Shown: one piece after another, positions 1 through 52,651 of the stretch
Numbering within the stretch: the first letter of the stretch is position 1
Layout: each line of letters opens with the position of its first letter
Source of the DNA: a virus
Taxonomy: Duplodnaviria; Caudoviricetes
Direction: 5' to 3' (one strand)
Length of the DNA stretch: 52,651 nucleotides
IMG/VR virus record: IMGVR_UViG_3300025508_000025
Location: 1 to 52,651 of that record
Made by a program: the position numbers and the translations under genes
The notes under the pieces: model-generated
What the model was told of the DNA's origin: nothing
The model's database searches: none
Seen by the model: the letters and a program-made list of their open reading frames with translations, nothing else

Positions 1-117
1 ACTTCAACAGCAGCAGAATTAAATTTTAGTGATGGAGTAACTTCCAACATACAAACCCAGCTTGATACAAAAGCTACAACAGGTAAAGCTATTGCTATGG
101 CTTTAGTCTTTGGTTAA
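1..117 (+). CDS. C-terminal fragment of tail fibre/structural protein (5' partial)
   Basis: Open frame from base 1 to TAA at 115-117, ending KATTGKAIAMALVFG, a C-terminus I recall from marine phage tail proteins. Confidence 0.6.
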   Translation, partial: TSTAAELNFSDGVTSNIQTQLDTKATTGKAIAMALVFG

Positions 118-132
118 ACTTAGGAGAATATT

Positions 133-498
133 ATGGCAAATCCAAATCTAGTAGCAGTAACCTCGATATACGGAAAAAGTATACAGGGAGCTTTAACTAC
201 TACAGTAACAACCGACTTATTGACTTGTGCAAGTAACAAGTTACTTAAAGTTAATACCATTATTGTTGCAAATATTGATGGTACAAATGCAGCAACTGTA
301 ACAATGGGAATCATTAAAAGTGGTGGCTCAGTAGTTTTATTTGCTTCTACCATTTCTGTTCCAGCAGATGCAACCTTGGTTTTGATTGATAAAAACTCTA
401 GTTTTTACCTTCAAGAAGGAGACATCTTAGAGGGTGGTGCAGGTGCAAACTCAGATTTGACCTACACCATTAGTTACGAAGAATTAGATGACGCTTAA
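133..498 (+). CDS. Conserved virion-associated hypothetical protein
   Basis: AGGAG SD; beta-rich 121 aa; resembles 12862..13200 (IIVAN/IVAAN, downstream L..GD/TD.L/I motif). Confidence 0.6.
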   Translation: MANPNLVAVTSIYGKSIQGALTTTVTTDLLTCASNKLLKVNTIIVANIDGTNAATVTMGIIKSGGSVVLFASTISVPADATLVLIDKNSSFYLQEGDILEGGAGANSDLTYTISYEELDDA

Positions 499-512
499 GG
501 AGGTATTTAATT

Positions 513-977
513 ATGGCTCACTTTGCAGAACTTAATTCAAGCAACGAAGTATTACAAGTAATAGTAATATCCAACGATGATGTAGATGCCAATGGTGGCG
601 ATGAATCTGCTCAAGCAGAAACATTTGTAGCATCAATCGTTCCATACGGAACAGGTGGTGCTGCTTGGAAACAAACTTCATACAACAATAACTTTAGAAA
701 ACAATACGCAGGTATTGGGGATACTTATGATTCCTCTTTAAATATGTTTATATCCCCTCAACCTTATTCTTCTTGGTCTTTAGACTCTAATGGAGATTGG
801 AAAGCACCAGTTACTTATCCAAGTGTATCTGAGATAGGAAGTTTGACAGTATTCCCTACTTGGGATGAACCTAATCTTCGATGGCTTGGTTCTACTTGGT
901 CCGATAATTTTCCAGGTGCTGGAACAGAAACAAAATACACATGGGATGCCTCTAATACGCAATGGAATGAGGTCTAA
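513..977 (+). CDS. Conserved phage hypothetical protein (MAHFAEL family, tail-gene neighbourhood)
   Basis: AGGAGG SD; WKQTSYNNNFRKQYAGIG motif. Confidence 0.65.
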   Translation: MAHFAELNSSNEVLQVIVISNDDVDANGGDESAQAETFVASIVPYGTGGAAWKQTSYNNNFRKQYAGIGDTYDSSLNMFISPQPYSSWSLDSNGDWKAPVTYPSVSEIGSLTVFPTWDEPNLRWLGSTWSDNFPGAGTETKYTWDASNTQWNEV

Positions 978-979
978 CC

Positions 980-1903
980 ATGGCTAATTCTAATGGTGGA
1001 GTAGTAGGTGTTGATAACCCAGCAGTCGTTCAACCTGAAGTTATAACAACTTTTAATTCTAGTGGTACTTTAACGACTGCTCCATATACAACAGCAGTCG
1101 AACACTTGGTTATCGCAGGTGGAGGAGGCGGTGGTGGTATATATTATGCAGGAGGCGGAGGAGCTGGTGGTTATTTAACAGCCACAGGAAATCCAGTATC
1201 AGGTGGCTCACCTTACCCAGTTACAGTTGGAGCAGGTGGAGCAGCAGGTGGTCCTGGTTCTGTTGGAGCTAAAGGTAGTAATTCAGTTTTAGGAACACCC
1301 TCTGCAATTACTTCAGTAGGCGGTGGTTATGGTGCTAATGGAAGTCCTTCTCCAGGTGGACCTGGAGGTTCAGGTGGTGGTGGTGGCGGATTTAGCGCAC
1401 CTGGTTCTGTTGGTGGTAATGCAGAATCAGGTCAAGGTAACGCTGGAGGAAATGCTCCTACAACAGGCTCAAATGATTCATCAGGTGCAGGTGGAGGTGG
1501 TGCAGGTGCAGTTGGATCAAATGCAACCCCAAGTCCAGGACCAAACGCTAGTTTATCAGGCGGTGCTGGTGGTGCAGGATTAGCAAGTTCAATTACAGGT
1601 GCATCTGTTACAAGAGCAGGTGGCGGTGGTGGCGGTGGTTATTTTTCAGCAGCAGGTGGTGCTGGTGGTACTGGTGGTGGCGGAAATGGAAATGGACCTG
1701 GAGCAGATTCAGTAACCGCAGGTACAGCTAATACAGGGGGTGGTGGTGGCGGTGCTATGCACGCAAGTTATGCACCACCTAATGGAGCAGCAGGTGGCTC
1801 AGGTGTCGTTATTGTTAAAGAAGCTGCAGGTTCTAATGTAGGGTCAGGAATATGGGATATGAATTCAGTATACGATGCTGTAAAAGCAGGAACATGGGTG
1901 TAA
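980..1903 (+). CDS. Glycine-rich domain tail/receptor-binding protein
   Basis: VIAGGGGGG...GGGGAGG...ANTGGGGGG...GGSGVVIV architecture. Confidence 0.7.
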   Translation: MANSNGGVVGVDNPAVVQPEVITTFNSSGTLTTAPYTTAVEHLVIAGGGGGGGIYYAGGGGAGGYLTATGNPVSGGSPYPVTVGAGGAAGGPGSVGAKGSNSVLGTPSAITSVGGGYGANGSPSPGGPGGSGGGGGGFSAPGSVGGNAESGQGNAGGNAPTTGSNDSSGAGGGGAGAVGSNATPSPGPNASLSGGAGGAGLASSITGASVTRAGGGGGGGYFSAAGGAGGTGGGGNGNGPGADSVTAGTANTGGGGGGAMHASYAPPNGAAGGSGVVIVKEAAGSNVGSGIWDMNSVYDAVKAGTWV

Positions 1904-1904
1904 T

Positions 1905-2852
1905 ATGCCAAGATTAATCGGAGCAGCACAAGCAGTAACTTCACAAACCCAAGATGCAGTTATAACCACATTTAATTCTTCAGGTACATTTGCAGCCGCA
2001 TCACTTACAACAAATGCTTGGGTATTAGCTGTAGCAGGTGGAGCAGGAGGTGCTGCTCAAGGTTCAGGTGGAGGAGCAGGTGGGTATTATGAAGTACCCT
2101 CCCACCCTGTGCCTCAAAGTCCAGTACCTGTAACAGTAGGCGCAGGCGGAGTAGGTGGCGCACCTCAAGGTGCAGGTGGAACTAACGAAAATATGAGAGG
2201 TAAAGCTGGTGGTAATTCAATTTTTGGAGCAGCTTCTCCACTTACAGCAGTAGGTGGTGGGGGTGGAGTTAGAGGAGTTTCAGGCACACCAATAGCAGGA
2301 CAAGATGGTGGTTCAGGCGGAGGAGGTTACCGAGGTGGACCTAGTGCAGTTGCTGGAGGAACAGCAACTTCAGGACAAGGAAACGCTGGAGGTTCAGCTA
2401 TAGCTGGAAACACAGGTGGCGGTGGTGGAGCTGGTGCTGTAGGTGGTACTGCTGGTACTCTTTCTCCATATACTTATCTTGGCGGTGTTGGAGGTGCAGG
2501 AGCATCATCTGATATTTCAGGCTCGTCTGTTACTCGTGGAGGTGGAGGTGGAGGTGGATTTGCAGAAGCACCATGGACAGCAGCAGGTGGTTCAGGTGGC
2601 GGTGGTAAAAGTGATAGATACGCTTCAGATGCTACTCCAGATGTTCCAGCAACACGAGCAGTAGCAGGTACTGTAAATACAGGTGGAGGTGGTGGTTCAA
2701 CAGCAACTGAAGCAGGTGGTTCAGCAAGAGGAAGCGCAGGTGGTTCAGGGGTTGTTATAGTAAATGAACCTGCAATAGACCAAACACTGGCATCAAGTTG
2801 TTGGGATTTAAGACAAGTTTTTAGACAAATTAAAGCTGACGATTGGGTTTAA
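1905..2852 (+). CDS. Glycine-rich domain tail protein, paralogue of preceding gene
   Basis: Same architecture; shared VITTFNSSGT and GGSGVVIV motifs. Confidence 0.7.
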   Translation: MPRLIGAAQAVTSQTQDAVITTFNSSGTFAAASLTTNAWVLAVAGGAGGAAQGSGGGAGGYYEVPSHPVPQSPVPVTVGAGGVGGAPQGAGGTNENMRGKAGGNSIFGAASPLTAVGGGGGVRGVSGTPIAGQDGGSGGGGYRGGPSAVAGGTATSGQGNAGGSAIAGNTGGGGGAGAVGGTAGTLSPYTYLGGVGGAGASSDISGSSVTRGGGGGGGFAEAPWTAAGGSGGGGKSDRYASDATPDVPATRAVAGTVNTGGGGGSTATEAGGSARGSAGGSGVVIVNEPAIDQTLASSCWDLRQVFRQIKADDWV

Positions 2853-2866
2853 ATAAGATATAAATT

Positions 2867-3487
2867 TTGAATTTAAAATATTACTACTGGTACTTTCAAT
2901 CGGTTATACCTGAAAGAATATGTGACGATATTGTTCGTTATGGCAAAGAGCAAGAAAAAGAAACTGCTATTACAGGCAACTTTGGTAAAGATAAGCTCAC
3001 CAAACTAGAACTTAAAAACATTCAAAAGAAACGCAAGTCTGATGTTGTGTGGATGAATGACCGATGGATATACAAAGAAATACAACCCTACATACATCAA
3101 GCAAATGCTAGTGCTGATTGGAATTTTGAATGGGATTGGTCAGAATCTTGTCAATTTACTGAATACAAGAAAGGTCAATTTTACGATTGGCATTGTGACT
3201 CATACGAAGAACCTTATAACCAACCTGATAATGCTAACGCACATGGTAAATTAAGAAAACTTAGTATGACTGTATCGCTTACCGATCCTGATGAATACGA
3301 AGGTGGAGATTTAGAGTTTGATTTTAGAAACACAGATGAAGGCTCTCAGCCAAGAATATGTGAAGAAATTAGAAAGAAGGGTAGCGTAATAGTTTTTCCT
3401 TCTTTTGTTTGGCATAGAGTTAAACCAGTCACCAAAGGCATACGACACTCTTTAGTATGTTGGAATTTAGGATACCCATTTAGATGA
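2867..3487 (+). CDS. 2OG-Fe(II) oxygenase (PKHD/prolyl hydroxylase-like)
   Basis: WHCD (HxD), RKLSMTV, YEGGDLEF, FPSFVWHRVKPVTKGIRHSLV; TTG start. Confidence 0.85.
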   Translation: MNLKYYYWYFQSVIPERICDDIVRYGKEQEKETAITGNFGKDKLTKLELKNIQKKRKSDVVWMNDRWIYKEIQPYIHQANASADWNFEWDWSESCQFTEYKKGQFYDWHCDSYEEPYNQPDNANAHGKLRKLSMTVSLTDPDEYEGGDLEFDFRNTDEGSQPRICEEIRKKGSVIVFPSFVWHRVKPVTKGIRHSLVCWNLGYPFR

Positions 3488-4104
3488 GCTTTGAAAAAAA
3501 TAAATACCAAGTAATTAAAGGTGCTATATCAACAGAGTTAGCAGATTTTTGTTATCAATACTTTTTAAACAAAAGAGCTGTTGCAAGGCACTTGTTTGAT
3601 GAAAGGTATGTATCACAATTTACTGAATATTTTGGGGTATGGAACGATACACAAATACCAGAAACTTATTCTCATTACGCAGACATAGTAATGGAAACTT
3701 TATTACAAAAGGTTAAACCTGTAATGGAAAAAGAATCAGGACTCAAACTTACTGAAACTTATTCATACGCTAGAATCTATAAAAAAGGTGACGAGTTAAA
3801 AAGACACAAAGACAGATACTCATGTGAAATATCTACTACTATGCACTTAGGCGGAGATGCTTGGTCTATATTTTTAGAGCCATCAGGAGAAGAAGGCAAA
3901 GATGGCATAAAGGTCAAACTAGAAGCAGGTGATATGCTTATGTATCGTGGTTGTGACCTAGAGCATTGGCGTGAACCATTTAAAGGTAAAGATTGTGGAC
4001 AAGTATTTTTGCACTACAATGATAAAAATGGTAAAAATGCTAAAGAAAATAAATTTGATGGCAGACCTATAATTGGCTTACCAAGTTATTTTAAACAAAT
4101 TTAA
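3484..4104 (+). CDS. Second putative 2OG-Fe(II) oxygenase
   Basis: YARIY..GDELKRHKDR (HxD), distal EHWR, QVFLHY; ATGA overlap with upstream gene. Confidence 0.7.
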   Translation: MSFEKNKYQVIKGAISTELADFCYQYFLNKRAVARHLFDERYVSQFTEYFGVWNDTQIPETYSHYADIVMETLLQKVKPVMEKESGLKLTETYSYARIYKKGDELKRHKDRYSCEISTTMHLGGDAWSIFLEPSGEEGKDGIKVKLEAGDMLMYRGCDLEHWREPFKGKDCGQVFLHYNDKNGKNAKENKFDGRPIIGLPSYFKQI

Positions 4105-4108
4105 TATT

Positions 4109-4207
4109 ATGATGATGTATGAAATTTTTAATTTAGTTATAAGTGTATCTGTTCTTACAGGTACTATTGTTTTATTAATGGGTGATAATAATAATCACTC
4201 TATTTAG
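4109..4207 (+). CDS. Small membrane peptide (32 aa, not in ORF track)
   Basis: MMMYEIFNLVISVSVLTGTIVLLMGDNNNHSI; fills the gap between genes. Confidence 0.4.
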   Translation: MMMYEIFNLVISVSVLTGTIVLLMGDNNNHSI

Positions 4208-4216
4208 GAGAGAAGT

Positions 4217-4324
4217 ATGGATATTTTAATACCAGCAGCAATAATTACAGCAGTAGCTCTTGCTTCAATAAGAAAATTTAAACCTGAGCTTTGGGTGCAA
4301 ATTAAATCAAAGTTTAAAAAATAA
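4217..4324 (+). CDS. Small membrane peptide (35 aa, not in ORF track)
   Basis: AGGAG SD; hydrophobic N-terminus, basic C-terminus. Confidence 0.55.
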   Translation: MDILIPAAIITAVALASIRKFKPELWVQIKSKFKK

Positions 4325-4325
4325 T

Positions 4326-4505
4326 ATGAATTGGTTTAAAAAATTTATAAAGTTTATTACACCCCCATCTCTTACAGAAAAAGTTGTTGTTAGAGCTAGG
4401 ACTAAAAAAGGTCGTTACATTGCTGATGATCCAACAACTATAGAAAATGAAGCCTATAAAAAAGTTTTAAGAAAAAAACCTGTAAAAAAATCTAAAAAAA
4501 AATAA
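4326..4505 (+). CDS. Small basic hypothetical protein (59 aa, not in ORF track)
   Basis: Tightly packed between neighbours; RARTKKGRYIADDPTTIENEAY. Confidence 0.55.
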   Translation: MNWFKKFIKFITPPSLTEKVVVRARTKKGRYIADDPTTIENEAYKKVLRKKPVKKSKKK

Positions 4506-4506
4506 C

Positions 4507-4692
4507 ATGGCTACCACAAAAGAATCTTTTGCTAAAATAGAAGCACACGAAAGAGAGTGCACTATTAGGTACGAAAACATTGAAAAAAGATTAGATCAAG
4601 GACAAATAAGATTTAACAAGTTAGAAAATATGATCTGGGGATTATATGTTCTTCTTATTGCATCAGGTGTTCTTGCAGGAATGTTCGGATGA
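4507..4692 (+). CDS. Small coiled-coil membrane protein (XhlA/holin-like)
   Basis: Coiled-coil N-terminus, single C-terminal TM segment. Confidence 0.5.
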   Translation: MATTKESFAKIEAHERECTIRYENIEKRLDQGQIRFNKLENMIWGLYVLLIASGVLAGMFG

Positions 4693-4871
4693 GTAGAGCT
4701 AAAAAATCAACAGTAAATAAAGCAGGTAATTATACAAAACCTGCTATGCGTAAAAGAATATTTAGTCGAATTAAATCAGGAAGCAAAGGTGGTGGAGCTG
4801 GACAATGGTCTGCTCGTAAAGCACAAATGTTAGCAAAAGCATATAAAAAAGCAGGTGGCGGATATAAGTAA
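4689..4871 (+). CDS. Small basic protein, DUF5872-like N-terminal half
   Basis: NYTKP...GQWSARKAQMLAKAYKKAGGGY motif (recalled family). Confidence 0.55.
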   Translation: MSRAKKSTVNKAGNYTKPAMRKRIFSRIKSGSKGGGAGQWSARKAQMLAKAYKKAGGGYK

Positions 4872-5551
4872 TGTCTTACTTAATCAGCAATATACCGCAT
4901 TTTAAATGTTGGGTTAGAAAGGAATTTACTACTAATCATCAACATGGTCATGGAGAATACTTACACGCATTAGCAATAGCTGTAAATACTATTCCAGATA
5001 GGTCATTAAGTTTTCAAGTAGTTTTTACTGGATGTGAAGCTGAAGATGATGAATCTAATATACATGGTGGTGCAATGTGGGCAAGAATGCCTATACAAGC
5101 TCTTGTAGCAGATATACCTGTTGCAGAGTGGGCATTGCCTATGGAAGATCATTTAGCTCAACCTTGGGACTGTGAGGCTAGAAATCATTCTGTAATTGTC
5201 ATGGATAGAGTTAGCTCTAGTCCTTGGATATGCAAAATTAATAATAATTTTTATAAAGGCAAATATTTATTTACTGTAGATTATACTGATAATTCTATTG
5301 CTGATTGTCCTGCACAACATAAACAATCTCATGTTATATATATTACAGAAGATTGTGAATGGAAAGGCAATATAGTAGCACTTCCAAATAATAGAGTTAG
5401 AGCTACTAGTCCTGCTTTATGGGTTACAGGAGAAGGTCCTCCAGACTTTGCTCCATCACAACACATACATTCAGCAGAAGGTCATGAAAGTTACTTAGAC
5501 CCATTAACAACATTTAACAACTTATATAGTGAACAAATTGAGGAAGATTAA
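4871..5551 (+). CDS. Conserved phage hypothetical protein
   Basis: 226-aa ORF translationally coupled (TAATG) on both sides. Confidence 0.6.
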   Translation: MSYLISNIPHFKCWVRKEFTTNHQHGHGEYLHALAIAVNTIPDRSLSFQVVFTGCEAEDDESNIHGGAMWARMPIQALVADIPVAEWALPMEDHLAQPWDCEARNHSVIVMDRVSSSPWICKINNNFYKGKYLFTVDYTDNSIADCPAQHKQSHVIYITEDCEWKGNIVALPNNRVRATSPALWVTGEGPPDFAPSQHIHSAEGHESYLDPLTTFNNLYSEQIEED

Positions 5552-5793
5552 TGCCATTAAAAAAATCACAAAGGTCTTTAAAGCGTTGGACTAAACAAAA
5601 ATGGACAACTCCTAGCGGAAAAAAATCTTCTAAAACTGGTGAAGTTTATGCACCAAAAGCTCAAATAGATAGACTTAAATCAACCTCTAAAGGCAGAAGT
5701 AAACTTGCGGCAGCTAACAGAAAAAAAAGACAAGCTACTGCTAAAGGCAAACAACACGCTAGACATGGTTTACACAAAGGAAAGAAAAGATAA
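5551..5793 (+). CDS. Small basic protein, DUF5872-like C-terminal half
   Basis: SQRSLKRWTKQKW...NRKKRQATAKGKQ. Confidence 0.5.
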   Translation: MPLKKSQRSLKRWTKQKWTTPSGKKSSKTGEVYAPKAQIDRLKSTSKGRSKLAAANRKKRQATAKGKQHARHGLHKGKKR

Positions 5794-6218
5794 TGTATGA
5801 ATATGGTTGCACAGTTACTAGGGTGGTTGATGGCGATACTGTTGATGTTATTCTTGATCTTGGTTTTTCTATTCTTCACAAGTGTCGTGTTCGTCTTTAC
5901 GGCATTGATACACCTGAATCAAGAACAAGAGATAAAGATGAAAAAGCTAGAGGAAAATTAGCTTCAAAGTATTTAAGTGATGCTATTCACAATGGCACTA
6001 AAGTAGTATTAAGATCAAAGTTAAAAGATTCTAAAGGCAAGTATGGTCGTGTATTAGGGGAAATTATCGTAGATGACATTAACATTAATGTATCTATGAT
6101 AGAAAACTATTTAGCTGTTGAATATCATGGACAAAGTAAAAATGATATTGAATCAGAACATTTAGTAAATAGAAACAAACTTATAGAACTAGGAGTATTT
6201 ACCCCAAATGAAAAATAA
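5793..6218 (+). CDS. Thermonuclease (SNase-like)
   Basis: RVVDGDTVDV, RVRLYGIDTPES, GKYGRVLG. Confidence 0.85.
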   Translation: MYEYGCTVTRVVDGDTVDVILDLGFSILHKCRVRLYGIDTPESRTRDKDEKARGKLASKYLSDAIHNGTKVVLRSKLKDSKGKYGRVLGEIIVDDININVSMIENYLAVEYHGQSKNDIESEHLVNRNKLIELGVFTPNEK

Positions 6219-7299
6219 TATTTACCAGTCAATTATATTTTTAGGAATTATATTTTCTGCAAATGCATTTGCTCAATCATCACAGCAATCTGGTACAGCT
6301 TGTGTCAATGGTTCTCAGTATTGCGAAAACAATAGTTTAGATACAGTCAATACAACTACAACTACTAATACAAATACAAATACAAATAATAATACGAATA
6401 CCAACACTTCAACTGCGACTAACACAAACAATAATTCTAATACTAATGTTTCTACAAACACCAATACTTCAACGAATACAAACGCAAACACCAATCAAAA
6501 TACGAATTTGAATACGAATGTAAATACTTCTACAGCTAATTCAACTTCAAACAATACTAATACAAATAATAATGTTAATACCTCTACATCTAACTCAACA
6601 GTTAATTCTACTGTTAATCAGAATGTAAATAATACAAACAACAGCACTTCAAATAACACCAATCAAAACACAAATGTTAATCAGTCTACATCTCAAAGTG
6701 ATGTAAAAACTGACAATAAAAATGTTAACGAAAATAATAGTAAGTCTGATAACACTAATCGAAACATTAATGAATCTAATTCAACTCAAACGATTAATCA
6801 GAATGTTAAAAGCGAAGCACCACCTGCTTCAGCTATTGCTCCAAGCATTATGAGTTATAGCCAAGACCTTTGCACAGTAGGAAGATCAGCAGCTTTCCAA
6901 GGGCAAATTTTTGGTTTTTCAGGTGGTAAAACTGTTACAGATCAAAACTGTGAAAGGTTAAAACTGTCTAAATATCTGTACGACATGGGTATGAAAGTAG
7001 CATCAGTTGCCTTGTTATGCCAAGACGAAAGAGTATTTAAAGCAATGAGAATGGCAGGTACGCCATGTCCATATGAAGGCAAGATAGGTAAAGAAGCATC
7101 GGCAGAATGGGATAAAAATAAATCTAAAAGACCTGATGTAAAAGATGCAGAAGAAGAATATATTAAACAATGTACATATGAATCTAATCCAAACAGAGAT
7201 AAGATTAATAAAGATATTGTTGGTGCAGTTAAAGTTATGTATACACGAAAAACTAAAACAACAAAACAATGCAAAAAAGAGTTTTATTCTACGCAATAG
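6208..7299 (+). CDS. Secreted Asn/Thr-rich protein with Cys-rich C-terminal domain
   Basis: Signal peptide ending ANAFA; N/T low-complexity tract; multiple Cys. Confidence 0.6.
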   Translation: MKNNIYQSIIFLGIIFSANAFAQSSQQSGTACVNGSQYCENNSLDTVNTTTTTNTNTNTNNNTNTNTSTATNTNNNSNTNVSTNTNTSTNTNANTNQNTNLNTNVNTSTANSTSNNTNTNNNVNTSTSNSTVNSTVNQNVNNTNNSTSNNTNQNTNVNQSTSQSDVKTDNKNVNENNSKSDNTNRNINESNSTQTINQNVKSEAPPASAIAPSIMSYSQDLCTVGRSAAFQGQIFGFSGGKTVTDQNCERLKLSKYLYDMGMKVASVALLCQDERVFKAMRMAGTPCPYEGKIGKEASAEWDKNKSKRPDVKDAEEEYIKQCTYESNPNRDKINKDIVGAVKVMYTRKTKTTKQCKKEFYSTQ

Positions 7300-9524
7300 C
7301 GTGTCTGTTTAGTCTTAATGTATTAAGTCAATATACTTATGAAGCTAATCAAGACTTATATCAACTACAAGCAAATGCTAACAACTTTAATGGTGAATTA
7401 GCCTACGAGGTAGTAGATGATGGTATTAGTCCTGCAATTGACCTTTCTTTTAATTTTACTTTTTATGGCAATACATTTAGCCAAGCGAGAATGGCAACAA
7501 ATGGATGTCTCCATTTTGGTTCTAGTGGTAGCTATTGTAATGACTATACTCCTGACCCTATCAATGGACAGCATACTTACACCATATATCCTTTCTGGAC
7601 AGACTTAATAAGAGACAACGATTCTCGCATGAAGTCTTGGGGTGACTCAAGCAAGATGATTTTTGGATGGTACGACATGAGGGAGTACAACAGAGCATCA
7701 GACAACAGCTTCGAAATAATACTGTGGAACAACAACTCTTTTGACATACGCTATGGTGCATTAGATATAATTAATCACGATGTACTAATAGGTGAGATAG
7801 GTTCTAAAAAAGAAAATTCTTACACTTATTATTATCACGATGAATGTAATACTGGCACAACTAATGGTTCTAGTTGCTATAACTACGACTGGAATAACTC
7901 TGATAAAAACACTAACCTAGAAAATGGCGGTTCTTTATATGGGTCAGGCAGTGGCAATGGTGTTGATTGTAGCAATGCACTAAATGATCCTAGTTGTTCA
8001 GGTTATGCAGATGCATATCAAACTCAACAATGTAATATCACTGATCTTTATAGTCAGTCATGTCCTAACTATTGGGATGCTTATGATGATCAACAATGTG
8101 CTGATGATCCACAATATGCTCCATTTTGCCAAGGTTATAGACAAGAAGAGTCTGTAGCTTTTTTTGATGATGAGCAAGTTGATTATGGTTTTATAGATGA
8201 GCAAGACCAATTTGCTACTGGTATATTTACTGAAGAACATCATGATGATAACCAAGGCTTTGAAGATCAATTTACAGTCATTGAAATATTTGAAGATGAA
8301 ATGTTTCCACCCTTTGAAGATTTTGGAGACAACCCCAATGATTATTTTGCAGAACCAGTAACAGAAGATATTGTTATATTTTATGAGCCTGATCCTTTAC
8401 CTTTTATAGATGAATTTGGACCACATCATGAAGATAACTTTCAACACCAAGATGAAATTCTGTTAGATGAGTTTTTGTTTCAAGAAACATTTTTAGTAGA
8501 AGATTACAGTGAACCTGAAACATTTATTGAATTTAATAACATAGATGAATTAGAAGAATGGTTTGAAGAAGAAACCAATGAACGATTTGAAGAAAGACCA
8601 GAAGAAGAGTTTGTTTTAGAAGATGAACCTGAAGAAGAATTTTTGGAAGAAATATTTGAAGAAGAAGCTGTAGAAGAAATCTTTGAAGAAATAGAAGAAC
8701 GCCAAGAAATTATGGAAGAAGAAAGAATTGCCGAAAGAGAAGAAGAAGCTAGAGAAGAAACATTAGAAGAAGTTACTGAAGAATTTGCAGCAGTAGAATC
8801 TGATACTCCTACAGGCAAAAATAGATTAATGACTGTAGCTCTTAATGTAGTCAGAGCAGGAGTACAAACAGCATCTAACAGTTACTCACAGGCTTCTGGT
8901 GGCTCTCAATCAAATAGTACATCTAGTTACTCATCTTCAGGAAATACATCAACAAGAAGCTCTACAGCATCTAGTGGTGGTATAAGCACTTCTAGCAGTC
9001 CTAGTGCATCAGATCAGTTTGCAAGTGCAACACAACAAACAAACCAAGTTTTATCTTTGGGAAGTGATGTAGGAAGTTCTAGTAATATGTCTATGTCTAT
9101 AACTCCTTTGCCTACATTTGATAATGCAGCTTCTATGGTTGTAGCTGATGTGCAAGTGCAAAATGTACAGGGAGAAATTGATACAGCATCTTCTGGAACA
9201 ATGACAGCATCAGAAGCTGATCAAATAGCAGATAAAATTATTGCTGCAAATATAGAAGCACAGCAAGAAGAAATTGAAGAAGAACAACAAGAAACAGGTA
9301 AGTACGGAGATGAATCTAAACTTATAGCATTAATAGGTTATGTTCCTGATTTTAATAACTACTCACAAACAAGCGTACCTGATGCACCGACTTGGTATAG
9401 TAGCTCTGATATATATACTTCTGCTACACTAGATGATAATACCAGTGCTTTTTATGGACTGGTAAATAGTAATTTAACAGGTTTGAGTCAGATGATAAAT
9501 GACCAACCTAATATGTGGAGATAA
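7269..9524 (+). CDS. Secreted acidic protein with nidogen (NIDO)-like N-terminal domain
   Basis: Signal peptide; DDGISPAIDLSFNFTFYG, ATNG, IYPFWTDL; Cys repeats; E-rich and S-rich tracts. Confidence 0.6.
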   Translation: MQKRVLFYAIACLFSLNVLSQYTYEANQDLYQLQANANNFNGELAYEVVDDGISPAIDLSFNFTFYGNTFSQARMATNGCLHFGSSGSYCNDYTPDPINGQHTYTIYPFWTDLIRDNDSRMKSWGDSSKMIFGWYDMREYNRASDNSFEIILWNNNSFDIRYGALDIINHDVLIGEIGSKKENSYTYYYHDECNTGTTNGSSCYNYDWNNSDKNTNLENGGSLYGSGSGNGVDCSNALNDPSCSGYADAYQTQQCNITDLYSQSCPNYWDAYDDQQCADDPQYAPFCQGYRQEESVAFFDDEQVDYGFIDEQDQFATGIFTEEHHDDNQGFEDQFTVIEIFEDEMFPPFEDFGDNPNDYFAEPVTEDIVIFYEPDPLPFIDEFGPHHEDNFQHQDEILLDEFLFQETFLVEDYSEPETFIEFNNIDELEEWFEEETNERFEERPEEEFVLEDEPEEEFLEEIFEEEAVEEIFEEIEERQEIMEEERIAEREEEAREETLEEVTEEFAAVESDTPTGKNRLMTVALNVVRAGVQTASNSYSQASGGSQSNSTSSYSSSGNTSTRSSTASSGGISTSSSPSASDQFASATQQTNQVLSLGSDVGSSSNMSMSITPLPTFDNAASMVVADVQVQNVQGEIDTASSGTMTASEADQIADKIIAANIEAQQEEIEEEQQETGKYGDESKLIALIGYVPDFNNYSQTSVPDAPTWYSSSDIYTSATLDDNTSAFYGLVNSNLTGLSQMINDQPNMWR

Positions 9525-9526
9525 TC

Positions 9527-9874
9527 ATGAATTGGTTTGAAAATAAAACAACACAACTTATTGCTCTTGCTGGAATAGTTACTACTCTTGCTGGATTTGG
9601 TTATACAGGAGCAACTTATGTCAATAGAATTGATAATCTTGAAGCTCAAATAGGTGGCATAGGTGATACCGAATCAGCTCAACAACTTATTGAAGAACGC
9701 TTTGCATCTATAGAAACATCGGTTAAGTTTTTAGAAAAAGAAATAGATAGTGTAGAAGTGCCTGATGTAACAGAAATTAAAACAGATATAGCTACTATCA
9801 AAGCTGACCTACAAGGTTTAGACAAAGCAATTAACAAATTAGAAAATAAGGATGACAATCCTTTAAACGGATAA
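9527..9874 (+). CDS. Membrane-anchored coiled-coil protein
   Basis: GGAG SD before ATG 9527; N-terminal TM then heptads. Confidence 0.55.
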   Translation: MNWFENKTTQLIALAGIVTTLAGFGYTGATYVNRIDNLEAQIGGIGDTESAQQLIEERFASIETSVKFLEKEIDSVEVPDVTEIKTDIATIKADLQGLDKAINKLENKDDNPLNG

Positions 9875-9878
9875 TCAT

Positions 9879-10358
9879 ATGAAATTTAGTTTAATTAAAA
9901 ATGTTGTAGGTGCTTTAGCTCCTACACTTGGTTCAGCTTTAGGCGGACCACTAGGCGGTCAAGCAGCATCTGTTATAGCTGGTGTACTTGGATGTCAATC
10001 AGACCCAAAATCTATCAATAAAGCTATTCAATCAGCTACTCCAGAACAAATGCTAGAGCTTAAAAAAGCAGAACAAAGTTTTGAATTGCAAATGAAAGAG
10101 CTTGAAGTAGATGTGTTTAAGTTAGAAGTAGCAGATAAACAAGATGCTAGAGGTAAGTTTAGTAAAGATTGGACAGCTAGAATTATGGGTATTGCTGTTG
10201 TTGGTGGGTTTATGGGTTATATATTTTTAGTTACTTTACAGCCACCAGAACAAAACTCTGAAGCTCTTATTAACTTAGTCTTAGGTTACTTAGGAGGTTT
10301 GGCAAGTGCTGTTATCTCTTTTTATTTTGGTGCTTCAAATACACCTGATAAAGACTAA
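9879..10358 (+). CDS. Putative holin
   Basis: Two C-terminal TM segments, ISFYFGAS motif, coupled to lysozyme. Confidence 0.6.
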   Translation: MKFSLIKNVVGALAPTLGSALGGPLGGQAASVIAGVLGCQSDPKSINKAIQSATPEQMLELKKAEQSFELQMKELEVDVFKLEVADKQDARGKFSKDWTARIMGIAVVGGFMGYIFLVTLQPPEQNSEALINLVLGYLGGLASAVISFYFGASNTPDKD

Positions 10359-10801
10359 TGAATATATCACAAGAAGGAATATCGCTTATAAAAAAGTTTG
10401 AAGGCTGTGAGCTAGAGGCATACTACGATGCTGTAAATGTATTAACGATAGCTTATGGAAGAACTAAATTAGTAAAGGCTGGTGATACTTGCACACAAGA
10501 ACAAGCTGATGCTTGGCTAGAAGAAGAGTTACACGAATATGGTGGATATGTAAATGATGCAGTAAAGGTTGACTTAACACAAAATCAATTTGACTCTCTT
10601 ACATCTTGGACATACAACTTAGGTCCTAGCAATCTTAATAGCAGCACTATGCTAGTTAAAATTAATGAAAAAGATTGGGATGAAGTGCCTAATCAGATAA
10701 AGCGTTGGAATAAAGCAGGTGGCAAAGTATTAGAAGGTCTTGTTAGAAGAAGAGAAGCTGAAGCTCTTTTATTTCAAGGAAAAGATTGGAGTAAAATCTA
10801 A
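10358..10801 (+). CDS. Endolysin, GH24 lysozyme
   Basis: KKFEGC.LEAYYD...TIAYG, QNQFD, GLVRRREAE. Confidence 0.9.
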   Translation: MNISQEGISLIKKFEGCELEAYYDAVNVLTIAYGRTKLVKAGDTCTQEQADAWLEEELHEYGGYVNDAVKVDLTQNQFDSLTSWTYNLGPSNLNSSTMLVKINEKDWDEVPNQIKRWNKAGGKVLEGLVRRREAEALLFQGKDWSKI

Positions 10802-12666
10802 TGCCATTAGTTAAGTATATTTTTAGACCTGGAATTAACAAAGAAGGTACTAACTATAGTAATGAGTATGGCTGGTTTGATGCAGACAAAGTAAGGTTTC
10901 GCAAAGGCAAACCTGAAAGAATTGGCGGTTGGGATAAGTTTACTTCAGGAAGTTTTATTGGAACTTGTAGAAAACTCTATCCATACAAAGCCATTGATGG
11001 AGATCAATTTATAATATTAGGCACTCATCAAAAACTATATGTTCTTAATGGAGATGTGTACTACGATATAAATCCTATTAGAGCTACATCTACCAATGGA
11101 GTAGTATTTGCTGCAACAGATGGCTCATCTATTATTACAGCTACAGATAATGATCATGGAGCAGTAGAAGGAGATTTTGTTACTTTTGCACAAGCAGTCA
11201 GCTTAGGTGGATTAATTACTGCTGAAGTTTTAAATCAAGAATATCAAATAGTAACTGTTCCTACTGCAAACACATATACATTTGTAGCCAAAGATACTGA
11301 TGGAGCAACTGTCACAGCAAATTCTAGTGATACTGGTAATGGTGGCTCAGGAATAGATGGTGTATATCAAATTAACTCAGGACTAGATGTCTATGTTAGA
11401 ACTACTGGTTGGGGTGTAAATCCTTGGGGTAATGGAACATGGGGTGCTAAAGCAGATTTATCTTTAACTAATCAATTAAGAACATGGTCTATAGATAATT
11501 TTGGTGATGATACTCTTGCTGCACCTAGAGGTGGACCAATATATTTTTGGGATGAATCAACAGGTTTAAGCACTAGAGCTACTTTATTATCAGCAGAATC
11601 AGGTGCAAGTGATGTGCCAACTAATGTTATACAAGTAATGACTTCTGATGTAGACAAACACTGCATTGCATTTGGTTGTAACCCAATAGGTACAACTGCT
11701 ATAGACCCACTGTTAGTAAGATTTTCTGATAGAGAAAGTGCAGTAGATTGGACACCTACAGCAACGAATCAAGCTGGTGGCGTACAACTTTCACAAGGTT
11801 CTGAAATTATTGGAGCACTTAGAACAAGACAAGAAATACTTATATGGACTGATGTAGGCATAGTGTCTATGCGTTTTGTAGGAGAACCATTTATATTTTC
11901 ATTCACAGAAGTAGCAGAAGGGCAGTCTCTTATAGCACCTAATGCAGCAGTAAGTGCTAACAACAGAGTTTACTTTATGGACACTGGTGGATTTTATGTT
12001 TACTCAGGTTCTGCTGAAAAATTACCATGCACAGTTTTAGACTATGTATTATCTGATTTAAATTTAAGTCAATCATTTAAGATATTTGCTGCTGTTAATA
12101 ATATTGCTAATGAGGTTATGTGGTTTTATCCATCAGGCACTAATACAGAAATAGACAAATATGTTTTGTATAACTATTTAGAAAATGTTTGGAGCATTGG
12201 AACTACAGATGATGGCTTTACTAGAACAGCTTGGGATGAAGCATCAATATTAGAATACCCTATAGCTGCAAGTAAAAATGATTCAAGCAATTTAAATTAT
12301 GTTTACAATCATGAGAAAGGTCATGGCAATGATGGCAGTAACTTTACAGCATACATAGAGTCAAGTGATTTTGACTTAGAGCCAGATGGAGATAAGTTTA
12401 CTTTTATATCTAAGTTAATACCTGATATACAATTTAGAGATCAACAATCAACAAGCGACAGCGTTACTTTTACTATTTCAGGTAGAGATTATCCATTACA
12501 AGATTTAACTACTTTGCAAACTATTAATGTTACTCCTAATTCTACATTTGAAAATACACGAGCTAGGAGCAGACAAGCTGCATTAAAAATATCTAACTCG
12601 TCTAGTGACTATGGATGGAGAGCAGGTGATCTTAGATTAGACATTAGACCAGATGGTAAAAGATAA
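10801..12666 (+). CDS. Tail nozzle/DNA stabilization protein (P22 gp10-like)
   Basis: Size, beta-propeller-like composition, C-terminal RLDIRPDGKR, position before ejection genes. Confidence 0.65.
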   Translation: MPLVKYIFRPGINKEGTNYSNEYGWFDADKVRFRKGKPERIGGWDKFTSGSFIGTCRKLYPYKAIDGDQFIILGTHQKLYVLNGDVYYDINPIRATSTNGVVFAATDGSSIITATDNDHGAVEGDFVTFAQAVSLGGLITAEVLNQEYQIVTVPTANTYTFVAKDTDGATVTANSSDTGNGGSGIDGVYQINSGLDVYVRTTGWGVNPWGNGTWGAKADLSLTNQLRTWSIDNFGDDTLAAPRGGPIYFWDESTGLSTRATLLSAESGASDVPTNVIQVMTSDVDKHCIAFGCNPIGTTAIDPLLVRFSDRESAVDWTPTATNQAGGVQLSQGSEIIGALRTRQEILIWTDVGIVSMRFVGEPFIFSFTEVAEGQSLIAPNAAVSANNRVYFMDTGGFYVYSGSAEKLPCTVLDYVLSDLNLSQSFKIFAAVNNIANEVMWFYPSGTNTEIDKYVLYNYLENVWSIGTTDDGFTRTAWDEASILEYPIAASKNDSSNLNYVYNHEKGHGNDGSNFTAYIESSDFDLEPDGDKFTFISKLIPDIQFRDQQSTSDSVTFTISGRDYPLQDLTTLQTINVTPNSTFENTRARSRQAALKISNSSSDYGWRAGDLRLDIRPDGKR

Positions 12667-12869
12667 TGGCTGATATCAAAACGATAGCACTACCATTACC
12701 AAACCAAGAGTTTGATAGAAACAATGAAGCTGTAACACGCAGATTGATAGAACAAGCAATACAAGAAATTAATACTAAAATTACTTTATTGGATAGAATG
12801 AAGTCTACTACTATAAGCAAGGCTTCTAAACGACATCAATTTTTACTTATGGGAATGAAACATGGCTGA
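12666..12869 (+). CDS. Hypothetical protein
   Basis: Coupled ORF in tail module. Confidence 0.5.
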   Translation: MADIKTIALPLPNQEFDRNNEAVTRRLIEQAIQEINTKITLLDRMKSTTISKASKRHQFLLMGMKHG

Positions 12870-13200
12870 TAATCTTAAAGTATTAGGACAGTTAGACCCA
12901 GCAGCTACCACAACTACTGTGCTATACACAGTGCCAAACATGACACAAACAACAGTTAGTTCTATTGTTGCAGCAAATCGCACAGGTTCTGCTATTACTT
13001 TTAGATTAAGTGTTCATGTAGGTGGAGCAGGTGCTGACGATAAACAGTATATATACTATGACAAATCAGTAGCAGCAAATGATTCCCTAGCAATAGTTTT
13101 AGGTATAACATTAAATCAAACCGATGTTATCAAAGTTTACACAAGTGCAGTTGACATGAGTTTTAATATGTTTGGCTGTGAGACTACGGAAGAAAGATAA
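12862..13200 (+). CDS. Virion-associated hypothetical protein
   Basis: Resembles 133..498. Confidence 0.55.
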   Translation: MADNLKVLGQLDPAATTTTVLYTVPNMTQTTVSSIVAANRTGSAITFRLSVHVGGAGADDKQYIYYDKSVAANDSLAIVLGITLNQTDVIKVYTSAVDMSFNMFGCETTEER

Positions 13201-16043
13201 TGCAATACAAAATTAAAAAAGGAGATACTCTTAGTTCTATATCTAGAAACTTAGGTATATCTGTTAAAGATTTAGCTTCAGCCAATAAAATTAAAGATAT
13301 TAATAAAATACAAGCTGGTGCAAGTTTAACTATTCCTCAACCTAAAAAGAAAAAATCTTCTGCTGTAGAAAAAGTTATACCTCAAGCAAAAAAAGAAATT
13401 AAATCAAAACAAAAATCTAAAGTAAAAAAGAAAAAAGAATCTATATTACCAATTAATGTAAGACAATTTTTTAATCCTAATCAAGATAGAACAGAAGAAG
13501 ATTTATCATCAGTAGAACTAGCAGCATTAAAACAAGTTATTGCTAATAGTCAAACACCAGAAAGAATTGCAGAAAAAAAAGCTCAAGGAATAGACCCTAA
13601 TATTATTGAATACAAAGATTATGCAACAACATCTGAAGGTAGCCAATATACAGATGTTGATAGCACAAATAATATGTCTGCATTAGATTTAGCAAGTAAA
13701 ATGCAAAATCCTAATTACAATTTAAAAACTTTTTTAGGACAAGCTACAGCTATTCCTAAAGAAGGTGGTGGTTATCGTGTTGTAGATACTTTTGATTTTA
13801 AACCTAAAACACAAGCAACAGGATTAAAAAAATTATCACAATATGTAGGAAGTATTGATGATGTTGGTTTAAATGCATATGGACAATTTAGAAATTTTAT
13901 GGGTTATTACGGACCTCAAGAAGGAACAGGAAAAGGTGGAAAAAGTAATATAAATCTTTCAGCTCAAGGCGGACAAACAAGATATAATTTTAATCAAGGT
14001 GGAAAAATGGATATAAAACAACAAACACAAAATGTAGCCAATCAAGGTCGCTATGGCGATTCTATGCTTCTTCATGTAAATCCTGCAGAAGTTAAAGGCT
14101 TGGCACAAGCAATGCCTATTACAGTGAATCCAGAAACAGGACAGCCTGAAGCCTTCTTACCATTTCTTGCACCAATTTTAGGCAGTATGGGTATGAGTGC
14201 ATTAGCAGGAACAGGCGTTGGAGCAACGCTTGGATTAGCTGGATTAAGTGCTCCCTTATTGTCAGGCATAGGAGCAGGTCTAGCTACATATGCACAAACA
14301 GGTGGCTCTGGTTCTAAAGCATTAATGTCTGCTTTTACAGGATATGGTGCAGGTAAAGCAGCAGAATTAGCAGGTGGAGCTGCAGCAAGTAATACAGCAA
14401 TAGATACAGCTACCACAGGTTTAAGACCAGAATTAACTGCTAATTTAGCTACAGACCCTACTATGTTAGCAAACCCAAATTTAATGGGTCCATTACCACA
14501 AGGCGTTTCACCTGAATTAAGCAATATAGGAAAAACAACTTTAGAAAATCAAATGGCTGGTTTGCAACCTGGTATTGATCAAATAGGTGCAAATGCTGCA
14601 GATGCATTTTATGCTGGTGATCCAACTATGTCTGAAAGTTTAAGAGGAGCATTTCAAGAAGGACCTGCAGCAGGTTTTGGAAACTTAGCACAAGGAGCAA
14701 GTTCTTTTGGAGCATATGCTCCAATGGCAGTAGGCTTGGGTGGTAGAGGTATTATGGATTCACAAGATTTATATGAACAACAAATGCGTGACATGGAAAT
14801 GGATGAAGAGCAACGCAAAAGAGATATGTATGCAAACAATCCTGAAGTACAGTTGTATTCGGCATCAGGTGGTATAACACAATTTCAAAGAGGTGGTGAT
14901 ACTGATGACTATAGTTCTGAATCAGGCAAACAAGTATTTGCACCAGCTAAACAACAGTATGCAGTTAATCCTGATTTTATGGCAGGATTTGCACCTGAAA
15001 CAATGTACTTTAGACCTGATACTGTTAATGCTCCATCAAGTAGTACAAGAGGTGGATCACGCCCAACACTAGGAGCAGATACTTATACAGGAACTAAAGG
15101 TGGTTACGACTACGAAGGCACAGTTGATGCAGATGGGAATTACACTGCAGGAACAGCACAAGGCGTTCAGTTTGCACCTCAGACATCTATAGACCCATAT
15201 GCAGCATTTACAGGTTCTGCACCTCAAGGTTTAGTTCAGTCTGCCTACAATCCTTATCCAGTACAACCAATGAGTATGTCTCCAATAGATGATACTAAAG
15301 ATACTTCTGATTATGGTGGAATAGACGGAGATTTTTATGCAGGAAATCCTGATTTTGATTTTTCTTTGTATGATGCAACAGATTCTGCTGGTAATCCTTT
15401 AACTGGTTCTCCTTATGGTGCATATGATCCACAAGCTGTAGCTGATGTAAGAAATCAATACAGTGATTACTTCTTTGACTACGATGATATTCAAGACTTC
15501 TATAGAGATGAAATGTCAGACATTGGAAGAAATGGTGGTGGAGATACAAATATGCCTAACAAAGGTTTAGAAGCATTAAATAAAGTAGCACCAGAAGTAG
15601 TAGATAAAATGGGTTATCAAGAAGGTGGGCAAACAGACCCTTTGATACAAGAAGTAACTATGTTTATTTTAGGCGAATCTGATAATGAAGAAATAGTAAA
15701 TCAATTTGTTGATAAGTATGGAGTAGAAGCATTTACTCAGCTTAGAGAACAAATTCTTCAGTCACTTGTGCCTAATGCTCAAACATCAGGATTAATAGAA
15801 GGCGTAGGTAATGGTGGTATGGATGACGATATTATGGGAACAATAGGCAATCAAGAAAAAATTGCTGTATCTCAAGATGAGTTTATTGTACCTGCTGATG
15901 TAGTTTCAATGTTAGGTGATGGCAGTTCAGATGCTGGTTCTAAAGAACTTTATGACATGATGGATAGAGTAAGACAAGAAAAAACTGGCACAACTAAACA
16001 AGCACCTAAACTAGCTAATGCTGGAGGAATGTTACCAGCATGA
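13200..16043 (+). CDS. LysM-domain internal virion/ejection protein
   Basis: N-terminal LysM (YKIKKGDTLSSIS...NKIQAGASLTIP); GRYGDSMLLHVNPAEV and DEFIVPADVVS.LGDGSS.AG motifs. Confidence 0.65.
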   Translation: MQYKIKKGDTLSSISRNLGISVKDLASANKIKDINKIQAGASLTIPQPKKKKSSAVEKVIPQAKKEIKSKQKSKVKKKKESILPINVRQFFNPNQDRTEEDLSSVELAALKQVIANSQTPERIAEKKAQGIDPNIIEYKDYATTSEGSQYTDVDSTNNMSALDLASKMQNPNYNLKTFLGQATAIPKEGGGYRVVDTFDFKPKTQATGLKKLSQYVGSIDDVGLNAYGQFRNFMGYYGPQEGTGKGGKSNINLSAQGGQTRYNFNQGGKMDIKQQTQNVANQGRYGDSMLLHVNPAEVKGLAQAMPITVNPETGQPEAFLPFLAPILGSMGMSALAGTGVGATLGLAGLSAPLLSGIGAGLATYAQTGGSGSKALMSAFTGYGAGKAAELAGGAAASNTAIDTATTGLRPELTANLATDPTMLANPNLMGPLPQGVSPELSNIGKTTLENQMAGLQPGIDQIGANAADAFYAGDPTMSESLRGAFQEGPAAGFGNLAQGASSFGAYAPMAVGLGGRGIMDSQDLYEQQMRDMEMDEEQRKRDMYANNPEVQLYSASGGITQFQRGGDTDDYSSESGKQVFAPAKQQYAVNPDFMAGFAPETMYFRPDTVNAPSSSTRGGSRPTLGADTYTGTKGGYDYEGTVDADGNYTAGTAQGVQFAPQTSIDPYAAFTGSAPQGLVQSAYNPYPVQPMSMSPIDDTKDTSDYGGIDGDFYAGNPDFDFSLYDATDSAGNPLTGSPYGAYDPQAVADVRNQYSDYFFDYDDIQDFYRDEMSDIGRNGGGDTNMPNKGLEALNKVAPEVVDKMGYQEGGQTDPLIQEVTMFILGESDNEEIVNQFVDKYGVEAFTQLREQILQSLVPNAQTSGLIEGVGNGGMDDDIMGTIGNQEKIAVSQDEFIVPADVVSMLGDGSSDAGSKELYDMMDRVRQEKTGTTKQAPKLANAGGMLPA

Positions 16044-16519
16044 ATCAAGTAGCTCAAAAACTAGAAATAGAAGAATCTTTAGAACACGAAATTTCTTTAG
16101 TTCCTTTTGATAAAGTTCCTTTAATTTGGAAAAAAGTAGAAAAATATCTTAAAAAATCTGCTAATCGTTCAGGCGGAAGAACTAGAATTGAAGATATTTA
16201 TTATGAATTAATAAATAATAAAACAAATCTTTGGATTATTTTTGAAAAAAAAAGTGATGAAATTATTGGAGTTCAAATTACTCTTTTTAATACTTATCCT
16301 ACTGGTAAAAAAATGTTAAATCTAGAACATACTGCTGGTATTAATATGCAAGATTGGGTAGAAAAAGGCATTGATGTAATTACAAAATTTGCTAAAGATA
16401 CAGAATGCGAAGGCTTAGAAGGCATTGGTAGACATGGACAATGGAACTGGGTAAAAAATAAAAAAGGTTGGAAAAAACCTGCAACATTTTATGAATATAT
16501 ATTTGAGGAAAATAAATGA
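16040..16519 (+). CDS. Hypothetical protein, possibly acetyltransferase-like
   Basis: Position among ejection genes; FAKDTECEGLEGIGRHGQW motif. Confidence 0.4.
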   Translation: MNQVAQKLEIEESLEHEISLVPFDKVPLIWKKVEKYLKKSANRSGGRTRIEDIYYELINNKTNLWIIFEKKSDEIIGVQITLFNTYPTGKKMLNLEHTAGINMQDWVEKGIDVITKFAKDTECEGLEGIGRHGQWNWVKNKKGWKKPATFYEYIFEENK

Positions 16520-18027
16520 GAAAGTTTAAAGGTGGTGGTAGTAGTGGACCAACAGAAACAAGAGTAACTCAAACTGATCTACCAGAATATGTACAGCCGT
16601 ATTTTGAGAGACTATTACAGCGTAGTGAAGCAGATAGCATACAAGGGTATCAACCTTATGGTGGTCAACGACTAGCATACTTTTCGCCTGATGAATTACA
16701 ATCTCAAGCAATGACTCGTGGCTTTGCTGAAGCAGGTACACCACAAGCATACACAGATGCACAAACTAGATTTGGTTCACAAACTCCATTAACTTCAGGA
16801 TACACAGCAGGTACTGCTCCACAAGGCTATCAAGCTGGAACAGTTGGACCTACCTATCAAGCAGGTGCTTACAATCAAGGATATCAAGCTGGACCTTTTG
16901 ATGCAGGATATTCTGCTGGTACTAGACAAACTGGCTATGATCCTACAACAAGACAGTCAGGATATAGTGCAGGTCAAACCGCACAAACTTATAATCCTTT
17001 AAATTATGAAGAGAATATTTCTAGGTTTATGTCTCCGTATCAACAAAATGTTACTGATATACAAAAAAGAGAAGCTGCTCGTCAATCAGATATTATGGGC
17101 AAAGGTATTGGAGATCAAGCTACAGCACAAGGTGGATTAGGTGGTTATCGTGAAGCTATTCAACAATCTGAAAGAGAAAGAAATCTTTCTCAACAAATGG
17201 ATGATATTCAAGCACGAGGTAGTCAGTCTGCATTTGAGTCTGCTCAACAACAACTTGAAAGAGAAAGAGCTGGTGGCATGGGTGCTGCTAGATTTGGATT
17301 AGATGCATTTACTCAACAACAATCTGCACAGCAACAACAAGAACAACTTGCACAAAGAGCTTTTGAAACATCAGAACAATCAAGACAACAACAAGAAACT
17401 TTTGCTCAGTCTGCATTTAATGCAGGTGAATCAGCTAGACAACAAGCTGCAAAACTTGGATTATCTGCACAACAACAAGAAGATGCTGCAAGACAAGCAC
17501 AAGAAAAATTTAGTCAGTCTGGATATCAAATGCAACAAGCTGCACAACAACAGCAATCTGCTCAACAGCTACAAGCATTTAAAGCACAACAACAAGCACT
17601 TCAACAACAAGGTGCTCAAGGTATTCAACAATATCAAGCTGAAGAAGCTGCTCGTCAAGCTCAAGAAAGATTTGGACAAAGTGCATACGATATGTCTAAT
17701 CGCTACAACATGGCTGCTGCTCAAGGCTTACAAGGTATAGGTACAGCTCAACAAGCAGACGCACTTTCTAGAATTCAAGCCTTATCTGGCATTGGTGCTC
17801 AAGATAGAGCTTTACGACAAGCAAGTATGGACATGGGATACGATGACTTTCAAAGACAAAGAGATTTTTCTAAACGACAGCTTAGTGATTTTAGTGGTAT
17901 GTTGAGAGGTGTGCCTGTAACACCCAATCAAACAACTAGCACATACAGTCAACAACCTGGATTATTTCAACAAGCAGCAGGTGCTGGTTTAGCAGGTCTT
18001 GGTTTGTATAGAGGAACAAGAGGATAA
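16516..18027 (+). CDS. Gln/Ala-rich internal virion (DNA ejection) protein
   Basis: FMSPYQQNV motif, long Q-rich helices, Gly-rich hydrophobic C-terminus. Confidence 0.6.
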   Translation: MRKFKGGGSSGPTETRVTQTDLPEYVQPYFERLLQRSEADSIQGYQPYGGQRLAYFSPDELQSQAMTRGFAEAGTPQAYTDAQTRFGSQTPLTSGYTAGTAPQGYQAGTVGPTYQAGAYNQGYQAGPFDAGYSAGTRQTGYDPTTRQSGYSAGQTAQTYNPLNYEENISRFMSPYQQNVTDIQKREAARQSDIMGKGIGDQATAQGGLGGYREAIQQSERERNLSQQMDDIQARGSQSAFESAQQQLERERAGGMGAARFGLDAFTQQQSAQQQQEQLAQRAFETSEQSRQQQETFAQSAFNAGESARQQAAKLGLSAQQQEDAARQAQEKFSQSGYQMQQAAQQQQSAQQLQAFKAQQQALQQQGAQGIQQYQAEEAARQAQERFGQSAYDMSNRYNMAAAQGLQGIGTAQQADALSRIQALSGIGAQDRALRQASMDMGYDDFQRQRDFSKRQLSDFSGMLRGVPVTPNQTTSTYSQQPGLFQQAAGAGLAGLGLYRGTRG

Positions 18028-18029
18028 TT

Positions 18030-19412
18030 ATGAATTTAGTACAACAAGCAAATTTTTTAGAAGATGTGCCTAAAGAACAATTGGCTCAAATGTCGCAAGA
18101 CCCTAATGGACAATTTCCTCCATTTTTAGTATTAAGCGAAATACAAAGAAGAACAACCAACGAAAAAAATTATCAAGCAATGCAACAACAACCTAATGCT
18201 ACTGTAGCAGAAGAAGTTGTTAATGAATTTATGCAGCCTGAACTAGCACAAAACCAACCTACAGGTTTGCAGGGTGGTGTACCACAGTCGGCAACTCCCT
18301 TGCCAGACGAAAATATCTCTGCAGGATTATCTGGTGCACCAACTGCTCCTATGCAAATGGCAGCTAGTGGTGGCTTAACAGGTTATGCAGCAGGAGATTT
18401 AACTTCTTTACCTGCAGGTAGTGGACCACAAGGACAAGATATAACAGATTCAGATGTAAATACATTTATGAGTTTACCTAGAAATGCAGATGGAACTGTT
18501 GATAAAAGTGCAGTTGCAGGAGCAGTGGCAAGTGGTGCATTAACTGCAGCAGCAGTAGTTGGATTCTTTTATCCAGAACCAGTATCAAGTGCAGCAGGAG
18601 CTGCTAGATTAGCTACAACAAGTTTTGGAAACAAAATTTTATCAGCTCCAGGAAAATTAAAATCAGGATTACAAAATTTCATGGGAAGAAGAAGTTTGGC
18701 AGCAGACCCAATGAGTAAATTTGGAGCTTCTAATGTAACATTAAAATCTGGAGAAACATTACCAAAACTTTTAAATACTAAACAAATTGGATCACAAGCA
18801 ATTAAGGATTTACGCATACCATCTAGACTAGGTTATGGCTTAACAGCACTAACTGCTGGAACAGGTCTTGGATATGCTTTAAGTGATGATGAAACTATTG
18901 AAAAACAAGAAGATAAAAAAGAAATGCGTATTGGCGATACCTACGATAAAGTAGTGGCTGCTGGTTTAAGTGCTGATAAAAATTCATCAAAAGGTTTAGG
19001 GCAAGGACAAATGGATTATAGAGATATGATTAGGTTAGGCACATCTATTATGGGTGCTAAAGATATTTCTGAGTTAGGAGAATCTGTTTCTGGAGTATTA
19101 GATGCACAAGATGCAAGAGCTACCACAGGATTACAACAACAATATCTTCAAGCACAAACAGATAAACTACAAGCTGATATTGCAGCAATGCCAGTAAAAG
19201 AAATTCAATCAGAGATTTCTATATACTCTAAATATCTTGATCAACTGAAAGAAAACTCTGAAGGAACTGAAGCTGATATAAGAAATATTAAAAATGCTTC
19301 TGATTATATTAATGCATTAAGTCAAGAGTTAATGACAGCTAGAGGTATTGATCTTGCTTCTGTTAATAGTCAAAAAAAATTATTAGAAGCTAGTGGCATA
19401 GGAAAAGTTTAA
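18030..19412 (+). CDS. Internal virion protein
   Basis: Ala/Gly-rich hydrophobic segments; module position. Confidence 0.5.
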   Translation: MNLVQQANFLEDVPKEQLAQMSQDPNGQFPPFLVLSEIQRRTTNEKNYQAMQQQPNATVAEEVVNEFMQPELAQNQPTGLQGGVPQSATPLPDENISAGLSGAPTAPMQMAASGGLTGYAAGDLTSLPAGSGPQGQDITDSDVNTFMSLPRNADGTVDKSAVAGAVASGALTAAAVVGFFYPEPVSSAAGAARLATTSFGNKILSAPGKLKSGLQNFMGRRSLAADPMSKFGASNVTLKSGETLPKLLNTKQIGSQAIKDLRIPSRLGYGLTALTAGTGLGYALSDDETIEKQEDKKEMRIGDTYDKVVAAGLSADKNSSKGLGQGQMDYRDMIRLGTSIMGAKDISELGESVSGVLDAQDARATTGLQQQYLQAQTDKLQADIAAMPVKEIQSEISIYSKYLDQLKENSEGTEADIRNIKNASDYINALSQELMTARGIDLASVNSQKKLLEASGIGKV

Positions 19413-19417
19413 AGCTA

Positions 19418-22400
19418 ATGGCTGTATTTGATTTACCAAATGGCGAAAAATTAAATGTTCCTGATCAATATCTAGGCGATGTTGATATGGCATCTAATAT
19501 TAAAGATGTCTATGGTATTGATATTAATGAAGTTGCTTATGATCTAGATTGGTTAGCAGACAAACCTAAGTCAATAGCTAGAGGAGCTGTAGGATTAGCA
19601 GCAGATGTACCTTTAGGTTTAGCTGGTTTATTTGATATAGGAGATGATAGTGCTGCTGTTAAAGGTCTACAAGGATTTAAAGATTATTTAAGAGAAGATT
19701 CTGCATTAGCCTCTGATCCAAAATATAGAAATACATATGGTACAAAACTTGCAGAAGGTGCAGGTTCTTTTATTCCGTTTCTAGGAGCTGGTTTAGCAGG
19801 TAGAGCTTTAGCATCAAGAGGAGTTATTAGTCCAATGGCAGGAGCTTACGGAGTTCCAGCAGCATTAGCTGTGCCTACAGGTATGGCTCAACAAGTTGAT
19901 CGTTTGCAAATGGCTAGAGAAATGGGTGAAGATGTTGGAGCTGTATCTGAAACATTTGCTACTCTAACTGGTGGTCTTATAGGTTTAACAGAAATTGCAC
20001 CTATAGCAAATTTAATGAAAAAAATTCCTAAGTCTGCTCTTAGAAACAAAGAAACAAAAGATGCTATTCTTACTAAATTAAAATCTGCTGCACAGTCTGG
20101 TGCACTTGAAGGTGGTCAAGAAGTTCTTGCAAGTGTTTTACAAGACTTAACTGCTCGTGGTCTATACAGTGATGAGTTGCCTATAGGAGAAAGTTTATTT
20201 GATGAATTTACTATTGGTGGCATTATTGGTGGTACTGCTGACTTAGTTTTAAATAGTCTTGGACCAAAAAGAAATCAAGGTAATGCTTATCTTAGAGATA
20301 GAGAAGCTAGAGCTAGAAAAAATAAAGTTAATCTACAAGAGTCAGGTAAGTTTGAAAGAGCTATAGATCAAGGAGAAGTAACCGAATATCAACAACCTAC
20401 AGTCGTAGCTAAACCAGATATACCTGTTCCACCTATTGAAGGCTTAGAACCTCAACTAGAAATTACACGATTACCTGATGGAACATTTGCTGTTATAGAT
20501 ACTCAAGCTATTGACAGTCCTGTACTTGCAACAGCACCCACAGAAACAGAAGCAATAGTTCTTAAAGACAAACAGTTTACTCAGTTTGAAAGAGATAAAT
20601 TAAAATCTAGATTAGACAATGATTTATACAGCATGGGTTTAAGTGAAAGCTCAACTGCACAAGAAATAGGAGCAACAATTCTTGATCCTAATTCAGCAGA
20701 ATTAGATTTGCAAACTTTACTTAACTTTGATACTACATTTAAAGGTCCAAAGAAAAAAGCAAGACTTGATTCCACTAAAGCTCCAGATGATGTAATTAAA
20801 CACATAGAAAATCAAGGTTTAGATTTTAAGTCTACTTATTCTATGAATGAAGCAAAGTTATTTTTAAACAAAAAAGATTTTAATTCTTTAGCTTCTGATA
20901 TGGCACAAGTTGTATTTCAACAATCAGAAAAAGCAGGTATGCCTTCTATTCGTGCAGATAAAAAACAATTAGATACTTCTATTGGAGCAATAAAAGCATT
21001 AGCTAAATCTAAAAATATAGAGTTAGACGATGGAGGAATAGCGACTCCATTTATGAGATTTAATTCAATGACTACAGGAACTCCTATGTACAGACATATG
21101 AGCAAAGGACAAAAAGAATTACTTTTAGCTAAAATACATTCATTACCTGCATTTAATAATTTAACTCCTTTACCTGATTTTTCAATACGAGAATACACAG
21201 CAAAAGATATGGCTGATTTTGTAGCTGGTGTAGGACAAGCAGAGTTTGATGGCAATGATGTAAGAACATATTTAAAAGAAAGATTTAAAGATAGAACTCC
21301 AAAATATCATCCTTACTCTGATGGTAAATTTGATGACTTAATAATGAATGAACAGCTTGATACTTTTCTTCGTGATTTAAAAACAAGTGGCAGAGTTGAA
21401 TCTGTAGGAGAAAAAATAAGTACAAAAAAATATCCTTTTCCAGTATTAAGAATTAAACCTAACTTTGAGTTTGATATTGCAAGAAGAGCAGAAGGATTTA
21501 ATGAAACTCCTGAAGAGTTTGGAGCTAGGCTTACTCAAGAAAATAAATTACCACAAGAAACTATTGACCAGTTAATAGAATCTGAAAAAGTAAAACAACA
21601 AAAAGTTTTACCTCCGAAAGAAATAGAACCTAAAATAATAAACTTCCAAGAAGTTATAGAAGAAGGTCGTACTAATAAGTTTGCAAAAGAAATTCAAAAA
21701 AAATTAAAACAAGCTGGGTTATCAGAAGTTGGAGTTGTTGTTAGCAATGACATACTCTCTACAGAAACTTTAGTTGCAGGACAAAAAGGGGAAATCGTGT
21801 TTGACCCCACACAAACTAGAGCACAACAAACTAAAGGTCAGTATGACGAAAATACTGATACTATCTTTTTATCTTTAAACGCTGTTAATCCTGAAGGCAC
21901 AGCATCAGATATAGAAATCCAAGAACAACTTAATAGAATTATAGATGGTCAAATCATTCATGCATTTCGTGCTAAAGATTTAATCACTGAGCAAGAATAC
22001 AATTATCTTAAAAAAGAAGTTAAGCGTAGAAAAGTTCCGCAAGGTTTTGATGAAAACTTTAAAGGCAAAACTTTTTATGATAGAAGTAAAACACTTAACA
22101 ACGACAAAGCTCAATCACTTACAGCAGAAGGCAAAGGTGTTGATGCTATAGATGAGCTATACATAGAAAGTGCTGTAGCAGAAATGTATAAGGCAAGAAA
22201 CATTAAGCCTGATATACCACCTAAAGCTCAAGGCATTTTTGATAAGTTCTTAAACTTCTTTAAAAGCATGGGCACGGCTATGCGTTCTTCTGGTTATAAA
22301 AAATCTTCAGATATATTTAATGATATTGAAGCTGGAAAGATTGGTTCAAGAGAAAGAGATCAGATTAGAACTTTTAGAGAGTTAGATAGATTGCCTATTG

Positions 22401-25400
22401 CAGCAGAGACTGCTCCTATATTTGAAGTAGATGATGTTCAGGAAAAAGAAACAATTGAATTTACTGAAGAGGAAGCTAAAGAATTTAATATTTCTAATAC
22501 AGTATTTGTAGAAACAGAAACAGGTGCATTTGTTTCAGCTCCATATAATCCAATTAAAGGAAGAATTCTTGCTCCACCAAAAGTACAAAAAGGTAAAAGA
22601 ACAACTACAGCTAAAGATAGAAATAAAATTTATAACAAATATAAACTTACTGAAGAAGAATATCTAGAAGATGCTGAAGCTATTCTAGATAATATTAAAA
22701 ATAAAAATTTACTTGGTGCAATGGAATGGTATATAGAAAATGCTCCTAGTCAAGATTATAAATTAATAGCTACTAGAGTTTTAAAACAATTAAAAAAATT
22801 AAAATCAGCCAATATAGATTTTGATATTGTTATTTTTGATGATGCATATCTTCAACAACCTGCATCGGGATGGTTAGCAGAAGATATTAAAGAATTAAAA
22901 GCTCGTAAAAATAACTTGAATGGACAATCAATCGCACCTGGAAATGCAGGTAGAAGAAATGGATTAATATATTTAAATAATGTAGATGGAGCAAGAGGAA
23001 ATGGTGTAAATTTTGATACTTTTTTACATGAAGCAATTCATGCAGTAACACAAAGTACAGTTTTTATAGCTAATAATCCAGATGCTTTTTATTACCAAGA
23101 TATTACTCTTACTCAAAAAAGTATGGAGCAAATTAAAAGATTAGAGAATTTGCGAAAAAGAATTAAAAAAGAAATTAATCAAGAAAAACAAAGTGGCAAA
23201 TGGAGTGAAAGAAGTTATCAAGAACAATTTAGAATCAATTATTCAACAAAAAATATAAATGAACTTTTGTCTATGGGTTTAACTGATAGATATACTCAAG
23301 AGTTTTTTGAAAATATTAAATATACTCCTAAAGGAACAAACACTTTATGGGATGTTTTTGTAGATAGTATTAGAAAAATATTAGATATTCCTGCTAAAAA
23401 AGGTACAGCTCTTTCTGCATTTTTAAAAGAAGCAGATCAAATTCTTGATTTAAATCCTGAAGATATTAAAGCTACTCAAAAAATGCTTAGTAAATATCAA
23501 GATCAAAATGCTAAAGATAATCAAATAAATGCACCACCTATAGAAACGCAAAGAGAAAGTATTAATAATCAAATAAAAAAATTACAACAACGACTTGATC
23601 CATTACAAGCAACTATGAATCAAGAGTATGCTGTAATGAGCAATGCTAATAACTTAAAACTTAGTAGACAAATACAAGAAATAGAACAAGAAATAACAGC
23701 ATTGCAAGAACAATTAAAAAATCTTTCTCCAGAACAAACATCTTTTGTATTTGAGCAAGGCATTCGATCTCAAGACCCAAGCATATCATTACAAAAAGCT
23801 GTAGAGTCAGCAGAAGAATTAACCAAAAAAACTCCTAGAGGTGATATACCTCCTTATAATTTAAATGCTTCTGATGTTGCACTAGAAGCTGCTCAAGAAT
23901 TTATTGCAGACCCTACAGCTCGTATGCCTAAGATGCCTGTTAATGAGTCAGCAGTGCCAGAAGAGTTTAAAGAACGAGCTGAGAAAACTGGTTATCAAAG
24001 AGATGAAAGAACAGCAGGAGAAAGATTTATAGATGTTGCTGCTGATCCTATTACAAGTGTTAAAAAATTCTTTGCCAATACAAGACAAACTTATATTGAT
24101 AGTTTAGATAAACTTGATAAAAAGATAATTGAAGGCATTGAAACCAACGAAGAAGTAAGACTTGCAAATAACTTAGTATCAACTAGCACTATGGCTGCTT
24201 TAAGATTAGCAGATAGAGCAAGAGGTGTATTTGCACAGATGCTAACAAGAGGTGTGCCTGTTGATAAAATAGATGGCGTTGATGCTTTAACTTCAGTGCA
24301 AGAGTTTGAGTTTTCTGCTAGATACAATCCTTTTGTAGATGGCAATACAGGTAAAGGAGGTCTTGTACAATTTACTGCACCTTTATATTCAGACCCTACA
24401 ATAGATAAAGAATATGTATTTGGTTTATATGCTGGTTTAAAAAGAGTTAAAAGTCTTAATGAGAATGGCGTAGAGGTTGATGTTCCATCAAGTTTAAGAG
24501 ACCTAGAACTTATTGAACAAATAGAAAATAATTACAAAGATGTTGTAGAGGTCTACAACAATTATCAGCAATGGAATAATGGATTAATTAGTTTTGCAGA
24601 AGCTAAAGGTATTTTAAGCCAAGAACAATCTCAGTTATGGAGAACTCATTCTGCATACTATCCTTTCTATAGAAACATGGTAGATGATACTGAAATGAGT
24701 GCACCTGCGGTTGGTGGTGGTTCATTACCAAGCAATCCTCTTTCAATTAAAATGAAAGGTTCTGAAAAAGAACTCAATGTGCCTCCATTAGAAGCTATAG
24801 CAAGAAACTCTTTGTCTATATTAACTGCATCTATGAAGAATGATGGCGTTGCTAAATTAGTTAGAGACTTAGAAACAATGGGCGATGCCAAAGAAATTAG
24901 TCCAAGTCAAACACCAGGATTAGATACAATTTTTGTATTTGAAAATGGTGTAAAGAAACACATCTTATTAAAAGACCCAGAAACATTTCTTGCTTTGCAA
25001 TCTGTAGGTGGAGTTAAAACAGATATGTTAACTAAAATATTTGCTGTACCAGCAGGAATATTAAGAGACACAGTTACTCGTGATCCTGGATTTGTTGTTG
25101 TTAATATATTAAGAGATACACTATCTTCTGCTGTTACATCAGGAGTTAAGCTAGGTATAGATGCAGACAGCTATACACCTATTATAGATTCAGTTAAGAA
25201 TATGTTTGGTGATATGACTGATCTAGAAAAGTTTGGAATTATAGGTGGTTATGATTTTGCCAACGATGAAGGTGACATTGTTAGCTTTATGGCAAGAACA
25301 AGAAGGCAACAAGGACTATCATCAGAAAACGGAATTACTCCAGAAAGTGCATTTTATAAACTATGGGATGGATTGGGTGGACTAACCACTAAATCAGATG

Positions 25401-26683
25401 GTGCAACTCGTAAAGCAGTTTATGACTCAGTATATAAAAGTGCATTAAAAGATGGTGCAACAGAAGCGGAAGCTCAATCAGCAGCAGCATATCAAGCATT
25501 AGAAATAATAAACTTTGGTCGCAGAGGACTATCACCTACATTCAAGCTAGTGACTTCTGCAATACCATTCTTGAACGCAAGAATACAGGGTCTTGATGTC
25601 TTGTATAGATCGTTTAGTGGTAAATATTCTGCTACAGAGAAACTGCAAGAAGGCGAAACAATGGAAGAACTCAAAAGCAGAATTGTAAAGACGGCTTTGC
25701 AAAGAGGTCTGGGCTTGATGGGTGTCACCATAATGTATTATTTACTGGTCAGTGATACCGATGATTACAAAGAAGCCAAGCGAGAAACAAGAGATGATAA
25801 TTGGTTAATACCTACGCCTTGGGATTACACAGTTAAGATACCTATACCTTTTGAAGTAGGCATGATGTTTAAGGCTTTACCTGAAAGGATTGTTGATATG
25901 GCATGGGGTCAAGTAGAAAAAGACCCTCTGAAATCTATGGCAAGACAGCTAGGAACTTCTGCAAAAATTCCAGTCTTTAGTGGAGACATTAGTGTTCAGG
26001 CTGTTAAACCATTGTTTGAAGCTATCACTAACAGAAACTCTTTCACAGGCACTGAGATTGTTCCTTACTACAAGTTAGGCTTAGAAGCAGGGTATCAAGC
26101 TAATCCCCAAACAAATGAACTGGCAAGGCTTATAGGTGAACAGCTAGGCATATCTCCAATGAAGATAGAGTATGTGCTTAAAGGCTACACAGGAACGCTA
26201 GGTGGCTATGCTTTAAGTGTCATAGACTCTATGGTCAGAACTGCTACAGGCAGTCCTTACATCCCTAACAATGCATTTAATAATCCAACGAACTGGGCAC
26301 AACTACCAGTCTTTAAAAGACTTCTTGTAGATTCTAATCAGATGGGAGGATTGCAACAGCAGTTTTATGAACTAAGAGGGGAAGTTAATAAGGTCACACA
26401 GACCATGAACAGTCTCAAGAAACAAAAAAGATTTGATGAACTGGCAACTTATAGAGCCAACAATCAAGGAACTATGAATGTTAAAAATCAAGTCCGATCA
26501 ATGGAAAGATACTTAGATAATTACAGAAAGAAAAGAGATGCAATCATGCGTAGAGAAGATGTTTCTGTTTCAGTCAAACAAGGATTGCTTGAAGATTTAG
26601 TTTTAGAAAGAGATAAGAGATTAGCTTTTGTACCTGAGTTAAGAAAGAAAGCCAATGTTCCCATCTTTACAGGAAACCTGTAG
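19418..26683 (+). CDS. Large polyvalent ejection protein (zincin-like HExxH, LPD38-like C-terminus)
   Basis: 2421 aa; TFLHEAIHAVT; C-terminal IPFLNARIQG, KIPIPFEVG, SPMKIEYVLKGYTG. Confidence 0.7.
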   Translation: MAVFDLPNGEKLNVPDQYLGDVDMASNIKDVYGIDINEVAYDLDWLADKPKSIARGAVGLAADVPLGLAGLFDIGDDSAAVKGLQGFKDYLREDSALASDPKYRNTYGTKLAEGAGSFIPFLGAGLAGRALASRGVISPMAGAYGVPAALAVPTGMAQQVDRLQMAREMGEDVGAVSETFATLTGGLIGLTEIAPIANLMKKIPKSALRNKETKDAILTKLKSAAQSGALEGGQEVLASVLQDLTARGLYSDELPIGESLFDEFTIGGIIGGTADLVLNSLGPKRNQGNAYLRDREARARKNKVNLQESGKFERAIDQGEVTEYQQPTVVAKPDIPVPPIEGLEPQLEITRLPDGTFAVIDTQAIDSPVLATAPTETEAIVLKDKQFTQFERDKLKSRLDNDLYSMGLSESSTAQEIGATILDPNSAELDLQTLLNFDTTFKGPKKKARLDSTKAPDDVIKHIENQGLDFKSTYSMNEAKLFLNKKDFNSLASDMAQVVFQQSEKAGMPSIRADKKQLDTSIGAIKALAKSKNIELDDGGIATPFMRFNSMTTGTPMYRHMSKGQKELLLAKIHSLPAFNNLTPLPDFSIREYTAKDMADFVAGVGQAEFDGNDVRTYLKERFKDRTPKYHPYSDGKFDDLIMNEQLDTFLRDLKTSGRVESVGEKISTKKYPFPVLRIKPNFEFDIARRAEGFNETPEEFGARLTQENKLPQETIDQLIESEKVKQQKVLPPKEIEPKIINFQEVIEEGRTNKFAKEIQKKLKQAGLSEVGVVVSNDILSTETLVAGQKGEIVFDPTQTRAQQTKGQYDENTDTIFLSLNAVNPEGTASDIEIQEQLNRIIDGQIIHAFRAKDLITEQEYNYLKKEVKRRKVPQGFDENFKGKTFYDRSKTLNNDKAQSLTAEGKGVDAIDELYIESAVAEMYKARNIKPDIPPKAQGIFDKFLNFFKSMGTAMRSSGYKKSSDIFNDIEAGKIGSRERDQIRTFRELDRLPIAAETAPIFEVDDVQEKETIEFTEEEAKEFNISNTVFVETETGAFVSAPYNPIKGRILAPPKVQKGKRTTTAKDRNKIYNKYKLTEEEYLEDAEAILDNIKNKNLLGAMEWYIENAPSQDYKLIATRVLKQLKKLKSANIDFDIVIFDDAYLQQPASGWLAEDIKELKARKNNLNGQSIAPGNAGRRNGLIYLNNVDGARGNGVNFDTFLHEAIHAVTQSTVFIANNPDAFYYQDITLTQKSMEQIKRLENLRKRIKKEINQEKQSGKWSERSYQEQFRINYSTKNINELLSMGLTDRYTQEFFENIKYTPKGTNTLWDVFVDSIRKILDIPAKKGTALSAFLKEADQILDLNPEDIKATQKMLSKYQDQNAKDNQINAPPIETQRESINNQIKKLQQRLDPLQATMNQEYAVMSNANNLKLSRQIQEIEQEITALQEQLKNLSPEQTSFVFEQGIRSQDPSISLQKAVESAEELTKKTPRGDIPPYNLNASDVALEAAQEFIADPTARMPKMPVNESAVPEEFKERAEKTGYQRDERTAGERFIDVAADPITSVKKFFANTRQTYIDSLDKLDKKIIEGIETNEEVRLANNLVSTSTMAALRLADRARGVFAQMLTRGVPVDKIDGVDALTSVQEFEFSARYNPFVDGNTGKGGLVQFTAPLYSDPTIDKEYVFGLYAGLKRVKSLNENGVEVDVPSSLRDLELIEQIENNYKDVVEVYNNYQQWNNGLISFAEAKGILSQEQSQLWRTHSAYYPFYRNMVDDTEMSAPAVGGGSLPSNPLSIKMKGSEKELNVPPLEAIARNSLSILTASMKNDGVAKLVRDLETMGDAKEISPSQTPGLDTIFVFENGVKKHILLKDPETFLALQSVGGVKTDMLTKIFAVPAGILRDTVTRDPGFVVVNILRDTLSSAVTSGVKLGIDADSYTPIIDSVKNMFGDMTDLEKFGIIGGYDFANDEGDIVSFMARTRRQQGLSSENGITPESAFYKLWDGLGGLTTKSDGATRKAVYDSVYKSALKDGATEAEAQSAAAYQALEIINFGRRGLSPTFKLVTSAIPFLNARIQGLDVLYRSFSGKYSATEKLQEGETMEELKSRIVKTALQRGLGLMGVTIMYYLLVSDTDDYKEAKRETRDDNWLIPTPWDYTVKIPIPFEVGMMFKALPERIVDMAWGQVEKDPLKSMARQLGTSAKIPVFSGDISVQAVKPLFEAITNRNSFTGTEIVPYYKLGLEAGYQANPQTNELARLIGEQLGISPMKIEYVLKGYTGTLGGYALSVIDSMVRTATGSPYIPNNAFNNPTNWAQLPVFKRLLVDSNQMGGLQQQFYELRGEVNKVTQTMNSLKKQKRFDELATYRANNQGTMNVKNQVRSMERYLDNYRKKRDAIMRREDVSVSVKQGLLEDLVLERDKRLAFVPELRKKANVPIFTGNL

Positions 26684-26689
26684 CTAAGA

Positions 26690-27151
26690 TTATCTCTTAC
26701 CAGTAAATAATATTTTCTTTTCGGCTGCCAGAAGCTGCGAATTTTGATTTACTATTCTGACTGCATTGTTTAGGTCAACAAGTTTGTTTTCCATTTGGTC
26801 AAATTGTGCATCCACTCCCTTTAGCTGATCAATCAACTTCTCTTCTTTGAATTGTTTTAATCTAAAGAAGTCATTGTGATTAGGATGACGAGCATGAAAC
26901 AAACGAGCATAGAAGCTAATGTAATCATTGCTGATCTTAAACTCCCCTCCATTCGTTTCTATCTCCCTGTTCCACCTAATGCGATTAATGATTGCCCAAT
27001 GAGAGTAATGCTTTCTGCCAGTCTTAATAGCTTCTAGCGTGTACTCCTCAAACTTATCCCATACTTGAGGGTTCTTCTTATGCCATCCCCACCAAGCCTC
27101 TTTCCTTTCCTGTAGCTTCTTCTCAAGCTGTTCAATTACCATTGACATCAT
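26690..27151 (-). CDS. Conserved phage hypothetical protein
   Basis: NPQVWDKF...IINRIRW...FKISNDY motif. Confidence 0.6.
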   Translation of the reverse strand: MMSMVIEQLEKKLQERKEAWWGWHKKNPQVWDKFEEYTLEAIKTGRKHYSHWAIINRIRWNREIETNGGEFKISNDYISFYARLFHARHPNHNDFFRLKQFKEEKLIDQLKGVDAQFDQMENKLVDLNNAVRIVNQNSQLLAAEKKILFTGKR

Positions 27152-27365
27152 CTTCCTCCATTAACTTTTCTAACCACCCTGCCATTTGAAATCCATTTGA
27201 ATCATTATCAGGGTTTGTGTACACCACATTCTTTACATCTTTTACCAATGTCTTAGGCAAGTAATACCTATTTGCAATATCAGTTAAAATCTGTAACAAC
27301 TCTTCTCTGTCTACGCCTTCTGCCCATTGCTTGACTTCATCGTAATTCACATCATCTTTAACCAT
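27132..27365 (-). CDS. Hypothetical protein
   Basis: Overlapping chain with neighbours; GAGG SD. Confidence 0.55.
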   Translation of the reverse strand: MVKDDVNYDEVKQWAEGVDREELLQILTDIANRYYLPKTLVKDVKNVVYTNPDNDSNGFQMAGWLEKLMEEDDVNGN

Positions 27366-27747
27366 TCTTATCCTCCTCTATTGTTAGAACACATCTAGGG
27401 TTATCTTTATCCACACCCCCAAACCTATACACCACTTTCTTAATCTGCTTGGAACTATCATCCTCAATGATCTCAGCCTTAACCAAAGCATCGCAAGTAA
27501 ACTTATCTATAATAGAACAAGGGTTACTCACATCCAATCTTCTCTTGCTTTTGGCATAGTAGACATACTCCAATGAAACAACATCACTAAACTTAGGCAA
27601 GTCTTTAATCCTTTCCAACAAATCCTCTGTATAAATTTTCTTAGAAGCAGATAAGATTCTGTAATGAGCATTGCGATAATTGTTTAGGTTCAGAATGAAC
27701 TTCTTGTTTTTAGAATAGTAGACTTCAAGGGGTAGTATAAGAATCAT
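27358..27747 (-). CDS. rusA: RusA-like Holliday junction resolvase
   Basis: RRLDVSN...K...DALVKAEIIEDDS, DKDNPR. Confidence 0.75.
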   Translation of the reverse strand: MILILPLEVYYSKNKKFILNLNNYRNAHYRILSASKKIYTEDLLERIKDLPKFSDVVSLEYVYYAKSKRRLDVSNPCSIIDKFTCDALVKAEIIEDDSSKQIKKVVYRFGGVDKDNPRCVLTIEEDKNG

Positions 27748-27805
27748 GAATGAATTTCTATTGACTGGTAAAATATATTTTTATTGCTGCGATCCTTGGA
27801 AGCCG

Positions 27806-27982
27806 TCATTCTATTTCTACAAAAACCATAAACTGATCTTCATCTATCCTAATAATGGCTACGATGTTCTGATCTTTAAACTTTCTTTCTATACTGGTTA
27901 ATGTTTTCATCTTAACGAGATGGGTATCTATTTGATAATCACCATCTGTTGTCTCTAGTATTATTGATTTAAGACTTTTCAT
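27806..27982 (-). CDS. Hypothetical protein (58 aa, not in ORF track)
   Basis: MKSLKSIILETTDGDY...; overlaps upstream stop; GGAG SD. Confidence 0.45.
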   Translation of the reverse strand: MKSLKSIILETTDGDYQIDTHLVKMKTLTSIERKFKDQNIVAIIRIDEDQFMVFVEIE

Positions 27983-28220
27983 TACGCAACTCCATTAGAT
28001 CATTCCATTTATAAAACTTTTTATTTATGTCATCCCAAAAATTACCTTTGTGTTTTTCTTCATAGGAAACTTCTATAGAACAAGCAATGTTTTTTTTATC
28101 TATGTGATCTTGTACTTGTTGTTTAACCTCTTCATCACTAGGTATATGATCAAATTCAAAACAAAAGAAAGGCTGAACAACTACCTTTTTTATTTTTGAT
28201 TTAGTCTTAAAGTCTTTCAT
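27969..28220 (-). CDS. Hypothetical protein
   Basis: ATGA overlap with upstream gene. Confidence 0.5.
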   Translation of the reverse strand: MKDFKTKSKIKKVVVQPFFCFEFDHIPSDEEVKQQVQDHIDKKNIACSIEVSYEEKHKGNFWDDINKKFYKWNDLMELRNEKS

Positions 28221-28525
28221 TCGTTCTCCATAATATTGTTTACTTGATCTAACAATTCTTGTTCTGTTCCATAGGCTGTTTCAAACCTCTTCTTCCAAGG
28301 ATGCCTACTGATAACAGGCTCGACATTCTTGCCACCTCGATGATGGTCAAAGCACAAGGGAAGGACATTAAAATGTGCGTTCTCTTTAGTCTTGCCATGA
28401 ATATGATGTATCTCTACAGCAGTATTATTAAAGCCTTTGTTGAAACAAACGATACAGCCTAGCTGAGAGACTGAATCCATATGTCTCTTCTCTTTAGCGT
28501 TTGGGTTTCTTCCTTTTACTGCCAT
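28217..28525 (-). CDS. Ref-like (RecA-dependent) HNH nuclease
   Basis: GCIVC...EIHHI...LPLCFDHHR; likely start MAVKG. Confidence 0.7.
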   Translation of the reverse strand: MAVKGRNPNAKEKRHMDSVSQLGCIVCFNKGFNNTAVEIHHIHGKTKENAHFNVLPLCFDHHRGGKNVEPVISRHPWKKRFETAYGTEQELLDQVNNIMENE

Positions 28526-28604
28526 CTTTTTTACCAAATATTTTTTCCCAATTGTCCTGATACTTTGTACCCTTTTCAGGTCTCCTCTTGCTACCCTTCG
28601 ACAT
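28494..28604 (-). CDS. Tiny basic protein (36 aa, not in ORF track)
   Basis: MSKGSKRRP...YQDNWEKIFG, a motif I recall from small phage proteins. Confidence 0.5.
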   Translation of the reverse strand: MSKGSKRRPEKGTKYQDNWEKIFGKKDGSKRKKPKR

Positions 28605-28719
28605 CTTCATCCCATATAAAACTTACAGTAGTCTTACCAAAAGAATCATACTGAATCTTCCATACCTTAAAAGGACAAGCATTAAGCCATGCAAAGAAGT
28701 CTCTAGCTTTTTGGTTCAT
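28591..28719 (-). CDS. Small protein (42 aa, not in ORF track)
   Basis: ATGA overlap; MNQKARDFFAWLNACPF... Confidence 0.5.
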   Translation of the reverse strand: MNQKARDFFAWLNACPFKVWKIQYDSFGKTTVSFIWDEDVEG

Positions 28720-29060
28720 GCTCCATACCTCTTGCGTTCTTCCCTAGCGTTGACCATCTTAGTCCTCCACTCCTCAAAGCCTACTTCTAAGGCTCTTAGC
28801 TGTATCTTAATAGCAGACAAACCACCTTTGGCTTCTCCCACTCTTAGTCTAGCGTTATAGAGTTCGTCACTAGACTCTGCCCAAGTTTCTTGAGCAGAGG
28901 TAGTTTTCATTCCATCAGCAAGTGCCTTGAGTTTAAGAACAGCCAACAACTGTTTGACATCAGCTTCATTCTTAAACACCAAGTATTCAGTTTTCTCTAT
29001 CAGTGGTGCAAGAGTTCTAATTTGATGCATCCACGATTCTACTTGCTCATCCACTATCAA
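28716..29060 (-). CDS. Helical hypothetical protein (possible recombination mediator)
   Basis: Coiled-coil character; recombination module context. Confidence 0.45.
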   Translation of the reverse strand: MIVDEQVESWMHQIRTLAPLIEKTEYLVFKNEADVKQLLAVLKLKALADGMKTTSAQETWAESSDELYNARLRVGEAKGGLSAIKIQLRALEVGFEEWRTKMVNAREERKRYGA

Positions 29061-29269
29061 CCCTCCTTGGTAAAGAATTTACCAATCTGATCTTCAACAT
29101 TGTTTAATGCTTTTCTTCCATGCATTTCATTGAATACTCGTCTAGCAATTTGTTCAGAGTATGGTTCTTCTTTATGCACCCTTCTTTCATCAGTGTTCAT
29201 CCTAAACCATGTGCTGAAATTAGCTTCGTAAGATTCATCGTCATCGTATGTAAATACTGCTTGTTCCAT
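29057..29269 (-). CDS. Hypothetical protein
   Basis: Tightly packed ORF. Confidence 0.55.
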   Translation of the reverse strand: MEQAVFTYDDDESYEANFSTWFRMNTDERRVHKEEPYSEQIARRVFNEMHGRKALNNVEDQIGKFFTKEG

Positions 29270-29270
29270 A

Positions 29271-29492
29271 TCAAACCCCCAGTCTGTCTTGGTTAATTTT
29301 ATCTCGTTCTTCTTGTATCTTGAAAAACATATAGTCCATCAAAAGGGAATGTGGGGTAGACCCACTTCCCTCTGCGATAGGTTTTAACTGCTCAATCAAA
29401 TCAGAGTAGTTCTTCATGTATTCAAAAAATATATACTGGTCAATAGAATTTTCTATGTCCTGTATCTGCTCTTTGTTTTGTAAAATACTCAT
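29271..29492 (-). CDS. Hypothetical protein
   Basis: Tightly packed ORF. Confidence 0.55.
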   Translation of the reverse strand: MSILQNKEQIQDIENSIDQYIFFEYMKNYSDLIEQLKPIAEGSGSTPHSLLMDYMFFKIQEERDKINQDRLGV

Positions 29493-29819
29493 TTAGAATG
29501 GAATGTCATCATCAGAAATCTCAGGCTTACTTACAGGTCTAGGCTCTACAGGTCTAGGTTCTGCATCAAAGTCATCAGGTTTCTTCTGTGGCTGTGGAAT
29601 ATCTAATCGACAATACTTGTAGTCATTGCCATTCTTAGATTGCCTATCCCATAAAGCAACACGCATCTCAGCTTCTTGCCCACTCTTAACTTTCTCTACC
29701 AAAGACTTGAGTAGCTTTTTATCTAGGACAACCTTGCCTGTCCAATCAGGCTGTTTCTCATTGTCCTTGTAGTTATTAGTGAAGATTGCTCCATCACTCT
29801 GCATCCTTTCTTCAGTCAT
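29493..29819 (-). CDS. Single-stranded DNA-binding protein (DUF736-like)
   Basis: KQPDWTG, RVALW, acidic tail DDDIPF. Confidence 0.7.
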   Translation of the reverse strand: MTEERMQSDGAIFTNNYKDNEKQPDWTGKVVLDKKLLKSLVEKVKSGQEAEMRVALWDRQSKNGNDYKYCRLDIPQPQKKPDDFDAEPRPVEPRPVSKPEISDDDIPF

Positions 29820-30519
29820 CTTTTACCTCCTTTGGTAAGTTATTTATAAATTCTTGAATCGCAACATCTAAAGTTTCTTTATGCTTTGGAAACTTATCTT
29901 TAAGAGTTCCTACTGCTTCGCTGTTAGTTTTATAGGCATTTACAACTTCATCCCTCGTGGTATAAAGAGCCAAGGTTTCTACAAATCCATGAACAAAAGC
30001 ATCTGCCCAACCTTTAGACCCCATAGCATCCTCTTCAACAACCTCTTCCTTTACAGGTTCAGCTTTCTTAGGTGGTGCTTTCTTTTCTTTAGGCTGTTCA
30101 TCTTTAGCTTCATCAGGCAAAGTTTCATCAGCCATACCAGTAAAGACTGATATGCCTAATCCAAACATCGCCACACATTTAACCAAGCATCGCATCGCAT
30201 TATCTGATACTTGCCTAGCATGAGGATTGACCACTGGGTTATTCTTATAATCCATGACTGGCAATCTCATCTCTCTTACCAAGTCATCAATCATAATTCT
30301 AGTCACAACTTCAGCCGTGCCATCAGGTAGAGTCTTGTAAGGTACTCCATCGAAATCGACAAACTCATATTGTGCTTGTGGGTACTCCTCACATAGAAGC
30401 ATCCACATCCTTGACCAACTCAGATAAGTTAGTTTCATTTTCTCCTCAGTGTGTTTTGACACATCCACTTTGGATAGTGTTTCCCACACATCTTTATAGG
30501 TTAGTTTTTTCTCAGCCAT
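29812..30519 (-). CDS. Sak3/DUF1071-like ssDNA annealing protein
   Basis: LTYLSWS, LPVMDYKN, MRCLVKCVAMFGLG. Confidence 0.75.
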   Translation of the reverse strand: MAEKKLTYKDVWETLSKVDVSKHTEEKMKLTYLSWSRMWMLLCEEYPQAQYEFVDFDGVPYKTLPDGTAEVVTRIMIDDLVREMRLPVMDYKNNPVVNPHARQVSDNAMRCLVKCVAMFGLGISVFTGMADETLPDEAKDEQPKEKKAPPKKAEPVKEEVVEEDAMGSKGWADAFVHGFVETLALYTTRDEVVNAYKTNSEAVGTLKDKFPKHKETLDVAIQEFINNLPKEVKDD

Positions 30520-30520
30520 T

Positions 30521-30970
30521 TTATACCTCCTCAGTATTTAATTGTTTGTAAGTCATATTCTTGTACTTGTTAAATAAATCTTTAACAAACTTAGGAACAT
30601 CTATCTCCTTGAAAGAGTTCATCATGATGTCTCTCTCAACTAGGTTCTTAAACAGACCCCAAGAATCCCATACAATACTCAAAGGCATACTGTGTGCATG
30701 ATAAGGACTTTGAATACCTGTCTGATAATGAAATCCTTTTCTATAATTAAACTTCATTACTTTGTCCTGAAGTTTGTTATGCCTAACCCTAGATTCTTCT
30801 TCAAGTTCTTTAATCTTCAGGTCTAACTCATAAAGACTTTGCCTCTCACTATCAAATAATTGATATTGTTTGGTTTGCTTTAGTGCTTCTAATTTTTTTA
30901 AATGGTGTTGTTCCATTAACTTCTTTACCTCTTTTGAGATAAAGTCTCTTTCTTTAGCTAATAATTTCAT
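30521..30970 (-). CDS. Hypothetical protein
   Basis: Likely start MKLLAKE with GGGAG SD. Confidence 0.5.
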   Translation of the reverse strand: MKLLAKERDFISKEVKKLMEQHHLKKLEALKQTKQYQLFDSERQSLYELDLKIKELEEESRVRHNKLQDKVMKFNYRKGFHYQTGIQSPYHAHSMPLSIVWDSWGLFKNLVERDIMMNSFKEIDVPKFVKDLFNKYKNMTYKQLNTEEV

Positions 30971-31856
30971 TTTTCTCCCTTTGAAATTGATCACAAAATT
31001 CAGCCACATCACAATAGTCTTTACATCGAATACATTCTCCCTTGAGAAATTCTATGTTTAGAATCTTCTTGTCATCGTGACCACCTAAAAACTCATCAGC
31101 TAATTCTTGCGTATCCAAAACACGCAGAGCAGATTTCCTACCCTTTTTCATAACTCGATAAGCATCCTTCCTTCTCCACACTTCCGCATCACTGCACAAA
31201 GGCAATGTCTTACTGATTAGATAATCAGCTTCTGCATCTTGATGGATTGAAACTCGTTGTTTGATAAACTCTTCTTGTTGTTCTTCACTCCATTTGAGTA
31301 TAGGAATGACACTGACTGGTGACTTAGGATAACCATCCCCACTTCTCAGCATTTGGTTTTTGCTCCAGTCTCGATTGATCGTAATTATATTTAACTGGTC
31401 AATAGAAATTTCTGGGTAGTTCTGACGAAGCAACCAATCGTAGCAATTAAGCTGTTGTTCCCACTCTATCTTCCCATCTTTCATTGCAGACATAACTGAC
31501 CAAACAGATGTGACTTTGTAATCTTTAAGAGTGTTAGTGCCTAAAGAGATTGAATCAGTCTGACCACTGATAGTCCAACCATTTACCTTGGCGAACATCC
31601 TCTCCTCTGTGATGGTGTCCTCGTTGCCCTCATTGGCTCTCTCAAGGATAGTGTGAACACTTTGACCTAGTAGCTTCCAAATCTCGTTAGAGACATCCAC
31701 ACTGATCTCAGAGTCATGTTCCTCTTTAAGTAGTCTAATGCGAGGAGGAGCAAGTAAACCAGTGACCGACATAGTAGAAGCACCTTTAGAGTAGCTATCG
31801 TTATGCACCGCCCTGATTATTTCATCAGGTATGTTCTGATTGTTAGTGTATTTCAA
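30954..31856 (-). CDS. PD-(D/E)XK exonuclease (Cas4/AddB-like)
   Basis: GQSVHTILE, ISGQTD...DYKVT, QLNCY, C-terminal RCKDYCDVAEFC. Confidence 0.75.
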   Translation of the reverse strand: MKYTNNQNIPDEIIRAVHNDSYSKGASTMSVTGLLAPPRIRLLKEEHDSEISVDVSNEIWKLLGQSVHTILERANEGNEDTITEERMFAKVNGWTISGQTDSISLGTNTLKDYKVTSVWSVMSAMKDGKIEWEQQLNCYDWLLRQNYPEISIDQLNIITINRDWSKNQMLRSGDGYPKSPVSVIPILKWSEEQQEEFIKQRVSIHQDAEADYLISKTLPLCSDAEVWRRKDAYRVMKKGRKSALRVLDTQELADEFLGGHDDKKILNIEFLKGECIRCKDYCDVAEFCDQFQREKNEIIS

Positions 31857-32145
31857 TGTGTATTCCTTTTCCTTTTTTGCTTAGAGATACAACATTGCCA
31901 ATCTCAGCTTGAGCCTTGAGACCCTTAATAGATATTCTTCTATCTCCTCTAGCATTGTTAGTTCTATATAGATTGATAACAGTCTCAGTGCCATCAATAA
32001 ACTTAGCTTCTAGTGTGGCTCTATCGCCTGACTTCATCTTATTAAAGTCAACGCCATAAGATTTAACAAACTCTCTTACGCTGTTGTTAGCATCTATGAT
32101 TGCTTTGTCTAACATTGTCTTAGTGAGTTTGATCTGTGCTTCCAT
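31843..32145 (-). CDS. Hypothetical protein
   Basis: TAATG-coupled ORF. Confidence 0.55.
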   Translation of the reverse strand: MEAQIKLTKTMLDKAIIDANNSVREFVKSYGVDFNKMKSGDRATLEAKFIDGTETVINLYRTNNARGDRRISIKGLKAQAEIGNVVSLSKKGKGIHIEIH

Positions 32146-32390
32146 TACTTAATTCTCCATATGCCTATGCCATCAGCTAACTGTCTTACAGTAAACTTCT
32201 TGTTAGGATTCTTGTAAGTGAATCGCAACACAAAGTTCCTAATGATTTTTTGTTCTTGGTTTATTTTGGTTTTAGGTAGTGGTACAACGATACTGTCATC
32301 TACCTTTAAATCTTCTAAAGGTAAGTCGTACTTTCTTGGTTTACCTTTTGATCTAGGTAGTGGTATACCTTTCTTAATTTCAAACTCCAT
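32145..32390 (-). CDS. Small putative DNA-binding protein
   Basis: FEIKKGIPLP...KY.LP...GIGIWRI; GAGG SD; first gene of the operon. Confidence 0.55.
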   Translation of the reverse strand: MEFEIKKGIPLPRSKGKPRKYDLPLEDLKVDDSIVVPLPKTKINQEQKIIRNFVLRFTYKNPNKKFTVRQLADGIGIWRIK

Positions 32391-32420
32391 ATGCTTTCCT
32401 CAATAGATGGTTATGAATAA

Positions 32421-32448
32421 ATTATATAGACTAATTGAATTTTATCAA
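32421..32448 (-). promoter_or_regulatory. Sigma70-like promoter of recombination operon
   Basis: TTGATA-16 bp-TATAAT on minus strand upstream of 32390. Confidence 0.5.
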
Positions 32449-32515
32449 GAGAGATGATGTTAATTTGTTTATAAGCAGATGAACCCTTGATTAGTATGGT
32501 GGAATGAATTAATAT

Positions 32516-32794
32516 TTGGGAATGGATTTAAACGCTGAAACAAAACTTGATCTCTTGGTTATTAAACAAGCTGTTCGAGATTGTGGAAGCAAGGACATTG
32601 ATATTTCAAGTAAGGCACTCTCTTATTTTATATCAGATGACTTTAAAAAACTAGCAAAACGCAATCATATCGATGCAGATATGGTTAGAGGTGCAGTTGG
32701 AAGTTTAAGTGCTTACCCACTACTATCAAGAAAGAAGTTAGCTAATGATATGGCTAAAGAGATTGATGCTGTGTGGGTTAAGAAGATTACTTAG
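32516..32794 (+). CDS. Hypothetical protein (start may be ATG 32522)
   Basis: 92-aa ORF heading the divergent + operon. Confidence 0.5.
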   Translation: MGMDLNAETKLDLLVIKQAVRDCGSKDIDISSKALSYFISDDFKKLAKRNHIDADMVRGAVGSLSAYPLLSRKKLANDMAKEIDAVWVKKIT

Positions 32795-32817
32795 TAGGTA
32801 TATATACCTAGTAAGTA
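32788..32817. repeat. 30-bp near-perfect palindrome
   Basis: TACTTA-G-TAGGTATATATACCTA-G-TAAGTA upstream of primase-helicase. Confidence 0.7.
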
Positions 32818-32874
32818 TTTTAATAAGTAACTACTAAAAGTAGTAAGTATAAAAAGAAATGTAAGGGAGGTCTT

Positions 32875-34647
32875 ATGCAAAGTCAAGAGGTAAGTGATAT
32901 TAGAAGTCACATTAACCACAACAATAAAACAGGTGACATGGGTCAGGGTCAGTACAAGATTACTTGTCCTAGTTGCCAAAACAACAGAACAAAAAACAGA
33001 ACAGACACCCCACTAAGTGTCAATATTAATTCAGAAACCATAGTTTATAATTGTCATCATTGTGGAATCAATGGTGCATTTCCAAGAACACAAGGAGTTA
33101 AAATGTCAGTCGTCAAAACACCACCAAAGAAACCAATGAAGCCAATCAATCTACCCAAAGAAACCAAATCAGATAAGACTGCTCAATGGTTATTGGCACG
33201 AGGAATTAGTCAGGAGGTAGCGGAGGATTGTGGTTGCGTCTTGGCAGAAAAAAATAATTTACCAGTCATAGGTTTTTCTTTCCACGATGGTTCTAACACT
33301 ATCGCAGTCAAATGGAGAACAGCAAATGGTAAGAAAGACTTTTGGTGGGATAACAACGCAGTCAAACTATGGGGTAAGCAAACTTTCAAAGATGATTTGC
33401 CAACAGTTGAATCAACGATTGTAATTACAGAGGGAGAGATGGATACCCTTGCAATTAAAGAAGCGTTCAAAAATCACAGCAACATTACAGTTTACTCAGT
33501 TCCAAATGGAGCACCAAACAAAGTAGCAGATGACAAGAAGGTTGACCCAAATGAAGAGGGTAGGTTTAAGTATGTGTGGAGTGAGAGAGCAAAGTTCGAG
33601 GATGTTGAGAGGATTATTCTTGCCACTGATATAGATGATAGTGGAGATGCCTTGGCACAGGAGTTGTCAAGGAGACTTAACAAGGCTAGATGTTATAAGG
33701 TTGATTACCTTGGACATAAAGATGCGAATGATCTATTAATAGAGACAGATGCTAAGACTGTTAGACAACAGATACTTAATGCACAGCCAGTTCCTTTGCA
33801 TGGTCTTAACAACATAGACTTTTACGATAAGGAGTTCCAAACTTTGTATGACCAAGGATATCCTAAAGGAGTAAGCACAGGGTTTGCCCAAGTAGATAGT
33901 CTATTTAATTTGCAGACAGGTTATCTTGCAGTGATCACAGGCTATCCTTCGGATGGTAAGTCAGCTTTTGTTGATCAGTTGTGTGTGAATGTAGCCAAGA
34001 ATTACGGATGGAAAACAAACTACTGTTCTTTTGAAAAGCCACCAACACTTCATGCAATTCAGTTAGCACAATGTTTTACTGGTAAACCATTTTTTGAAGG
34101 GCAGAATGCACGGATGACCCAAGAAGAAAAAGACTTCTCGCAACACTTTATCAACGAACATTTTTTATTCCAAGATTACCAAGATGGAGGGATGCCCACG
34201 ATTGAAAGAGTTCTAGAAAAAGGAGCAGATGCAGTCATGAGATATGGGGTAAAGATACTTGTCATAGACCCATTCAATTTTATCCAGTCCAATCATCAAG
34301 GTTTAGTCACAGATGCTATCTCTGAAATGCTTACGAAAGTTCAGTTGTTTTGCAAGAAATTTGATGTGCTTTGTTTCTTTATTGCTCATCCCACCAAACC
34401 TTTTGTCAGGGATGGCAAGAAGAATGTTTGTACTGGGAATGATATCAGTGGAAGTAATGCTTGGTTCTCTAAATGTGATACAGGATTGACAGTTTATCGT
34501 GGGGAAAGTAATGTAGAGATACATTGTTGGAAGCAAAGGTGGGCATGGTGTGGAAAAACAGGTAACACCAGTCTAACTTTTGACCCATTGAGTAATAGAT
34601 ATGCAGAAGAAGAAGTCTTACATGACGATTATGACTGGGAATTCTAA
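32875..34647 (+). CDS. T7 gp4/Twinkle-like DNA primase-helicase
   Basis: Zn finger CPSC...CHHC; TOPRIM ITEGEMD, ATDID, HKDAND; Walker A GYPSDGKS; LVIDP; IAHPTK. Confidence 0.9.
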   Translation: MQSQEVSDIRSHINHNNKTGDMGQGQYKITCPSCQNNRTKNRTDTPLSVNINSETIVYNCHHCGINGAFPRTQGVKMSVVKTPPKKPMKPINLPKETKSDKTAQWLLARGISQEVAEDCGCVLAEKNNLPVIGFSFHDGSNTIAVKWRTANGKKDFWWDNNAVKLWGKQTFKDDLPTVESTIVITEGEMDTLAIKEAFKNHSNITVYSVPNGAPNKVADDKKVDPNEEGRFKYVWSERAKFEDVERIILATDIDDSGDALAQELSRRLNKARCYKVDYLGHKDANDLLIETDAKTVRQQILNAQPVPLHGLNNIDFYDKEFQTLYDQGYPKGVSTGFAQVDSLFNLQTGYLAVITGYPSDGKSAFVDQLCVNVAKNYGWKTNYCSFEKPPTLHAIQLAQCFTGKPFFEGQNARMTQEEKDFSQHFINEHFLFQDYQDGGMPTIERVLEKGADAVMRYGVKILVIDPFNFIQSNHQGLVTDAISEMLTKVQLFCKKFDVLCFFIAHPTKPFVRDGKKNVCTGNDISGSNAWFSKCDTGLTVYRGESNVEIHCWKQRWAWCGKTGNTSLTFDPLSNRYAEEEVLHDDYDWEF

Positions 34648-35143
34648 AGAAGATATTCATGTCAATGATATAGGCAGTGCTTATCTTCATAAAAGACATA
34701 AGGTTCAAGTCAAACAATTTGCTAAATCAAAAGTTGGTCGAGCCATAGTGCTTGATCAACACTTAATAGATGTGCTGTTTCTTAATAACGACCTTGATAC
34801 CCAACAACATAATGTATGCGATAAGTATCTTGGTTTATTAAGTAAGTCAGGATGTTTTGTCCAGACCCCAGCTCTAGATAAAATATTATTTACTGGTCAT
34901 CAAAATTCAGCCTCCGAATCTCGCTCTGTAATTCTAATTAAAGTTCAAAGAAAAATTACAGAAGAAGTTGGGAGAAAAAAAGAACAGTTGTTTTGGAATT
35001 TGATGGTAAACAACCCAAAGAAAATCAATGCCTTGGAGGTAATGGTAATTCAAGAATGTGCGGATGCACTACAAAACTATTGGTATGTCAGTCAGCAGAA
35101 CCCTGTATCGCTGTTCCAACAAAGCCTTGTAAACCAGTCTTAA
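34601..35143 (+). CDS. Hypothetical protein (start uncertain)
   Basis: Overlaps end of helicase gene. Confidence 0.55.
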   Translation: MQKKKSYMTIMTGNSKEDIHVNDIGSAYLHKRHKVQVKQFAKSKVGRAIVLDQHLIDVLFLNNDLDTQQHNVCDKYLGLLSKSGCFVQTPALDKILFTGHQNSASESRSVILIKVQRKITEEVGRKKEQLFWNLMVNNPKKINALEVMVIQECADALQNYWYVSQQNPVSLFQQSLVNQS

Positions 35144-35309
35144 CTGGTACAGTTTCTTGTTTCTTAGGTTTAACAACAACACCCTTATCATCTGCTTCGT
35201 TATGAATCATATGAATGATCTGCTTGTTAAGTGATCTGCTTTCTTTTTTAGCTAAAGCGTGTGCTAGTTCGTAAGTTTCTTCTGAACATCTAATGAATAG
35301 GCTCTTCAT
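35088..35309 (-). CDS. Arc/ribbon-helix-helix DNA-binding protein
   Basis: SLFIRCSEE...AKKESRSLNKQIIHMI. Confidence 0.7.
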   Translation of the reverse strand: MKSLFIRCSEETYELAHALAKKESRSLNKQIIHMIHNEADDKGVVVKPKKQETVPVKTGLQGFVGTAIQGSAD

Positions 35310-35646
35310 CTTCTAATCCCTCTGTTATTAATTCTTCCAATGCACTCTGTATATTTTCATCTGTATAAATAATCTCAGGAGCATCCTGTATTTCTGCAAT
35401 GGCAACGCTCTCTCTTCCTACTTGATAGAATCTATCGTTTTCAAGTTGATGAATAGCTGATTTAAGAAGCCATGTATTAGATGTAATTAAAGGGTCATCG
35501 AGTAATGAAATGGCAAAGGTCAAAGCATCTAGCTCATTTTGAAATACCCATACCAAATGTTTCCATTTAGCACTACTCTTAGTGCTGTTGGGATTACTTG
35601 GGTCAGGAATATCTAACTTGTAAGTGTGTCTAATAACTGCAAACAT
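35290..35646 (-). CDS. Hypothetical protein, possibly leaderless
   Basis: TTTCAA-17-TAGAAT (35681-35653) ends 6 nt before the ATG. Confidence 0.55.
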   Translation of the reverse strand: MFAVIRHTYKLDIPDPSNPNSTKSSAKWKHLVWVFQNELDALTFAISLLDDPLITSNTWLLKSAIHQLENDRFYQVGRESVAIAEIQDAPEIIYTDENIQSALEELITEGLEDEEPIH

Positions 35647-35804
35647 TCCTATATTCTAAGTGAAATGCAATCAAATTGAAAGCTGTTCTACATGGAACAC
35701 GCAAACAAATGGATCGCAGCCCAGAAAAAAATAAATATTATTTACCCGTCTGGGAAAAGTTCTAGCCAAAAAGTTCATTGGAGTATGGACTATCACTCAC
35801 TACC

Positions 35805-35838
35805 AAAAAAAAAGGGTAAACATCTCTGCTTACCCTTT
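35805..35838 (-). terminator. Intrinsic terminator
   Basis: GGGUAAGCA-GAGA-UGUUUACCC followed by U9 on minus strand. Confidence 0.7.
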
Positions 35839-35947
35839 AAAAATCTAACTAATTAGACTTGGAGGTCTCACTCTTATGAAGTGATTGGAAAGGCGTTGTA
35901 TTTGGATTGTTCCTTTAATGCTCATCCAGTTTTTGAGCAACCTTATG
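35805..35947 (-). ncRNA. Putative small RNA with anti-SD loop
   Basis: Promoter TTGCAA-16-TATATT (35981-35954); hairpins UGCUCA/UGAGCA and AGAC-CUCCAA-GUCU; intrinsic terminator; 5' end inferred. Confidence 0.45.
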
Positions 35948-35984
35948 ATTCTTAATATACATGAATGATTGCAGATTGCAAGAC

Positions 35985-36016
35985 TTATTAACAGTTTATC
36001 CACAGGGTTATCCACA
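35985..36016 (+). promoter_or_regulatory. Tandem DnaA boxes (putative origin or regulatory site)
   Basis: TTATCCACA at 35996-36004 and 36008-36016; TTATTAACA at 35985-35993. Confidence 0.7.
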
Positions 36017-36247
36017 GCCGAATACCAGTAAATAAAATATATTTTCAAAAAAAAACTGGGATGGTAAGAAATTTACTGCAACCCATCAAAGTTTATATAC
36101 CAGTAAATATATTTTTTTTTCAGCAGGGTAAACAAAAATCCCCCCCCTCTTCTACAACCCCAGTAAATTCTATATACCAGTAAATATTTTTTCTCCCTGT
36201 AGAAAAACACAGCCGTTGGATGCCCTTGAAACACCTTATTTTGAGCC

Positions 36248-36290
36248 AAAAAAAAAGGCGATAGCCACTAATTAAAGTAGCTACCGCCTT
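36248..36290 (-). terminator. Intrinsic terminator ending the early operon
   Basis: AGGCGGUAGCUACU-loop-AGUGGCUAUCGCCU then U-run, just after the stop at 36298. Confidence 0.75.
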
Positions 36291-36297
36291 ATTTATT

Positions 36298-36627
36298 TTA
36301 TCCCTCCCTTGATTTTCTAATGAAGCCAAGATGCCTATTTACATGGAAACCCCTTCGTTGATACCATGTTCTAAGCTGAACAACATTTAAACCTTTTCTT
36401 CCCAGTCGTTGAATTTGACCAGTGATTTCAAGGTTATGTTTATCTGCCAATTTAACCAACCAATCCAAACCTTTAGAACCTAATCCAGTTCCCATGTTTA
36501 AAGATATGATTGCACTTAGTCTTATGCCTTTGAGAGTAGGATTCAATTCAAAAGTTGCCACGCTATCTAAAACATATAGATGCCCTACTTTAATTGTTTC
36601 CGATTCTAATTCTTCCCAAAAACTCAT
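36298..36627 (-). CDS. GNAT-like acetyltransferase
   Basis: GTGLGSKGLDWL (acetyl-CoA motif A-like), LRTWYQRRGF; likely start MSFWEE. Confidence 0.55.
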   Translation of the reverse strand: MSFWEELESETIKVGHLYVLDSVATFELNPTLKGIRLSAIISLNMGTGLGSKGLDWLVKLADKHNLEITGQIQRLGRKGLNVVQLRTWYQRRGFHVNRHLGFIRKSREG

Positions 36628-36629
36628 GA

Positions 36630-36812
36630 TTAATCTCTGCAAAAGATCAGGACTGATAAACAAAAAGCTGTTCCCAATCCACTATAGAAGATCACAAAGT
36701 AATCTGCCCTAGCTATCCATTCTTGCGAAAGTAATCCCTCTCCCCAAGTAAAACCTAGGAAGAGAAATGCAATAGCACCCATTGATGCAATGATAGTTAA
36801 GAATCTATTCAT
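36630..36812 (-). CDS. Small two-TM membrane protein
   Basis: GGAGG SD; two hydrophobic segments. Confidence 0.55.
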   Translation of the reverse strand: MNRFLTIIASMGAIAFLFLGFTWGEGLLSQEWIARADYFVIFYSGLGTAFCLSVLIFCRD

Positions 36813-36949
36813 GATAATTCCTCCTCATCAATAAAGAATTTGATATGAACAAATCCTCCACTCATAGATGAGATTGAATATCTATAATCGCAAGTTTCCA
36901 ACCATGCAATAAAAGACTTTAGATGCTTCGTCTGAATACTAGCACTCAT
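36809..36949 (-). CDS. Small protein (46 aa, not in ORF track)
   Basis: GAGGT SD, ATGA overlaps; FIAWLETC. Confidence 0.55.
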   Translation of the reverse strand: MSASIQTKHLKSFIAWLETCDYRYSISSMSGGFVHIKFFIDEEELS

Positions 36950-37092
36950 GATTGCACCTCCTCTTCGATGTCAGACAACCATTCATCAAAATCTTGTCTT
37001 AATCCGTCTGGCATATCATTAAGTAATATTTCCATTTTAGGATTGTCATTCCATTGAATTAATATTTGAGTTGCTACTATTGTTCTGCTCAT
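36946..37092 (-). CDS. Small acidic protein (48 aa, not in ORF track)
   Basis: GAGGT SD, ATGA overlaps at both ends. Confidence 0.55.
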   Translation of the reverse strand: MSRTIVATQILIQWNDNPKMEILLNDMPDGLRQDFDEWLSDIEEEVQS

Positions 37093-37451
37093 GATTGCAC
37101 CTCGTGATTCACAGTCAAAGTTATCAGATACTTTTTATCCTGAATATCTTTACATAGATTTATTACATCTAGATTTGTATAAAGACTCTCTCGCATAGCA
37201 AAAGAATCTAAAAACAAATCAGACTCATTCCTAGCAAAATAAATAGCATTGAGTATTAAACTCAATACATCCACCTCACTCATTGATTTATCTTTTGGAA
37301 CACCATTAGGATATTTCAAAAAACATGAGACTAACATCCAATCAGCCTTGCTCATGATATTTGGCAAATCTCCTATAGGAGTTTTACCTTTCATATCAAT
37401 CCCATATTTGCTTCCCATTTCTGAAAAGACTTTATCTCGTTCTTTATTCAT
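37089..37451 (-). CDS. Hypothetical early protein
   Basis: GGAGGT SD. Confidence 0.6.
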   Translation of the reverse strand: MNKERDKVFSEMGSKYGIDMKGKTPIGDLPNIMSKADWMLVSCFLKYPNGVPKDKSMSEVDVLSLILNAIYFARNESDLFLDSFAMRESLYTNLDVINLCKDIQDKKYLITLTVNHEVQS

Positions 37452-37484
37452 AATTTACCTCCAAGTAATATTTGAATAGTTAAG

Positions 37485-37540
37485 TTTCTGTTTCGACCTT
37501 TTAGGTCTCATCAGGGAAAAAACACATTTTCCGACAGAAA
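37485..37540 (-). ncRNA. Hammerhead ribozyme HH1 (type III, canonical)
   Basis: UUUCUG-UC^GGAAAA-ugugUU-UUUUCC-CUGAUGA-GACC-uaaaa-GGUC-GAAA-CAGAAA; GUC cut 37533/37532. Confidence 0.93.
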
Positions 37541-37584
37541 TCGCCAAAATAGGCTTCATGTACTCGCACCAGTGAACGAATCGT

Positions 37585-37623
37585 GGGAGGGTCAAGGGTC
37601 TTGCAACCCCTGAAACACCCCCC
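37585..37623 (-). other. GC-rich GNRA-capped hairpin between vWA gene and HH1
   Basis: UCAGGGGUU-GCAA-GACCCUUGA extended by G-run/CCCUCCC; no U-tail. Confidence 0.6.
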
Positions 37624-37637
37624 TCGCATATCGCATC

Positions 37638-39071
37638 CTAGTTATAGAAGTCAGCAGTTTCAACATAGACCACTTCGCCAAAGGCTAGGTTTTCTGAATA
37701 AGTGCTTTTATCTGTGACTGCCCAAAAGACAGGTACATCAGGCTCGACTTCAGGACTCACTTCACCCCAGCCGTCAGTGAAGTAAACAATAGCTTGAACA
37801 TCATCCACATCATCTGAATGATCATTGAACAAGTTAAATGGAGGGTCGAACAATGTTCCACCACCACCCCTCACCTGTAATTCAAGATCATCGCCTTGAT
37901 CTAACTCATAGATATCCCACCACTCGCCTTGTTGATTCTTACGAACAACAGTATCGCAGTAGCACACCCTGATCTTATCAAGACCACAATCCTCAGCCAT
38001 TGCCTGAATCTCAGTAGCGAACATATTCAATTCGTATTGAGAAACAGAACCACTGGTATCAATCATGATAGCTAACTCGCCACCTTGCGGAGACTTTGCT
38101 TTGCTAGGTAAATTAATACCTCGATGTTGATGCCTTTTGTTTAGCCTAGACCAAGTATTCTCTTCAGAGATAGAGGACTGCAAAAGATCATTAAGTTGTT
38201 CTCTCCAATCCACTTGCACTTCTTGATTCGCATCAGCAGAACCAAGACCACCTGAAGAACCAGTGCCACTCATAGCAATCTCTAACTTTTCAGCTAAAGA
38301 AATTGCTCTCTGAATTTCACCTTTAACTTCTTGCATTTCTGCATCAGTCAATGGTTTCCCTTCATCGTTAGTAGCATCCCATACTTCGCCAATTGCAGAG
38401 GGAATCGAATCCCAATCTGTGCCTGTTTCAACACCCTCTCCAGTGCTTTCATCAGATTCAGATTCGCCAATACCAGTATCGGAAATATTTCCTGTACCAG
38501 TCTCAGATAATTCTTCTCCCTCTTCATCAGTTGCTTCGCTTCCACCTTGGCTTTGAGCATCCTCTTCTTCAGAGGACTCTTCACCTTTTGGTTTCTGCTG
38601 ATTAATCTGATCAATCGCTTCTTCCAAGGCTTCTTCATCTTTTACCAAGATTGCATAAACCTTTTCAGCAGTCATGCCCTTGTACTTATGATCTAGTAAA
38701 CCGCCCAAAGGCAATTCAAGTTTTAAATCCCAGTACAAATAAGCATTGATCACATAGTCACAAGCGATATTCCAAATTTTAGGATGTCGCTTTCCTCTTC
38801 TCAAAGGATGTTCATAAACAACATGAAGTGCTTCATGAACAAGTACACCCTGTAATTCAGGCTCACTCAGACCCAAGACAAAAGGCGGAAAGTAATAAAT
38901 TACTTTTCCGTCAGTTGCCATTGTGTCGCATCTAGACTGATCAACTTCCACTAAATTAAGATGTAAGAGCATGGATGCCATGCCCACATTACCTTTCATT
39001 AGTTTTGCTCTCGCCTTAACTATGTAGTCATGAGCCAATTGTGGCTCTTTTACAGTTGCTAAATTAGTCAT
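37638..39071 (-). CDS. Metallopeptidase-vWA protein (DUF2201-like)
   Basis: TMATDG, LVHEALH, WNIACD, MIDAS IDTSGS, GGGGT, YFTDGWG; start MTNLAT with GGAGG SD. Confidence 0.85.
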   Translation of the reverse strand: MTNLATVKEPQLAHDYIVKARAKLMKGNVGMASMLLHLNLVEVDQSRCDTMATDGKVIYYFPPFVLGLSEPELQGVLVHEALHVVYEHPLRRGKRHPKIWNIACDYVINAYLYWDLKLELPLGGLLDHKYKGMTAEKVYAILVKDEEALEEAIDQINQQKPKGEESSEEEDAQSQGGSEATDEEGEELSETGTGNISDTGIGESESDESTGEGVETGTDWDSIPSAIGEVWDATNDEGKPLTDAEMQEVKGEIQRAISLAEKLEIAMSGTGSSGGLGSADANQEVQVDWREQLNDLLQSSISEENTWSRLNKRHQHRGINLPSKAKSPQGGELAIMIDTSGSVSQYELNMFATEIQAMAEDCGLDKIRVCYCDTVVRKNQQGEWWDIYELDQGDDLELQVRGGGGTLFDPPFNLFNDHSDDVDDVQAIVYFTDGWGEVSPEVEPDVPVFWAVTDKSTYSENLAFGEVVYVETADFYN

Positions 39072-40053
39072 GCTTTTTTCCTCCAAAGGCTTTTCCAAGA
39101 AAACCACCTTTAAGAGAATCAGCAGACTCTTCCAACTTCTTAGCTAAGTCTTTTCGCTTCTGTTCAGCTAAAGCATCATCTTCTCTCAGAGAGTCAATGC
39201 CATTGTTGTATCCATTAAACGTAGAAACAACGCTAACCAGTTTTTGATGAGCATCAGCAATATCTTGATCGTTACCTAAAATATCAGCGTTGATATTTGG
39301 TAAAGACCCAGTTAATTTTTCCAGTGCTTTAAAACTGGAAGCATTAAAGAAACCTTTTTGTTTCTGCTTGGGGTCATATTCCCTCAATTTTTTTGCTAAA
39401 TGATCAGTCTGTTCAAGGACAGCATCAACAGTGGTTTTAAGAACATTCTTAATATTATTGTTGATTCTATTCTTGACATCATTTTCTATCTTAGACCTTA
39501 ACTTCTCTGATACATTCAAACGAATGTCAGAGCCATATTGAGGAACAGTAGATATCTCAAATTCAAACTTAAACTTTCGTCTAAGTGAATCGAAGTCAGG
39601 GTAATCACATTCGTTGAATGCTTTACCTAAATTTCTTTTGGCTTGTTCCATTTTTTGTGGATAGCTTTTAAGAAACTCATCTACTTCTTTATCCCAAATC
39701 TGCTTTGCATCATCCACTTGATTCTGCAATGACTCTAACTGTGAGTTAGGGCATAAACGCCACCCACTCACAACCTTGTCATCCATATCAGTAGAATTAT
39801 CTGCCCAAGGCAAAGTCATCGGATAGTAATAATCATTCCTAAACTTATTTAAAATGTGGCGAAAATATTTGTTAATATCTTCTCCATAAATATGCTTAGA
39901 AACACCCAGTAATCTCTCGCTAGATACTTCAGTATCTATCGCTAAATCACGCTTTAACCTTTTATCTGTTCTGATTCCGCTAGGATGCTTCGCAGTCATG
40001 CGAACCAACACAGCATTCTCAGACAGAGTATTAGTCAATTTTTCTTTATCCAT
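39064..40053 (-). CDS. DUF3150-like protein
   Basis: TLPW...GWRL, DYP...LRRKFKF; lies between AAA and vWA genes; start MDKEK. Confidence 0.55.
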   Translation of the reverse strand: MDKEKLTNTLSENAVLVRMTAKHPSGIRTDKRLKRDLAIDTEVSSERLLGVSKHIYGEDINKYFRHILNKFRNDYYYPMTLPWADNSTDMDDKVVSGWRLCPNSQLESLQNQVDDAKQIWDKEVDEFLKSYPQKMEQAKRNLGKAFNECDYPDFDSLRRKFKFEFEISTVPQYGSDIRLNVSEKLRSKIENDVKNRINNNIKNVLKTTVDAVLEQTDHLAKKLREYDPKQKQKGFFNASSFKALEKLTGSLPNINADILGNDQDIADAHQKLVSVVSTFNGYNNGIDSLREDDALAEQKRKDLAKKLEESADSLKGGFLGKAFGGKKHD

Positions 40054-40083
40054 AATAAGAACCTCCATTCTTTATTAGAAAAT

Positions 40084-40138
40084 TGCTGTTTCGATCTTAA
40101 TGATCTCTTCAGGTGAGAAAAAAAATCTCACGACAGCA
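40084..40138 (-). ncRNA. Hammerhead ribozyme HH2 (type III, canonical)
   Basis: UGCUG-UC^GUGAGA-U7-UCUCAC-CUGAAGA-GAUC-auuaa-GAUC-GAAA-CAGCA; GUC cut 40132/40131. Confidence 0.93.
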
Positions 40139-40189
40139 GAGCAGAAAATATATTTAACCAGTAAATATAAATTCTGCCCTTGCTCAGAC

Positions 40190-41239
40190 CTAGACTTCTA
40201 AGTCTTGATTCTTGATCTTGAATTCTCCATATCTTGCAGAATCCACAATATCGCTTCTTGCTCCAACAAGCGATCTCACAAAGAAAATTCCAAACTCAGG
40301 GGTAGGAAATTTCTCAATGTAATCAAGAGCATTAGCAAAGTAGTCATGCAAGTTGCTATCACTAGCTTCTTTTATAACACTCACTAATGCACAGACAGTT
40401 GCATACATCAGACCACCACTATCAACAACCTCGACATCTCCACCCTCACAAATTTCTTGCAAGTTGGGAACATCATTTTTCAGTGATAGGAATGACATAA
40501 ACTCGATACTAGCAGTTTCACCTACATCGCCTTGCACAAGTAATTGCACAATTTCTTTAGGTGGATTGCATTTAAGAGTATCGCTTAACCTCACCCATGA
40601 TCTAGGACTAGGCTGTGGGGTAGTAACCTTGGCATTAAAGTCATGCAACCACTCAGGCTGAAAACTTATGAACCCCAAAATTTCAGGACAAATATCATTC
40701 TTACTTGCCCATGCTAACCAATCATCAGGACTATGCTCAAAATCGACCATAGTGCATCTATCTGATACATGACTAGGAAGTTTATTGCTTCCTGCTCTAT
40801 CAGTTGCTCTATTACCTGCACAGATTGTTCTCCACCCTTTAGGCAAAGAATAGTCTCCTATCCTTCCCTCATACAGCAATTGCCCACATACAGCCTGAAC
40901 AGAATTCGATGCTTGGGCATACTCATCAAAGAATAAAATCCCTTCACCACTTACAGGAAGATTGCCCAAAAAGGCTCTCTTCTGTTCATTCGCATCATTG
41001 ATATAAGGCAAACCACCTAAATCAACAGACTCATATAACGACAGTCTGAAATCAATAAATCCAAACTCATTTTGAGTAGGATTAATTTTATCCACGACTA
41101 CCTTCCTATCCATAGCAATGTCATCGACATATGCTCGAACAATTGCACTTTTTCCAATACCTGTTCCCCCTAAAAGGAATGGAGTATTAGACCCTTTTAA
41201 AACTGCCTTAATCGACAGTAATGCTTGACTTGGTTTCAT
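40190..41239 (-). CDS. MoxR-like AAA+ ATPase
   Basis: Walker A GGTGIGKS, Walker B ILFFDE, CAGNR, PSPRSW; start MKPSQ. Confidence 0.85.
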   Translation of the reverse strand: MKPSQALLSIKAVLKGSNTPFLLGGTGIGKSAIVRAYVDDIAMDRKVVVDKINPTQNEFGFIDFRLSLYESVDLGGLPYINDANEQKRAFLGNLPVSGEGILFFDEYAQASNSVQAVCGQLLYEGRIGDYSLPKGWRTICAGNRATDRAGSNKLPSHVSDRCTMVDFEHSPDDWLAWASKNDICPEILGFISFQPEWLHDFNAKVTTPQPSPRSWVRLSDTLKCNPPKEIVQLLVQGDVGETASIEFMSFLSLKNDVPNLQEICEGGDVEVVDSGGLMYATVCALVSVIKEASDSNLHDYFANALDYIEKFPTPEFGIFFVRSLVGARSDIVDSARYGEFKIKNQDLEV

Positions 41240-41310
41240 ATTAATAACCTCCAAAGTTTTTATGATTCAAGTTAGTTTCAGCTACCAATAAATATTATTT
41301 ACCAGTAACT

Positions 41311-41372
41311 ACCAATACTGGATAACAATTTGCTATCCAGTTTCATAGCATTTCAGCTAATCTTCAGTTGGT
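41311..41372 (-). ncRNA. Hammerhead ribozyme HH3 (type I, U10.1-U11.1 variant)
   Basis: ACCAA-CUGAAGA-UUAGC-ugaaau-GCUAU-GAAA-CUGGAUAGC-aaauu-GUUAUCCAG-UA^UUGGU; cut 41316/41315. Confidence 0.85.
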
Positions 41373-41714
41373 TTAAGTAATGGTGTTAGAGACAAATTCA
41401 TCATTTGGATTTTTCCAACAATCTCTAGACATAAGACCATTTTCTAAAATGTATTCCAAATGCTTAGTGGCATTTTTAATGTTATTAAACATTCTTGCCC
41501 TTGCTCCACTTTCATCACATAGATATTCATTATCTTTTGCTAAAAAATAATAACTTCTATTTTCTCCATACAATTCTTTTATTAATTCATATTCATTCCA
41601 AGAATAAATATGAACATCAATCTCATTATGTGGTTCTACTATTCGCTTGTTATCTCTCCAAACTTTCCACTGTTTAGAGATAACTTTTTTATTAGACCAT
41701 TTAATTTTATCCAT
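41373..41714 (-). CDS. Hypothetical early protein
   Basis: GGAGG SD; flanked by hammerheads. Confidence 0.65.
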   Translation of the reverse strand: MDKIKWSNKKVISKQWKVWRDNKRIVEPHNEIDVHIYSWNEYELIKELYGENRSYYFLAKDNEYLCDESGARARMFNNIKNATKHLEYILENGLMSRDCWKNPNDEFVSNTIT

Positions 41715-41743
41715 AATTTTTGACCCTCCAAGGTCAGTTAATT

Positions 41744-41804
41744 ACCAATAACAGACAGCACTCGCTATCTGTTTTCATAGCATCTCAGCTAATCTTCAGT
41801 TGGC
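41744..41804 (-). ncRNA. Hammerhead ribozyme HH4 (type I, U10.1-U11.1 variant)
   Basis: GCCAA-CUGAAGA-UUAGC-ugagau-GCUAU-GAAA-ACAGAUAGC-gagu-GCUGUCUGU-UA^UUGGU; cut 41749/41748; stem III covaries with HH3. Confidence 0.85.
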
Positions 41805-42059
41805 TTAAAAAGTGTTTTTATCCCATTCAGGATTAACATTTTTTTCATCCCAATCCATATCCAATTGATTCAATAAGAATATTGTTGGCAAATAATCGTC
41901 ATGTTGATTACCCCAATCTTCCTCATAGGTTTCCAATTTTCTTTTGTATATGTCTAATGCTTTCCATAAAATCAGACTTGTATCTTCATTTACAGTTAGC
42001 TGTTTAGTCATAATTACCTTTGGCGTTTTCATACCAATTTGTTTATTTTCTTTTTGCAT
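41805..42059 (-). CDS. Hypothetical early protein (84 aa)
   Basis: Start MQKENK at 42059 with GGAGG SD. Confidence 0.6.
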   Translation of the reverse strand: MQKENKQIGMKTPKVIMTKQLTVNEDTSLILWKALDIYKRKLETYEEDWGNQHDDYLPTIFLLNQLDMDWDEKNVNPEWDKNTF

Positions 42060-42090
42060 AATTTTTGACCCTCCAAGGTCATGTTTAATT

Positions 42091-42176
42091 ACCAAGATTC
42101 CCTCGAAAGGGTCAGGGCATTACTGCTACCTGTTTTAAAATTTCGACTGGATTCTCGCCAGTCATCATCAGTTGGT
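42091..42176 (-). ncRNA. Hammerhead ribozyme HH5 (type I, branched stem III)
   Basis: ACCAA-CUGAUGA-u-GACUGG-cgagaau-CCAGUC-GAAA-UU-[two hairpins]-AA-UC^UUGGU; cut 42096/42095. Confidence 0.75.
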
Positions 42177-42593
42177 TTACCCTGTATTTTTTATAGGGTC
42201 ATCAAGGAAAACATCTCCATGCACAGAACGAATAACATAATTAAGATTTTCGTTTATCGTTATTTGTCTATCGTTAATGAATAAGATTTGATTTCCCTTG
42301 ATCTGTTTAAGATAAACAGAATCAGATGCAAAAACATAGGAAAAAATAGCGTTTAATCTCTCCCTTGTTGTGACTGTATCCCACCCACACATTGAAAAAC
42401 ATAAGTGAATATTGTTACTTAAATTTTCGCTAGGATGATTGTTCTCGAACCATGCAATTTTATTGTCATGCAAGAAAACCCCTTGCTGTTTTTTGCTCGA
42501 CCATTCTGATATTGGTCGAATTCTAGTATTGCCCATTATTTTATTTACATTTTCAGTAAATGCTTCAGCAATTTCTTTTGATACTTTTCTCAT
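42177..42593 (-). CDS. Hypothetical protein, first gene of early operon
   Basis: GGAGGT SD; LHDNKIA, GWDTVTTRERLNA motif. Confidence 0.65.
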   Translation of the reverse strand: MRKVSKEIAEAFTENVNKIMGNTRIRPISEWSSKKQQGVFLHDNKIAWFENNHPSENLSNNIHLCFSMCGWDTVTTRERLNAIFSYVFASDSVYLKQIKGNQILFINDRQITINENLNYVIRSVHGDVFLDDPIKNTG

Positions 42594-42613
42594 AAGTTAA
42601 ACCTCCAAGGTTT

Positions 42614-42665
42614 TGTTTCTTGAACCCCAAAATAGGATTCTCTTCAGCCTGTTAATTCAGGGACA
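42614..42665 (-). ncRNA. Hammerhead ribozyme HH6 (type III, variant)
   Basis: UG-UC^CCUG-aauuaa-CAGG-CUGAAGA-GAAUCCUA-uuu-UGGGGUUC-aa-GAAA-CA; AA insertion before GAAA; cut 42662/42661. Confidence 0.6.
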
Positions 42666-42911
42666 GTTGGAGGACTGCCTAGGACATACTGCAGTAGCAA
42701 GTATCGGTGTATCGTGAACGCCTAAGTAGTTTCCATTTCACTACATCTCAGGGAACGCTTTTTGTTTTGATGCTTCTCTTTATCATCGAGGGTAAATCTA
42801 GAGACCCTCAGCTAAGTTAGTATCTTAATAAGTAATACAGCTACCTAGCAGTCATATATGGCTGTTCTATAAAGACCTCCTTTTTGGTTTAATATTCGTT
42901 GTCATGTGCAT

Positions 42912-42941
42912 ACCTTAACACCATGAATATCATCAATGCAA
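42912..42941 (-). promoter_or_regulatory. Sigma70-like early promoter
   Basis: TTGCAT-18 bp-TAAGGT with extended -10 TG. Confidence 0.55.
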
Positions 42942-43005
42942 CATCTTATTAGATTGCAGTATGTGAGCATTACGAAACTCTGCTTACTGGTAGATAATAT
43001 TAAGC

Positions 43006-43503
43006 ATGGATAAAGACAAAACTCAGGACGAAAAACCCACGCTTAAATTGGTCAAGGATAAGACCAAGCTAACCATGAAACAGAGAGCCTTTTGTGATCT
43101 CATCATCAAGGGCAAGTTGGGAAGTCAGATCGAATGCTATATGGAAGTCTATGATGTAGCTCTAACCAAGACAGGGAAGATACCTAAACACGCCCACGTT
43201 GATTGCAGTAGGTTAATGGCAAACCCTAGTATCAGCCTAACTATAGCTAATGGATTGAAACGCTTAGAGGTTAATGCAGTAGCTTCCACTACTCGAACAA
43301 GGAGTTACGTTCTTGAACAGCTTATGAGAGAGAGCAAGGAAGCAGACAGTGACAGCACTAGAGTCAGGGCATTAGAGTTACTAGGCAAGACAGTGAACCT
43401 ATTCAGCGACACCTTGGAGATCAAGGAGAGCAGAACCAGTGATGACATAGAGAGTGAGATTGAGCAGAAGATAGAAGCATTGTTGAGAGAATCAGCAGAA
43501 TAG
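43006..43503 (+). CDS. terS: Terminase small subunit
   Basis: LTMKQRAFC, RVRALELLGK...LF; upstream of terL. Confidence 0.75.
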   Translation: MDKDKTQDEKPTLKLVKDKTKLTMKQRAFCDLIIKGKLGSQIECYMEVYDVALTKTGKIPKHAHVDCSRLMANPSISLTIANGLKRLEVNAVASTTRTRSYVLEQLMRESKEADSDSTRVRALELLGKTVNLFSDTLEIKESRTSDDIESEIEQKIEALLRESAE

Positions 43504-43712
43504 ACCCCCCTTTTAATGCTGTGATCTAGAGCAGAGACAGACCCCCCTACACCCCTTTACAGATGCAAGTACCTGCTATCATATATACATAGTGTTTTGC
43601 ACATAATATGACATAATTTTATAGACCCCCCCTATTATGTATTGCATTTTGCTATCTTTCTTTGCCATATACCCTGTTTTTCTAGGTAAACACTGTGTTT
43701 CATACCCCCCCC
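43502..43712. repeat. Four A(G/T)AC6-8 C-tract repeats
   Basis: At 43502, 43539, 43623 and 43702. Confidence 0.6.
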
Positions 43713-43895
43713 ATACTATATTTCAAAATTTGAGGGTTGCTTTTTATGTGAAGCCGTGCAATATTGTATAATCTGTAGATACATATACCTAGTAACCAGT
43801 AATAACTTAATGAGTGCCTACCTATGTTTACTTATTAAGTTTTTTTATTTAAGAGCTACTACCTAGTAGGTATATACTAGATAGGGAGTTACTGT

Positions 43896-44084
43896 ATGTA
43901 TGAGTTTATAGGAAGTTTAATAAGTGATTTTTTCTTTTGGTGCGTAGATGTTTTAGTATTCATTGGAGAAGTCACAGGTATGGGTTATGCATTAGCTAAT
44001 ATAGTTATATTTGTAATACTTCAACCAGCTTTGATTTTGCTTTTCTTTGTTTTATGGAGAAAAGAAATAAAAAAGAATGAATAA
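43896..44084 (+). CDS. Small membrane protein
   Basis: GGGAG SD; hydrophobic; overlaps terL start. Confidence 0.55.
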   Translation: MYEFIGSLISDFFFWCVDVLVFIGEVTGMGYALANIVIFVILQPALILLFFVLWRKEIKKNE

Positions 44085-45573
44085 GAATGTACTAAGTAAA
44101 GTTAAAAACTTATCTGCTGATCAAAAGCAGGAATTGCTTTCCCTATTAGAAGAATTAGAAAAAGCCAAAGGCAGAGAGAAATGCCATGAAGACTTTATGA
44201 CCTTTGTTGGGGAGATGTGGTCAGCTTTTATTCATGGTAGACATCATGAGATCATGGCGGATGCTTTTGAGAGAGTCGCTAAAGGCGATCTGAAGCGTTT
44301 AATTATTAATATGCCACCTCGACATACCAAGAGTGAGTTCGCTTCGTACCTCCTCCCTGCGTGGTTCTTAGGTAAATACCCAGATAAGAAAATTATCCAG
44401 ACTGCCCATACTGCTGAACTAGCGGTTGGCTTTGGTAGGAAGGTTAGGAACTTAGTCAACAGTGCCGATTACAAAGCTGTGTTTCCCAATGTTAGTTTGC
44501 AGTCAGATTCAAAAGCTGCTGGAAGATGGAACACAAACCAAGGCGGAGATTACTTTGCGATTGGTGTAGGTGGTGCGGTAACTGGTAAAGGTGCTGATCT
44601 ACTTATTATTGACGATCCCCATTCCGAACAAGAGGGAGCTTCTTCAGACATCAATGTATTCAATCGTACCTATGAATGGTACACCTCTGGTCCTAGACAG
44701 CGTTTGCAACCGAATGGTGCAATTGTGGTGGTCATGACTAGATGGCACAACAAAGATTTAACAGGTCAAGTAGTCGATGCTAGTGTAAAGCGTGGCGGTG
44801 CTGACCAGTGGGAAGTCATAGAGCTTCCTGCAATCATGCCTTCTGGAAACCCCTTGTGGGCAGAATTCTGGAAGATGGAAGAGTTACAGGCTTTGAAAGC
44901 CGAGCTACCCAACAGTAAATGGATGGCACAATATCAGCAAGACCCAACCTCTGAAGAAGGAGCTTTGGTTAAGCGTGAGTGGTGGCAAGTGTGGGAAAAC
45001 AGAGAGCCACCTGACTGTGAGTTTATTATCCAGTCATGGGATACAGCTTTCATGAAAAATCAAAGAGCTGACTTTTCTGCTTGTACTACATGGGGAGTTT
45101 TCTATAAAGAAGATGACGATGGGATGATTTCTCCTTTTGTTATTCTGTTAGATGCTTACAAAGAACGATTAGAGTTTCCTGATCTTAAAACAAGAGCCAT
45201 GGAAAAATACAACGAATACAAGCCAGATGCCTTCATTGTAGAAGCTAAGGCTGCTGGTATGCCCTTAATATTTGAATTACGAGCTATGGGTATACCTGTA
45301 CAAGAATACACACCAAGCAGGGGTAACGATAAAATTTCAAGAGTTAATGCAGTCTCTGATCTTTTTGCTTCAGGAGTTATTTATGCTCCTTCGACAAGAT
45401 GGGCAGAAGAAGTGGTAGAAGAATTTGCAGGTTTTCCTAATATGGAACATGACGATTTAGTTGATAGCTCTACTCAAGCTCTGTTAAGATTCAGACAAGG
45501 TGGTTTTATTCCATTACATTCAGACGAAGAGGATGAGCCTTTGGAACATAATCGTACCGCAAATTATTACTAG
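44077..45573 (+). CDS. terL: Terminase large subunit
   Basis: INMPPRHTKS, LIIDDP, VMTRWH, QSWDTA, HDDLVDS. Confidence 0.95.
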   Translation: MNKNVLSKVKNLSADQKQELLSLLEELEKAKGREKCHEDFMTFVGEMWSAFIHGRHHEIMADAFERVAKGDLKRLIINMPPRHTKSEFASYLLPAWFLGKYPDKKIIQTAHTAELAVGFGRKVRNLVNSADYKAVFPNVSLQSDSKAAGRWNTNQGGDYFAIGVGGAVTGKGADLLIIDDPHSEQEGASSDINVFNRTYEWYTSGPRQRLQPNGAIVVVMTRWHNKDLTGQVVDASVKRGGADQWEVIELPAIMPSGNPLWAEFWKMEELQALKAELPNSKWMAQYQQDPTSEEGALVKREWWQVWENREPPDCEFIIQSWDTAFMKNQRADFSACTTWGVFYKEDDDGMISPFVILLDAYKERLEFPDLKTRAMEKYNEYKPDAFIVEAKAAGMPLIFELRAMGIPVQEYTPSRGNDKISRVNAVSDLFASGVIYAPSTRWAEEVVEEFAGFPNMEHDDLVDSSTQALLRFRQGGFIPLHSDEEDEPLEHNRTANYY

Positions 45574-45582
45574 GAGATTCAA

Positions 45583-48057
45583 TTGGCTATAGAAAGACAA
45601 CAAGCTACACCTGAAGATGGAACAATAGAACAAGACCCTCAAGAACAAGGATTAAGTATTTCTATTGAAAATCCAGACTCAGTAGCAATTGAAACTGAAG
45701 ATGGTGGAATGATTATTGACTTTGATCCTAATGCTAAAGAAATAGGTGACATAGAATTTGATTCTAATCTAGCAGATCATATAGATGATGGTATTTTGCA
45801 AGAGCTAGGTTCTAAACTTGTAGGTGACTACAACGGAGACAAAGACTCACGATCAGAGTGGGAAGAAACTTACACGAAAGGTTTAGATCAACTAGGACTC
45901 AAGATAGAAGAAAGAACAACCCCTTGGTCAGGAGCTTGTGGTGTATTTCATCCAATGCTTAGTGAAGCTGTTATACGCTTTCAATCCCAATCAATTACAG
46001 AAATGTTTCCTGCTGCTGGACCAGTCAGAACTAAAATAGTAGGAAAGATTACAGAAGAAAAAGAAAAACAATCGCAGAGAGTAGAAGATTACTTAAACTA
46101 CTTGCTGACACATGAGATGTCAGAGTACAGAACTGAAACAGAAAAGATGTTATTTTCATTGCCATTGGCAGGTTCTGCATTTAGAAAAGTTTACTTTGAT
46201 CCTAGCTTAGATAGACCGAGTTCTATCTTTGTACCAGCAGAAGATGTTGTGGTTAACTATGGAGCAAGTGATTTAGAAACTTGTGAAAGAGCTACCCATG
46301 TTATGCGTAAATCTTCTAATGTAGTTAGAAAAATGCAAGTTAATGGTTTCTATAGAGACATAGATATTCCTGATGGCTCACAAAAAATTTCTGATATCAA
46401 TAAAAAGTATGACGAAATTACTGGTGAATCAGATACTTATAACTACGATCAAAGCCATACAATATTAGAAATGCAGGTAGATTTAGACCTTGAAGGGTTT
46501 GAAGATACCGATGACTCAGGAAAAGAAACAGGTATAGCTATACCTTATGTTGTTACTATTGATTTTCCAAGTGGCATTATTCTTAGCATACGCAGAAACT
46601 ATTATGAAGATGACACTAAAAAGTTAAGAAGAATGCACTTTGTACATTATCAATACTTACCAGGATTAGGTTTCTATGGGTTTGGTTTGATACATATGGT
46701 AGGAGGATTAGCCAAGTCAGCTACATCCATACTAAGACAATTAGTAGATGCAGGTACTTTAAGTAATTTACCTGGTGGTTTAAAAGCTAGAGGACTCAGA
46801 ATTAAGGGAGATGATACTCCTATCATGCCTGGAGAATTTAGAGATGTTGATGTACCAGGTGGTGCTATTAGAGACAACATTACATTCTTACCATACAAAG
46901 AACCATCGTCTACATTATTTGCATTGCTAGGAAACATAGTAGAAGAAGGCAGAAGGTTTGCCAGTATGTCAGACATGAAAGTATCTGATATGAGCAACAA
47001 TGCACCTGTTGGAACTACACTAGCATTGCTAGAAAGAAATCAAAAAGTTATGAGTGCTGTGCAATCTAGACTTCACGCTTCAATGCGTAAAGAGTTTGAT
47101 ATATTAGTTGGCATTGTAAAAGACTTTACAGACCCTTCTTATCCTTATGAAACAGATGAAGGAGAAGATATTAAAGCAGAAGATTTTGATAACAGAGTAG
47201 ATGTACTACCAGTATCTGATCCTAATGCAGCAACAATGGCTCAAAGAATTATGCAATATCAAGCAGCTATGCAACTAGCTCAGTCTGCTCCTGATATGTA
47301 TAACTTACCTGAACTACATAGACAGATGCTTAATGTATTAGGCATTGAAGATGTAGAAGATATCATTCCTGATATTGATGATGTTAAATCAGTTGACCCA
47401 GTTACTGCAGTACAAAATATTATTAATGGAAAACCAGTCAAAGCATTCATTGATCAAGATCATGAAGCACACATTGCTGTAGTTACATCAGCACAGCAAG
47501 ACCCACAAATACAACAACTTGTAGGTCAGAGTCCAAATGCACCTTCAATACTAGCTGCAGGTTCAGCTTATATTAATGAGCATTTATCAATGCAATACAG
47601 AAAAGAAGTTGAAGAAGAAATGGGCGTAGAGTTACCACCAGAAGGTGAGCCATTACCAGCAGATGTTGAGAAACGTATATCAAGCCTTGTAGCAGAAGCA
47701 GCCAAGCGAGTATTAGGTACTTCACAAGCTCAAGCTGAACAACAAAGAGTACAAGAGCAACAAAAAGACCCACTCATTCAAGCTAAAGAAAAAGAAGTCG
47801 CAATTAAAGAAGCACAAGCAAAAGCTAAAATAGAAATAGATGAAGGCAGATTATTACTTGATGCTACTAAAGCTGCATCAAATAAACAAATACAAGAAGC
47901 TAGGCTTAAACAAGAACAAGAAATAGCTGGTGTTAAAATAGGACAGCAAGTTGCTAGTGATTTGATAGCACAAGAAACTTTAAAAACAAAACAATCAATA
48001 GAAGATTTTAAAACAGGTGTTGACATAGCTAATAATATGATTAAAGATAGCGATTAG
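45583..48057 (+). CDS. Portal protein
   Basis: Follows terL; 824 aa; GFYGFGLIH; TTG start with AGGAG SD. Confidence 0.85.
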   Translation: MAIERQQATPEDGTIEQDPQEQGLSISIENPDSVAIETEDGGMIIDFDPNAKEIGDIEFDSNLADHIDDGILQELGSKLVGDYNGDKDSRSEWEETYTKGLDQLGLKIEERTTPWSGACGVFHPMLSEAVIRFQSQSITEMFPAAGPVRTKIVGKITEEKEKQSQRVEDYLNYLLTHEMSEYRTETEKMLFSLPLAGSAFRKVYFDPSLDRPSSIFVPAEDVVVNYGASDLETCERATHVMRKSSNVVRKMQVNGFYRDIDIPDGSQKISDINKKYDEITGESDTYNYDQSHTILEMQVDLDLEGFEDTDDSGKETGIAIPYVVTIDFPSGIILSIRRNYYEDDTKKLRRMHFVHYQYLPGLGFYGFGLIHMVGGLAKSATSILRQLVDAGTLSNLPGGLKARGLRIKGDDTPIMPGEFRDVDVPGGAIRDNITFLPYKEPSSTLFALLGNIVEEGRRFASMSDMKVSDMSNNAPVGTTLALLERNQKVMSAVQSRLHASMRKEFDILVGIVKDFTDPSYPYETDEGEDIKAEDFDNRVDVLPVSDPNAATMAQRIMQYQAAMQLAQSAPDMYNLPELHRQMLNVLGIEDVEDIIPDIDDVKSVDPVTAVQNIINGKPVKAFIDQDHEAHIAVVTSAQQDPQIQQLVGQSPNAPSILAAGSAYINEHLSMQYRKEVEEEMGVELPPEGEPLPADVEKRISSLVAEAAKRVLGTSQAQAEQQRVQEQQKDPLIQAKEKEVAIKEAQAKAKIEIDEGRLLLDATKAASNKQIQEARLKQEQEIAGVKIGQQVASDLIAQETLKTKQSIEDFKTGVDIANNMIKDSD

Positions 48058-48058
48058 T

Positions 48059-48262
48059 ATGACAAATGAAATCACTGAGCTATCACTTTCAGAACATCTG
48101 AAGTTAAAGTATCGTGGTATGATGAATGAACACGCTGATCATATTGCTACAGGAGCTTGTAAAGACTTTCCTGATTATCAAAAAATGGTTGGTATTATCG
48201 AGGGGATTGCCCTCGCAGAAAGAGAACTACTAGATTATATTGAAAGGGTTCTCGAACAATAG
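48059..48262 (+). CDS. Hypothetical head-module protein
   Basis: DYQKMVGIIEGI motif after portal. Confidence 0.6.
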   Translation: MTNEITELSLSEHLKLKYRGMMNEHADHIATGACKDFPDYQKMVGIIEGIALAERELLDYIERVLEQ

Positions 48263-48293
48263 GAACTCGACTCCTAAAGTCGTGCATAAAAAT

Positions 48294-48698
48294 ATGAGTA
48301 AAAAGGAAAAAATAAACATTCCAGAACCAGAAAGCGTTGAAACTCCTGTCGTAGAAGAAAATATAAAAAGCCAACTACCTGAACCAAAAGGGTGGAAGAT
48401 TCTTATAGCTATGCCTAGAGTAGACGAAAAAACTGATGGCGGTATTATAAAAGCAACTACAACTCTTAGAGATGAAGAAGTAAGTAATATTTGTGGATAT
48501 GTTTTAAAACTAGGCAATGAATGTTACAACGACATTAAAAGGTTTCCAAGCGGACCTTGGTGTAAAGAAGGTGACTGGGTTGTTTTTAGAGCTTACTCAG
48601 GAACTCGCATGAAAATGTATGGACAAGAATTTCGTTTAATAAATGATGACACTGTGGAAGCAGTGGTCGATGATCCAACAGGAGTAGTAAGAGCATGA
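48294..48698 (+). CDS. groES: GroES-like co-chaperonin
   Basis: EPKGWKILI, EKTDGGII, WCKEGDWV, YSGTR, RLINDD; start MSKKEK. Confidence 0.75.
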   Translation: MSKKEKINIPEPESVETPVVEENIKSQLPEPKGWKILIAMPRVDEKTDGGIIKATTTLRDEEVSNICGYVLKLGNECYNDIKRFPSGPWCKEGDWVVFRAYSGTRMKMYGQEFRLINDDTVEAVVDDPTGVVRA

Positions 48699-49723
48699 GT
48701 AAAGCAGAAATAATTAATGAAGAGCCTGATTTTGAAGGTGTTGTTCCACAAACACAAGAAGATCAATTCTTTGGTAAGCAAACTGAAATAGATAATAAAA
48801 TTCCAGATGACTTAGAAGTTACTATTATTGATGATACTCCAGAAGAAGATCGTAGACCTGCAAAAGCAGAAGATGCTTCTCCAGAAGTAGATGACGATGT
48901 AGTTGACAAAGAAATAGCTGATTACAGCAAAAGAGCTGCTGATCGCATATCTAAAATTAAATACGAATACCACGAAGAGCGAAGAGCAAAAGAAGCAGCA
49001 GCAAGAGAATCTAAAGAAGCTGTAGCAAGATTGCAAACCATGATGTCAGAAAACCAAAGGCTACAAGCTATGGTTGAACAAGGTGGTGAAGTATTAAACA
49101 AACAAGCACATAACAATGCTTTGTGGGCAAAACAAAATGCTCAAGCAGAATTTAAGAAAGCCTACGAAGAAGGCGATGCTGATGCTATGACTAAAGCACA
49201 AGAGATGATAGCTAGAGCTACTCTTGCAGAACAACAGTCAAATAACATGGCAGAAAATGTACAAGCAGAAGTTACTAAAAATATGCCTGTGCAACAACCT
49301 GCAACACAACAACAAGAACTTGATCCTGATATGAAAGCATGGTCAAGTAAAAATCCTTGGTTTATGAGTACAGTACCTGAACATCAAGAAATGAGTTCAT
49401 ATGCTTTAACCATTGATCAAAGACTTCGTAATCAGGGAATAAATCCTGAAGAAGATTCACAAAAATATTACGCAGAAGTAGATAAAAATATGCGTAATGA
49501 ATACCCAAATTTCTTTGGAGTTCAAGTAGATCAGACTGCAGAAGTAGTCAGTGAAGCTGGAACAACAAAACGACAACCTTCAACAGTTGTTGCATCCGCC
49601 ACGAGGGATAGCGGAAATAAGAAACCCTCGCAAGTACGTCTGACTCAGACACAAGTTAAATTAGCACGACAACTTGGTATAAGTCCTGAGCAGTATGCAA
49701 ACCAATTATTAAAGGAGATTTAA
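48695..49723 (+). CDS. Capsid scaffolding protein
   Basis: Acidic coiled-coil; C-terminal LTQTQVKLARQLGISPEQYA; upstream of capsid gene. Confidence 0.65.
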   Translation: MSKAEIINEEPDFEGVVPQTQEDQFFGKQTEIDNKIPDDLEVTIIDDTPEEDRRPAKAEDASPEVDDDVVDKEIADYSKRAADRISKIKYEYHEERRAKEAAARESKEAVARLQTMMSENQRLQAMVEQGGEVLNKQAHNNALWAKQNAQAEFKKAYEEGDADAMTKAQEMIARATLAEQQSNNMAENVQAEVTKNMPVQQPATQQQELDPDMKAWSSKNPWFMSTVPEHQEMSSYALTIDQRLRNQGINPEEDSQKYYAEVDKNMRNEYPNFFGVQVDQTAEVVSEAGTTKRQPSTVVASATRDSGNKKPSQVRLTQTQVKLARQLGISPEQYANQLLKEI

Positions 49724-49724
49724 T

Positions 49725-50237
49725 ATGTCAGATAAAGATACATCTAATAAGGAAGTTAAAACTGACTCTCCTGAAGAACAAGTGCGTACTCCAAGGAGTT
49801 TAGATAGTCGAGAAATCGATCAAAGACCAATGAGCTGGGATGCAGCAGGTAATCTTCCAGAGCCTGATCCGCAAGACGGATGGGTATTCAGATGGATTAG
49901 AACTACCCTATTAGGGCAGACTGATAATCCAAATGTTTCTAGAAGAATGAGGGAAGGGTGGAAGCCAGTCCGACTTGAAGATCATCCAGAACTTCAAATA
50001 CAAATGCAGGATCACAACTCAGAATGGGCAAAGAAAGGTCACATAGAAATAGGCGGACAATTATTATGTAAGATGGCACAAGAGAGAGCGATAGCTAGAG
50101 ATAAACACTTTAGTGAACTATCTGCTTCTCAAGTAGATTCTGTTGATAATACTTATTTTAAAGACCAAGACAATCGAATGGCGACCAAACAAGTGTTTGA
50201 GCGTAAATCGAGAACAACTTTTGGGAAAGATTCTTAG
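49725..50237 (+). CDS. Conserved head-module hypothetical protein
   Basis: GWVFRWIR, REGWKPV, GGQLLCK. Confidence 0.6.
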   Translation: MSDKDTSNKEVKTDSPEEQVRTPRSLDSREIDQRPMSWDAAGNLPEPDPQDGWVFRWIRTTLLGQTDNPNVSRRMREGWKPVRLEDHPELQIQMQDHNSEWAKKGHIEIGGQLLCKMAQERAIARDKHFSELSASQVDSVDNTYFKDQDNRMATKQVFERKSRTTFGKDS

Positions 50238-50271
50238 AATCTTTTTTTATTAATTTAATAAGGAGACAATT

Positions 50272-50859
50272 ATGTCAACCACAGCAACTCCCTATGGGAG
50301 CAGACCTATTGGTACTATCGTTGGAAGCCCTTATCAAGGAAAAGTTACACATTACAAAATCAAAAATGCATATGGTACAGACATATTCTATGGCGATATT
50401 GTAAAGTTAGCTGATGACAACCCTAATACTACTATCCAAAAAGATACTGGTACTACGTCTTTAACACCGATTGGTGTTTTCCTTGGTTGTGCTTACACTG
50501 ATCCTACTACAGGTCAATTCACACCAAATCAATATTTTCCAGCTTCAATAGCTGCAGATGATATTGTTGCGTATGTTGCTACTGATCCTTTTGTAATCAT
50601 GCAAATGCAAGGCGATGAAACTCTTACTCAAGATGACTTGGGCAAGAATTGTGCTATCGTGCAAACTGCAGGAACTACAACTATTGGAAACAGTAAAAAC
50701 AGCGTAGATGGGAGTACAGCAGCTAATACCGCCACACTACCACTAAAGATTATCGACTTTGTCGATGGTCCTGATAGTGCAATTGGCGATGAGTTTACTG
50801 ATGTACTTGTAATGTTTAACGTAGGGCATCAATTGCTCAACACAACTGGCATAGGCTAA
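50272..50859 (+). CDS. Minor capsid/decoration protein
   Basis: IFYGDIV, IGVFLGC; directly before MCP. Confidence 0.55.
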   Translation: MSTTATPYGSRPIGTIVGSPYQGKVTHYKIKNAYGTDIFYGDIVKLADDNPNTTIQKDTGTTSLTPIGVFLGCAYTDPTTGQFTPNQYFPASIAADDIVAYVATDPFVIMQMQGDETLTQDDLGKNCAIVQTAGTTTIGNSKNSVDGSTAANTATLPLKIIDFVDGPDSAIGDEFTDVLVMFNVGHQLLNTTGIG

Positions 50860-50869
50860 GGAGTAAATA

Positions 50870-51784
50870 ATGGCAGCTATATCAAGAGCTAATGAGCTCA
50901 AGCAACTATTACCTGGACTTAACGCCTTGTTTGGTGAAGAGTATGGTAATTACGAAAACGAGCACGAAGAAATTTATGTTTCAGAGAATTCCGAGAGATC
51001 ATTTGAGGAAGAACTAAAACTATCTGGCTTCGGTGCAGCACCTGTAAAGAATGAAGGATCAACTATCAGTTATGATACTGCTCAAGAATCTTTTGTGGCT
51101 CGTTACACACACGAAACTATCGCAATGGGATATTCAGTTACAGAGGAAGCTATGGAAGATAATCTATATGTTTCTTTGTCAGCTAGATATACTAAAGCAC
51201 TAGCTCGTGCAATGGCTTACACAAAGCAAGTAAAAGGAGCATTTCCATTAAACAATGGATTTAGCACTGCATTTACTTCAGGCGATGGGGTTGCTTTATT
51301 TAGCACAGCTCATCCACTTGTAAGTGGCGGAACTAACAGCAATAGACCTACAACAGGAGCTGACTTGAATGAAACATCTTTAGAAGATGCGATCATCCAA
51401 ATTGGTAAATATACTGATGAAAGAGGTCTTAAAATTGCTGCACGAGCTAAAAAACTAATAGTACCATCTGAACTTCAGTTTGTTGCTACTAGGCTTTTAC
51501 AAAGTGACTATAGAGTTGGAACGGCTGACAATGACATCAATGCGGTAAAAACTAATGGAGTGATTCCAGAAGGCTATTCAGTTAATCATTATTTAACTGA
51601 TACTAATGCTTTCTTTATCACTACTGATGTTCCAGACGGCATGAAGCATTTCGTCAGAGCACCGATGACAACATCTATGGATGGTGATTTTGAAACTGGT
51701 AATGTTAGATATAAAGCTAGAGAAAGATATTCCTTTGGAGTATCCGATCCGCTTGGTATCTATGGTTCACCAGGTAGTTCGTAA
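50870..51784 (+). CDS. Major capsid protein
   Basis: 304 aa; GDGVALFSTAHP, DFETGNVRYKARERYSFG; strong SD and terminator. Confidence 0.85.
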   Translation: MAAISRANELKQLLPGLNALFGEEYGNYENEHEEIYVSENSERSFEEELKLSGFGAAPVKNEGSTISYDTAQESFVARYTHETIAMGYSVTEEAMEDNLYVSLSARYTKALARAMAYTKQVKGAFPLNNGFSTAFTSGDGVALFSTAHPLVSGGTNSNRPTTGADLNETSLEDAIIQIGKYTDERGLKIAARAKKLIVPSELQFVATRLLQSDYRVGTADNDINAVKTNGVIPEGYSVNHYLTDTNAFFITTDVPDGMKHFVRAPMTTSMDGDFETGNVRYKARERYSFGVSDPLGIYGSPGSS

Positions 51785-51793
51785 GAACACTTA

Positions 51794-51822
51794 GGGGGAG
51801 CTTATGTTCCCCCTTTTTTTTT
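51794..51822 (+). terminator. Intrinsic terminator after MCP
   Basis: GGGGGAGC-TTAT-GTTCCCCC-T9. Confidence 0.85.
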
Positions 51823-51904
51823 AATCTAGGGAATTTTTAATTAATCTATCAACTGCCCTAGCAGACTTGCCAAGATGATAGATACTTTCTTTTAGGAGAA
51901 TAAA

Positions 51905-52468
51905 ATGGCTAACACAACATTTAATGGACCAGTTAGGTCCGAAGGTGGTTTTGAACAAATCACTAAAAATAGCACAACAGGTGCAATTACAACAAACCTT
52001 GATATTTCATCAGCAGGTGCAATTACTACTTCAAGTACAATTAATGCAAAACAGGTAGTAGATACTACTTTTAATGCGGCTGGAGCAGCATCAGCTACTT
52101 TAACAGCAGCTCAATCAGGAACTTTGTTTTTGATTAATGGAGCAGCAAACAATGTAATTACCTTACCTGCTGTATCTACTGATAATGTAGGAGTTCATTA
52201 TGACTTTCAACTTACAGTAGCAGTTGGTGGCAGTGTAACTACTACTATTGTACTTCCAGGTTCTGGTGTATCAGATTTCCAAGCAATGCTTTCATTGGTT
52301 GCAGGAACAGCAGCTAACGCAGTAAGTGATGTAGCAGGAGATACTTTAACCCTAGTAAACTCAACAGTTGCAAATGCTAGAGTATCTATGACTTGTGTTT
52401 CAGATGATGGAACAAATTCCAAGTGGATGACAACTGCTCTATCAACTCCAATAGCTACAGTAGCTTAA
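51905..52468 (+). CDS. Virion structural protein
   Basis: MANTTFNGPVRSEGGF; Thr/Ala-rich; follows MCP. Confidence 0.6.
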   Translation: MANTTFNGPVRSEGGFEQITKNSTTGAITTNLDISSAGAITTSSTINAKQVVDTTFNAAGAASATLTAAQSGTLFLINGAANNVITLPAVSTDNVGVHYDFQLTVAVGGSVTTTIVLPGSGVSDFQAMLSLVAGTAANAVSDVAGDTLTLVNSTVANARVSMTCVSDDGTNSKWMTTALSTPIATVA

Positions 52469-52480
52469 CAGGAGTACATT

Positions 52481-52651
52481 ATGTCAGGATATTCAGATGT
52501 ACAAGCAGTTACTATAACTGCTGACACAGTAGCCTTAGACGCAGATGGAATATCAGTCGCAGCCTCAGTTGGAAATAACGCAGCACTTGTAATAGGTGGT
52601 GCGTTAGCTTCAGGTGGTGCAGTTTCACTTAGTCATGGAAGGATTGTAACG
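52481..52651 (+). CDS. Structural protein (3' partial)
   Basis: AGGAG SD; MSGYSDVQAVTITAD..., open to window end. Confidence 0.55.
   Translation, partial: MSGYSDVQAVTITADTVALDADGISVAASVGNNAALVIGGALASGGAVSLSHGRIVT

Follow-up and report, generated by a model that had tools for sequence, protein, structure and literature searches.

What is encoded by the short, apparently non-coding unit on the minus strand at 35805-35981 of the virus record IMGVR_UViG_3300025508_000025, which lies next to DnaA boxes and contains an anti-Shine-Dalgarno (anti-SD) word complementary to ribosome-binding sites (RBSs) of a neighboring operon? An earlier note on this DNA proposed a trans-acting RNA that shuts off translation of early or host genes through a kissing-loop interaction. 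Comparison with relatives from uncultured phages, considered here, points to a small RNA (sRNA) that probably represses translation of the operon upstream of it by pairing with the SD sequences of several of its genes.

The phage and its genome context

The window, meaning the whole stretch of DNA analyzed, is the entire IMG/VR record (52,651 bp; ~89% complete). It encodes a tailed phage with terminase, portal, and head proteins, a Sak-like annealing protein, an exonuclease, and a T7-gp4/Twinkle-type primase-helicase (32875-34647). Terminase identity to the nearest isolates (phage 023Pt_psg01, phage DSL-LC04, and Pelagibacter phages HTVC027P and HTVC023P) is 51-59%; the host given for phage DSL-LC04 is Gammaproteobacteria. 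A DNA-level search of isolated phages returned no close relative of the window, and no cultured phage is closely related in its replication or leftward-operon module, identity of the upstream (leftward) operon to isolates being at most 34%. No match was obtained when genome contigs were scanned with the primase in search of a host. An alternative genetic code was rejected, as judged by eye only, since the long open reading frames (ORFs) of the window are open under table 11.

The leftward operon (37.4-42.6 kb) encodes a MoxR-like ATPase, a VWA/DUF2201 protein, a Gp96-like protein, several small proteins, and a DUF3150-like protein (a weak match, below the Pfam cut-off). A hammerhead ribozyme considered for the operon leader was rejected: the CUGAnGAG...GAAAC elements are present, but with two extra A residues before GAAA, and the Rfam hammerhead models gave no match to the leader even at E values up to 10. 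The 118-aa protein encoded next to the unit was also considered as a recognizable RNA chaperone or repressor, and this was rejected too; its structural model (pLDDT 84.3) has no fold match in the PDB at E<=0.001.

Anatomy of the unit in the window

Read along the minus strand from 36290, the region consists of the operon terminator, iterons, DnaA boxes, a promoter, a transcript of ~142 nt, and a second terminator. The leftward-operon terminator (36290-36255, minus strand) is strong and lies 270 nt before the sRNA unit. AT-rich iteron-like repeats of the ATACCAGTAAATA type, with a spacing of ~75-77 nt (repeat families D1, D2, and D3), extend over 36022-36207. Two perfect DnaA boxes, TTATCCACA, follow on the plus strand at 35996-36004 and 36008-36016 (repeat family D6), ~15 nt upstream of the -35 hexamer of the sRNA promoter; only three perfect boxes occur in the whole window. 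The iterons and DnaA boxes around the sRNA gene are taken here as a putative replication origin.

The sigma-70-like promoter (35954-35981, minus strand) comprises TTGCAA (35981-35976), a 16-nt spacer, and TATATT (35959-35954), with 9 of 12 consensus matches; a palindrome, TTGCA-N3-TGCAA (35969-35981), covers the -35 hexamer. Both this promoter and its position against the DnaA boxes are as the earlier note had read them. Promoter-like sites are not enriched in the region, with 8 present where shuffled sequence would give 12.6±3.7; the hexamers are therefore no proof by themselves. The predicted sRNA of ~142 nt (35805-35947, minus strand) would start 7 nt after the -10 hexamer and end with the U-run. 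It includes the seed ACCUCCA (35860-35866, minus strand), of which CCUCC is invariant in all homologues; a hairpin directly 3' of the seed (hairpin 2; AAGUCUAA-UUAG-UUAGAUUU, 35841-35860, minus strand); and an intrinsic terminator (35805-35838, minus strand) with a 12-bp stem (35838-35811) and a 4-nt loop. The run of nine T residues that closes the unit, also part of the original description, reaches 35805 and lies partly inside the stem; terminator-like sites number 7 in the region vs. 2.0±1.3 expected.

The view that the ~140 nt hold no credible ORF stands: neither strand has an ORF that is conserved among the homologues, and the reading frame in which the seed lies differs between them. A minus-strand small protein was considered and rejected. 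The window group does have a 26-aa ATG ORF within the transcript; it is listed in loci L010 (in a longer form) and L051, and in the window itself the frame begins at an upstream GTG. A mini-ORF on the plus strand was rejected as well, its length varying from 0 to 22 codons among homologues and the ORF often being absent. Rfam 15, which includes the C4 antisense RNA, gave no match in the whole window at the gathering threshold, and with E values up to 10 the best hit in 35700-36100 scored 18.9 bits (L20 leader; gathering score 58.7). The literature searched contained no description of this phage RNA.

We infer that the sRNA is transcribed. A search of sequencing libraries matched 16 runs, eight of them on record as RNA, and four marine metatranscriptome runs (X1-X4) were compared. 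Their contigs cover 35776-36143, but also the iterons; as contigs they tell nothing of strand, transcript ends, or abundance, and they may stem from carried-over DNA. One joint in them, which connects 35888 to 35966 through 38 different letters, is the natural variant of the 5' body of the type seen in locus L003.

Conservation of the unit in relatives

Two sets of relatives were assembled from IMG/VR. The first comprises 46 contigs, 45 of them found by their primase (98-56% identity) and one by an exact 21-mer; the unit is at the same place in 44, and the other two end before the site. The wider set, the best 80 of 299 primase relatives found by profile search, largely overlaps the first and contains the unit in 73 loci, with five truncated and two (L111 and L155) without it. 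The palindromic promoter is present in 62 of these 73 loci; the remaining 11 combine the CCUCC unit with another sigma-70-like promoter. The order of elements is conserved: DnaA boxes, promoter, a variable body with indels, ACCUCCA, hairpin, and terminator. Within this order the body between promoter and seed ranges from ~20 to 190 nt and has undergone wholesale replacements, while each of the 22 unique homologues modelled has a -35 hexamer, a spacer of 16-18 nt, and a -10 hexamer. The proposed association of the unit with DnaA boxes turned out to be common, a perfect box lying within ~150 nt in 34 of 44 contigs, and not universal.

Sequence conservation is concentrated in very few positions. 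Across 16 aligned representatives the mean column identity is 48% and the invariant columns are limited to ACCUCC(A) and the U-run; between clades the persisting parts are (A/U)CCUCC(A/U), the U-run, and the folds. The terminator helix predicted by RNAalifold from the 16 representatives has 11 pairs, 10 of which show compensatory changes, and the U-run is on the minus strand only; in L012, L019, L041, and L042 the 3' hairpin is not followed by a U-run. Single-sequence folds of the 22 unique homologues (85-185 nt) give one or more 5' hairpins, then the seed, hairpin 2, and the terminator. By reading of the fold output, hairpin 2 is in the minimum free energy (MFE) fold of 17 of the 22, with differing stem sequences; its support comes from single-sequence folds only, as MAFFT was unable to align it.

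The seed is mostly single stranded, with a mean probability of being unpaired of 0.70 vs. 0.39 for all 7-nt windows of the 22 homologues. It is less open in the window group (0.49, against a background of 0.45 in the window itself) and in L009/L046 (0.28). This bears on the hairpin AGAC-CUCCAA-GUCU (35868-35855) in which the earlier note had placed the seed: the words are in the sequence, but the 4-bp stem is outside the MFE fold and is not conserved, a comparable stem being possible only in the window group and L044. In most homologues the seed is instead an unpaired linker between two hairpins. Of the proposed kissing-loop pair, the loops on the target side are real (see below), whereas its sRNA-side hairpin is not predicted by folding and is not conserved. 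At the level of sequence the unit has what is generally expected of a trans-acting sRNA: its own promoter, a Rho-independent terminator, no conserved ORF, a conserved and accessible seed, and complementarity to targets that is kept by co-variation.

Complementarity to the RBSs of the leftward operon

The longest complementarity in the window is to the RBS ACUUGGAGGU (37457-37466, minus strand) of the 120-aa gene starting at 37451; the 10-mer ACCUCCAAGU (35866-35857, minus strand) is the exact complement of 37466-37457, as originally noticed, and occurs once per strand in the window. The other matches the earlier note had listed were likewise recovered. They are to CUUGGAGGU (42601-42609; 9 nt) before the first operon gene, which starts at 42593 and encodes a 138-aa protein of the Kyanoviridae Gp96 family; to CUUGGAGG before both the 84-aa gene starting at 42059 (42070-42077; 8 nt) and the 113-aa gene starting at 41714 (41725-41732; 8 nt), in each case in the loop of a UGACC/GGUCA hairpin; and to UUGGAGGU (41247-41254; 8 nt) before the 349-aa MoxR-like ATPase gene starting at 41239. 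Matches of 7 nt were added for UGGAGGU in the loop of an AAGAA/UUCUU hairpin (40061-40067), before the 329-aa gene starting at 40053, and for UUGGAGG (39080-39086), before the 477-aa VWA/DUF2201 gene starting at 39071. All of these RBSs are on the minus strand.

RBSs of this operon read UUGGAGG or AUGGAGG, often in hairpin loops, whereas other genes of the phage have A/G-AGGAGG; all six minus-strand occurrences of TTGGAGG in the window are upstream-operon RBSs. The seed matches seven of the eight operon GGAGG RBSs over 7-10 nt and other GGAGG RBSs of the window over 5-6 nt, with the exceptions of the primase RBS (8 nt) and the RBS of a doubtful 69-aa ORF (7 nt). When 20,000 random 143-nt genome windows outside the operon were compared with the eight operon RBS regions, 1.2% held a complement of at least 10 nt to one of them, and 0.2% reached the observed summed match of 62. 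Because the promoter hexamers are not enriched and a CCUCC core complements any SD, so that specificity rests on the 2-5 flanking nucleotides, the complementarity in the window alone is only suggestive.

The same pattern recurs in six complete genomes (the window and five relatives, G001-G005), in which complementarity between upstream-operon GGAGG RBSs and their cognate seed spans 7-10 nt. Cognate matches average 7.3-8.4 nt for the upstream operon vs. 5.0-6.25 nt for the downstream operon on the same strand, whose RBSs, like most elsewhere, are A/G-AGGAGG and match over 5-6 nt. A stem of at least 4 bp encloses the SD loop in 23 of 38 upstream-operon RBSs vs. 2 of 44 other GGAGG RBSs (p=2e-8 by Fisher's test, without correction for relatedness), and the stems co-vary (GACC/GGUC, GUCC/GGAC, AUUC/GAAU, AAGA/UCUU, and CUAA/UUAG). 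The U or UU that precedes GGAGG is probably not explained by the host 16S tail, because the other genes of the phage use canonical AGGAGG.

Predicted helix energies are modest. Our accessibility-corrected scan of nine operon RBSs gave -3.7 to -7.7 kcal/mol for six, -0.2 kcal/mol for one, and no favorable helix for two; the controls, primase (-8.2 kcal/mol) and the gene at 27159 (-6.7 kcal/mol), overlap these values, and the scan, which took opening energies into account, failed to tell targets and controls apart. The RBS of the primase/helicase gene has the best helix energy, and in many clades its match to the seed is 6-8 nt long; it may be another target or a chance match.

Co-variation of seed and RBS flanks

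Where the nucleotides around the CCUCC core of the seed differ among relatives, those around GGAGG in the upstream operon tend to differ with them. Loci with CCUCC-A seeds have U before GGAGG in 101 of 128 upstream-operon RBSs vs. 12 of 60 downstream-operon RBSs; with CCUCC-U seeds (the ACCUCCU clades L135, L156, L158, and L159/160) 20 of 36 RBSs have A before GGAGG and seven have U. This association of the 3' neighbor has a chi-square p of 5e-8, uncorrected for relatedness. At the second nucleotide, CCAA seeds pair with UUGG RBSs (the window, G003, and G004) and CCAU seeds with AUGG (five of five UGGAGG-type RBSs in G001; mixed in G002). On the 5' side of the seed, AAU-CCUCC is found with GGAGG-AUU, UUGA-CCUCC with GGAGG-UCAA, AUUA-CCUCC with GGAGG-UAAU, and ACA-CCUCC with GGAGG-UGU. 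Examples by locus are the AAUCCUCC seed with GGAGGAUU in seven of eight RBSs of L144, UUGACCUCC with the RBS GGAGGUCAA in L135, AUUACCUCC with GGAGGUAAU in L149, L151, and L153, and ACACCUCC with GGAGGUGU in L159.

Permutation over the 26 seed types gave a cognate mean of 7.50 nt vs. 6.68±0.14 nt for permuted pairs, a value that none of 100,000 permutations reached; like the chi-square test, this figure ignores relatedness. On the primase tree the 3' neighbor of the seed changes three times and the 5' neighbor twice. The RBS majority follows the seed in ~2.8 of three independent pairs for the 3' neighbor, and never goes in the opposite direction; for the 5' neighbor it follows in 1.6 of two pairs and goes the opposite way in 0.1. 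Since the independent pairs are few (three and two), a sign test alone gives p=0.25-0.5 and cannot reach significance. An earlier tree gave two changes for the second nucleotide. There are exceptions: the L154 seed fits none of the RBSs of its own operon through the 3' neighbor, the fit of seed and RBS is poor in L120, L125, and L109/L110, and in the clade L037-39/L140 most RBSs are AGGAGG, with a 10-nt match only at sites of the UAUGGAGGUAAU type (one in L038, two rows in L139/L140).

A model for repression of the operon and its alternatives

A switch-off of operon translation is the most likely function, because the conserved seed changes in step with the unusual RBSs of the operon, and we regard it as probable that the sRNA is a trans-acting anti-SD RNA repressing translation of the neighboring upstream operon. 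According to this model, 35947-35805 (minus strand) would encode a trans-acting sRNA with its own sigma-70-type promoter and intrinsic terminator inside an origin-like region. Its only part conserved in sequence is a mostly single-stranded anti-SD seed, which reads ACCUCCA(AGU) in the window and, for the clade as a whole, (A/U)CCUCC(A/U), preceded by a variable 5' hairpin and followed by hairpin 2 and the terminator. The seed is predicted to pair with the SDs of the genes starting at 42593, 42059, 41714, 41239, 40053, 39071, and 37451, many of which are displayed in hairpin loops of 6-7 nt, and whose flanks (U or UU before GGAGG) fit the sRNA better than a canonical 16S tail. By covering the SD, the paired sRNA would repress translation of the operon; we infer this direction of effect, repression. 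The position in the putative origin, with DnaA boxes 15 nt from the -35 hexamer, could tie the sRNA to replication or gene dose. The core of the original proposal, a trans-acting anti-SD RNA directed at hairpin-loop RBSs, is strongly supported by conservation and by the co-variation of seed and RBSs in relatives.

A more elaborate scheme, in which all of these features form a private translation code for one operon, is tentative and on balance unlikely. In it the SD flanks would be tuned away from the 16S tail and towards the phage sRNA; the location of the sRNA gene in the origin would make its dose rise with replication and act as a replication-coupled timer that silences the operon; a cis-acting leader with its own CCUCCA loop would add a second layer at the first operon gene; and a leaderless neighboring gene would escape control. 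The scope of repression could also be far broader. A general anti-SD RNA would mimic the 3' tail of 16S rRNA and titrate the strong SDs of host or of all mRNAs for host shut-off, with nothing special about the neighboring operon. The ACCUCC core is the canonical anti-SD word itself, and in four or five distant clades the seed is the canonical ACCUCCU. The seed flanks, however, co-vary with the RBS flanks of one phage operon and not with those of its other operons, which keep A/G-AGGAGG and match over only 5-6 nt. This flank specificity argues against a host-wide shut-off, which we consider improbable.

In another alternative the sequence of the RNA would have no pairing role and its promoter would activate or prime replication, as the location of the unit amid DnaA boxes and iterons in the window and many relatives would allow; that function leaves the invariant CCUCC, the unpaired seed, and the co-variation with RBSs unexplained, and in ~10 of 44 contigs no DnaA boxes lie beside the unit, making an origin transcript as the whole explanation quite improbable, while the roles of origin transcript and sRNA could coexist. 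The unit might also be a by-product of repeated RBS cassettes, either an inverted copy of an RBS hairpin kept by recombination or an SD decoy or mini-ORF (ATG AAG TGA) on the plus strand. That strand does read ACUUGGAGGU, 10 nt, and AUG AAG UGA, and the RBS cassettes of the operon are repeated nearly verbatim. Such an origin is nonetheless very improbable given the inconstant plus-strand ORF, a promoter and U-run on the minus strand, and the compensatory changes in the terminator; gene conversion over 7-12 nt also seems unlikely. We assign an equally small chance to a cis-acting element, which would belong either to the upstream operon, as its 3' UTR or a processed tail, or to the downstream 118-aa gene, as an attenuator. 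The unit has the same orientation as both neighbors and contigs from the RNA libraries span 35855-36143, yet the strong terminator closes the upstream operon well before the unit, the unit has its own conserved promoter, and 18 of 19 orthologues of the downstream gene carry a -10 hexamer of their own, 6-8 nt ahead of the ATG.

Comparison with known regulatory RNAs

Several known systems share part of the proposed logic. CopA/CopT of plasmid R1 and RNA I of ColE1 place an inhibitor RNA beside an origin, so that its dose rises with copy number, and RegB of phage T4 silences early mRNAs through GGAG SDs; the plasmid copy-control RNAs are cis-antisense and fully complementary to their targets, and RegB is a protein endonuclease, so the likeness to the phage sRNA is one of logic by analogy. 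Among bacterial sRNAs, 6C and RsaE pair with SDs. RNAIII, RsaE, and 6C have multiple targets, but belong to bacterial hosts, use UCCC or C-rich loop motifs, and control dispersed regulons; we know of no co-evolving set of hairpin-loop RBSs in a single operon for any of them. RNAIII of S. aureus arrests translation, and RsaE of S. aureus and 6C of M. tuberculosis are described with C-rich loops or pairing to G-rich targets (PMC2837412, PMC6158497, PMC6486639).

The closest phage parallel is the c4 antisense RNA of phages P1 and P7, with the related CI RNA of P4, which is a trans-acting phage sRNA that pairs around an RBS and blocks translation, its complementary words thought to sit in loops (PMC12197685). 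The likeness is that a phage-encoded sRNA is proposed to act in trans on the phage's own mRNA at an RBS. In contrast, c4 has one target (icd/ant), specific words, and no anti-SD core, whereas the single seed of the present RNA fits 5-8 RBSs spread over a whole operon; the phage sRNA has no Rfam match, C4 included, and its origin context differs. The Cuckoo/CcsR (RSs0680) sRNAs of alphaproteobacteria, are chromosomal and have 2-4 adjacent hairpins with CCUCCUCCC in each loop, an anti-SD-like word that is their sole conserved sequence, on stems that vary with many compensatory changes (PMC4615179). The phage sRNA resembles them in its conserved anti-SD word and in stems that vary freely with compensatory changes. 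It differs from them in having only one CCUCC(A/U), which most homologues leave unpaired between hairpins, in being encoded by a phage, and in having flanks matched to a defined operon. The phage sRNA is like c4 and the sRNAs with anti-SD motifs (Cuckoo/CcsR, or RNAIII, RsaE, and 6C) in its proposed way of working, yet is a member of none of these groups. What appears to be new here, judged from comparative sequence data, is a phage sRNA whose anti-SD seed co-evolves with the hairpin-loop RBS set of one operon.

Significance

To our knowledge few phage-encoded sRNAs have known targets. The best-understood phage sRNAs come from temperate coliphages and control one gene each. In the present case an RNA family unmatched in Rfam is defined purely by comparative genomics and is widespread in a clade of uncultured marine phages, and the analysis yields a predicted multi-gene regulon together with natural compensatory variants that are usable as constructs. 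If the model is correct, the sRNA and its RBSs would provide a compact orthogonal pair for synthetic biology, and lytic-type marine phages would control a whole operon through an anti-SD riboregulator and co-evolving hairpin-loop RBSs.

A possible further target of the sRNA and a second anti-SD word

The ribosome-binding site (RBS) of the primase/helicase gene (GGAGGUCU, 32855-32874), which complements the 5' flank of the sRNA seed (AGACCUCC), gave the best predicted energy for pairing with the sRNA (-8.2 kcal/mol). Of the 19 unique seed/RBS pairs from the window and its relatives, 18 match over 6-8 nt.

A second anti-SD word lies in cis to the leftward operon. Ahead of the first operon gene, about 100 nt of leader (42703-42591, minus strand) are conserved and contain four hairpins, P1-P4. 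The loop of P1 is CCUCCA, the second anti-SD word; the RBS lies in P4, with its UUGGAG loop about 60 nt further 3'. Of the two hairpins in between, P2 carries a loop that is invariant (GAAUUAAC) and three co-varying pairs, and P3 is formed by GAGAAUCC and GGGGUUC. The four-hairpin leader is also found in the related loci L047, L048 (two copies), L050, L051, L055, L059, L060, L062, L063, L065, and L068. The words CUGAnGAG and GAAAC in this leader resemble a hammerhead core, yet there were no matches to the Rfam hammerhead models, and this candidate was rejected.

The 3' end of the sRNA unit and the opposite strand

The motif (T)GATAGTC is located just past the sRNA terminator (35788-35795). It recurs after the terminator in relatives, sometimes twice, and in some clades also falls within the terminator stems; the window has four occurrences, against 2.15 expected. 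Four related loci (L012, L019, L041, and L042) have a unit that ends in a long 3' hairpin with no U-run after it, so the RNA 3' end must be formed in some other way or transcription must read through.

The strand opposite the sRNA carries a two-codon mini-ORF, ATG AAG TGA (35876-35884, plus strand), 10 nt past an SD-like word. This mini-ORF, which brings to mind the bar minigenes of phage lambda, is present in the window and six close relatives, L002, L008, L010, L046, and L051 among them.

A MoxR-like ATPase gene in a related genome

The complete related genome G005 (L077, L079-L080) has an intact MoxR-like ATPase gene (962-2002 of that record); a second copy, at 59876-60703 and thus close to its opposite end, is broken by stop codons.

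The adjacent 118-aa gene and a candidate shared operator

Directly 3' of the sRNA is a conserved gene for a 118-aa protein (MFAVIRHT..., 35646-35290, minus strand), with orthologues in 18 other clade representatives. Judging from sequence, its mRNA would be leaderless and would have no SD, because a TATAAT-like hexamer ends 6-8 nt 5' of the ATG in 18 of 19 orthologues. The AlphaFold model of the protein is confident (pLDDT 84.3), and a comparison of the model with PDB folds gave no matches at E <= 0.001.

The -35 hexamer of the sRNA promoter is overlapped by the palindrome TTGCA-N3-TGCAA (35969-35981), the sole occurrence in the window at zero mismatches. Relatives have a similar word, TGATAGCA-N3-TGCA, upstream of the 118-aa gene, where it points the other way. 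The two sites are candidates for a shared operator, through which some regulator could act at both the sRNA promoter and the 118-aa gene.

Follow-up and report, generated by a model that had tools for sequence, protein, structure and literature searches.

Organization of the operon

Hammerhead-like RNA motifs recur between the genes of a minus-strand operon in this phage, which raises the question of whether the operon transcript cuts itself into separate messages. The operon runs from about 42.7 kb to a terminator-like hairpin at 36.26 kb of the window, by which we mean the whole 52,651-nucleotide stretch of DNA that was analyzed. All features described below lie on the minus strand. A sigma-70-like site was looked for on this strand from the leader to 43100 and was not found.

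At the 5′ end, a leader element recognized from its sequence as a hammerhead variant (42602..42679) precedes gene 1 (42177..42593; 138 aa), which encodes a Kyanoviridae Gp96-like protein (PF23790, phrog_554). Immediately 3′ of the gene 1 stop codon begins a type I hammerhead (42091..42176). Two further type I copies (41744..41804 and 41311..41372) follow gene 2 (41805..42059; 84 aa) and gene 3 (41373..41714; 113 aa), both without a family match. Gene 4 (40190..41239, with the ATG at 41239 as its likely start) encodes a MoxR-like AAA ATPase (phrog_1297). Between it and gene 5 (39064..40053), which is DUF3150-like by a weak match under the Pfam cut-off, lie an AU-rich hairpin (40139..40179; −16.5 kcal/mol) and, adjoining it on the 3′ side, a type III hammerhead (40084..40138). 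Gene 6 (37638..39071), which overlaps gene 5 by 8 nt (39071-39064), encodes a DUF2201_N metallopeptidase with a VWA-like domain (phrog_1314). It is followed by a spacer with a GC-rich hairpin (37541..37637; −35.7 kcal/mol, z −1.8), by the last hammerhead, again of type III (37485..37540), and by a terminal unit of abutting or overlapping genes, 7 to 11 (36255..37451), which ends in the terminator-like hairpin (36290-36255). The layout first proposed for the operon is borne out: each of the five large intergenic gaps holds a single element, and junctions at which genes overlap or abut hold none.

Five canonical hammerheads

We searched the whole window with a descriptor that requires CUGANGA, stem II, GAAA, the A15.1-U16.1 pair, an H17 other than G, and stems of at least 4, 3 and 3 bp. 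The search returned exactly five matches, every one of them intergenic and on the minus strand. In 200 dinucleotide-shuffled versions of the window, the mean was 0.265 matches and the maximum three, and 43 versions had at least one. For each of the five elements, the minimum-energy fold is the three-way hammerhead junction, and all five contain the core C3 U4 G5 A6 N7 G8 A9 ... G12 A13 A14, the A15.1-U16.1 pair and a non-G H17. The closing position of stem II is the pair G10.1-C11.1 in three copies and a U-U mismatch in those at 41744 and 41311; in the copy at 42091, stem III is branched and an extra U separates A9 from G10.1. The extra-U copy and the two U10.1-U11.1 copies may cut more slowly.

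Cleavage is predicted after C42096, C40132 and C37533 (each at GUC) and after A41749 and A41316 (each at GUA). The product sizes of 347, 433, 1184 and 2599 nt proposed earlier follow from these positions. The preliminary description counted six hammerheads on the sense strand; the five canonical elements are where it placed them, on the minus strand, but the sixth, the leader element, fails the descriptor and carries an inserted AA.

The Rfam hammerhead models, suggested as a check on all six elements, missed every one of them, with no match at gathering thresholds in the whole window. Only 37485-37540 came near, with the best Rfam score (RF00008, 47.5 bits against a gathering score of 48.5), and the remaining sites were unlisted even at E ≤ 10 when short stretches were searched. 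Eighteen related contigs (139.6 kb) with many descriptor matches likewise gave no Rfam match. We built our own models from the type III hammerheads (model R1) and the type I hammerheads of relatives. R1 scored the copies at 37485 and 40084 at 67.1 and 58.4 bits, and the type I model gave 80.4 and 77.9 bits for two of the type I copies, all four being members of the training sets. The remaining type I copy, which is outside the training set, was recovered at 42186-42081 with 32.6 bits (E 1.8e-5). The loops are specific to this phage group: AUGUGUA in stem I and AAAA or GAAA in stem II of type III copies, and UGARAU in stem II of type I copies.

Conservation in related phages

Conservation was assessed in 80 viral contigs chosen solely by homology to the ATPase (61-100% identity, 582 kb). 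The descriptor matched 240 times on the ATPase strand and never on the opposite strand, with at least one match in 79 of the 80 contigs; all 179 matches of R1 were likewise on the ATPase strand. By the descriptor, 49 of 75 contigs have a hammerhead 3′ of the ATPase gene; R1 adds 16, and in a further nine the hammerhead that follows the ATPase has an insert of about 190-350 nt in stem III. The order hammerhead, ATPase, hammerhead, DUF3150-like gene, (hammerhead), VWA gene, hammerhead is kept even at ATPase identities of 28-36%. In related phage contigs, where the preliminary description proposed to look for synteny, hammerheads are retained around the ATPase module, and on the gene strand only.

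The catalytic core letters are invariant among relatives, and N7 alone varies freely. In an alignment of 37 type III sequences, 95.8% of cells are paired and both sides change in 14 of 15 pairs; in 24 type I sequences, 100% are paired and both sides change in 16 of 18. These percentages are inflated for the innermost pairs because pairing was itself a requirement of the descriptor or model used to select the sequences. None of 500 shuffles reached the observed type III pairing, a control that overstates significance because the aligned sequences share kinship. The 50 nt 5′ of type III copies have a mean folding energy of −11.75 kcal/mol (n=71), which is more stable than the −7.7 kcal/mol of random windows (n=480; p 5.6e-11), whereas the 50 nt 5′ of type I copies are no different from random windows.

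A variant hammerhead in the leader

The leader element contains CUGAAGA, GAAA and GUC, with stem I (4 bp) and stem II (7 bp) intact. A putative cut after C42662 is followed by stem I (42661-42648), CUGAAGA (42647-42641) and stem II (42640-42622), and then by AA (42621-42620), GAAA (42619-42616) and a 3-bp stem III that extends to 42614. The AA interrupts the core between C11.1 and G12. A Shine-Dalgarno sequence, UUGGAGG (42608-42602), lies within the element. An alternative hairpin, P0, is formed by GGCAGU (42679-42674), the loop CCUCCA (42673-42668) and ACUGUC (42667-42662).

The element is homologous to the canonical type III hammerheads of relatives and, judged by an alignment of 31 distinct sequences, is a member of a conserved variant subclass. 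The AA is invariant in the 31 relatives, as are the GU of the cut triplet, CUGA-GA, CAAGA and the stem I loop; the AAC after CAAGA is at least 90% conserved, and N7 varies. Stems I and II covary, and the 3-bp stem III has one covarying pair, 16.3 with 15.3 (17 A-U, 12 U-A, 1 unpaired). P0 is present in 24 of the 31 sequences, where it covaries and competes with the hammerhead fold. The two folds of the element itself are 1.7-2.1 kcal/mol apart, depending on the stretch folded, and the mean difference in the class is 1.4 kcal/mol over 25 sequences, including one with a weak 3-bp hairpin. The variant core, compensated P0 stems and near-equal fold energies are common to the relatives of the element.

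There is a substantial chance, if somewhat below even, that the leader element is an inactive type III relic that is now a mere hairpin masking or mimicking the ribosome-binding site. The AA insertion beside G12, the short stem III and the pairing of the cut site within P0 all fit such a loss of function, as does the failure of both the descriptor and R1 to match the element (for R1, at E ≤ 10 with filters off). A plain hairpin, however, would not require the covariation at 16.3/15.3, nor the invariant positions listed above, with a nearly fixed AAC and a free N7.

A second reading, which we raise tentatively and regard as doubtful, is that the leader element is a naturally occurring hammerhead switch that controls translation and resets itself. 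In its first fold, a hammerhead junction would form, and CCUCCAA (42673-42667) would pair with UUGGAGG (42608-42602) to lengthen stem III. A cut after C42662 would release the masking strand, which would then snap into P0 (42679-42662) and leave gene 1 with an unmasked ribosome-binding site. In the second fold, P0 would form first and cutting would be blocked.

Proposed processing of the transcript

For the five canonical hammerheads, we consider it likely that they cut the operon transcript into separate messages. It is from the motifs, folds, covariation, strand bias and placement that we infer cleavage in vivo, and with it any effects on message stability and protein ratios. Each hammerhead would fold and cut during transcription, leaving a 2′,3′-cyclic phosphate and a 5′-OH. 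The 5′-OH ends may stabilize the messages and the operon may be an early one, as the preliminary description supposed. The resulting messages would carry gene 1, gene 2, gene 3, the ATPase, the DUF3150-like and VWA pair, and the terminal block, and each would end in a 3′ structure. Type I ribozymes, which begin at the stop codon, would remain on the upstream message. Type III ribozymes would remain on the downstream message, with a separate hairpin lying 5′ of each; after cutting, the ATPase message would have the AU-rich hairpin (40139..40179) as its 3′ terminus. The idea of a self-processing operon put forward in the preliminary description fits the anatomy, the conservation in relatives and the published in vitro cleavage of triple arrays (PMC3088659), except at the leader, whose element is non-canonical.

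RNA-library contigs span the predicted cut at 40132 (three contigs) and that at 37533 (one contig). Contigs cannot tell whether such spanning reflects uncleaved transcripts, antisense RNA or carried-over DNA.

The hammerheads could instead be mainly conditional or slow elements, with most transcripts remaining polycistronic and being cut only under certain conditions. The spanning contigs would agree with this, as would the U-U at 10.1/11.1 in two copies, the inserted U in another, and the two near-isoenergetic folds of the leader, only one of which is a hammerhead; Perreault et al. themselves raise regulated cleavage for phage hammerheads (PMC3088659). We nevertheless judge it improbable. An invariant core in which N7 alone is free is what one expects where catalysis is functional, the three triple arrays reported in that paper cleave efficiently during transcription in vitro, and the spanning contigs may be DNA.

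It is very improbable that the main role of the ribozyme copies is to provide repeated boundaries for gain and loss of gene cassettes by recombination, with cutting secondary: the number of small genes between type I copies does vary among relatives, the copies at 41804 and 41372 are near-identical in their 5′ half and contigs from three runs fuse copies (41352 to 41785, 41344 to 42165 and 41305 to 42086), but recombination requires neither a catalytic core nor compensated stems nor strand bias, and type III copies at fixed positions are very different in sequence.

Relation to known systems

Host RNase III, which acts on hairpins and leaves 5′-phosphate ends, divides the polycistronic early mRNA of T7 between genes, and the resulting units are stable. 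Self-cutting by the canonical hammerheads would similarly split a polycistronic phage transcript between genes. Unlike in T7, no protein enzyme would be involved, and the RNA would leave 5′-OH ends. With Rfam families RF00008 and RF00163 (clan CL00010), the elements share the core, the three helices and the cut position; they differ in scoring below the gathering cut-offs and in their group-specific loops.

The closest precedent contradicts the earlier statement that no operon organized this way had been described. Perreault et al. (2011, PLoS Comput Biol; PMC3088659) report prophages in which clustered hammerheads flank one gene or a short run of genes, and propose processing of this kind. 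The arrays described there resemble the present one in having same-strand, mixed-type hammerheads between genes of one phage transcription unit, including U10.1-U11.1 variants; the paper states that this mismatch supports activity and reports it as the best tolerated (PMC3088659). Compared with the three-ribozyme arrays of that account, found in prophages of cultured bacteria, the present operon has five canonical elements and one variant in 5.2 kb, belongs to an uncultured aquatic phage, and holds its ribozymes at conserved positions around a MoxR-like ATPase/DUF3150-like/VWA module. A full-text literature search found no paper linking hammerheads to this module. The operon is a clean new example of a known arrangement, not a new kind of system, and as a ribozyme-punctuated operon it adds little because the arrangement was published in 2011.

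The leader element has an engineered parallel. In synthetic hammerhead switches, a Shine-Dalgarno sequence is built into an extended ribozyme stem (PMC7445771), and the hammerhead fold of the leader likewise pairs the ribosome-binding site with a strand that cutting would detach. The switches described in that work are engineered and aptamer-driven, and the stem involved is stem I of a type I ribozyme. In the leader element, which occurs naturally, it is stem III, and a competing hairpin takes the place of the aptamer. Should the variant prove active, it would show that the hammerhead core tolerates more change than has been known, and nature would have its own version of the ribozyme switches engineered to mask a ribosome-binding site.

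Rfam thresholds miss the whole phage group, so that such arrays stay unannotated. With ribozyme positions fixed around a conserved three-gene module and clearly predicted product sizes, the group offers a well-defined test case for the role of bacterial and phage hammerheads. These positions around the MoxR-like ATPase/DUF3150-like/VWA module are fixed across a large group of aquatic phages, which suggests that separate messages are needed for the ratio of its proteins.

Operon context

The virus record is linear, 52,651 bases long and has an estimated completeness of 89%. Its plus strand carries the structural genes, and minus-strand genes occupy a block between about 42.7 and 26.7 kb. On the minus strand, the operon comprises a Kyanoviridae Gp96-like gene (42593-42177), two small genes that match no family (42059-41805 and 41714-41373), the gene for a MoxR-like ATPase (41239-40190; phrog_1297), a weakly assigned DUF3150-like gene (40053-39064), and, sharing 8 nt with it, a DUF2201_N plus VWA-like gene (39071-37638). 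Next come five small genes that abut one another, with terminator-like hairpins downstream of them at 36290-36255 and 35838-35811.

By blastn, the region matched none of 50,697 phage records. By tblastn, the large terminase shows 51-59% identity to its counterparts in Pelagibacter phages HTVC027P and HTVC023P (51-55% for these two named phages) and in two uncultured phages. Between 0.89 and 0.97 of the region's sampled words were present in 14 DNA runs labeled as freshwater or aquatic metagenomes.

Five canonical hammerheads on one strand

We searched both strands of the window with a descriptor built on CUGANGA, a stem II hairpin, and GAAA, allowing no more than one additional base on each side of the hairpin. 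It further demands an A15.1-U16.1 pair, a nucleotide other than G at position H17, and stems of at least 4, 3, and 3 pairs. A viroid hammerhead is known to carry an additional nucleotide after A9. The descriptor found five sites, every one on the minus strand: three of type I (42176-42091, 41804-41744, and 41372-41311) and two of type III (40138-40084 and 37540-37485). The chance rate, from 200 dinucleotide shuffles, is 0.265 matches per window. When each copy was folded alone, the minimum-energy structure was a three-way junction in all five. The preliminary description had counted six hammerheads; five are confirmed where it placed them, and the sixth, in the leader, is a variant rather than a canonical copy. 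The product sizes it had proposed, 347, 433, 1184, and 2599 nt, match the predicted cut positions of the canonical copies (after C42096, A41749, A41316, C40132, and C37533). The genome of HTVC027P contains no descriptor match, and thus no array-bearing cultured relative was found.

Type III and type I models built from the relatives' alignments recovered all five window copies, and the copy at 42186-42081 scored 32.6 bits although it lay outside the training set. No other match in the window exceeded 16.5 bits, and these weaker matches were treated as chance. One such match (type I model, 16.5 bits, E 0.2) lies within the VWA gene at 38456-38544 on the minus strand; it consists of CAACUGAUGA plus UAUUGG with broken stems and is probably fortuitous.

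The Rfam search that had been proposed as a check gave a negative result: at gathering thresholds, nothing matched across the whole window. The best score was that of RF00008 at 37485-37540, with 47.5 bits against a cut-off of 48.5, and this was the sole copy seen at E≤10; the other hammerhead sites were absent at that level, also when short stretches were searched. RF00163 gave a 16-bit partial match on the record, at the same 37485 copy. Likewise, 18 of the 80 contigs selected by ATPase homology (139.6 kb) yielded no Rfam match at gathering thresholds. The Rfam thresholds fail on this phage group.

Conservation among relatives

The same elements, with different stem sequences, are present in 13 viral contigs whose ATPase is 89-100% identical. 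In the type III alignment (37 distinct sequences), 14 of 15 pairs changed on both sides and 95.8% of cells are paired, a level reached by no shuffle; in the type I alignment (24 sequences), the corresponding values are 16 of 18 pairs and 100%. These figures are generous, since the sequences were chosen by a descriptor that demands pairing and are mutually related, but many helices are far longer than the descriptor minimum. A loose DNA pattern applied to viral contigs returned 119 stretches, 84 of them without a valid hammerhead and mostly chance matches. Type I stem I from this set is unusable as independent covariation evidence because the pattern itself fixed stem I.

An unbiased sample was provided by 80 contigs (582 kb) picked only on ATPase homology (61-100% identity). 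The descriptor matched 240 times on the ATPase strand and never on the opposite one, with at least one match in 79 of the 80 contigs; the type III model placed 179 of 179 matches on the ATPase strand. Within 260 nt, the ATPase gene has a hammerhead upstream in 61 of 80 contigs and, by the descriptor, downstream in 49 of 75. The type III model matches directly after the gene in 16 of the 26 contigs missed downstream. Nine of the remaining ten (L191, L193, L195, L197, L199, L201, L203, L206, and L207) place a type I core at the stop codon of the ATPase gene and a closing strand (stem III 3' strand, H17, and stem I 3' strand) about 190-350 nt further downstream, with a large stem III insert that contains conserved hairpins. 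The tenth, L210, merely has a short gap after the ATPase gene.

More distant contigs, with ATPase identity down to 28-36%, keep the order hammerhead, ATPase, hammerhead, DUF3150-like gene, sometimes a hammerhead, VWA gene, hammerhead. Several relatives (L009/L141, L010/L142, L012, L013/L144, L180, and L204) carry an extra type III hammerhead about 300 nt past the post-VWA copy, flanking a small gene that is absent from the window.

Predicted message ends

Type I copies start directly 3' of a stop codon (UAA or UGA, then RCCAA CUGA). Once cut, they would stay on the upstream message as its 3' end, and type III copies would stay on the downstream message. The 50 nt preceding type III copies fold with a mean of -11.75 kcal/mol (n=71 distinct), compared with -7.7 kcal/mol for random windows from the same loci (n=480; p 5.6e-11); those preceding type I copies (-7.72) show no extra stability against the random windows. 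The hairpins upstream of the window's type III copies lie at 40179-40139 and within 37637-37541. With type I copies serving as 3' ends and hairpins preceding type III copies, the anatomy suggests a rule by which every predicted message would end in structure.

The 37637-37541 segment, on the minus strand between the VWA stop codon and the last hammerhead, forms a hairpin rich in G and C (z -1.8; -35.7 kcal/mol for 100 nt) with no Rfam match. The ribosome-binding sites of genes 2 and 3 lie in the loop of a UGACC UUGGAG GGUCA hairpin (42081-42066 and 41734-41719, minus strand), shortly downstream of a type I cut; this hairpin recurs in relatives.

A conserved leader variant

The leader element (42679-42602, minus strand; putative cut after C42662) aligns with the relatives' canonical type III hammerheads at the equivalent position. 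It differs from them in its continuous 7-bp stem II, two A residues between stem II and GAAA, and a 3-bp stem III. The reading as a decayed one-off copy was rejected on the strength of 34 distinct sequences of the same form, recovered when all loci were searched. When 31 of these were aligned, no variation was seen in the GU of the cut triplet, the stem I loop GAAUUAAC, CUGA-GA-G, or CAAGA; the AAC that follows CAAGA is at least 90% conserved, and N7 is variable. Stems I and II covary, as does 16.3 with 15.3 (17 A-U, 12 U-A, and 1 unpaired).

A 5-7 bp hairpin that pairs the cut-site strand occurs in 24 of the 31 variants, with at least seven different stem sequences and a loop of 6-8 bases containing CUCC, mostly as CCUCCA. 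For the window leader, the hairpin fold is computed at -22.3 kcal/mol and the hammerhead junction, whose closure combines stem III with CCUCCAA:UUGGAGG, at -20.6 kcal/mol. The energy gap averages 1.4 kcal/mol over the 25 sequences with a script-found hairpin, one of which is merely 3 bp. In 25 of the 31 variants, the hammerhead fold pairs the ribosome-binding site with the upstream strand. The leader is thus a conserved, apparently bistable variant and a putative ribozyme.

The full-text literature gave no description of AA inserted ahead of G12, a point on which the figures (Figure 5, core variants) and Dataset S1 of PMC3088659 may bear. For a Shine-Dalgarno sequence in stem III, the full-text literature yielded engineered switches only and no natural hammerhead.

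RNA-library contigs

Six RNA-library runs were found, as contigs only, and four were compared with the region; their contigs come from relatives that are 88-99% identical. In three runs, contigs span the predicted cut at 40132, and in one run the cut at 37533. These contigs lend cleavage no support and may derive from DNA, uncleaved precursor, or antisense RNA. The contigs of the four runs, in which molecule ends and strand are not visible, gave no sites where many molecules begin or end. The interval 41382-41743 has no contig cover in any run and carries no weight as evidence.

Several contigs pass from one hammerhead copy into another, omitting 432-908 nt. Such joins occur in three runs (41352 to 41785, 41344 to 42165, and 41305 to 42086), and in the 41344-to-42165 join 17 other letters make a different stem II. 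Relatives therefore appear to differ by whole cassettes bounded by hammerheads.

Relation to known hammerhead arrays

The preliminary description knew of no operon organized in this way, but clustered, gene-flanking phage hammerheads already appear in the text of Perreault et al. (PMC3088659). There, in vitro transcription of three triple arrays yielded the expected products, as did one of these arrays in E. coli in vivo, and a U10.1-U11.1 mismatch is noted as active. A 2019 review (PMC6765202) restates the array-processing idea and treats the function as unsettled. In Desulfovibrio vulgaris, cyPhyRNA-seq confirmed three hammerheads that lie close to phage-like genes (PMC8782182). Full-text searching found no paper that ties hammerheads to an ATPase / DUF3150 / VWA module, a result on which the supplements and figures of PMC3088659 may bear.

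The phage operon contains a genuine and well-conserved array, made up of five canonical hammerheads and one conserved variant. Self-division of the transcript is the accepted hypothesis for such arrays and is putative in this phage. Specific to the present case are the fixed positions that hammerheads take up about the ATPase / DUF3150-like / VWA module across a large aquatic phage group, together with the proposed structured-3'-end rule, the failure of the Rfam thresholds, and the apparently bistable leader variant.

Follow-up and report, generated by a model that had tools for sequence, protein, structure and literature searches.

Three gene junctions on the minus strand of the window, which is the whole 52,651-base stretch of phage DNA analyzed here, carry hammerhead-like elements that we designate HH3, HH4, and HH5. 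These elements are probably three copies of a modular gene-junction type I hammerhead that contains its own stop codon and is located in the accessory-gene region of an aquatic phage. As reconstructed here, the conserved module would consist of a stop triplet (U−8, R−7, and A−6, numbered relative to C3 of the core), a 5-bp stem I, the core, stems II and III, and a closing UUGGU. The zero spacing between stop codon and ribozyme is hence only apparent, because the stop codon lies inside the repeated unit and not beside it. The source is a freshwater phage in which the modules are placed between small genes, and this layout is common to dozens of related phages. Clustered phage hammerheads are already known; the present variant holds a built-in stop codon in the repeated unit.

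Read on the minus strand, each element shows the same order, namely stop codon, RCCAA-CUGANGA, stem II, GAAA, stem III, UH, and UUGGU, which constitutes a complete type I core. HH5 (42091..42179) begins with TAA at 42179–42177, followed by the ACCAA strand of stem I (42176–42172) and CUGAUGA (42171–42165). An extra U and a 6-bp stem II with the loop CGAGAAU occupy 42164–42145, GAA is located at 42144–42142, and stem III extends from A15.1 at 42141 to U16.1 at 42097 and holds two hairpins. C17 (42096) and the closing UUGGU (42095–42091) follow, and the cut is predicted between 42096 and 42095. HH4 (41744..41807) is composed of TAA (41807–41805), the stem I strand GCCAA (41804–41800), CUGAAGA (41799–41793), stem II UUAGC-UGAGAU-GCUAU (41792–41777), GAA (41776–41774), a 10-bp stem III (41773–41750), A17 (41749), and UUGGU (41748–41744), with the predicted cut between 41749 and 41748. 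Similarly, HH3 (41311..41375) comprises TAA (41375–41373), ACCAA (41372–41368), CUGAAGA (41367–41361), stem II UUAGC-UGAAAU-GCUAU (41360–41345), GAA (41344–41342), an 11-bp stem III (41341–41317), A17 (41316), and UUGGU (41315–41311), and would be cut between 41316 and 41315. The ORFs 42177..42593, 41805..42095, and 41373..41714 terminate in frame at the TAAs at 42177, 41805, and 41373, respectively. The sequence-only reading had described a stop codon, RCCAA, and CUGANGA in direct succession at all three elements, which is borne out by the minus-strand reading and by these ORF stops; its type I topology, with a 5-bp stem I flush with the UAA and closed by UUGGU, agrees with the anatomy as well.

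GAAA is present in all three elements, and H17 is A in HH3 and HH4 and C in HH5, never G. HH3 and HH4 were filed as variant hammerheads because they have a U·U at 10.1–11.1 in place of the standard pair; HH5 has a G-C at this position with an additional U before it. In all three, A9 is followed by an extra or unpaired U, which is non-canonical. The sequence CCAACTGANGA occurs exactly 3 times in the window, each time at one of these elements, and for the looser pattern CTGANGA..GAAA..TTGG, 7 matches were counted where 0.71 were expected, a number that none of 100 shuffles reached. When folded alone, HH3 and HH4 adopted the three-way hammerhead as the minimum free energy structure, with z-scores of −4.39 and −3.87, respectively, and none of 200 shuffles was as stable in either case; HH5 gave a z-score of −1.87, for which 8 of 200 shuffles were as stable. 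Stems II and III are loop-closed and stem I is open in the minimum free energy folds, and stem I is lost from those of HH4 and HH5 once the downstream leader is added. Folds in longer context suggest competing structures with the leader and start codon.

The genes around the modules are mostly small. HH5 follows a 138-aa ORF (42177..42593, minus strand) assigned to Kyano_Gp96 (Pfam PF23790, E 7.9e-10). Between HH5 and HH4 lies an 84-aa ORF (41805..42059, minus strand) whose ATG is at 42059–42057, leaving a leader of 36 nt after the predicted HH5 cut. A Pfam search assigned it to no known family, and its only relative is in one near-identical contig; it is missing from the related loci L178–L183. 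The 113-aa ORF between HH4 and HH3 (41373..41714, minus strand; ATG at 41714) has a leader of 34 nt after the predicted HH4 cut, and it likewise showed no known family in the Pfam search and relatives in the near-identical contig only. Downstream of HH3 is a 349-aa ORF (40190..41239, minus strand; ATG at 41239) with a 76-nt leader containing a long AU-rich hairpin; it gave no Pfam match and is read as an AAA-type ATPase from a P-loop-like motif. In the predicted folds, a hairpin GACC-UUGGAG-GGUC (41722..41735, minus strand) presents the Shine-Dalgarno GGAGG of the 113-aa ORF, and the same hairpin precedes the 84-aa ORF at approximately 42067–42080. The leader with this hairpin is identical in L178 and L179, where it stands before a different ORF. 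The similarity of UUGGAGG to UUGGU raised the idea that RCCAA masks the downstream Shine-Dalgarno site; relatives with CCUA/UAGG have AUGGAGG and not UAGGAGG, so that such masking is without covariation and was discarded. Kissing of loop II with the downstream hairpin's loop was also dismissed, as inspection by eye gave at most 3–4 inconsistent pairs.

A descriptor search of 1.55 Mb of related viral loci together with the window detected at least 110 matches, and none in the same sequences reversed. The family sample was taken from the matches listed in two motif-based scans, and its proportions describe this sample, not all phage hammerheads. All family counts rest on 68 non-redundant members, which follow 66 unrelated upstream ORF tails. 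The window copies (L121–L123) were excluded from them, and 4 descriptor matches inside long ORFs (gaps −161, −143, −60, and 57) were removed as chance. Among the 68 stop calls, two were judged unreliable, one cut by a contig end (L131) and the other having two equally long 31-codon ORFs (L024). For the alignment, 30 of 37 short-stem representatives were used after seven rows misaligned by MAFFT had been dropped (L083 twice, L096, L127, L135:8345, L155, and L132). Standard pairs filled 95.3% of the pair cells in these 30 relatives against 72.3% in shuffles, none of 500 of which reached the former value, though this count leans toward structure because the descriptor that picked the rows required pairing. 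Two-sided changes were observed in 12 of 17 pairs (2 of 5 in stem I, 4 of 5 in stem II, and 6 of 7 in stem III). A15.1–U16.1 is A-U in all 30 rows, the core strand C3–A9 varies only at N7, and 10.1–11.1 is G-C in 7 rows and a non-standard pair in 23.

These data bear on the idea that the elements are relics, which no longer cleave and persist as an intergenic repeat serving as recombination sites or stable 3′ hairpins. The lack of an Rfam match, the U·U at 10.1–11.1, and the additional U after A9 are in its favor, as is the hammerhead of L181–L183, in which C replaces U4 and which implies that some copies may be decaying. However, the 30 relatives show no change at any of the 11 invariant core positions and their stems change by compensatory substitution, which is the pattern expected from selection on the ribozyme fold. 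Furthermore, members with U·U and with G-C at 10.1–11.1 occupy equivalent places after orthologous ORFs. We therefore regard the relic explanation as very improbable. Our own covariance model scored HH5 at 16.9 bits (E 0.11), and model R1 scored HH3 at 79 bits and HH4 at 75.1 bits, the latter two by construction, as a near-identical contig (L172) is in the alignment of that model.

The onset of conservation in the 68 members is sharp and falls on −8, the U of the stop triplet. Information content is at most 0.17 bits from −20 to −9 and then jumps at −8, where T is found in 50 members; position −7 is A in 54 and G in 6, and position −6 is A in 66. The upstream ORF stops exactly at −8 in 31 of the 68, always with UAA, whereas UAA makes up only 184 of 381 stops in the same loci. 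The stop is the core's own UGA in 10 members and a UAG in stem II in 9. Three more have it 1 nt inside stem I and 13 have it farther upstream by 1 to 46 nt, and the other 2 are the unreliable calls. Zero spacing is thus the commonest arrangement and not a fixed one. Variable spacing in relatives, which the sequence-only reading had named as a sign against its idea, is seen in part.

This distribution allows evaluation of translation-gated cleavage, in which the stop would have been placed by selection so that a terminating ribosome holds stem I and the core open; the ribozyme would then cut only if the upstream ORF is untranslated, or only after ribosome release. In 60 of the 68 members the first letter of the stop falls at −12 to +8 relative to C3, and by textbook ribosome footprints a ribosome with this codon in the A site would cover the 5′ strand of stem I. 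The upstream ORF also shares the frame of the −8 triplet, which is that of the core UGA, in 41 of 68 (p = 5e-6 against one third), and none of the 12 reliable third-frame ORFs reads on to the loop II UGA. On the other side, the stop is shifted 9 or 16 nt into the ribozyme in 19 members, and the 13 upstream stops fit poorly with a fixed placement. The stop even moves within one orthologous ORF family, some members of which end at UAA(−8) and others at the core UGA, indicating that termination at an exact nucleotide is not required. In addition, the −8 triplet is UAA or UGA in 16 of the 27 cases in which it is not the stop of the ORF (background 0.074 per position), hence it is kept where no ribosome stops, and dense packing of phage genes predicts the same abutment with no regulatory role. 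The proposal that a terminating ribosome sits over stem I and the core consequently stands in a looser form, in which most stops fall near the 5′ part of the ribozyme, and does not stand for the exact site. Translation-gated cleavage as a selected function of the stop placement is, in our estimation, unlikely.

An alternative origin of the conserved triplet is a structural one, in which the purines at −7/−6, the last two letters of the stop codon, dock with a GARA-type loop II in the manner of the stem I bulge of well-studied type I hammerheads, the stop codon being a by-product of this RNA constraint. These nucleotides lie just beyond the 5-bp stem I and opposite a 4–5-bp stem II, a place that we take to be where the known loop II contact sits. 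The almost invariant A−6 and the purine at −7 (60 of 68) adjoin positions from −9 upward that are at background level, and of the ten ORFs that read through, all have A at −6 and 7 have A at −7, although such NAA codons may just have arisen from UAA by a recent single-letter change. RA is found at −7/−6 in 56 of 59 members with a GARA-type loop II versus 3 of 9 with other loops, an association confounded by the common descent of subfamilies. Pairing of the stop UAA with a UUA past an AR bulge (UUGGU-AA-UUA) fits the window and was rejected as a general extension of stem I, as 39 of the 68 members have a covarying hairpin of at least 6 bp directly after stem I, followed by a Shine-Dalgarno site. 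We hold the docking explanation only tentatively, as a possibility with the odds against it. That the UAA is part of the RNA element nevertheless has support from the conservation at −8, the unused stop triplets there, and the association of RA with GARA, though the −8 and RA/GARA pattern could also result from shared ancestry of the module copies.

The modular character of the repeated unit was evident from its boundaries. Homology blocks in relatives have TAA and UUGGU as their exact limits, and the genes between the blocks are exchanged for different ones. In L178 and L180 the T of TAA (42179 and 41807) is the first letter of the blocks, which end at UUGGU; those resembling HH5 extend from 42179 to 42086 or 42091 with 94–96% identity. 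In these two loci the HH5-like body is joined directly to the leader of the putative ATPase gene, to which similarity starts exactly at 41315, and in L181–L183 the homologue of this gene directly follows the hammerhead of the 138-aa ORF. The orthologue comparison of spacing covered the 138-aa ORF, relatives of which were detected in 6 loci (L178–L183, representing 3 distinct tail-plus-ribozyme sequences). All of them share the ending TAA-ACCAA, whereas stems II and III vary, as does the gene that follows. As differences in gene content among relatives fall at the modules, these are probably also sites of homologous recombination by which small ORFs are shuffled.

Under the modular hammerhead that we favor, the genes would be co-transcribed as one RNA, and each module would cut itself between H17 and U1.1, at 57 to 82 nt downstream of the stop. 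The message on the 5′ side of the cut would keep its stop codon and acquire as its 3′ end the compact ribozyme body with a 2′,3′-cyclic phosphate. The downstream message would start with a 5′-OH UUGGU leader, often with a hairpin directly after it, and then a ribosome binding site; the predicted cut precedes the start codon by a median of 54 nt in the relatives. Termination at any of three sites, namely −8, the core UGA, and the stem II UAG, would place the ribosome over the 5′ strand of stem I, so that folding and termination would be mutually exclusive at any moment. The stop has moved among these three sites in evolution, and hence its exact placement would not be critical. A more ambitious proposal is that a single unit of ~65–90 nt acts as a gene-junction device that supplies stops, a ribosome-gated ribozyme, the 5′ end of the next gene, and homology for recombination, which we consider doubtful. 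If true, the unit would parallel the PeSL cassettes of T4-type phages at the level of RNA processing, its cleavage being linked to the completion of upstream translation. On that proposal, the 5′ end given to the next gene would be defined and often hairpin-capped, and the stops of the common variant would cover three frames, those at −8 and at +1 of the core sharing one frame, that in stem II (+8) using the second, and that in loop II (+12) the third.

The Rfam hammerhead models reported none of HH3–HH5 even at E ≤ 10, and they gave no gathering-level match in the window or in 10 related loci; in 4 loci the matches were all sub-threshold. The closest library model for the relatives is the RAGATH-1 hammerhead (RF03152), which is similarly of type I; its stem I comprises 5 bp, its stem III is long, and its consensus is A-rich immediately 5′ of stem I. 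The model's scores for the relatives L046 (29.6 bits) and L009 (25.2 bits) are below the gathering score of 56.3, and nothing in the present family corresponds to its conserved 5′ hairpin, the region upstream being unrelated coding sequence. A blastn search of 41200–42660 against the phage collection gave no match, and a scan of bacterial and archaeal genome contigs with the exact stem II motif gave none either, and thus no link to a host or prophage.

Perreault et al. (2011, PMC3088659) put forward the idea that hammerhead clusters in phages split long transcripts into mRNAs of single genes, and two reviews (de la Peña et al. 2017, PMC6155905; a 2019 review, PMC6765202) describe the role of hammerheads in phages as still an open question. 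The clustered hammerheads of phages and prophages are likewise close together and flank single small non-conserved ORFs (PMC3088659, PMC6155905). The window resembles them in holding three type I elements, one type III copy (37485–37540; 47.5 bits against the Rfam gathering score of 48.5), and one variant type III hammerhead upstream of the 138-aa ORF. Stop codons, central to the present layout, are mentioned neither in the main text of PMC3088659 nor in the text of PMC6765202, and our literature search found no paper tying phage hammerheads to an upstream stop codon, though supplements might describe it. Perreault et al. used a mispair at 10.1–11.1, a pair that is usually G-C, to reject candidates; what they rejected is the commonest variant here (23 of 30 rows), and their supplements may hold such sequences. 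The standard pair served as a screening criterion in that study and is not a catalytic core nucleotide. This large type I group is thus missed both by the current Rfam models and by the classic 10.1–11.1 rule, and virome ribozyme censuses may therefore be undercounts. The present family gives the question of hammerhead function in phages a concrete anatomy, in which the ribozyme starts at the stop codon of the preceding gene, natural variants differ in which of three defined sites within the ribozyme carries the stop, the predicted cut is followed by a hairpin and a ribosome binding site, and the module boundaries coincide with differences in gene content among related phages. This makes two ideas directly testable, namely the interplay of termination with self-cleavage and the use of ribozyme cassettes as gene-shuffling units.

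In full-length type I hammerheads of the Schistosoma type, loop II is expected to be contacted by unpaired nucleotides that lie immediately past the proximal stem I. Such ribozymes resemble the present family in their short proximal stem I and in the hexaloop on a 4–5-bp stem II (PMC6155905). In our family, by contrast, the position of this expected partner is taken by the stop codon of the upstream gene, many relatives have a hairpin after the 3′ strand, and the context is phage mRNA, whereas the Schistosoma type is found in eukaryotic satellite DNA. Another resemblance is to the PeSLs of T4-type phages (Arbiol et al. 2010, PMC2839356), which like our modules border ORFans and lie where related phages differ from one another by insertion, deletion, or replacement. 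Both are repeated intergenic cassettes, ours beginning at the upstream stop codon and bounding variable ORFs. A PeSL, however, is a promoter plus a terminator stem-loop acting at transcription, and our module is a candidate self-cleaving RNA. No promoter-like or terminator-like site was detected in the three spacers on the gene (minus) strand, and as these hold neither a sigma-70-type early promoter nor a terminator stem-loop, the elements are not PeSLs. Mini-circles have been shown as recombination products of PeSLs (PMC2839356); for our modules, recombination is a probable reading of the sequence comparison. The synthetic insulator RiboJ (PMC6206723) shares with the 39 hairpin-bearing relatives the order hammerhead, hairpin, and ribosome binding site, and after its cut all downstream messages share one short structured 5′ leader. 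RiboJ is engineered, derived from a type III hammerhead, and placed after a promoter; the present family is natural, of type I, and placed after a coding region, so that nearly the whole ribozyme would remain on the upstream fragment.

Assembled contigs of four marine metatranscriptome runs were compared with this region. One of them spans HH3 uncut and one ends near the HH5 cut, and a further contig from the same study as the latter runs on with different letters; assembly hides RNA ends and DNA carry-over is possible, so these contigs have no bearing on cleavage or expression. DNA of the window itself is present in freshwater and aquatic metagenome runs, 14 of which contain at least 0.84 of the sampled words.

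The minus strand carries the genes of this region of the window, where three ORFs end in TAA: a 138-aa ORF (42177..42593), a middle ORF (41805..42095; its true ATG at 42059 gives 84 aa) and a 113-aa ORF (41373..41714). Read on this strand, each TAA runs straight into RCCAA, CUGANGA, a hairpin, GAAA, an A-U-closed second hairpin, UA or UC, and UUGGU. This is the complete layout of a type I hammerhead, with stems II and III capped and stem I open. The sequence-only reading, which described the elements HH3, HH4 and HH5 (41311-41375, 41744-41807 and 42091-42179) as RCCAA-CUGANGA flush with TAA and closed by UUGGU, was accurate at these positions. Cuts are predicted after 41316 (HH3), 41749 (HH4) and 42096 (HH5). 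Exactly three copies of CCAACTGANGA occur in the window, every one at these elements, and a looser hammerhead-like pattern gave 7 matches against 0.71 expected. Folded in isolation, HH3 and HH4 adopt the three-way junction (z-scores of -4.39 and -3.87); HH5 folds with a z-score of -1.87 and bears two extra hairpins on its stem III. The departure from the canon lies near stem II, where a U follows A9 in all three elements: it faces a second U at 10.1-11.1 in HH3 and HH4, and is an extra unpaired base preceding a G-C pair in HH5. Stem III of HH5 (42097-42141, minus strand) is a short closing helix bearing two hairpins, one loop of which contains GUAA; a similar two-hairpin stem III with compensatory changes was observed in the related viral contig loci L024, L046, L148, L169, L063, L087, L126 and L020.

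Rfam gave no match in the window at gathering level, and at E ≤ 10 the sole match within 36000-48000 was a type III hammerhead at 37485-37540; HH3-HH5 were not reported. The nearest library model, RF03152 (RAGATH-1 hammerhead), gave no match on the window; its threshold is 56.3 bits, and two relatives reached 29.6 and 25.2. The screen of Perreault et al. 2011 (PMC3088659) discarded candidates mispaired at 10.1-11.1, which may be why this group is missing from the library. Because stem II is atypical and Rfam gave no match, the fold was tested by comparison with relatives. At least 173 loci were collected by two viral-contig scans, one requiring CCAA...UUGGU (matches listed only) and the other just the commonest stem II sequence. 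A custom descriptor (5-bp stem I, core, stem II of at least 4 bp, GAAA, A-U-closed stem III of at least 4 bp, H17 not G), blind to everything upstream of stem I, gave at least 110 matches in 1.55 Mb versus 0 in the same sequences reversed; these collapsed to at least 83 distinct contexts. In an alignment of 30 short-stem representatives, standard pairs filled 95.3% of pair cells versus 72.3% in shuffles (0/500 reached the observed value), both sides changed in 12 of 17 pairs, and sliding the partners abolished the signal, although these figures lean toward structure because the descriptor had pre-selected the rows for pairing. The core letters were all invariant in this alignment. A covariance model built from it found only three sites in the whole window, HH3 (79 bits), HH4 (75.1 bits) and HH5 (16.9 bits), the first two being matches by construction, as a near-identical contig sat in the alignment. 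The comparison indicates that HH3, HH4 and HH5 are real hammerhead variants, and we infer that they self-cleave; the RNA sequences examined were assembled contigs.

The position of the upstream stop was then taken, for each match, as that of the longest upstream ORF, ORFs being called by length alone. Four chance matches within coding regions were removed and the rest of this motif-scan sample was grouped by similarity of the upstream ORF tail, which gave 66 groups and 68 representatives among the matches listed. The stop occupied the triplet immediately before the 5-bp stem I (-8 relative to core C3, as in the window) in 31 of the 68, U4-G5-A6 of the catalytic core in 10, a UAG within stem II (UUAGC) in 9, a site one base inside stem I in 3, and a site 1 to 46 nt farther upstream in 13; the call was unreliable in 2. 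Zero spacing, the arrangement on which the sequence-only reading was built, is hence the most frequent state in relatives, yet it is variable. The stop started within -12 to +8 of C3 in 60/68 representatives. Within a single family of orthologous ORFs, five contigs have products ending in ...IPEKAY with the stop at the core UGA, and a sixth has ...IPR with UAA(-8) as the stop; here the stop has moved in nature on an unaltered ribozyme. The core UGA and the -8 triplet share one reading frame, and the upstream ORF lay in this frame in 41/68 (p = 5e-6 versus one third, a binomial figure that overstates independence because common descent links many of the module copies). UAA was the codon in all 31 cases with an in-frame stop at -8, against 184 of the 381 stops counted across these loci. 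Out-of-frame stop triplets at -8 comprised 10 UAA and 6 UGA. Upstream ORFs in the third frame stopped 1 to 46 nt before -8, and none extended reliably as far as the loop II UGA.

Conservation begins abruptly at this triplet. Among the same 68 representatives, relative entropy did not exceed a background level of 0.17 bits between -20 and -9 and then rose sharply, with T at -8 in 50, A at -7 in 54 (G in 6) and A at -6 in 66. UAA or UGA occupied -8 to -6 in 16 of the 27 representatives whose ORF stops elsewhere, where the frame permits any triplet, and 23 of these 27 had a stop triplet starting at -9, -8 or -7 (background 0.074 per position). Read-through ORFs had CAA, GAA or AAA at -8 in 7/10. 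All six loci with relatives of the 138-aa ORF end in TAA-ACCAA-C(U/C)GA(U/C)GA (77-90% identity, 3 distinct tail-plus-ribozyme sequences) and differ in stems II and III and in the next gene. L178 and L180 contain blocks like HH5 and HH4 whose first base is the T of the respective TAA (42179 and 41807) and whose end is UUGGU. The conservation jump and these block boundaries therefore place the start of the conserved unit at the stop triplet, indicating that the stop is the first triplet of the hammerhead module, rather than the hammerhead starting after the stop. The triplet may be kept by an RNA contact with loop II, as the earlier reading also suggested; RA at -7/-6 accompanied GARA-type loops II in 56/59 cases versus 3/9 with other loops, an association confounded by descent. 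It may also be kept by selection for a built-in stop, or by common descent of the module copies. The hammerhead after the 138-aa ORF orthologue in L181, L182 and L183 reads CCGAUGA, a U4 to C change by which the core UGA is lost while TAA and the remaining fold are retained; this copy may be inactivated or attenuated.

A ribosome with a stop codon in its A site covers about a dozen nucleotides downstream. With the stop at -8, +1 or +8, a terminating ribosome must therefore sit over the 5' strand of stem I together with some or all of CUGANGA, so that, judged from this footprint, termination and ribozyme folding would be mutually exclusive at any moment in most family members. The sequence-only reading had gone further, suggesting that cleavage may depend on upstream translation. 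Control of the ribozyme by termination, with stop placement selected for it, seems unlikely to us: the stop shifts freely among three sites, and at times farther upstream, which argues against a precise device, although the near absence of a spacer and the frame bias leave room for a looser coupling.

Downstream of the cut, a hairpin that covaries and has 6 bp or more stands directly 3' of stem I in 39/68 representatives; an A-rich stretch comes next, then GGAGG and the start codon. The median cut-to-start distance was 54 nt. The window's HH4 and HH5 lead into AAUUAA(A)C and then a small hairpin presenting the Shine-Dalgarno (SD) site, and after HH3 the ATPase leader contains a long AU-rich hairpin. 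The arms of this long hairpin are two copies of UAUUGGUAG, 27 nt apart (41270-41320, minus strand); L181 has in the same place a different sequence capable of a similar hairpin. The order ribozyme, hairpin, ribosome binding site is that which the synthetic insulator RiboJ was designed to supply (PMC6206723). No promoter-like or terminator-like site was found on the gene strand of the three spacers, which fits a single long transcript that would be cut into single-gene pieces, as Perreault et al. 2011 (PMC3088659) proposed for clustered phage hammerheads. Because of the type I topology the cut would fall 57-82 nt past the stop; the upstream message would retain the stop and finish in a structured 3' terminus made of nearly the entire ribozyme, leaving just five ribozyme letters to the downstream message.

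Differences in gene content among relatives fall exactly at the hammerhead modules. In L181-L183, the 138-aa ORF is followed by one hammerhead and directly by the ATPase gene, both small ORFs being absent. Different small ORFs are present in L178 and L180, where UUGGU (position 41315) is the point at which an HH5-like body joins the ATPase leader. L181 and L182 have their HH5-like ribozyme on the upstream rather than the downstream side of the 138-aa ORF. The PeSL cassettes of T4-type phages (PMC2839356) likewise begin at an upstream stop codon and mediate ORFan shuffling, but they are promoter-terminator units, not ribozymes. Phage type I hammerheads and hammerhead clusters flanking small ORFs have been described (PMC3088659, PMC6155905). 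No text tying these ribozymes to an upstream stop codon was found in the literature searched; the term "stop codon" has 0 occurrences in the main text of PMC3088659 and in a 2019 review (PMC6765202). What appears to be new is a large subfamily invisible to the library: its ribozyme contains a stop codon of its own and alternative sites for the stop, a hairpin comes after it, and the limits of the module match those of the shuffled genes.

The canonical type III hammerhead at 37485-37540 (minus strand; 47.5 bits, Rfam threshold 48.5, E 4.7e-08) is 97 nt away from the preceding stop, which belongs to the DUF2201/VWA gene (37638..39107), and the next ORF starts 33 nt beyond it, at 37451; with this separation it does not abut a stop codon as the type I copies do. 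The 138-aa ORF is preceded by a variant element resembling a type III hammerhead (~42602-42673, minus strand). It consists of stem I CCUG-AAUUAA-CAGG, CUGAAGA, stem II, an AA insert before GAAAC, and a stem III of 3 bp plus a 7-bp duplex of CCUCCAA with the gene's own SD sequence UUGGAGG; a cut after GUC would part the anti-SD from the SD. Three relatives retain the AA insert and the SD duplex and show covariation in stem I (CUCG/CGAG, GCUG/CAGC). The same place before the orthologous 138-aa ORF holds a canonical type III hammerhead in L180 and a type I in L178/L179. Around these elements, a P-loop ATPase-like ORF, a weak DUF3150 match and the DUF2201 metallopeptidase/VWA protein occupy 37638-41239 on the minus strand, and the small and large terminase subunits 43006-48057 on the plus strand, diverging from about 42700-43000. 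The virus contig of 52,651 bases has an estimated completeness of 89%, and the DNA of the window recurs in freshwater metagenome runs.

Follow-up and report, generated by a model that had tools for sequence, protein, structure and literature searches.

No small ribozyme has been studied more thoroughly than the hammerhead, yet what it does in phages is not settled, and natural elaborations beyond three plain stems are few. In engineered allosteric hammerheads (aptazymes), an aptamer is grafted onto a stem through a short bridge. A nucleotide inserted between A9 and G10.1 of the core is another variation, for which De la Pena and Flores (2001) is reportedly the reference. In the accessible portions of two papers, such an insertion is described for CChMVd(+) (A10) and for hammerheads of Penelope-like elements (PMC3705267, PMC4209133); in CChMVd, the extra nucleotide after A9 was tolerated and a U there raised the trans-cleavage rate 3-4 fold (PMC3705267). 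Hammerheads also occur in prophages as clusters flanking single genes, and tandem units of this kind cleaved in vitro and in E. coli (PMC3088659, accessible portions here and below). The same source reports that U10.1-U11.1 occurs in natural hammerheads and is more favorable to cleavage than other mismatches. Already on record are thus the hammerhead class itself, its occurrence as clusters within phage operons, the variant with a U-U mismatch, and the extra nucleotide after A9.

The window analyzed here (the whole 52,651-nt stretch of viral DNA) contains an array that resembles the clusters of Perreault et al. 2011 (PMC3088659). Several same-strand hammerheads flank small genes of varying identity, types I and III are mixed in one array, a U10.1-U11.1 variant is present, and for both systems the proposed role is to divide long phage transcripts into mRNAs of single genes. 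Unlike the clusters in the accessible text of that paper, every type I unit abuts an upstream stop codon and one stem III is a conserved two-hairpin three-way junction. No description of a conserved branched stem III built from an A-rich linker and two hairpins was found in the accessible portions of PMC3088659, PMC6155905, and PMC6765202, and Dataset S1 and Figures S6-S8 of PMC3088659 may contain members. As in the CChMVd(+) and Penelope-like hammerheads, one nucleotide is inserted at the same place, U being favorable in the CChMVd context; unlike in those systems as described in the accessible text, the nucleotide is optional within the family, and the setting is a DNA phage rather than a viroid or retroelement. 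Like an aptazyme, the element has an extra folded domain behind a very short closing helix, so that folding of the domain could gate the core, but it is a natural element with no known ligand or aptamer match, and its stem III domain is interchangeable with a plain hairpin.

A Type I Hammerhead with a Branched Stem III

The minus strand at 42176..42091 encodes an 86-nt RNA that reads as a hammerhead with a complete core, classed as type I because stem I is open. It is located within the 117-nt spacer that extends from the TAA of the ORF at 42177..42593 (minus strand) to the ATG of the next minus-strand ORF (42059). The parts of the element, with the basis of each assignment, are as follows.

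42091..42176, minus strand: type I hammerhead with branched stem III (sequence; own covariance model R1, 107.7 bits; covariation in 37 distinct homologues)
42176..42091, minus strand, full 86-nt RNA: ACCAA / CUGAUGA / U / GACUGG-CGAGAAU-CCAGUC / GAA / AUU / UUAAAA / CAGG-UA-GCA-GUAA-UGC-CCUG / A / CCCU-UUCG-AGGG / AAU / C / UUGGU
42172..42176, minus strand: stem I 5′ strand ACCAA, pairing with UUGGU 42091-42095 and immediately 3′ of the TAA stop 42177-42179
42165..42171, minus strand: core C3-A9, CUGAUGA (sequence)
42164, minus strand: extra U between A9 and G10.1 (sequence; homologue counts)
42145..42163, minus strand: stem II GACUGG/CCAGUC (6 bp) with loop II CGAGAAU (covariation)
42142..42144, minus strand: core G12 A13 A14, GAA (sequence; invariant in alignments A2 and A4)
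42139..42141, minus strand: stem III 5′ strand AUU, A15.1 first, pairing with AAU 42097-42099 (3 bp)
42133..42138, minus strand: junction linker UUAAAA (homologue counts)
42113..42132, minus strand: hairpin 1, CAGG-UA(bulge)-GCA-GUAA-UGC-CCUG, GNRA loop 42120-42123 (covariation; RNAalifold)
42112, minus strand: single A linking the two hairpins (sequence; A in most homologues)
42100..42111, minus strand: hairpin 2, CCCU-UUCG-AGGG, abutting the stem III 3′ strand without a spacer (covariation)
42097..42099, minus strand: stem III 3′ strand AAU, U16.1 last, pairing with AUU 42139-42141
42096, minus strand: C17, with cleavage predicted at 42096/42095 (position from the hammerhead consensus)
42091..42095, minus strand: stem I 3′ strand UUGGU (sequence; covaries with ACCAA)

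Stem III closes a three-way junction composed of the UUAAAA linker, the bulged GNRA hairpin, and the CCCU/AGGG hairpin, and the G10.1-C11.1 pair is present, set off from A9 by the one extra U. A preliminary description of this DNA had proposed a hammerhead with a multibranched stem III, AUU/AAU, enclosing hairpins with GUAA and UUCG loops, together with an extra U after A9. Each of these assignments held on the minus-strand reading: the core and three covarying helices are present, A15.1-U16.1 is invariant, H17 is C, and the additional U lies at 42164. The cleavage position it predicted, after C 42096, agrees with the hammerhead consensus, and the viroid precedent it invoked for the extra nucleotide is found in CChMVd(+) (PMC3705267, PMC4209133, accessible portions). 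With regard to a tertiary contact between stem I and loop II, as in extended hammerheads, the UAA of the stop codon could pair with a UUA 2 nt past UUGGU, which would give a bulged, longer stem I, an extension that applies to only some of the downstream flank types.

All of the described helices are present in the minimum free energy structure of the element (-22.5 kcal/mol, z = -1.8), and 11 of 200 shuffled sequences fold equally well. A strict type I descriptor was also applied, which called for 5/5 pairs in stem I, CUGANGA with or without one further nucleotide after it, 4 bp or more in stem II with a G-C closing pair, GAAA, a stem III closing helix of 3 bp or more, and U-H. It matched the window (both strands) once, at the candidate, and gave one match in total over 300 dinucleotide-preserving shuffles of the window. 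A loose hammerhead pattern found 19 places in the window, mostly in clear coding sequence, one of which led to the second ribozyme of the array. These 19 places, the short and frequent CUGAUGA and GAAA motifs, and a folding z of only -1.8 speak for a resemblance to the hammerhead consensus that arose by chance in an AT-rich spacer between genes, but that explanation has to be set against the single descriptor match in 300 shuffles, 37 covarying homologues, and three further hammerheads on the same strand, and it is considered exceedingly improbable.

Homologues Preserve the Core and Compensate All Helices

Homologues were collected by a protein search with the upstream 138-aa ORF, by pattern scans of viral contigs (IMG/VR), and by a pattern scan of metagenome contigs, and structural filtering of the collected loci yielded 37 distinct branched hammerheads, plus many plain hammerheads. 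The metagenome scan returned at least 118 loci, most of which were one recurrent coding sequence in gut assemblies, and about a dozen new family members were found among the matches listed. One of its matches (L321) was a false positive, and L158 was rejected as a branched form: it folds into one long hairpin. Genome contigs searched with a pattern of stop codon, stem I, and core gave at least 120 loci, with no hammerhead of the candidate's family by the descriptor among the matches listed; the descriptor match L483, with a 22-nt loop II and a different stem I, was taken as chance.

In the alignment of the 37 homologues (A5), 98.4% of 875 cells form standard pairs and 18 of the 24 pairs show double (compensatory) changes, counts that lean toward our own model because A5, like A4, was fitted to it. 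None of 500 column shuffles of A5 reached any of five measures, and sliding the partner columns by 1-3 positions reduced pairing to 23-45%. The double changes are divided among the helices as listed below, where several of those in stem I, the outer helix of hairpin 1, and hairpin 2 are seen in no more than two sequences.

Stem I: double changes at 4/5 pairs
Stem II: double changes at 5/6 pairs; G10.1-C11.1 is GC in 35/35 rows with letters
Stem III: double changes at 2/3 pairs; A15.1-U16.1, the remaining pair, is invariant
Hairpin 1, outer helix: double changes at 3/3 pairs
Hairpin 1, inner helix: double changes at 2/3 pairs
Hairpin 2: double changes at 2/4 pairs; the two middle C-G pairs are invariant

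Without an imposed structure, RNAalifold recovered stems I and II and both hairpins; the 3-bp stem III was not predicted by RNAalifold on its own. Among the 37 homologues, positions 15.1/16.1 are AU in every case, positions 15.2/16.2 are CG (20), UA (11), or AU (6), and positions 15.3/16.3 are UA (23), AU (9), or CG (5). The stem as a whole takes the forms ACU/AGU (11), AUU/AAU (11), ACA/UGU (7), AAC/GUU (5), AGAAA/UUUCU (2), and AAU/AUU (1). The insert is conserved and no isolated case: all 37 distinct homologues carry it.

The CUGANGA core is retained in 36 of the 37 homologues with any base at N7 (CUGAUGA 20, CUGACGA 7, CUGAAGA 7, CUGAGGA 2); the remaining one has CCGAUGA, and relatives with this U4C change may be inactive. 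H17 is C in 34 and A in 3. The nucleotide after A9 is U in 23, C in one, A in one, and absent in 12, and it accompanies the 6-bp types of stem II and not the 5-bp types. The extra U is optional and is no fixed feature of the branched variant. In the junction, the linker reads UUAAAC (24), UUAAAA (11), UUAAAU (1), or UUAAAG (1). The near-invariance of CCAA and UUAAA is partly by construction, because most search patterns imposed both; UUAAA is present in 12/12 members found without a linker requirement. Inspection by eye revealed no Watson-Crick partner for the linker in loop II or the flanks and no covariation of the type of GNRA loop with the sequence of stem I or stem II.

The loops of the two hairpins vary in sequence. 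Hairpin 1 of the main type ends in GUAA, GAAA, GUGA, GAGA, GGAA, or GCAA, whereas in a shorter subtype (L241, L383, and L013:1337) the hairpin is 4 bp long and its loop is GUAU or GCAU. A model in which the tetraloop docks is weakened by this subtype, since it is without a GNRA loop. The loop of hairpin 2 is free to vary, with an insertion of about 30 nt in L336 and an extended stem in L348. Stem II types and stem III domain types are found in varied combinations.

The Insert Is Exchangeable with a Plain Hairpin

Comparison of orthologous sites shows how the insert is distributed. With the same flanks on both sides, L013, L014, and L019 are branched and L015 has an unrelated 10-bp hairpin, its core, stem I, and C17 being unchanged, which amounts to covariation at the level of an entire module. 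A plain-hairpin hammerhead, L010:2439, likewise follows the same 138-aa ORF and precedes the same downstream leader as the element in the window. At orthologous sites a plain hairpin can thus stand in for the branched insert, and sister hammerheads that share stem I and loop II exist without it, which counts against a stabilizing role for the insert. A pattern for the domain only found 36 IMG/VR loci, 35 of them inside a hammerhead; the other match (L389) is unrelated GC-rich sequence. When the flanks of branched and plain forms were compared, no tie of the insert to particular neighboring genes was found, and both have the same range of downstream modules, which are a Shine-Dalgarno hairpin or one of several perfect hairpins beginning immediately 3′ of UUGGU.

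These observations bear on the suggestion of the preliminary description that the insert may be an allosteric or protein-binding module. On that reading the hammerhead is real and its cleavage is switched on or off by the insert, acting as a small-molecule aptamer or through a bound protein of the phage or the host. Such a module would account for the conservation of unpaired nucleotides (the UUAAA linker, the 2-nt bulge, and the GNRA class) and for the invariance of the C-G pairs in hairpin 2. A stem III of only 3 bp would need the junction to be folded, an arrangement also used in engineered allosteric hammerheads. In the accessible text of Perreault et al. (PMC3088659), slower phage hammerheads are speculated to respond to signals. 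Against this reading, plain hairpins take the place of the insert in relatives, the insert accompanies no one gene, the region yielded no match to a known aptamer or RNA family at E ≤ 10, and no candidate protein partner was found; the junction is also small (about 45 nt), and both of its terminal loops are of stable-tetraloop classes whose sequence is not conserved. The analysis turned up no evidence of an allosteric or protein-binding role, and we regard a regulatory module as rather unlikely.

Curated Models Overlook the Type I Units

At the gathering threshold, Rfam gave no match in the whole window. A sensitive cmscan of 41950-42350 at E ≤ 10 returned no hammerhead, only chance-level snoRNA and sRNA matches, and no known riboswitch, aptamer, or other curated RNA family in the insert (42097-42141); the corresponding scan of 41200-41850 gave chance-level matches only. 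The candidate was also unmatched by RF00163 (Hammerhead_1; gathering 34 bits) at E ≤ 1 across the whole record. The expectation in the preliminary description that standard models would miss this fold was thereby confirmed, both for all Rfam hammerhead families on the 401-nt segment and for RF00163. Rfam misses the candidate because of the 45-nt branched insert and the extra U, and it misses the other two type I units because of a U-U mismatch at 10.1/11.1. The locus shares with RF00163 and RF00008 (clan CL00010) the catalytic core, A15.1-U16.1, H17, and the three-helix junction; in contrast to members of those families, the three type I units of the window score no match, whereas the type III neighbor reaches 47.5 bits with RF00008. 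Because 0/3 of the type I units were found by Rfam, counts of phage ribozymes are underestimates, and entire subfamilies escape the curated covariance models.

Neither the 1-kb region nor the 98-nt element had a BLAST match among 50,697 phage records. R1 was run on HTVC027P, HTVC023P, 023Pt_psg01, and DSL-LC04, the named phages with the most similar large terminase, and found nothing in any of the four at E ≤ 0.1, a null result that shows little because it was run without a positive control. RF00163 gave only sub-threshold, chance-level matches on the same four phages and the window.

The Element Belongs to an Array of Intergenic Hammerheads

R1 was used to scan the window with filters off, and the elements associated with the candidate are the following.

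42057..42080, minus strand: Shine-Dalgarno-presenting hairpin GACC-UUGGAG-GGUC, followed by ATG 42057-42059 (sequence; the same hairpin was flagged on the opposite strand at 42066-42081)
41744..41804, minus strand: second type I hammerhead, R1 22.9 bits, E 4.5e-4; simple stem III, U10.1-U11.1, H17 = A; directly after the stop of ORF 41805..42095
41311..41372, minus strand: third type I hammerhead, R1 25.0 bits, E 1.1e-4; simple stem III, U10.1-U11.1, H17 = A; directly after the stop of ORF 41373..41714
37485..37540, minus strand: canonical type III hammerhead, RF00008 47.5 bits against a gathering score of 48.5; E 1.6e-9 in a 401-nt segment, 2.1e-7 over the entire window

The array consists of three type I units, each directly after a TAA stop, and one type III unit 4.6 kb further along the minus strand from the candidate, all in minus-strand intergenic spacers. 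TAA immediately precedes stem I in 48 of 60 distinct hammerhead-plus-flank rows. GGAGG is displayed in the loop of the hairpin that precedes the downstream ATG, and the same Shine-Dalgarno hairpin module lies 3′ of many related hammerheads. The repeated and exact placement between stop codon and ribosome-binding site lends support to ribozyme cleavage as the means by which some phages divide their operons into messages of one gene each.

Three metatranscriptome runs contain 7-8% of the sampled words and gave short contigs that represent relatives only and in which RNA ends are not visible; stretches that these contigs leave uncovered carry no meaning. In one contig from an RNA library, a relative's second and third hammerheads are joined inside their shared core, skipping the 432 nt between them. 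A fusion of this kind is what might be expected if the 60-90-nt, near-identical units that separate gene cassettes were hammerhead-derived repeats that no longer need to cleave and matter mainly for DNA or RNA structure, acting as recombination linkers or 3′-end stabilizing structures. The same stem I (ACCAA/UUGGU) and core do recur beside different genes with mixed stem II and stem III types, and some copies have U10.1-U11.1 or U4C core changes. Recombination at repeats is, however, compatible with active ribozymes and leaves the conservation of the core unexplained: the catalytic positions C3-A9, G12-A14, and a non-G at 17, which pairing alone would not require, are kept in 36/37 distinct copies, compensatory changes maintain all helices, and U10.1-U11.1 is the mismatch that better supports cleavage (PMC3088659). 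That the units are such repeats is therefore judged quite improbable.

Proposed Function of the Ribozyme and Its Insert

The data show the anatomy of the sequence, its conservation and covariation, its setting in an array, and the exchange of the insert among relatives; that the RNA cleaves and processes mRNA, and what the insert does and how it is arranged in space, are inferred. With a probability of roughly 0.7, the element is a genuine type I self-cleaving ribozyme that cuts polycistronic phage mRNA, and its insert folds by itself as an optional addition to stem III. An active ribozyme is favored because residues needed only for catalysis are conserved, the helices are compensated, and the array matches published clusters of phage hammerheads. 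The element would be part of the transcript of a tailed phage's minus-strand block of genes, and this polycistronic transcript would fold into the hammerhead and cut itself after C17 (42096/42095). On the upstream mRNA the entire ribozyme, branched domain included, would remain as a structured 3′ end bearing a 2′,3′-cyclic phosphate. The downstream mRNA would begin with 5′-OH-UUGGU about 35 nt before the start codon, followed by a hairpin.

Long A-rich strands of three-way junctions usually lie in the neighboring minor groove. In the junction described here, hairpin 2 (CCC/GGG) would be expected to stack on the 3-bp stem III, because it abuts the 3′ strand of that stem without a spacer. Hairpin 1 would be tethered by a 1-nt link on one side and by the conserved 6-nt A-rich UUAAAN linker on the other and, by the usual behavior of three-way junctions, would lean toward stem III and the core. 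On this view, the junction may stabilize a very short stem III, with hairpin 1 perhaps folded back toward the core, and the insert may be an optional structural or kinetic elaboration rather than a gene-specific switch. A self-contained fold of this kind agrees with the invariance of the C-G pairs in hairpin 2 and of the linker adenines.

Greater interest would attach to the junction if it gates or clamps the ribozyme. It is unlikely, though worth entertaining, that the junction is a control or docking module (an aptamer or protein site gating the cutting of the operon) or an undescribed tertiary clamp. In a clamp, the linker could occupy the minor groove of CCC/GGG and hairpin 1 could rest on the core, replacing or adding to the contact between stem I and loop II. 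The branched and plain forms offer a natural comparison, with the same core, stem I, and loop II and sometimes the same genomic site, and it allows the effect of the added domain on folding, Mg2+ demand, speed, or regulation to be tested.

Phage Relationships and Occurrence of the Locus

PHROG matches mark the region as phage. The plus-strand neighbors are the small and large terminase subunits, and the minus-strand block includes an ATPase family and a family labeled HNH endonuclease; the small ORFs beside the hammerheads have no known function by PHROG matches. The large terminase is 55% identical to that of HTVC027P and 51% identical to that of HTVC023P, both Pelagibacter phages, and by this protein sequence the source is a tailed phage whose nearest cultured relatives are Pelagibacter phages. 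Half or more of the sampled words of 41200-42700 are held by 17 of the 24 sequencing runs listed. Once the five runs flagged as potential sources are set aside, along with a further run that shares sample and study with one of them, eight studies remain, labeled freshwater, aquatic, or viral metagenome.

Hammerheads on the minus strand and their relatives

The type I hammerhead at 42091..42176, whose stem III closes a three-way junction with two hairpins (the branched form), is followed on the minus strand by two type I units in which stem III is a simple hairpin (the plain form), and by a type III unit:

41744-41804, minus: type I hammerhead, plain stem III; U10.1-U11.1 mismatch (UUAGC...GCUAU), A at position 17
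41311-41372, minus: type I hammerhead, plain stem III; the same mismatch, A at position 17
37485-37540, minus: canonical type III hammerhead, in the gap that separates ORF 37638..39107 from the gene after it

Neither plain type I unit was matched by Rfam. The type III unit scored 47.5 bits against RF00008 (Hammerhead_3), one bit below the gathering score, and is therefore unseen by default Rfam annotation.

The stem II of the branched unit, with its extra U after A9, recurs in plain type I hammerheads of GC-rich, unrelated phage contigs (L016/L017, and L022, which has two copies), matches selected by a pattern that required this stem II form; the form is therefore not confined to the phage group of the window. 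In the related contig L013, five hammerheads lie within 1.63 kb (1337-2967) with branched and plain units alternating, as also in L015 and L019, and every hammerhead of these arrays is flanked by very small ORFs. The core reads CCGAUGA (U4C) in two copies, L388 2288-2370 and L013 2905-2967; these may be weak or dead ribozymes retained in the array.

A 218-nt contig of a relative from a marine RNA library (run X20) joins 41352 to 41785, omitting 432 nt that include the gene 41373..41714. The join falls inside the core common to the third and second hammerheads, and 19 letters of its position are ambiguous. Most simply, the contig represents a relative without this gene cassette, by recombination between hammerhead repeats, although the contig alone cannot separate this from a join made at the RNA level.

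Stop codons and hairpins flanking the type I hammerheads

The type I units lie against recurrent sequence features:

42177-42179, 41805-41807 and 41373-41375, minus: TAA stops abutting stem I of the three type I units
42067-42080 and the 41719-41732 region, minus: leader module GACC-UUGGAG-GGUC with the Shine-Dalgarno sequence in the hairpin loop; recurrent in many relatives
41281-41310, minus: perfect or near-perfect hairpin right after UUGGU of the predicted cleavage product; also in L010, L012, L225, L244 and other related contigs

Both plain units begin at the base immediately 3' of the stop. Among 60 distinct hammerhead-plus-flank rows from the window and related loci, the upstream gene's TAA lies immediately 5' of stem I in 48, and in 5 further rows the first base of stem I is itself part of a stop codon. 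With the stop so placed, stem I and the core would lie under a terminating ribosome, an arrangement that suggests a possible coupling of translation and cleavage. The leader hairpin sits just 5' of AUUAUG, and the UUGG in its loop repeats the stem I 3' strand, so that ACCAA could pair with either. The hairpins after UUGGU are of several recurring sequence types, including UUACUGGUAAAUAAUAUUUAYUGGUA and GCUAUCAAUYUGAUAGC, and may shield the downstream mRNA at its 5' end or act as palindromic sites for protein binding.

What the first reader, a model, noticed from the sequence alone, without database searches (positions are those of the whole stretch)
42602..42673. Leader hammerhead whose stem III sequesters the first gene's Shine-Dalgarno
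Seen: CCUCCAA (42673-42667), just 5' of the cleavage triplet, is the exact complement of UUGGAGG (42608-42602), the SD of gene 42593. It extends the otherwise 3-bp stem III across a small internal loop. An alternative hairpin GGCAGU/ACUGUC would hide the GUC site. Inference: cleavage releases the anti-SD strand and turns translation on, making a natural ribozyme-gated RBS or timer. The AA insertion before GAAA is non-canonical, so activity is uncertain.
Basis: partly seen in the sequence, partly recalled or inferred. Interest (0 to 1): 0.8.

Follow-up and report, generated by a model that had tools for sequence, protein, structure and literature searches.

The report
Variant hammerhead ribozyme masking a ribosome site
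The flagged stretch is a real, conserved hammerhead-type RNA in the leader of a marine-type phage operon, with two extra adenosines in its core and the next gene's ribosome-binding site built into its closing helix; whether it cuts itself or controls translation is untested.

Summary
Observation confirmed.

It is not chance. Related phages carry a hammerhead at the same spot in 46 of 59 metagenome loci. The three stems covary: 100% of 305 cells paired in 22 distinct leaders, and 97.8% of 1134 cells in 81 distinct family members.

The "non-canonical AA" is the hallmark of a large phage lineage, with at least 115 IMG/VR stretches and 132 distinct copies. Rfam does not detect this copy.

A strand complementary to the ribosome-binding site lies directly 5' of stem III in most copies. 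108 of 131 form such a duplex, against about 48 expected from shuffles. All 36 copies with a 2-3 bp proximal stem III have it.

Competing conserved hairpins exist, and the modelled unmasking is modest: 0.41 to 0.55 for this copy. Self-cleavage is untested.

The window holds six hammerheads punctuating one operon. This scan noted both the AA lineage and site-masking hammerheads earlier on other phage DNA. My literature searches found neither described in nature.

The parts
42667..42673 (-). Strand complementary to the ribosome-binding site (CCUCCAA); 5' strand of the distal part of stem III
   Evidence: Read. Paired with 42602-42608 in the minimum-energy fold. CUCC or CCUC lies within 12 nt 5' of stem III in 105 of 132 lineage members.
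42662..42666 (-). C16.4 (mismatched), then U-G-U as the 5' strand of proximal stem III, then C17. The predicted cleavage site is between 42662 and 42661.
   Evidence: Position 17 is C in 131 and U in 1 of 132 copies when any base was allowed. Stem III pairs covary.
42648..42661 (-). Stem I hairpin: CCUG / CAGG with loop AAUUAA
   Evidence: 13 different Watson-Crick stem I versions occur in the lineage. 100% of cells paired.
42641..42647 (-). Core box CUGAAGA (C3 to A9 in the recalled standard numbering)
   Evidence: Only position 7 varies among 132 copies: A 57, U 52, C 10, G 1, AU 12 (the other box letters were fixed by the search expression).
42622..42640 (-). Stem II hairpin: GAAUCC / GGGUUC with loop UAUUUUG
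   Evidence: Compensatory changes at three of six pairs.
42620..42621 (-). Two extra adenosines between stem II (C11.1) and G12
   Evidence: AA in 23 of 23 homologous leaders. In the insertion-agnostic scan the insertion is either AA or absent.
42614..42619 (-). Core GAAA (42619-42616), with A42616-C42615-A42614 as the 3' strand of proximal stem III
42602..42608 (-). Ribosome-binding site UUGGAGG of gene 42593; 3' strand of the distal part of stem III
42599..42613 (-). Competing local hairpin AAACC-UUGGA-GGUUU, which holds part of the ribosome-binding site
   Evidence: One search gives five covarying versions among relatives. It forms in the modelled 3' product.
42662..42679 (-). Competing hairpin GGCAGU / ACUGUC. 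It hides the cleavage site and places CCUCC in its loop.
   Evidence: It forms in the 346-nt fold and in the modelled 5' product. Relatives have GGACAGU/ACUGUCU and GACAC(A)/(U)GUGUC (sequences).
42177..42593 (-). First gene of the leftward operon: 138 aa, phage family phrog_554, unknown function

Best explanation
HH6 belongs to a large phage lineage of type III hammerhead ribozymes. The lineage carries an invariant AA between stem II and G12. HH6 is the first of six hammerheads that punctuate the leftward operon (37.4-42.7 kb) of a phage related to Pelagibacter phages.

Proposed mechanism:
1. The ribozyme most likely cuts its transcript after C42662. This gives gene 42593 an mRNA that starts with a 5'-OH and the stem I hairpin.
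2. Proximal stem III is only 3 bp here, so the ribozyme borrows the nearly invariant ribosome-binding site as the far strand of a 7-bp clamp. That clamp closes the three-way junction.
3. While the RNA is uncut and in the hammerhead fold, the ribosome-binding site is therefore partly masked.
4. After the cut, the two strands refold into local hairpins and separate. The 5' tail forms GGCAGU/ACUGUC; the mRNA forms AAACC/GGUUU.

On this reading, masking is mainly a consequence of how the ribozyme is closed. It gives at most a modest, transient delay of translation, not a decisive on/off gate.

Shown: the architecture, its conservation and covariation, the invariance of AA, and the association of the complementary strand with short proximal stems.

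Inferred: self-cleavage, product release, any effect on translation, and that the transcript starts upstream of 42673.
For: - Homologous position. 46 of 59 metagenome loci have a hammerhead directly upstream of the homologous gene: 26 of the AA type, 9 canonical type III and 11 type I (my classification of the sequences).
- The canonical type III copy in L004 scores 31.6 bits (E 0.0041) against Rfam Hammerhead_3.
- Covariation of stems I-III.
- The catalytic letters left free by the search expression behave as in a working hammerhead. Position 17 is never G (C 131, U 1) and only N7 varies in the box. In the 23 leaders aligned freely, the remaining letters of both core boxes and the AA are invariant, and the sixth box position holds an extra U in 3.
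- AA or nothing: 40, 11 and 1 other in protein-anchored loci.
- The complementary strand is enriched: 108 of 131 against 47.9 expected.
- All 36 modules with a 2-3 bp proximal stem III have it, while the 27 modules without it all have at least 4 bp.
- In L021 and L002 the ribosome-binding site starts 4 nt after A15.1, so it is in effect stem III itself.
- Net affinity after the cut is -3.3 kcal/mol at 37 C and -2.4 at 20 C.
- Other hammerheads in the same operon: 37485-37540 scores 47.5 bits with Rfam, against a cut-off of 48.5; 40085-40136 was found with my model; three type I copies were read.
- Perreault et al. 2011 describe hammerheads flanking single genes in prophages and suggest that they process long transcripts (passages).
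Against: - No cleavage data exist. An insertion at this place in the core is not among the natural variants discussed in the main text of Perreault et al. 2011 (section 8 read in full), and other core insertions there lowered activity.
- Rfam Hammerhead_3 does not match this copy even at E<=10.
- 23 of 131 AA-type modules lack the masking duplex, and type I hammerheads at the same position cannot mask in this way.
- Canonical type III copies in these loci are also flagged by the duplex measure in 16 of 26 cases. There the C-rich strand is the 3' arm of an upstream hairpin, often followed by a U run, so the measure is not specific.
- The flanks of the ribosome-binding site are conserved rather than covarying, so the distal helix has no independent covariation proof.
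- No promoter-like site was found in 42400-43100, so the transcript start is unknown.
Confidence: 0.5

Rival explanations
1. True cleavage-gated ribosome-binding site. The uncut leader keeps the site closed, and self-cleavage is the rate-limiting, irreversible step that switches on translation of gene 42593. The AA insertion might tune the rate, making a timer for early expression.
For: - The masking helix dominates the ensemble of a 110-nt construct at 37 C: p = 0.70 for the window and 0.57-1.0 in 15 of the 16 leaders of subgroups 1-2, the exception being L037 at 0.00.
- Family-wide, 46 of 103 modules gain more than 0.2 in ribosome-site accessibility after the cut, and none lose that much at 37 C.
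- Release is thermodynamically plausible.
- The layout mirrors an engineered design that works in E. coli: hammerhead and twister constructs that sequester the ribosome-binding site (passages of PMC5052635).
- Self-cleavage of 5'-UTR hammerheads is needed for translation in some fungal RNA viruses (abstract of PMC13725137).
Against: - The predicted effect for this copy is small: 0.41 to 0.55 at 37 C and 0.51 to 0.54 at 20 C.
- At 15 C, p(masking helix) falls to 0.04.
- With the 346-nt leader the helix is absent from the minimum-energy fold.
- The ribosome-binding site stays partly in a local hairpin after the cut.
- In relatives with a strong upstream hairpin the masking probability is 0. When that hairpin's arm changes to CCCCCC/GGGGGG, complementarity to the ribosome-binding site is lost (L061).
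Confidence: 0.25
2. A catalytically disabled descendant of a hammerhead. The AA insertion abolishes cleavage, and the conserved junction serves as a structured leader, for example as a protein-binding or translation-repressing element or a stabilising 5' structure.
For: - The insertion interrupts a normally continuous core strand.
- Rfam's model rejects this copy.
- Core insertions tested in Perreault et al. 2011 reduced activity.
- The lineage's hallmark is constant, which fits a new, non-catalytic function.
Against: - A dead ribozyme has no evident reason to keep C17 (131 C, 1 U, 0 G of 132) with free variation only at N7, or, in the 23 freely aligned leaders, the remaining letters of both core boxes invariant.
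- AA-type copies occupy the same gene-flanking positions as canonical hammerheads and alternate with them between relatives.
Confidence: 0.2
3. A chance resemblance: a loose hammerhead-like motif and a 7-nt complement in an AT-rich intergenic region.
For: Single-sequence statistics are unremarkable (z-score -0.29), and Rfam gives no hit.
Against: Covariation in 22 and in 81 distinct sequences. At least 115 IMG/VR stretches match a strict pattern. Canonical hammerheads occupy the homologous position in relatives.
Confidence: 0.01

Closest known systems
Type III hammerhead ribozyme (Rfam RF00008)
   Same: A three-way junction open at stem III. It has the CUGANGA and GAAA boxes, the A15.1-U16.1 pair and C at position 17. 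A close relative at the same genomic spot (L004) and another copy in this window match the Rfam model at 31.6 and 47.5 bits.
   Different: Two invariant adenosines lie between C11.1 and G12. Stem I is only 4 bp with a conserved AAUUAA loop. Proximal stem III is 2-5 bp in 124 of 132 copies. There is no Rfam match at E<=10.
Clustered hammerheads flanking single genes in prophages (Perreault et al. 2011, PMC3088659; passages and section 8 read)
   Same: Several hammerheads of mixed topology lie between genes of one phage operon, and transcript processing is the proposed role. The paper also notes slower core variants in phages, and a saltern phage variant whose cleavage site lies within three nucleotides of a mapped 5' transcript end.
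   Different: The core variants named in the main text are A6C, A6a, U13a, U15.1-A16.1, U10.1-U11.1 and 2a/2b. An insertion between 11.1 and 12 is not named, and pairing with the ribosome-binding site is not mentioned ('Shine-Dalgarno' occurs 0 times). Its supplementary figures were not available to me.
Engineered hammerhead and twister switches that sequester the ribosome-binding site (Wieland and Hartig 2008, as cited in Felletti et al. 2016, PMC5052635; passages read)
   Same: The ribosome-binding site and its complement form a stem of a self-cleaving ribozyme in a bacterial 5' leader, so that cleavage frees the site.
   Different: Those constructs are artificial and experimentally validated. 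This one is natural and untested, and it comes with competing conserved hairpins and only modest modelled unmasking.
5'-UTR hammerheads of fungal RNA viruses required for translation (Lopez-Galiano et al. 2026, PMC13725137; abstract read)
   Same: A leader hammerhead whose self-cleavage is linked to translation initiation of the downstream reading frame.
   Different: Those are eukaryotic and cap-independent, in type I hammerheads of RNA viruses. There is no pairing with a ribosome-binding site.

Membership tests
Hammerhead ribozyme (type III) | Three helices around a junction, open at stem III, supported by covariation | tested here: met
   100% of 305 cells paired with 6 compensatory pairs. 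97.8% of 1134 cells paired with 9 of 14 pairs compensatory.
Hammerhead ribozyme (type III) | Conserved core boxes CUGANGA and GAAA (consensus recalled; it agrees with the Rfam consensus printed) | tested here: met
   Both are present in the window. In the 23 freely aligned leaders the letters of both boxes are invariant except the variable position (A, G or U) and an extra U beside it in 3 copies. Among 132 copies the variable position reads A 57, U 52, C 10, G 1 and AU 12 (the other box letters were fixed by the search expression).
Hammerhead ribozyme (type III) | A15.1-U16.1 pair, and a cleavage-site nucleotide 17 that is not G | tested here: met
   U-A in 81 of 81 distinct rows. Position 17 is C in 131, U in 1 and G in 0 of 132 with any base allowed.
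Hammerhead ribozyme (type III) | Uninterrupted strand from stem II (11.1) into G12 | tested here: not met
   AA at 42621-42620. It is invariant in the lineage.
Hammerhead ribozyme (type III) | Score at or above the Rfam RF00008 gathering cut-off | tested here: not met
   No match at the gathering score or at E<=10.
Hammerhead ribozyme (type III) | Site-specific self-cleavage giving a 2',3'-cyclic phosphate and a 5'-OH | not testable with these tools
   The RNA runs were available only as assembled contigs, which show no molecule ends.
Hammerhead ribozyme (type III) | Tertiary contact between stems or loops I and II | tested here: inconclusive
   Canonical relatives have perfectly complementary loops, AAUUAA and UUAAUU (sequences). 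In the AA lineage loop I is conserved, but loop II varies without a clear match.
Cleavage-gated ribosome-binding site (as in engineered ribozyme switches) | Ribosome-binding site paired within a ribozyme stem on the far side of the cleavage site | tested here: met
   7 bp, 42673-42667 with 42608-42602. 108 of 131 lineage members.
Cleavage-gated ribosome-binding site (as in engineered ribozyme switches) | Cleavage markedly increases accessibility of the ribosome-binding site | tested here: inconclusive
   Modelled only. 0.41 to 0.55 for this copy. Family mean 0.44 to 0.68 at 37 C and 0.51 to 0.64 at 20 C.
Cleavage-gated ribosome-binding site (as in engineered ribozyme switches) | Translation depends on ribozyme activity | not testable with these tools
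   Needs reporter or toeprint experiments.

The most novel reading that the evidence does not exclude
The AA-type hammerheads are a widespread class of conditional phage ribozymes. The next gene's ribosome-binding site is the closing strand of stem III. An upstream look-alike of that site, or a hairpin that hides the cleavage site, competes for the same strand. Ribosome binding, ribozyme folding and self-cleavage would then be mutually dependent. That would make a natural cleavage-gated (timer-like) ribosome-binding site, setting the order and level of early gene expression cistron by cistron.
Probability: 0.25. Interest if true: 0.8.

Novelty: new variant of a known kind. Interest (0 to 1): 0.6.

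Why it matters
What the many hammerheads in phage genomes do has been open since they were found. The 2019 review I read says that additional work is needed to define the purpose of these bacterial ribozymes, and that most genomically encoded catalytic RNAs are functional orphans (passages).

This lineage offers a concrete hypothesis that is cheap to test. The ribozyme is closed by the next gene's ribosome-binding site, so cutting and translation are coupled.

It also shows that the standard model misses most of these RNAs. Rfam reported 1 of the 6 hammerheads in this operon, and that one below its cut-off. It missed a core variant with at least 115 copies in IMG/VR. If the AA form is active, it widens the known sequence space of the hammerhead core. 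It would also give synthetic biology a natural counterpart to ribozyme switches that mask the ribosome-binding site.

Tried and rejected
- **Rfam.** It gave nothing at this site at the gathering score or at E<=10. Its two weak hits nearby (CRISPR-DR7, RMST_1) are chance.
- **Single-sequence folding statistics.** Not informative: z-scores of -0.29 and -0.68 for the 346-nt leader.
- **Named phage genomes.** blastn of 42100-43600 and tblastn of the 138-aa protein found no match in the phage collection, so no annotated relative could be used. Only the large terminase subunit matched (55% identity to Pelagibacter phage HTVC027P).
- **Promoter scan of 42400-43100.** It found none, so the transcript start is unknown.
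- **RNA evidence.** The six RNA runs that hold parts of the stretch are kept only as assembled contigs. I laid four of them (X15, X16, X17, X19). No molecule ends are listed. One contig of a relative covers 42611-42628, but I cannot tell whether any contig bridges 42661/42662. This says nothing for or against cleavage.
- **Covariation in the distal helix.** Looking beyond the CUCC:GGAG core, the flanks are conserved (A:U in 88 of 101, C:G in 71 of 104), with only isolated double changes. There is therefore no independent proof of that helix.
- **Tertiary partner for AA or loop I.** I considered that the AA or the conserved loop I pairs with another segment (loop II, or the region before the start codon). 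I saw no consistent complementarity in the sequences and dropped the idea.
- **Duplex measure as a lineage marker.** I considered that it separates AA-type from canonical copies. It flags 16 of 26 canonical copies as well, so I did not use it that way.
- **Literature.** Searches (open-licence PubMed Central plus bioRxiv only) returned no paper describing a natural hammerhead that pairs with a ribosome-binding site in bacteria or phages, or an insertion between 11.1 and G12. Subscription journals and the supplements of PMC3088659 (Figures S6-S8, Dataset S1), which I could not open, may hold such cases. PMC8370743 (abstract only) was irrelevant.

Full report
**What is there**

The window is a 52,651-base virus record, about 89% complete. 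It has a rightward packaging and structural module: small terminase subunit at 43006, large terminase at 44077, portal at 45583. A leftward operon starts at 42593. The large terminase subunit is 55% identical to that of Pelagibacter phage HTVC027P.

- CCUCCAA (42673-42667), then C-UGU-C with C17 at 42662
- stem I CCUG/CAGG with loop AAUUAA
- CUGAAGA
- stem II GAAUCC/GGGUUC
- AA (42621-42620)
- GAAA
- then CA-AAACC-UUGGAGG (ribosome-binding site 42608-42602) and ATG at 42593

The minimum-energy fold of 116 nt contains the 7-bp helix with the ribosome-binding site and both hairpins. The hammerhead numbering and consensus I use are recalled knowledge. They agree with the Rfam consensus printed and with section 8 of Perreault et al. 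2011.

**Is it more than chance?**

On its own, no. The folding z-score is -0.29, and Rfam gives no hammerhead match here even at E<=10.

The comparative evidence is decisive. The 138-aa product of gene 42593 (phrog_554, unknown function) has relatives in 7 viral contigs and 59 metagenome contigs. I read the 200 nt upstream of each. Among the 59 metagenome loci:
- 26 carry the same AA-type element (2 cut by the contig end)
- 9 carry a canonical type III hammerhead (1 partial)
- 11 carry a canonical type I hammerhead
- 1 has only 17 nt of upstream sequence
- 12, the most distant homologues, show none at that spot

The canonical type III copy in L004 shares loop I with the window and scores 31.6 bits (E 0.0041) against Rfam Hammerhead_3.

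All 23 distinct AA-type leaders parse into one architecture. On their MAFFT alignment, the 14 pairs of stems I-III are paired in 100% of 305 cells, with 6 pairs changed on both sides. None of 500 shuffles reach the covariation score of 0.374, and slid controls are <=0.081.

**The AA insertion is a lineage hallmark, not decay**

A covariance model of the 23 elements (R1) finds further AA-type copies in the same loci, in front of other genes. There are 46 distinct modules there. I count about 19 different downstream N-termini in the table.

Over all fetched loci there are 132 distinct modules in 166 loci:
- Position 17 is C in 131 and U in 1, with any base allowed.
- Position 7 of the box varies freely (A 57, U 52, C 10, G 1, or AU 12).
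- There are 13 different Watson-Crick versions of stem I.
- Stem III covaries (GUGU/ACAU, UAGU/ACUA, CAGU/ACUG, GAGU/ACUC, GUAU/AUAC and others).

On 114 model matches (81 distinct), 97.8% of 1134 cells pair and 9 of 14 pairs show compensatory change. That alignment was fitted to the model.

A descriptor that allows 0-3 inserted nucleotides finds AA in 111, none in 25 and something else in 4. In the loci fetched through the protein, which are unbiased for AA, the counts are AA 40, none 11 and other 1. No single-A or other dinucleotide forms appear.

Keeping C17 with free variation only at position 7, together with the invariance of the other core letters in the freely aligned leaders, is what a working hammerhead would show. 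I put self-cleavage at roughly 70%. Nothing here measures it.

The main text of Perreault et al. 2011 lists natural core variants (A6C, A6a, U13a, U15.1-A16.1, U10.1-U11.1, 2a/2b). None lies between 11.1 and G12, and several of them are slow. The CUGAAUGA form seen in 12 modules may correspond to their A6a.

**The complementary strand**

CUCC or CCUC lies within 12 nt 5' of stem III in 105 of 132 modules, and full CCUCC in 72. A duplex of -6 kcal/mol or better between those 12 nt and the ribosome-binding site occurs in 108 of 131 modules, against 47.9 expected from shuffled 12-mers. Mean energy is -9.2 against -5.6 kcal/mol.

Proximal stem III is 4 bp or shorter in 90 of 132 modules. All 36 modules with only 2-3 bp have the complementary strand, whereas the 27 modules without it all have at least 4 bp. 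In L021 and L002 the ribosome-binding site begins 4 nt after A15.1, so it is practically stem III. This argues that the helix with the ribosome-binding site is a structural part of the ribozyme.

Caveats:
- The flanks are conserved rather than covarying.
- The modules are related to one another, so they are not independent.
- The same measure flags 16 of 26 canonical type III copies. In those, the C-rich strand is the 3' arm of an upstream hairpin, often followed by a U run.

**Competing structures**

Three other helices are also kept.

1. A local hairpin around the ribosome-binding site covaries in five versions: AUAAAACU/GGUUUUAU, CAUACU/GGUAUG, AGACCU/GGGUCU, AAACC/GGUUU in the window, and GCUAU/GUAGC.
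2. The hairpin that hides the cleavage site recurs with matched changes. It is GGCAGU/ACUGUC in the window, and GGACAGU/ACUGUCU and GACAC(A)/(U)GUGUC in relatives (sequences).
3. In many relatives the complementary strand pairs with an upstream look-alike of the ribosome-binding site: UUGGAG/CUCCAA, or AGGAGGGA/UCCCUCCU. In L061 this hairpin is GGGGGG/CCCCCC, so the hairpin is kept while complementarity to the ribosome-binding site is lost.

Modelling reflects this balance:
- For 110-nt constructs, the masking helix has p = 0.70 in the window at 37 C but 0.04 at 15 C. It is 0 in the relatives with the strong upstream hairpin.
- With a 346-nt leader, the minimum-energy fold uses the cleavage-site hairpin instead.
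- After a modelled cut, the 5' tail and the mRNA each refold into their local hairpin. They keep only -3.3 kcal/mol (37 C) or -2.4 kcal/mol (20 C) of net affinity.
- Family-wide, the probability that GGAG is unpaired rises from 0.44 to 0.68 at 37 C. Of the 103 modules with CUCC, 46 rise by more than 0.2 and none fall by that much. At 20 C it rises from 0.51 to 0.64.
- For the window's copy the figures are 0.41 to 0.55 and 0.51 to 0.54.

**Context**

I checked them as follows:
- 37485-37540: 47.5 bits against Rfam Hammerhead_3, cut-off 48.5
- 40085-40136: found with R1, E 0.011, canonical type III
- 41311-41372, 41744-41804 and 42091-42176: three type I copies, each starting right after a stop codon (read, not scored)
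- the flagged one

This matches the arrangement that Perreault et al. 2011 describe in prophages, with processing of long transcripts as their suggestion.

**Verdict**

The layout is real, conserved and typical of a large, apparently undescribed hammerhead variant. The evidence fits [quoted passage not shown] better than a decisive translational gate.

This scan noted hammerheads that mask the ribosome-binding site in at least 81 other genomes, and the AA lineage once before. Those are unchecked AI notes. I tested both claims on my own data.

My literature searches found only the engineered counterpart (PMC5052635) and a eukaryotic-virus analogy (PMC13725137).

Noticed in passing
window 37485-42673, minus strand: Six hammerheads punctuate one operon, one in every intergenic gap. 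Two are canonical type III (37487-37537, 40085-40136). Three are type I and start directly after a stop codon (41311-41372, 41744-41804, 42091-42176). The sixth is the AA variant. Rfam reports only the first, and below its cut-off.
   Followed up: partly
window 42599-42613, 42060-42080, 41715-41735, 40055-40072, 37450-37468 (minus strand): The ribosome-binding sites behind the hammerheads sit in short hairpins. Five of the 6 have stems of at least 5 bp, against 8 of the 26 other gene starts scanned (my split of the table). The hairpin covaries among relatives.
   Followed up: partly
L004 1192-1249 and relatives (L019, L021, L022, L025, L031, L032, L034, L041): The canonical type III hammerheads at the homologous spot have perfectly complementary loops I and II (AAUUAA and UUAAUU). 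This suggests a six-pair kissing contact. They also have a two-nucleotide bulge in stem II.
   Followed up: no
L078, L096, L102, L154, L181, L090, L128 (coordinates): Canonical type III hammerheads sit directly behind a G/C-rich hairpin followed by a run of six or more U. This looks like an intrinsic terminator followed at once by a ribozyme.
   Followed up: no
L004 820-846, L005 1030-1057, L022, L023, L025, L026, L031, L033, L037: Many AA-type modules begin with a conserved UUUUGAAACCUUGGRGACAGU. Its look-alike of the ribosome-binding site can pair with the complementary strand. It resembles the 3' end of another hammerhead-plus-ribosome-site module.
   Followed up: partly
about 16 AA-type modules ending ...AUAAGA...GUUAGA or ...GUAAGA before stem III (one search list): This sub-lineage has no strand complementary to the ribosome-binding site. 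Instead, the 3' strand of stem III overlaps the 5' arm of the hairpin around that site (CUAAC...GUUAG). There, ribozyme folding would expose the ribosome-binding site rather than hide it.
   Followed up: no
window 40051-40068, minus strand: The mechanical ORF start at 40068 is probably wrong. GGAGG at 40065-40061 followed by ATG at 40053 looks like the real start of that gene.
   Followed up: no
window 19418-26683, plus strand: A single open reading frame of 2421 aa lies in the structural module.
   Followed up: no
window 42674-43005: The roughly 330-nt divergent intergenic region has no sigma-70-like promoter match on either strand. Group-2 relatives have a conserved, apparently non-coding stretch of about 100 nt upstream of their element.
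   Followed up: no
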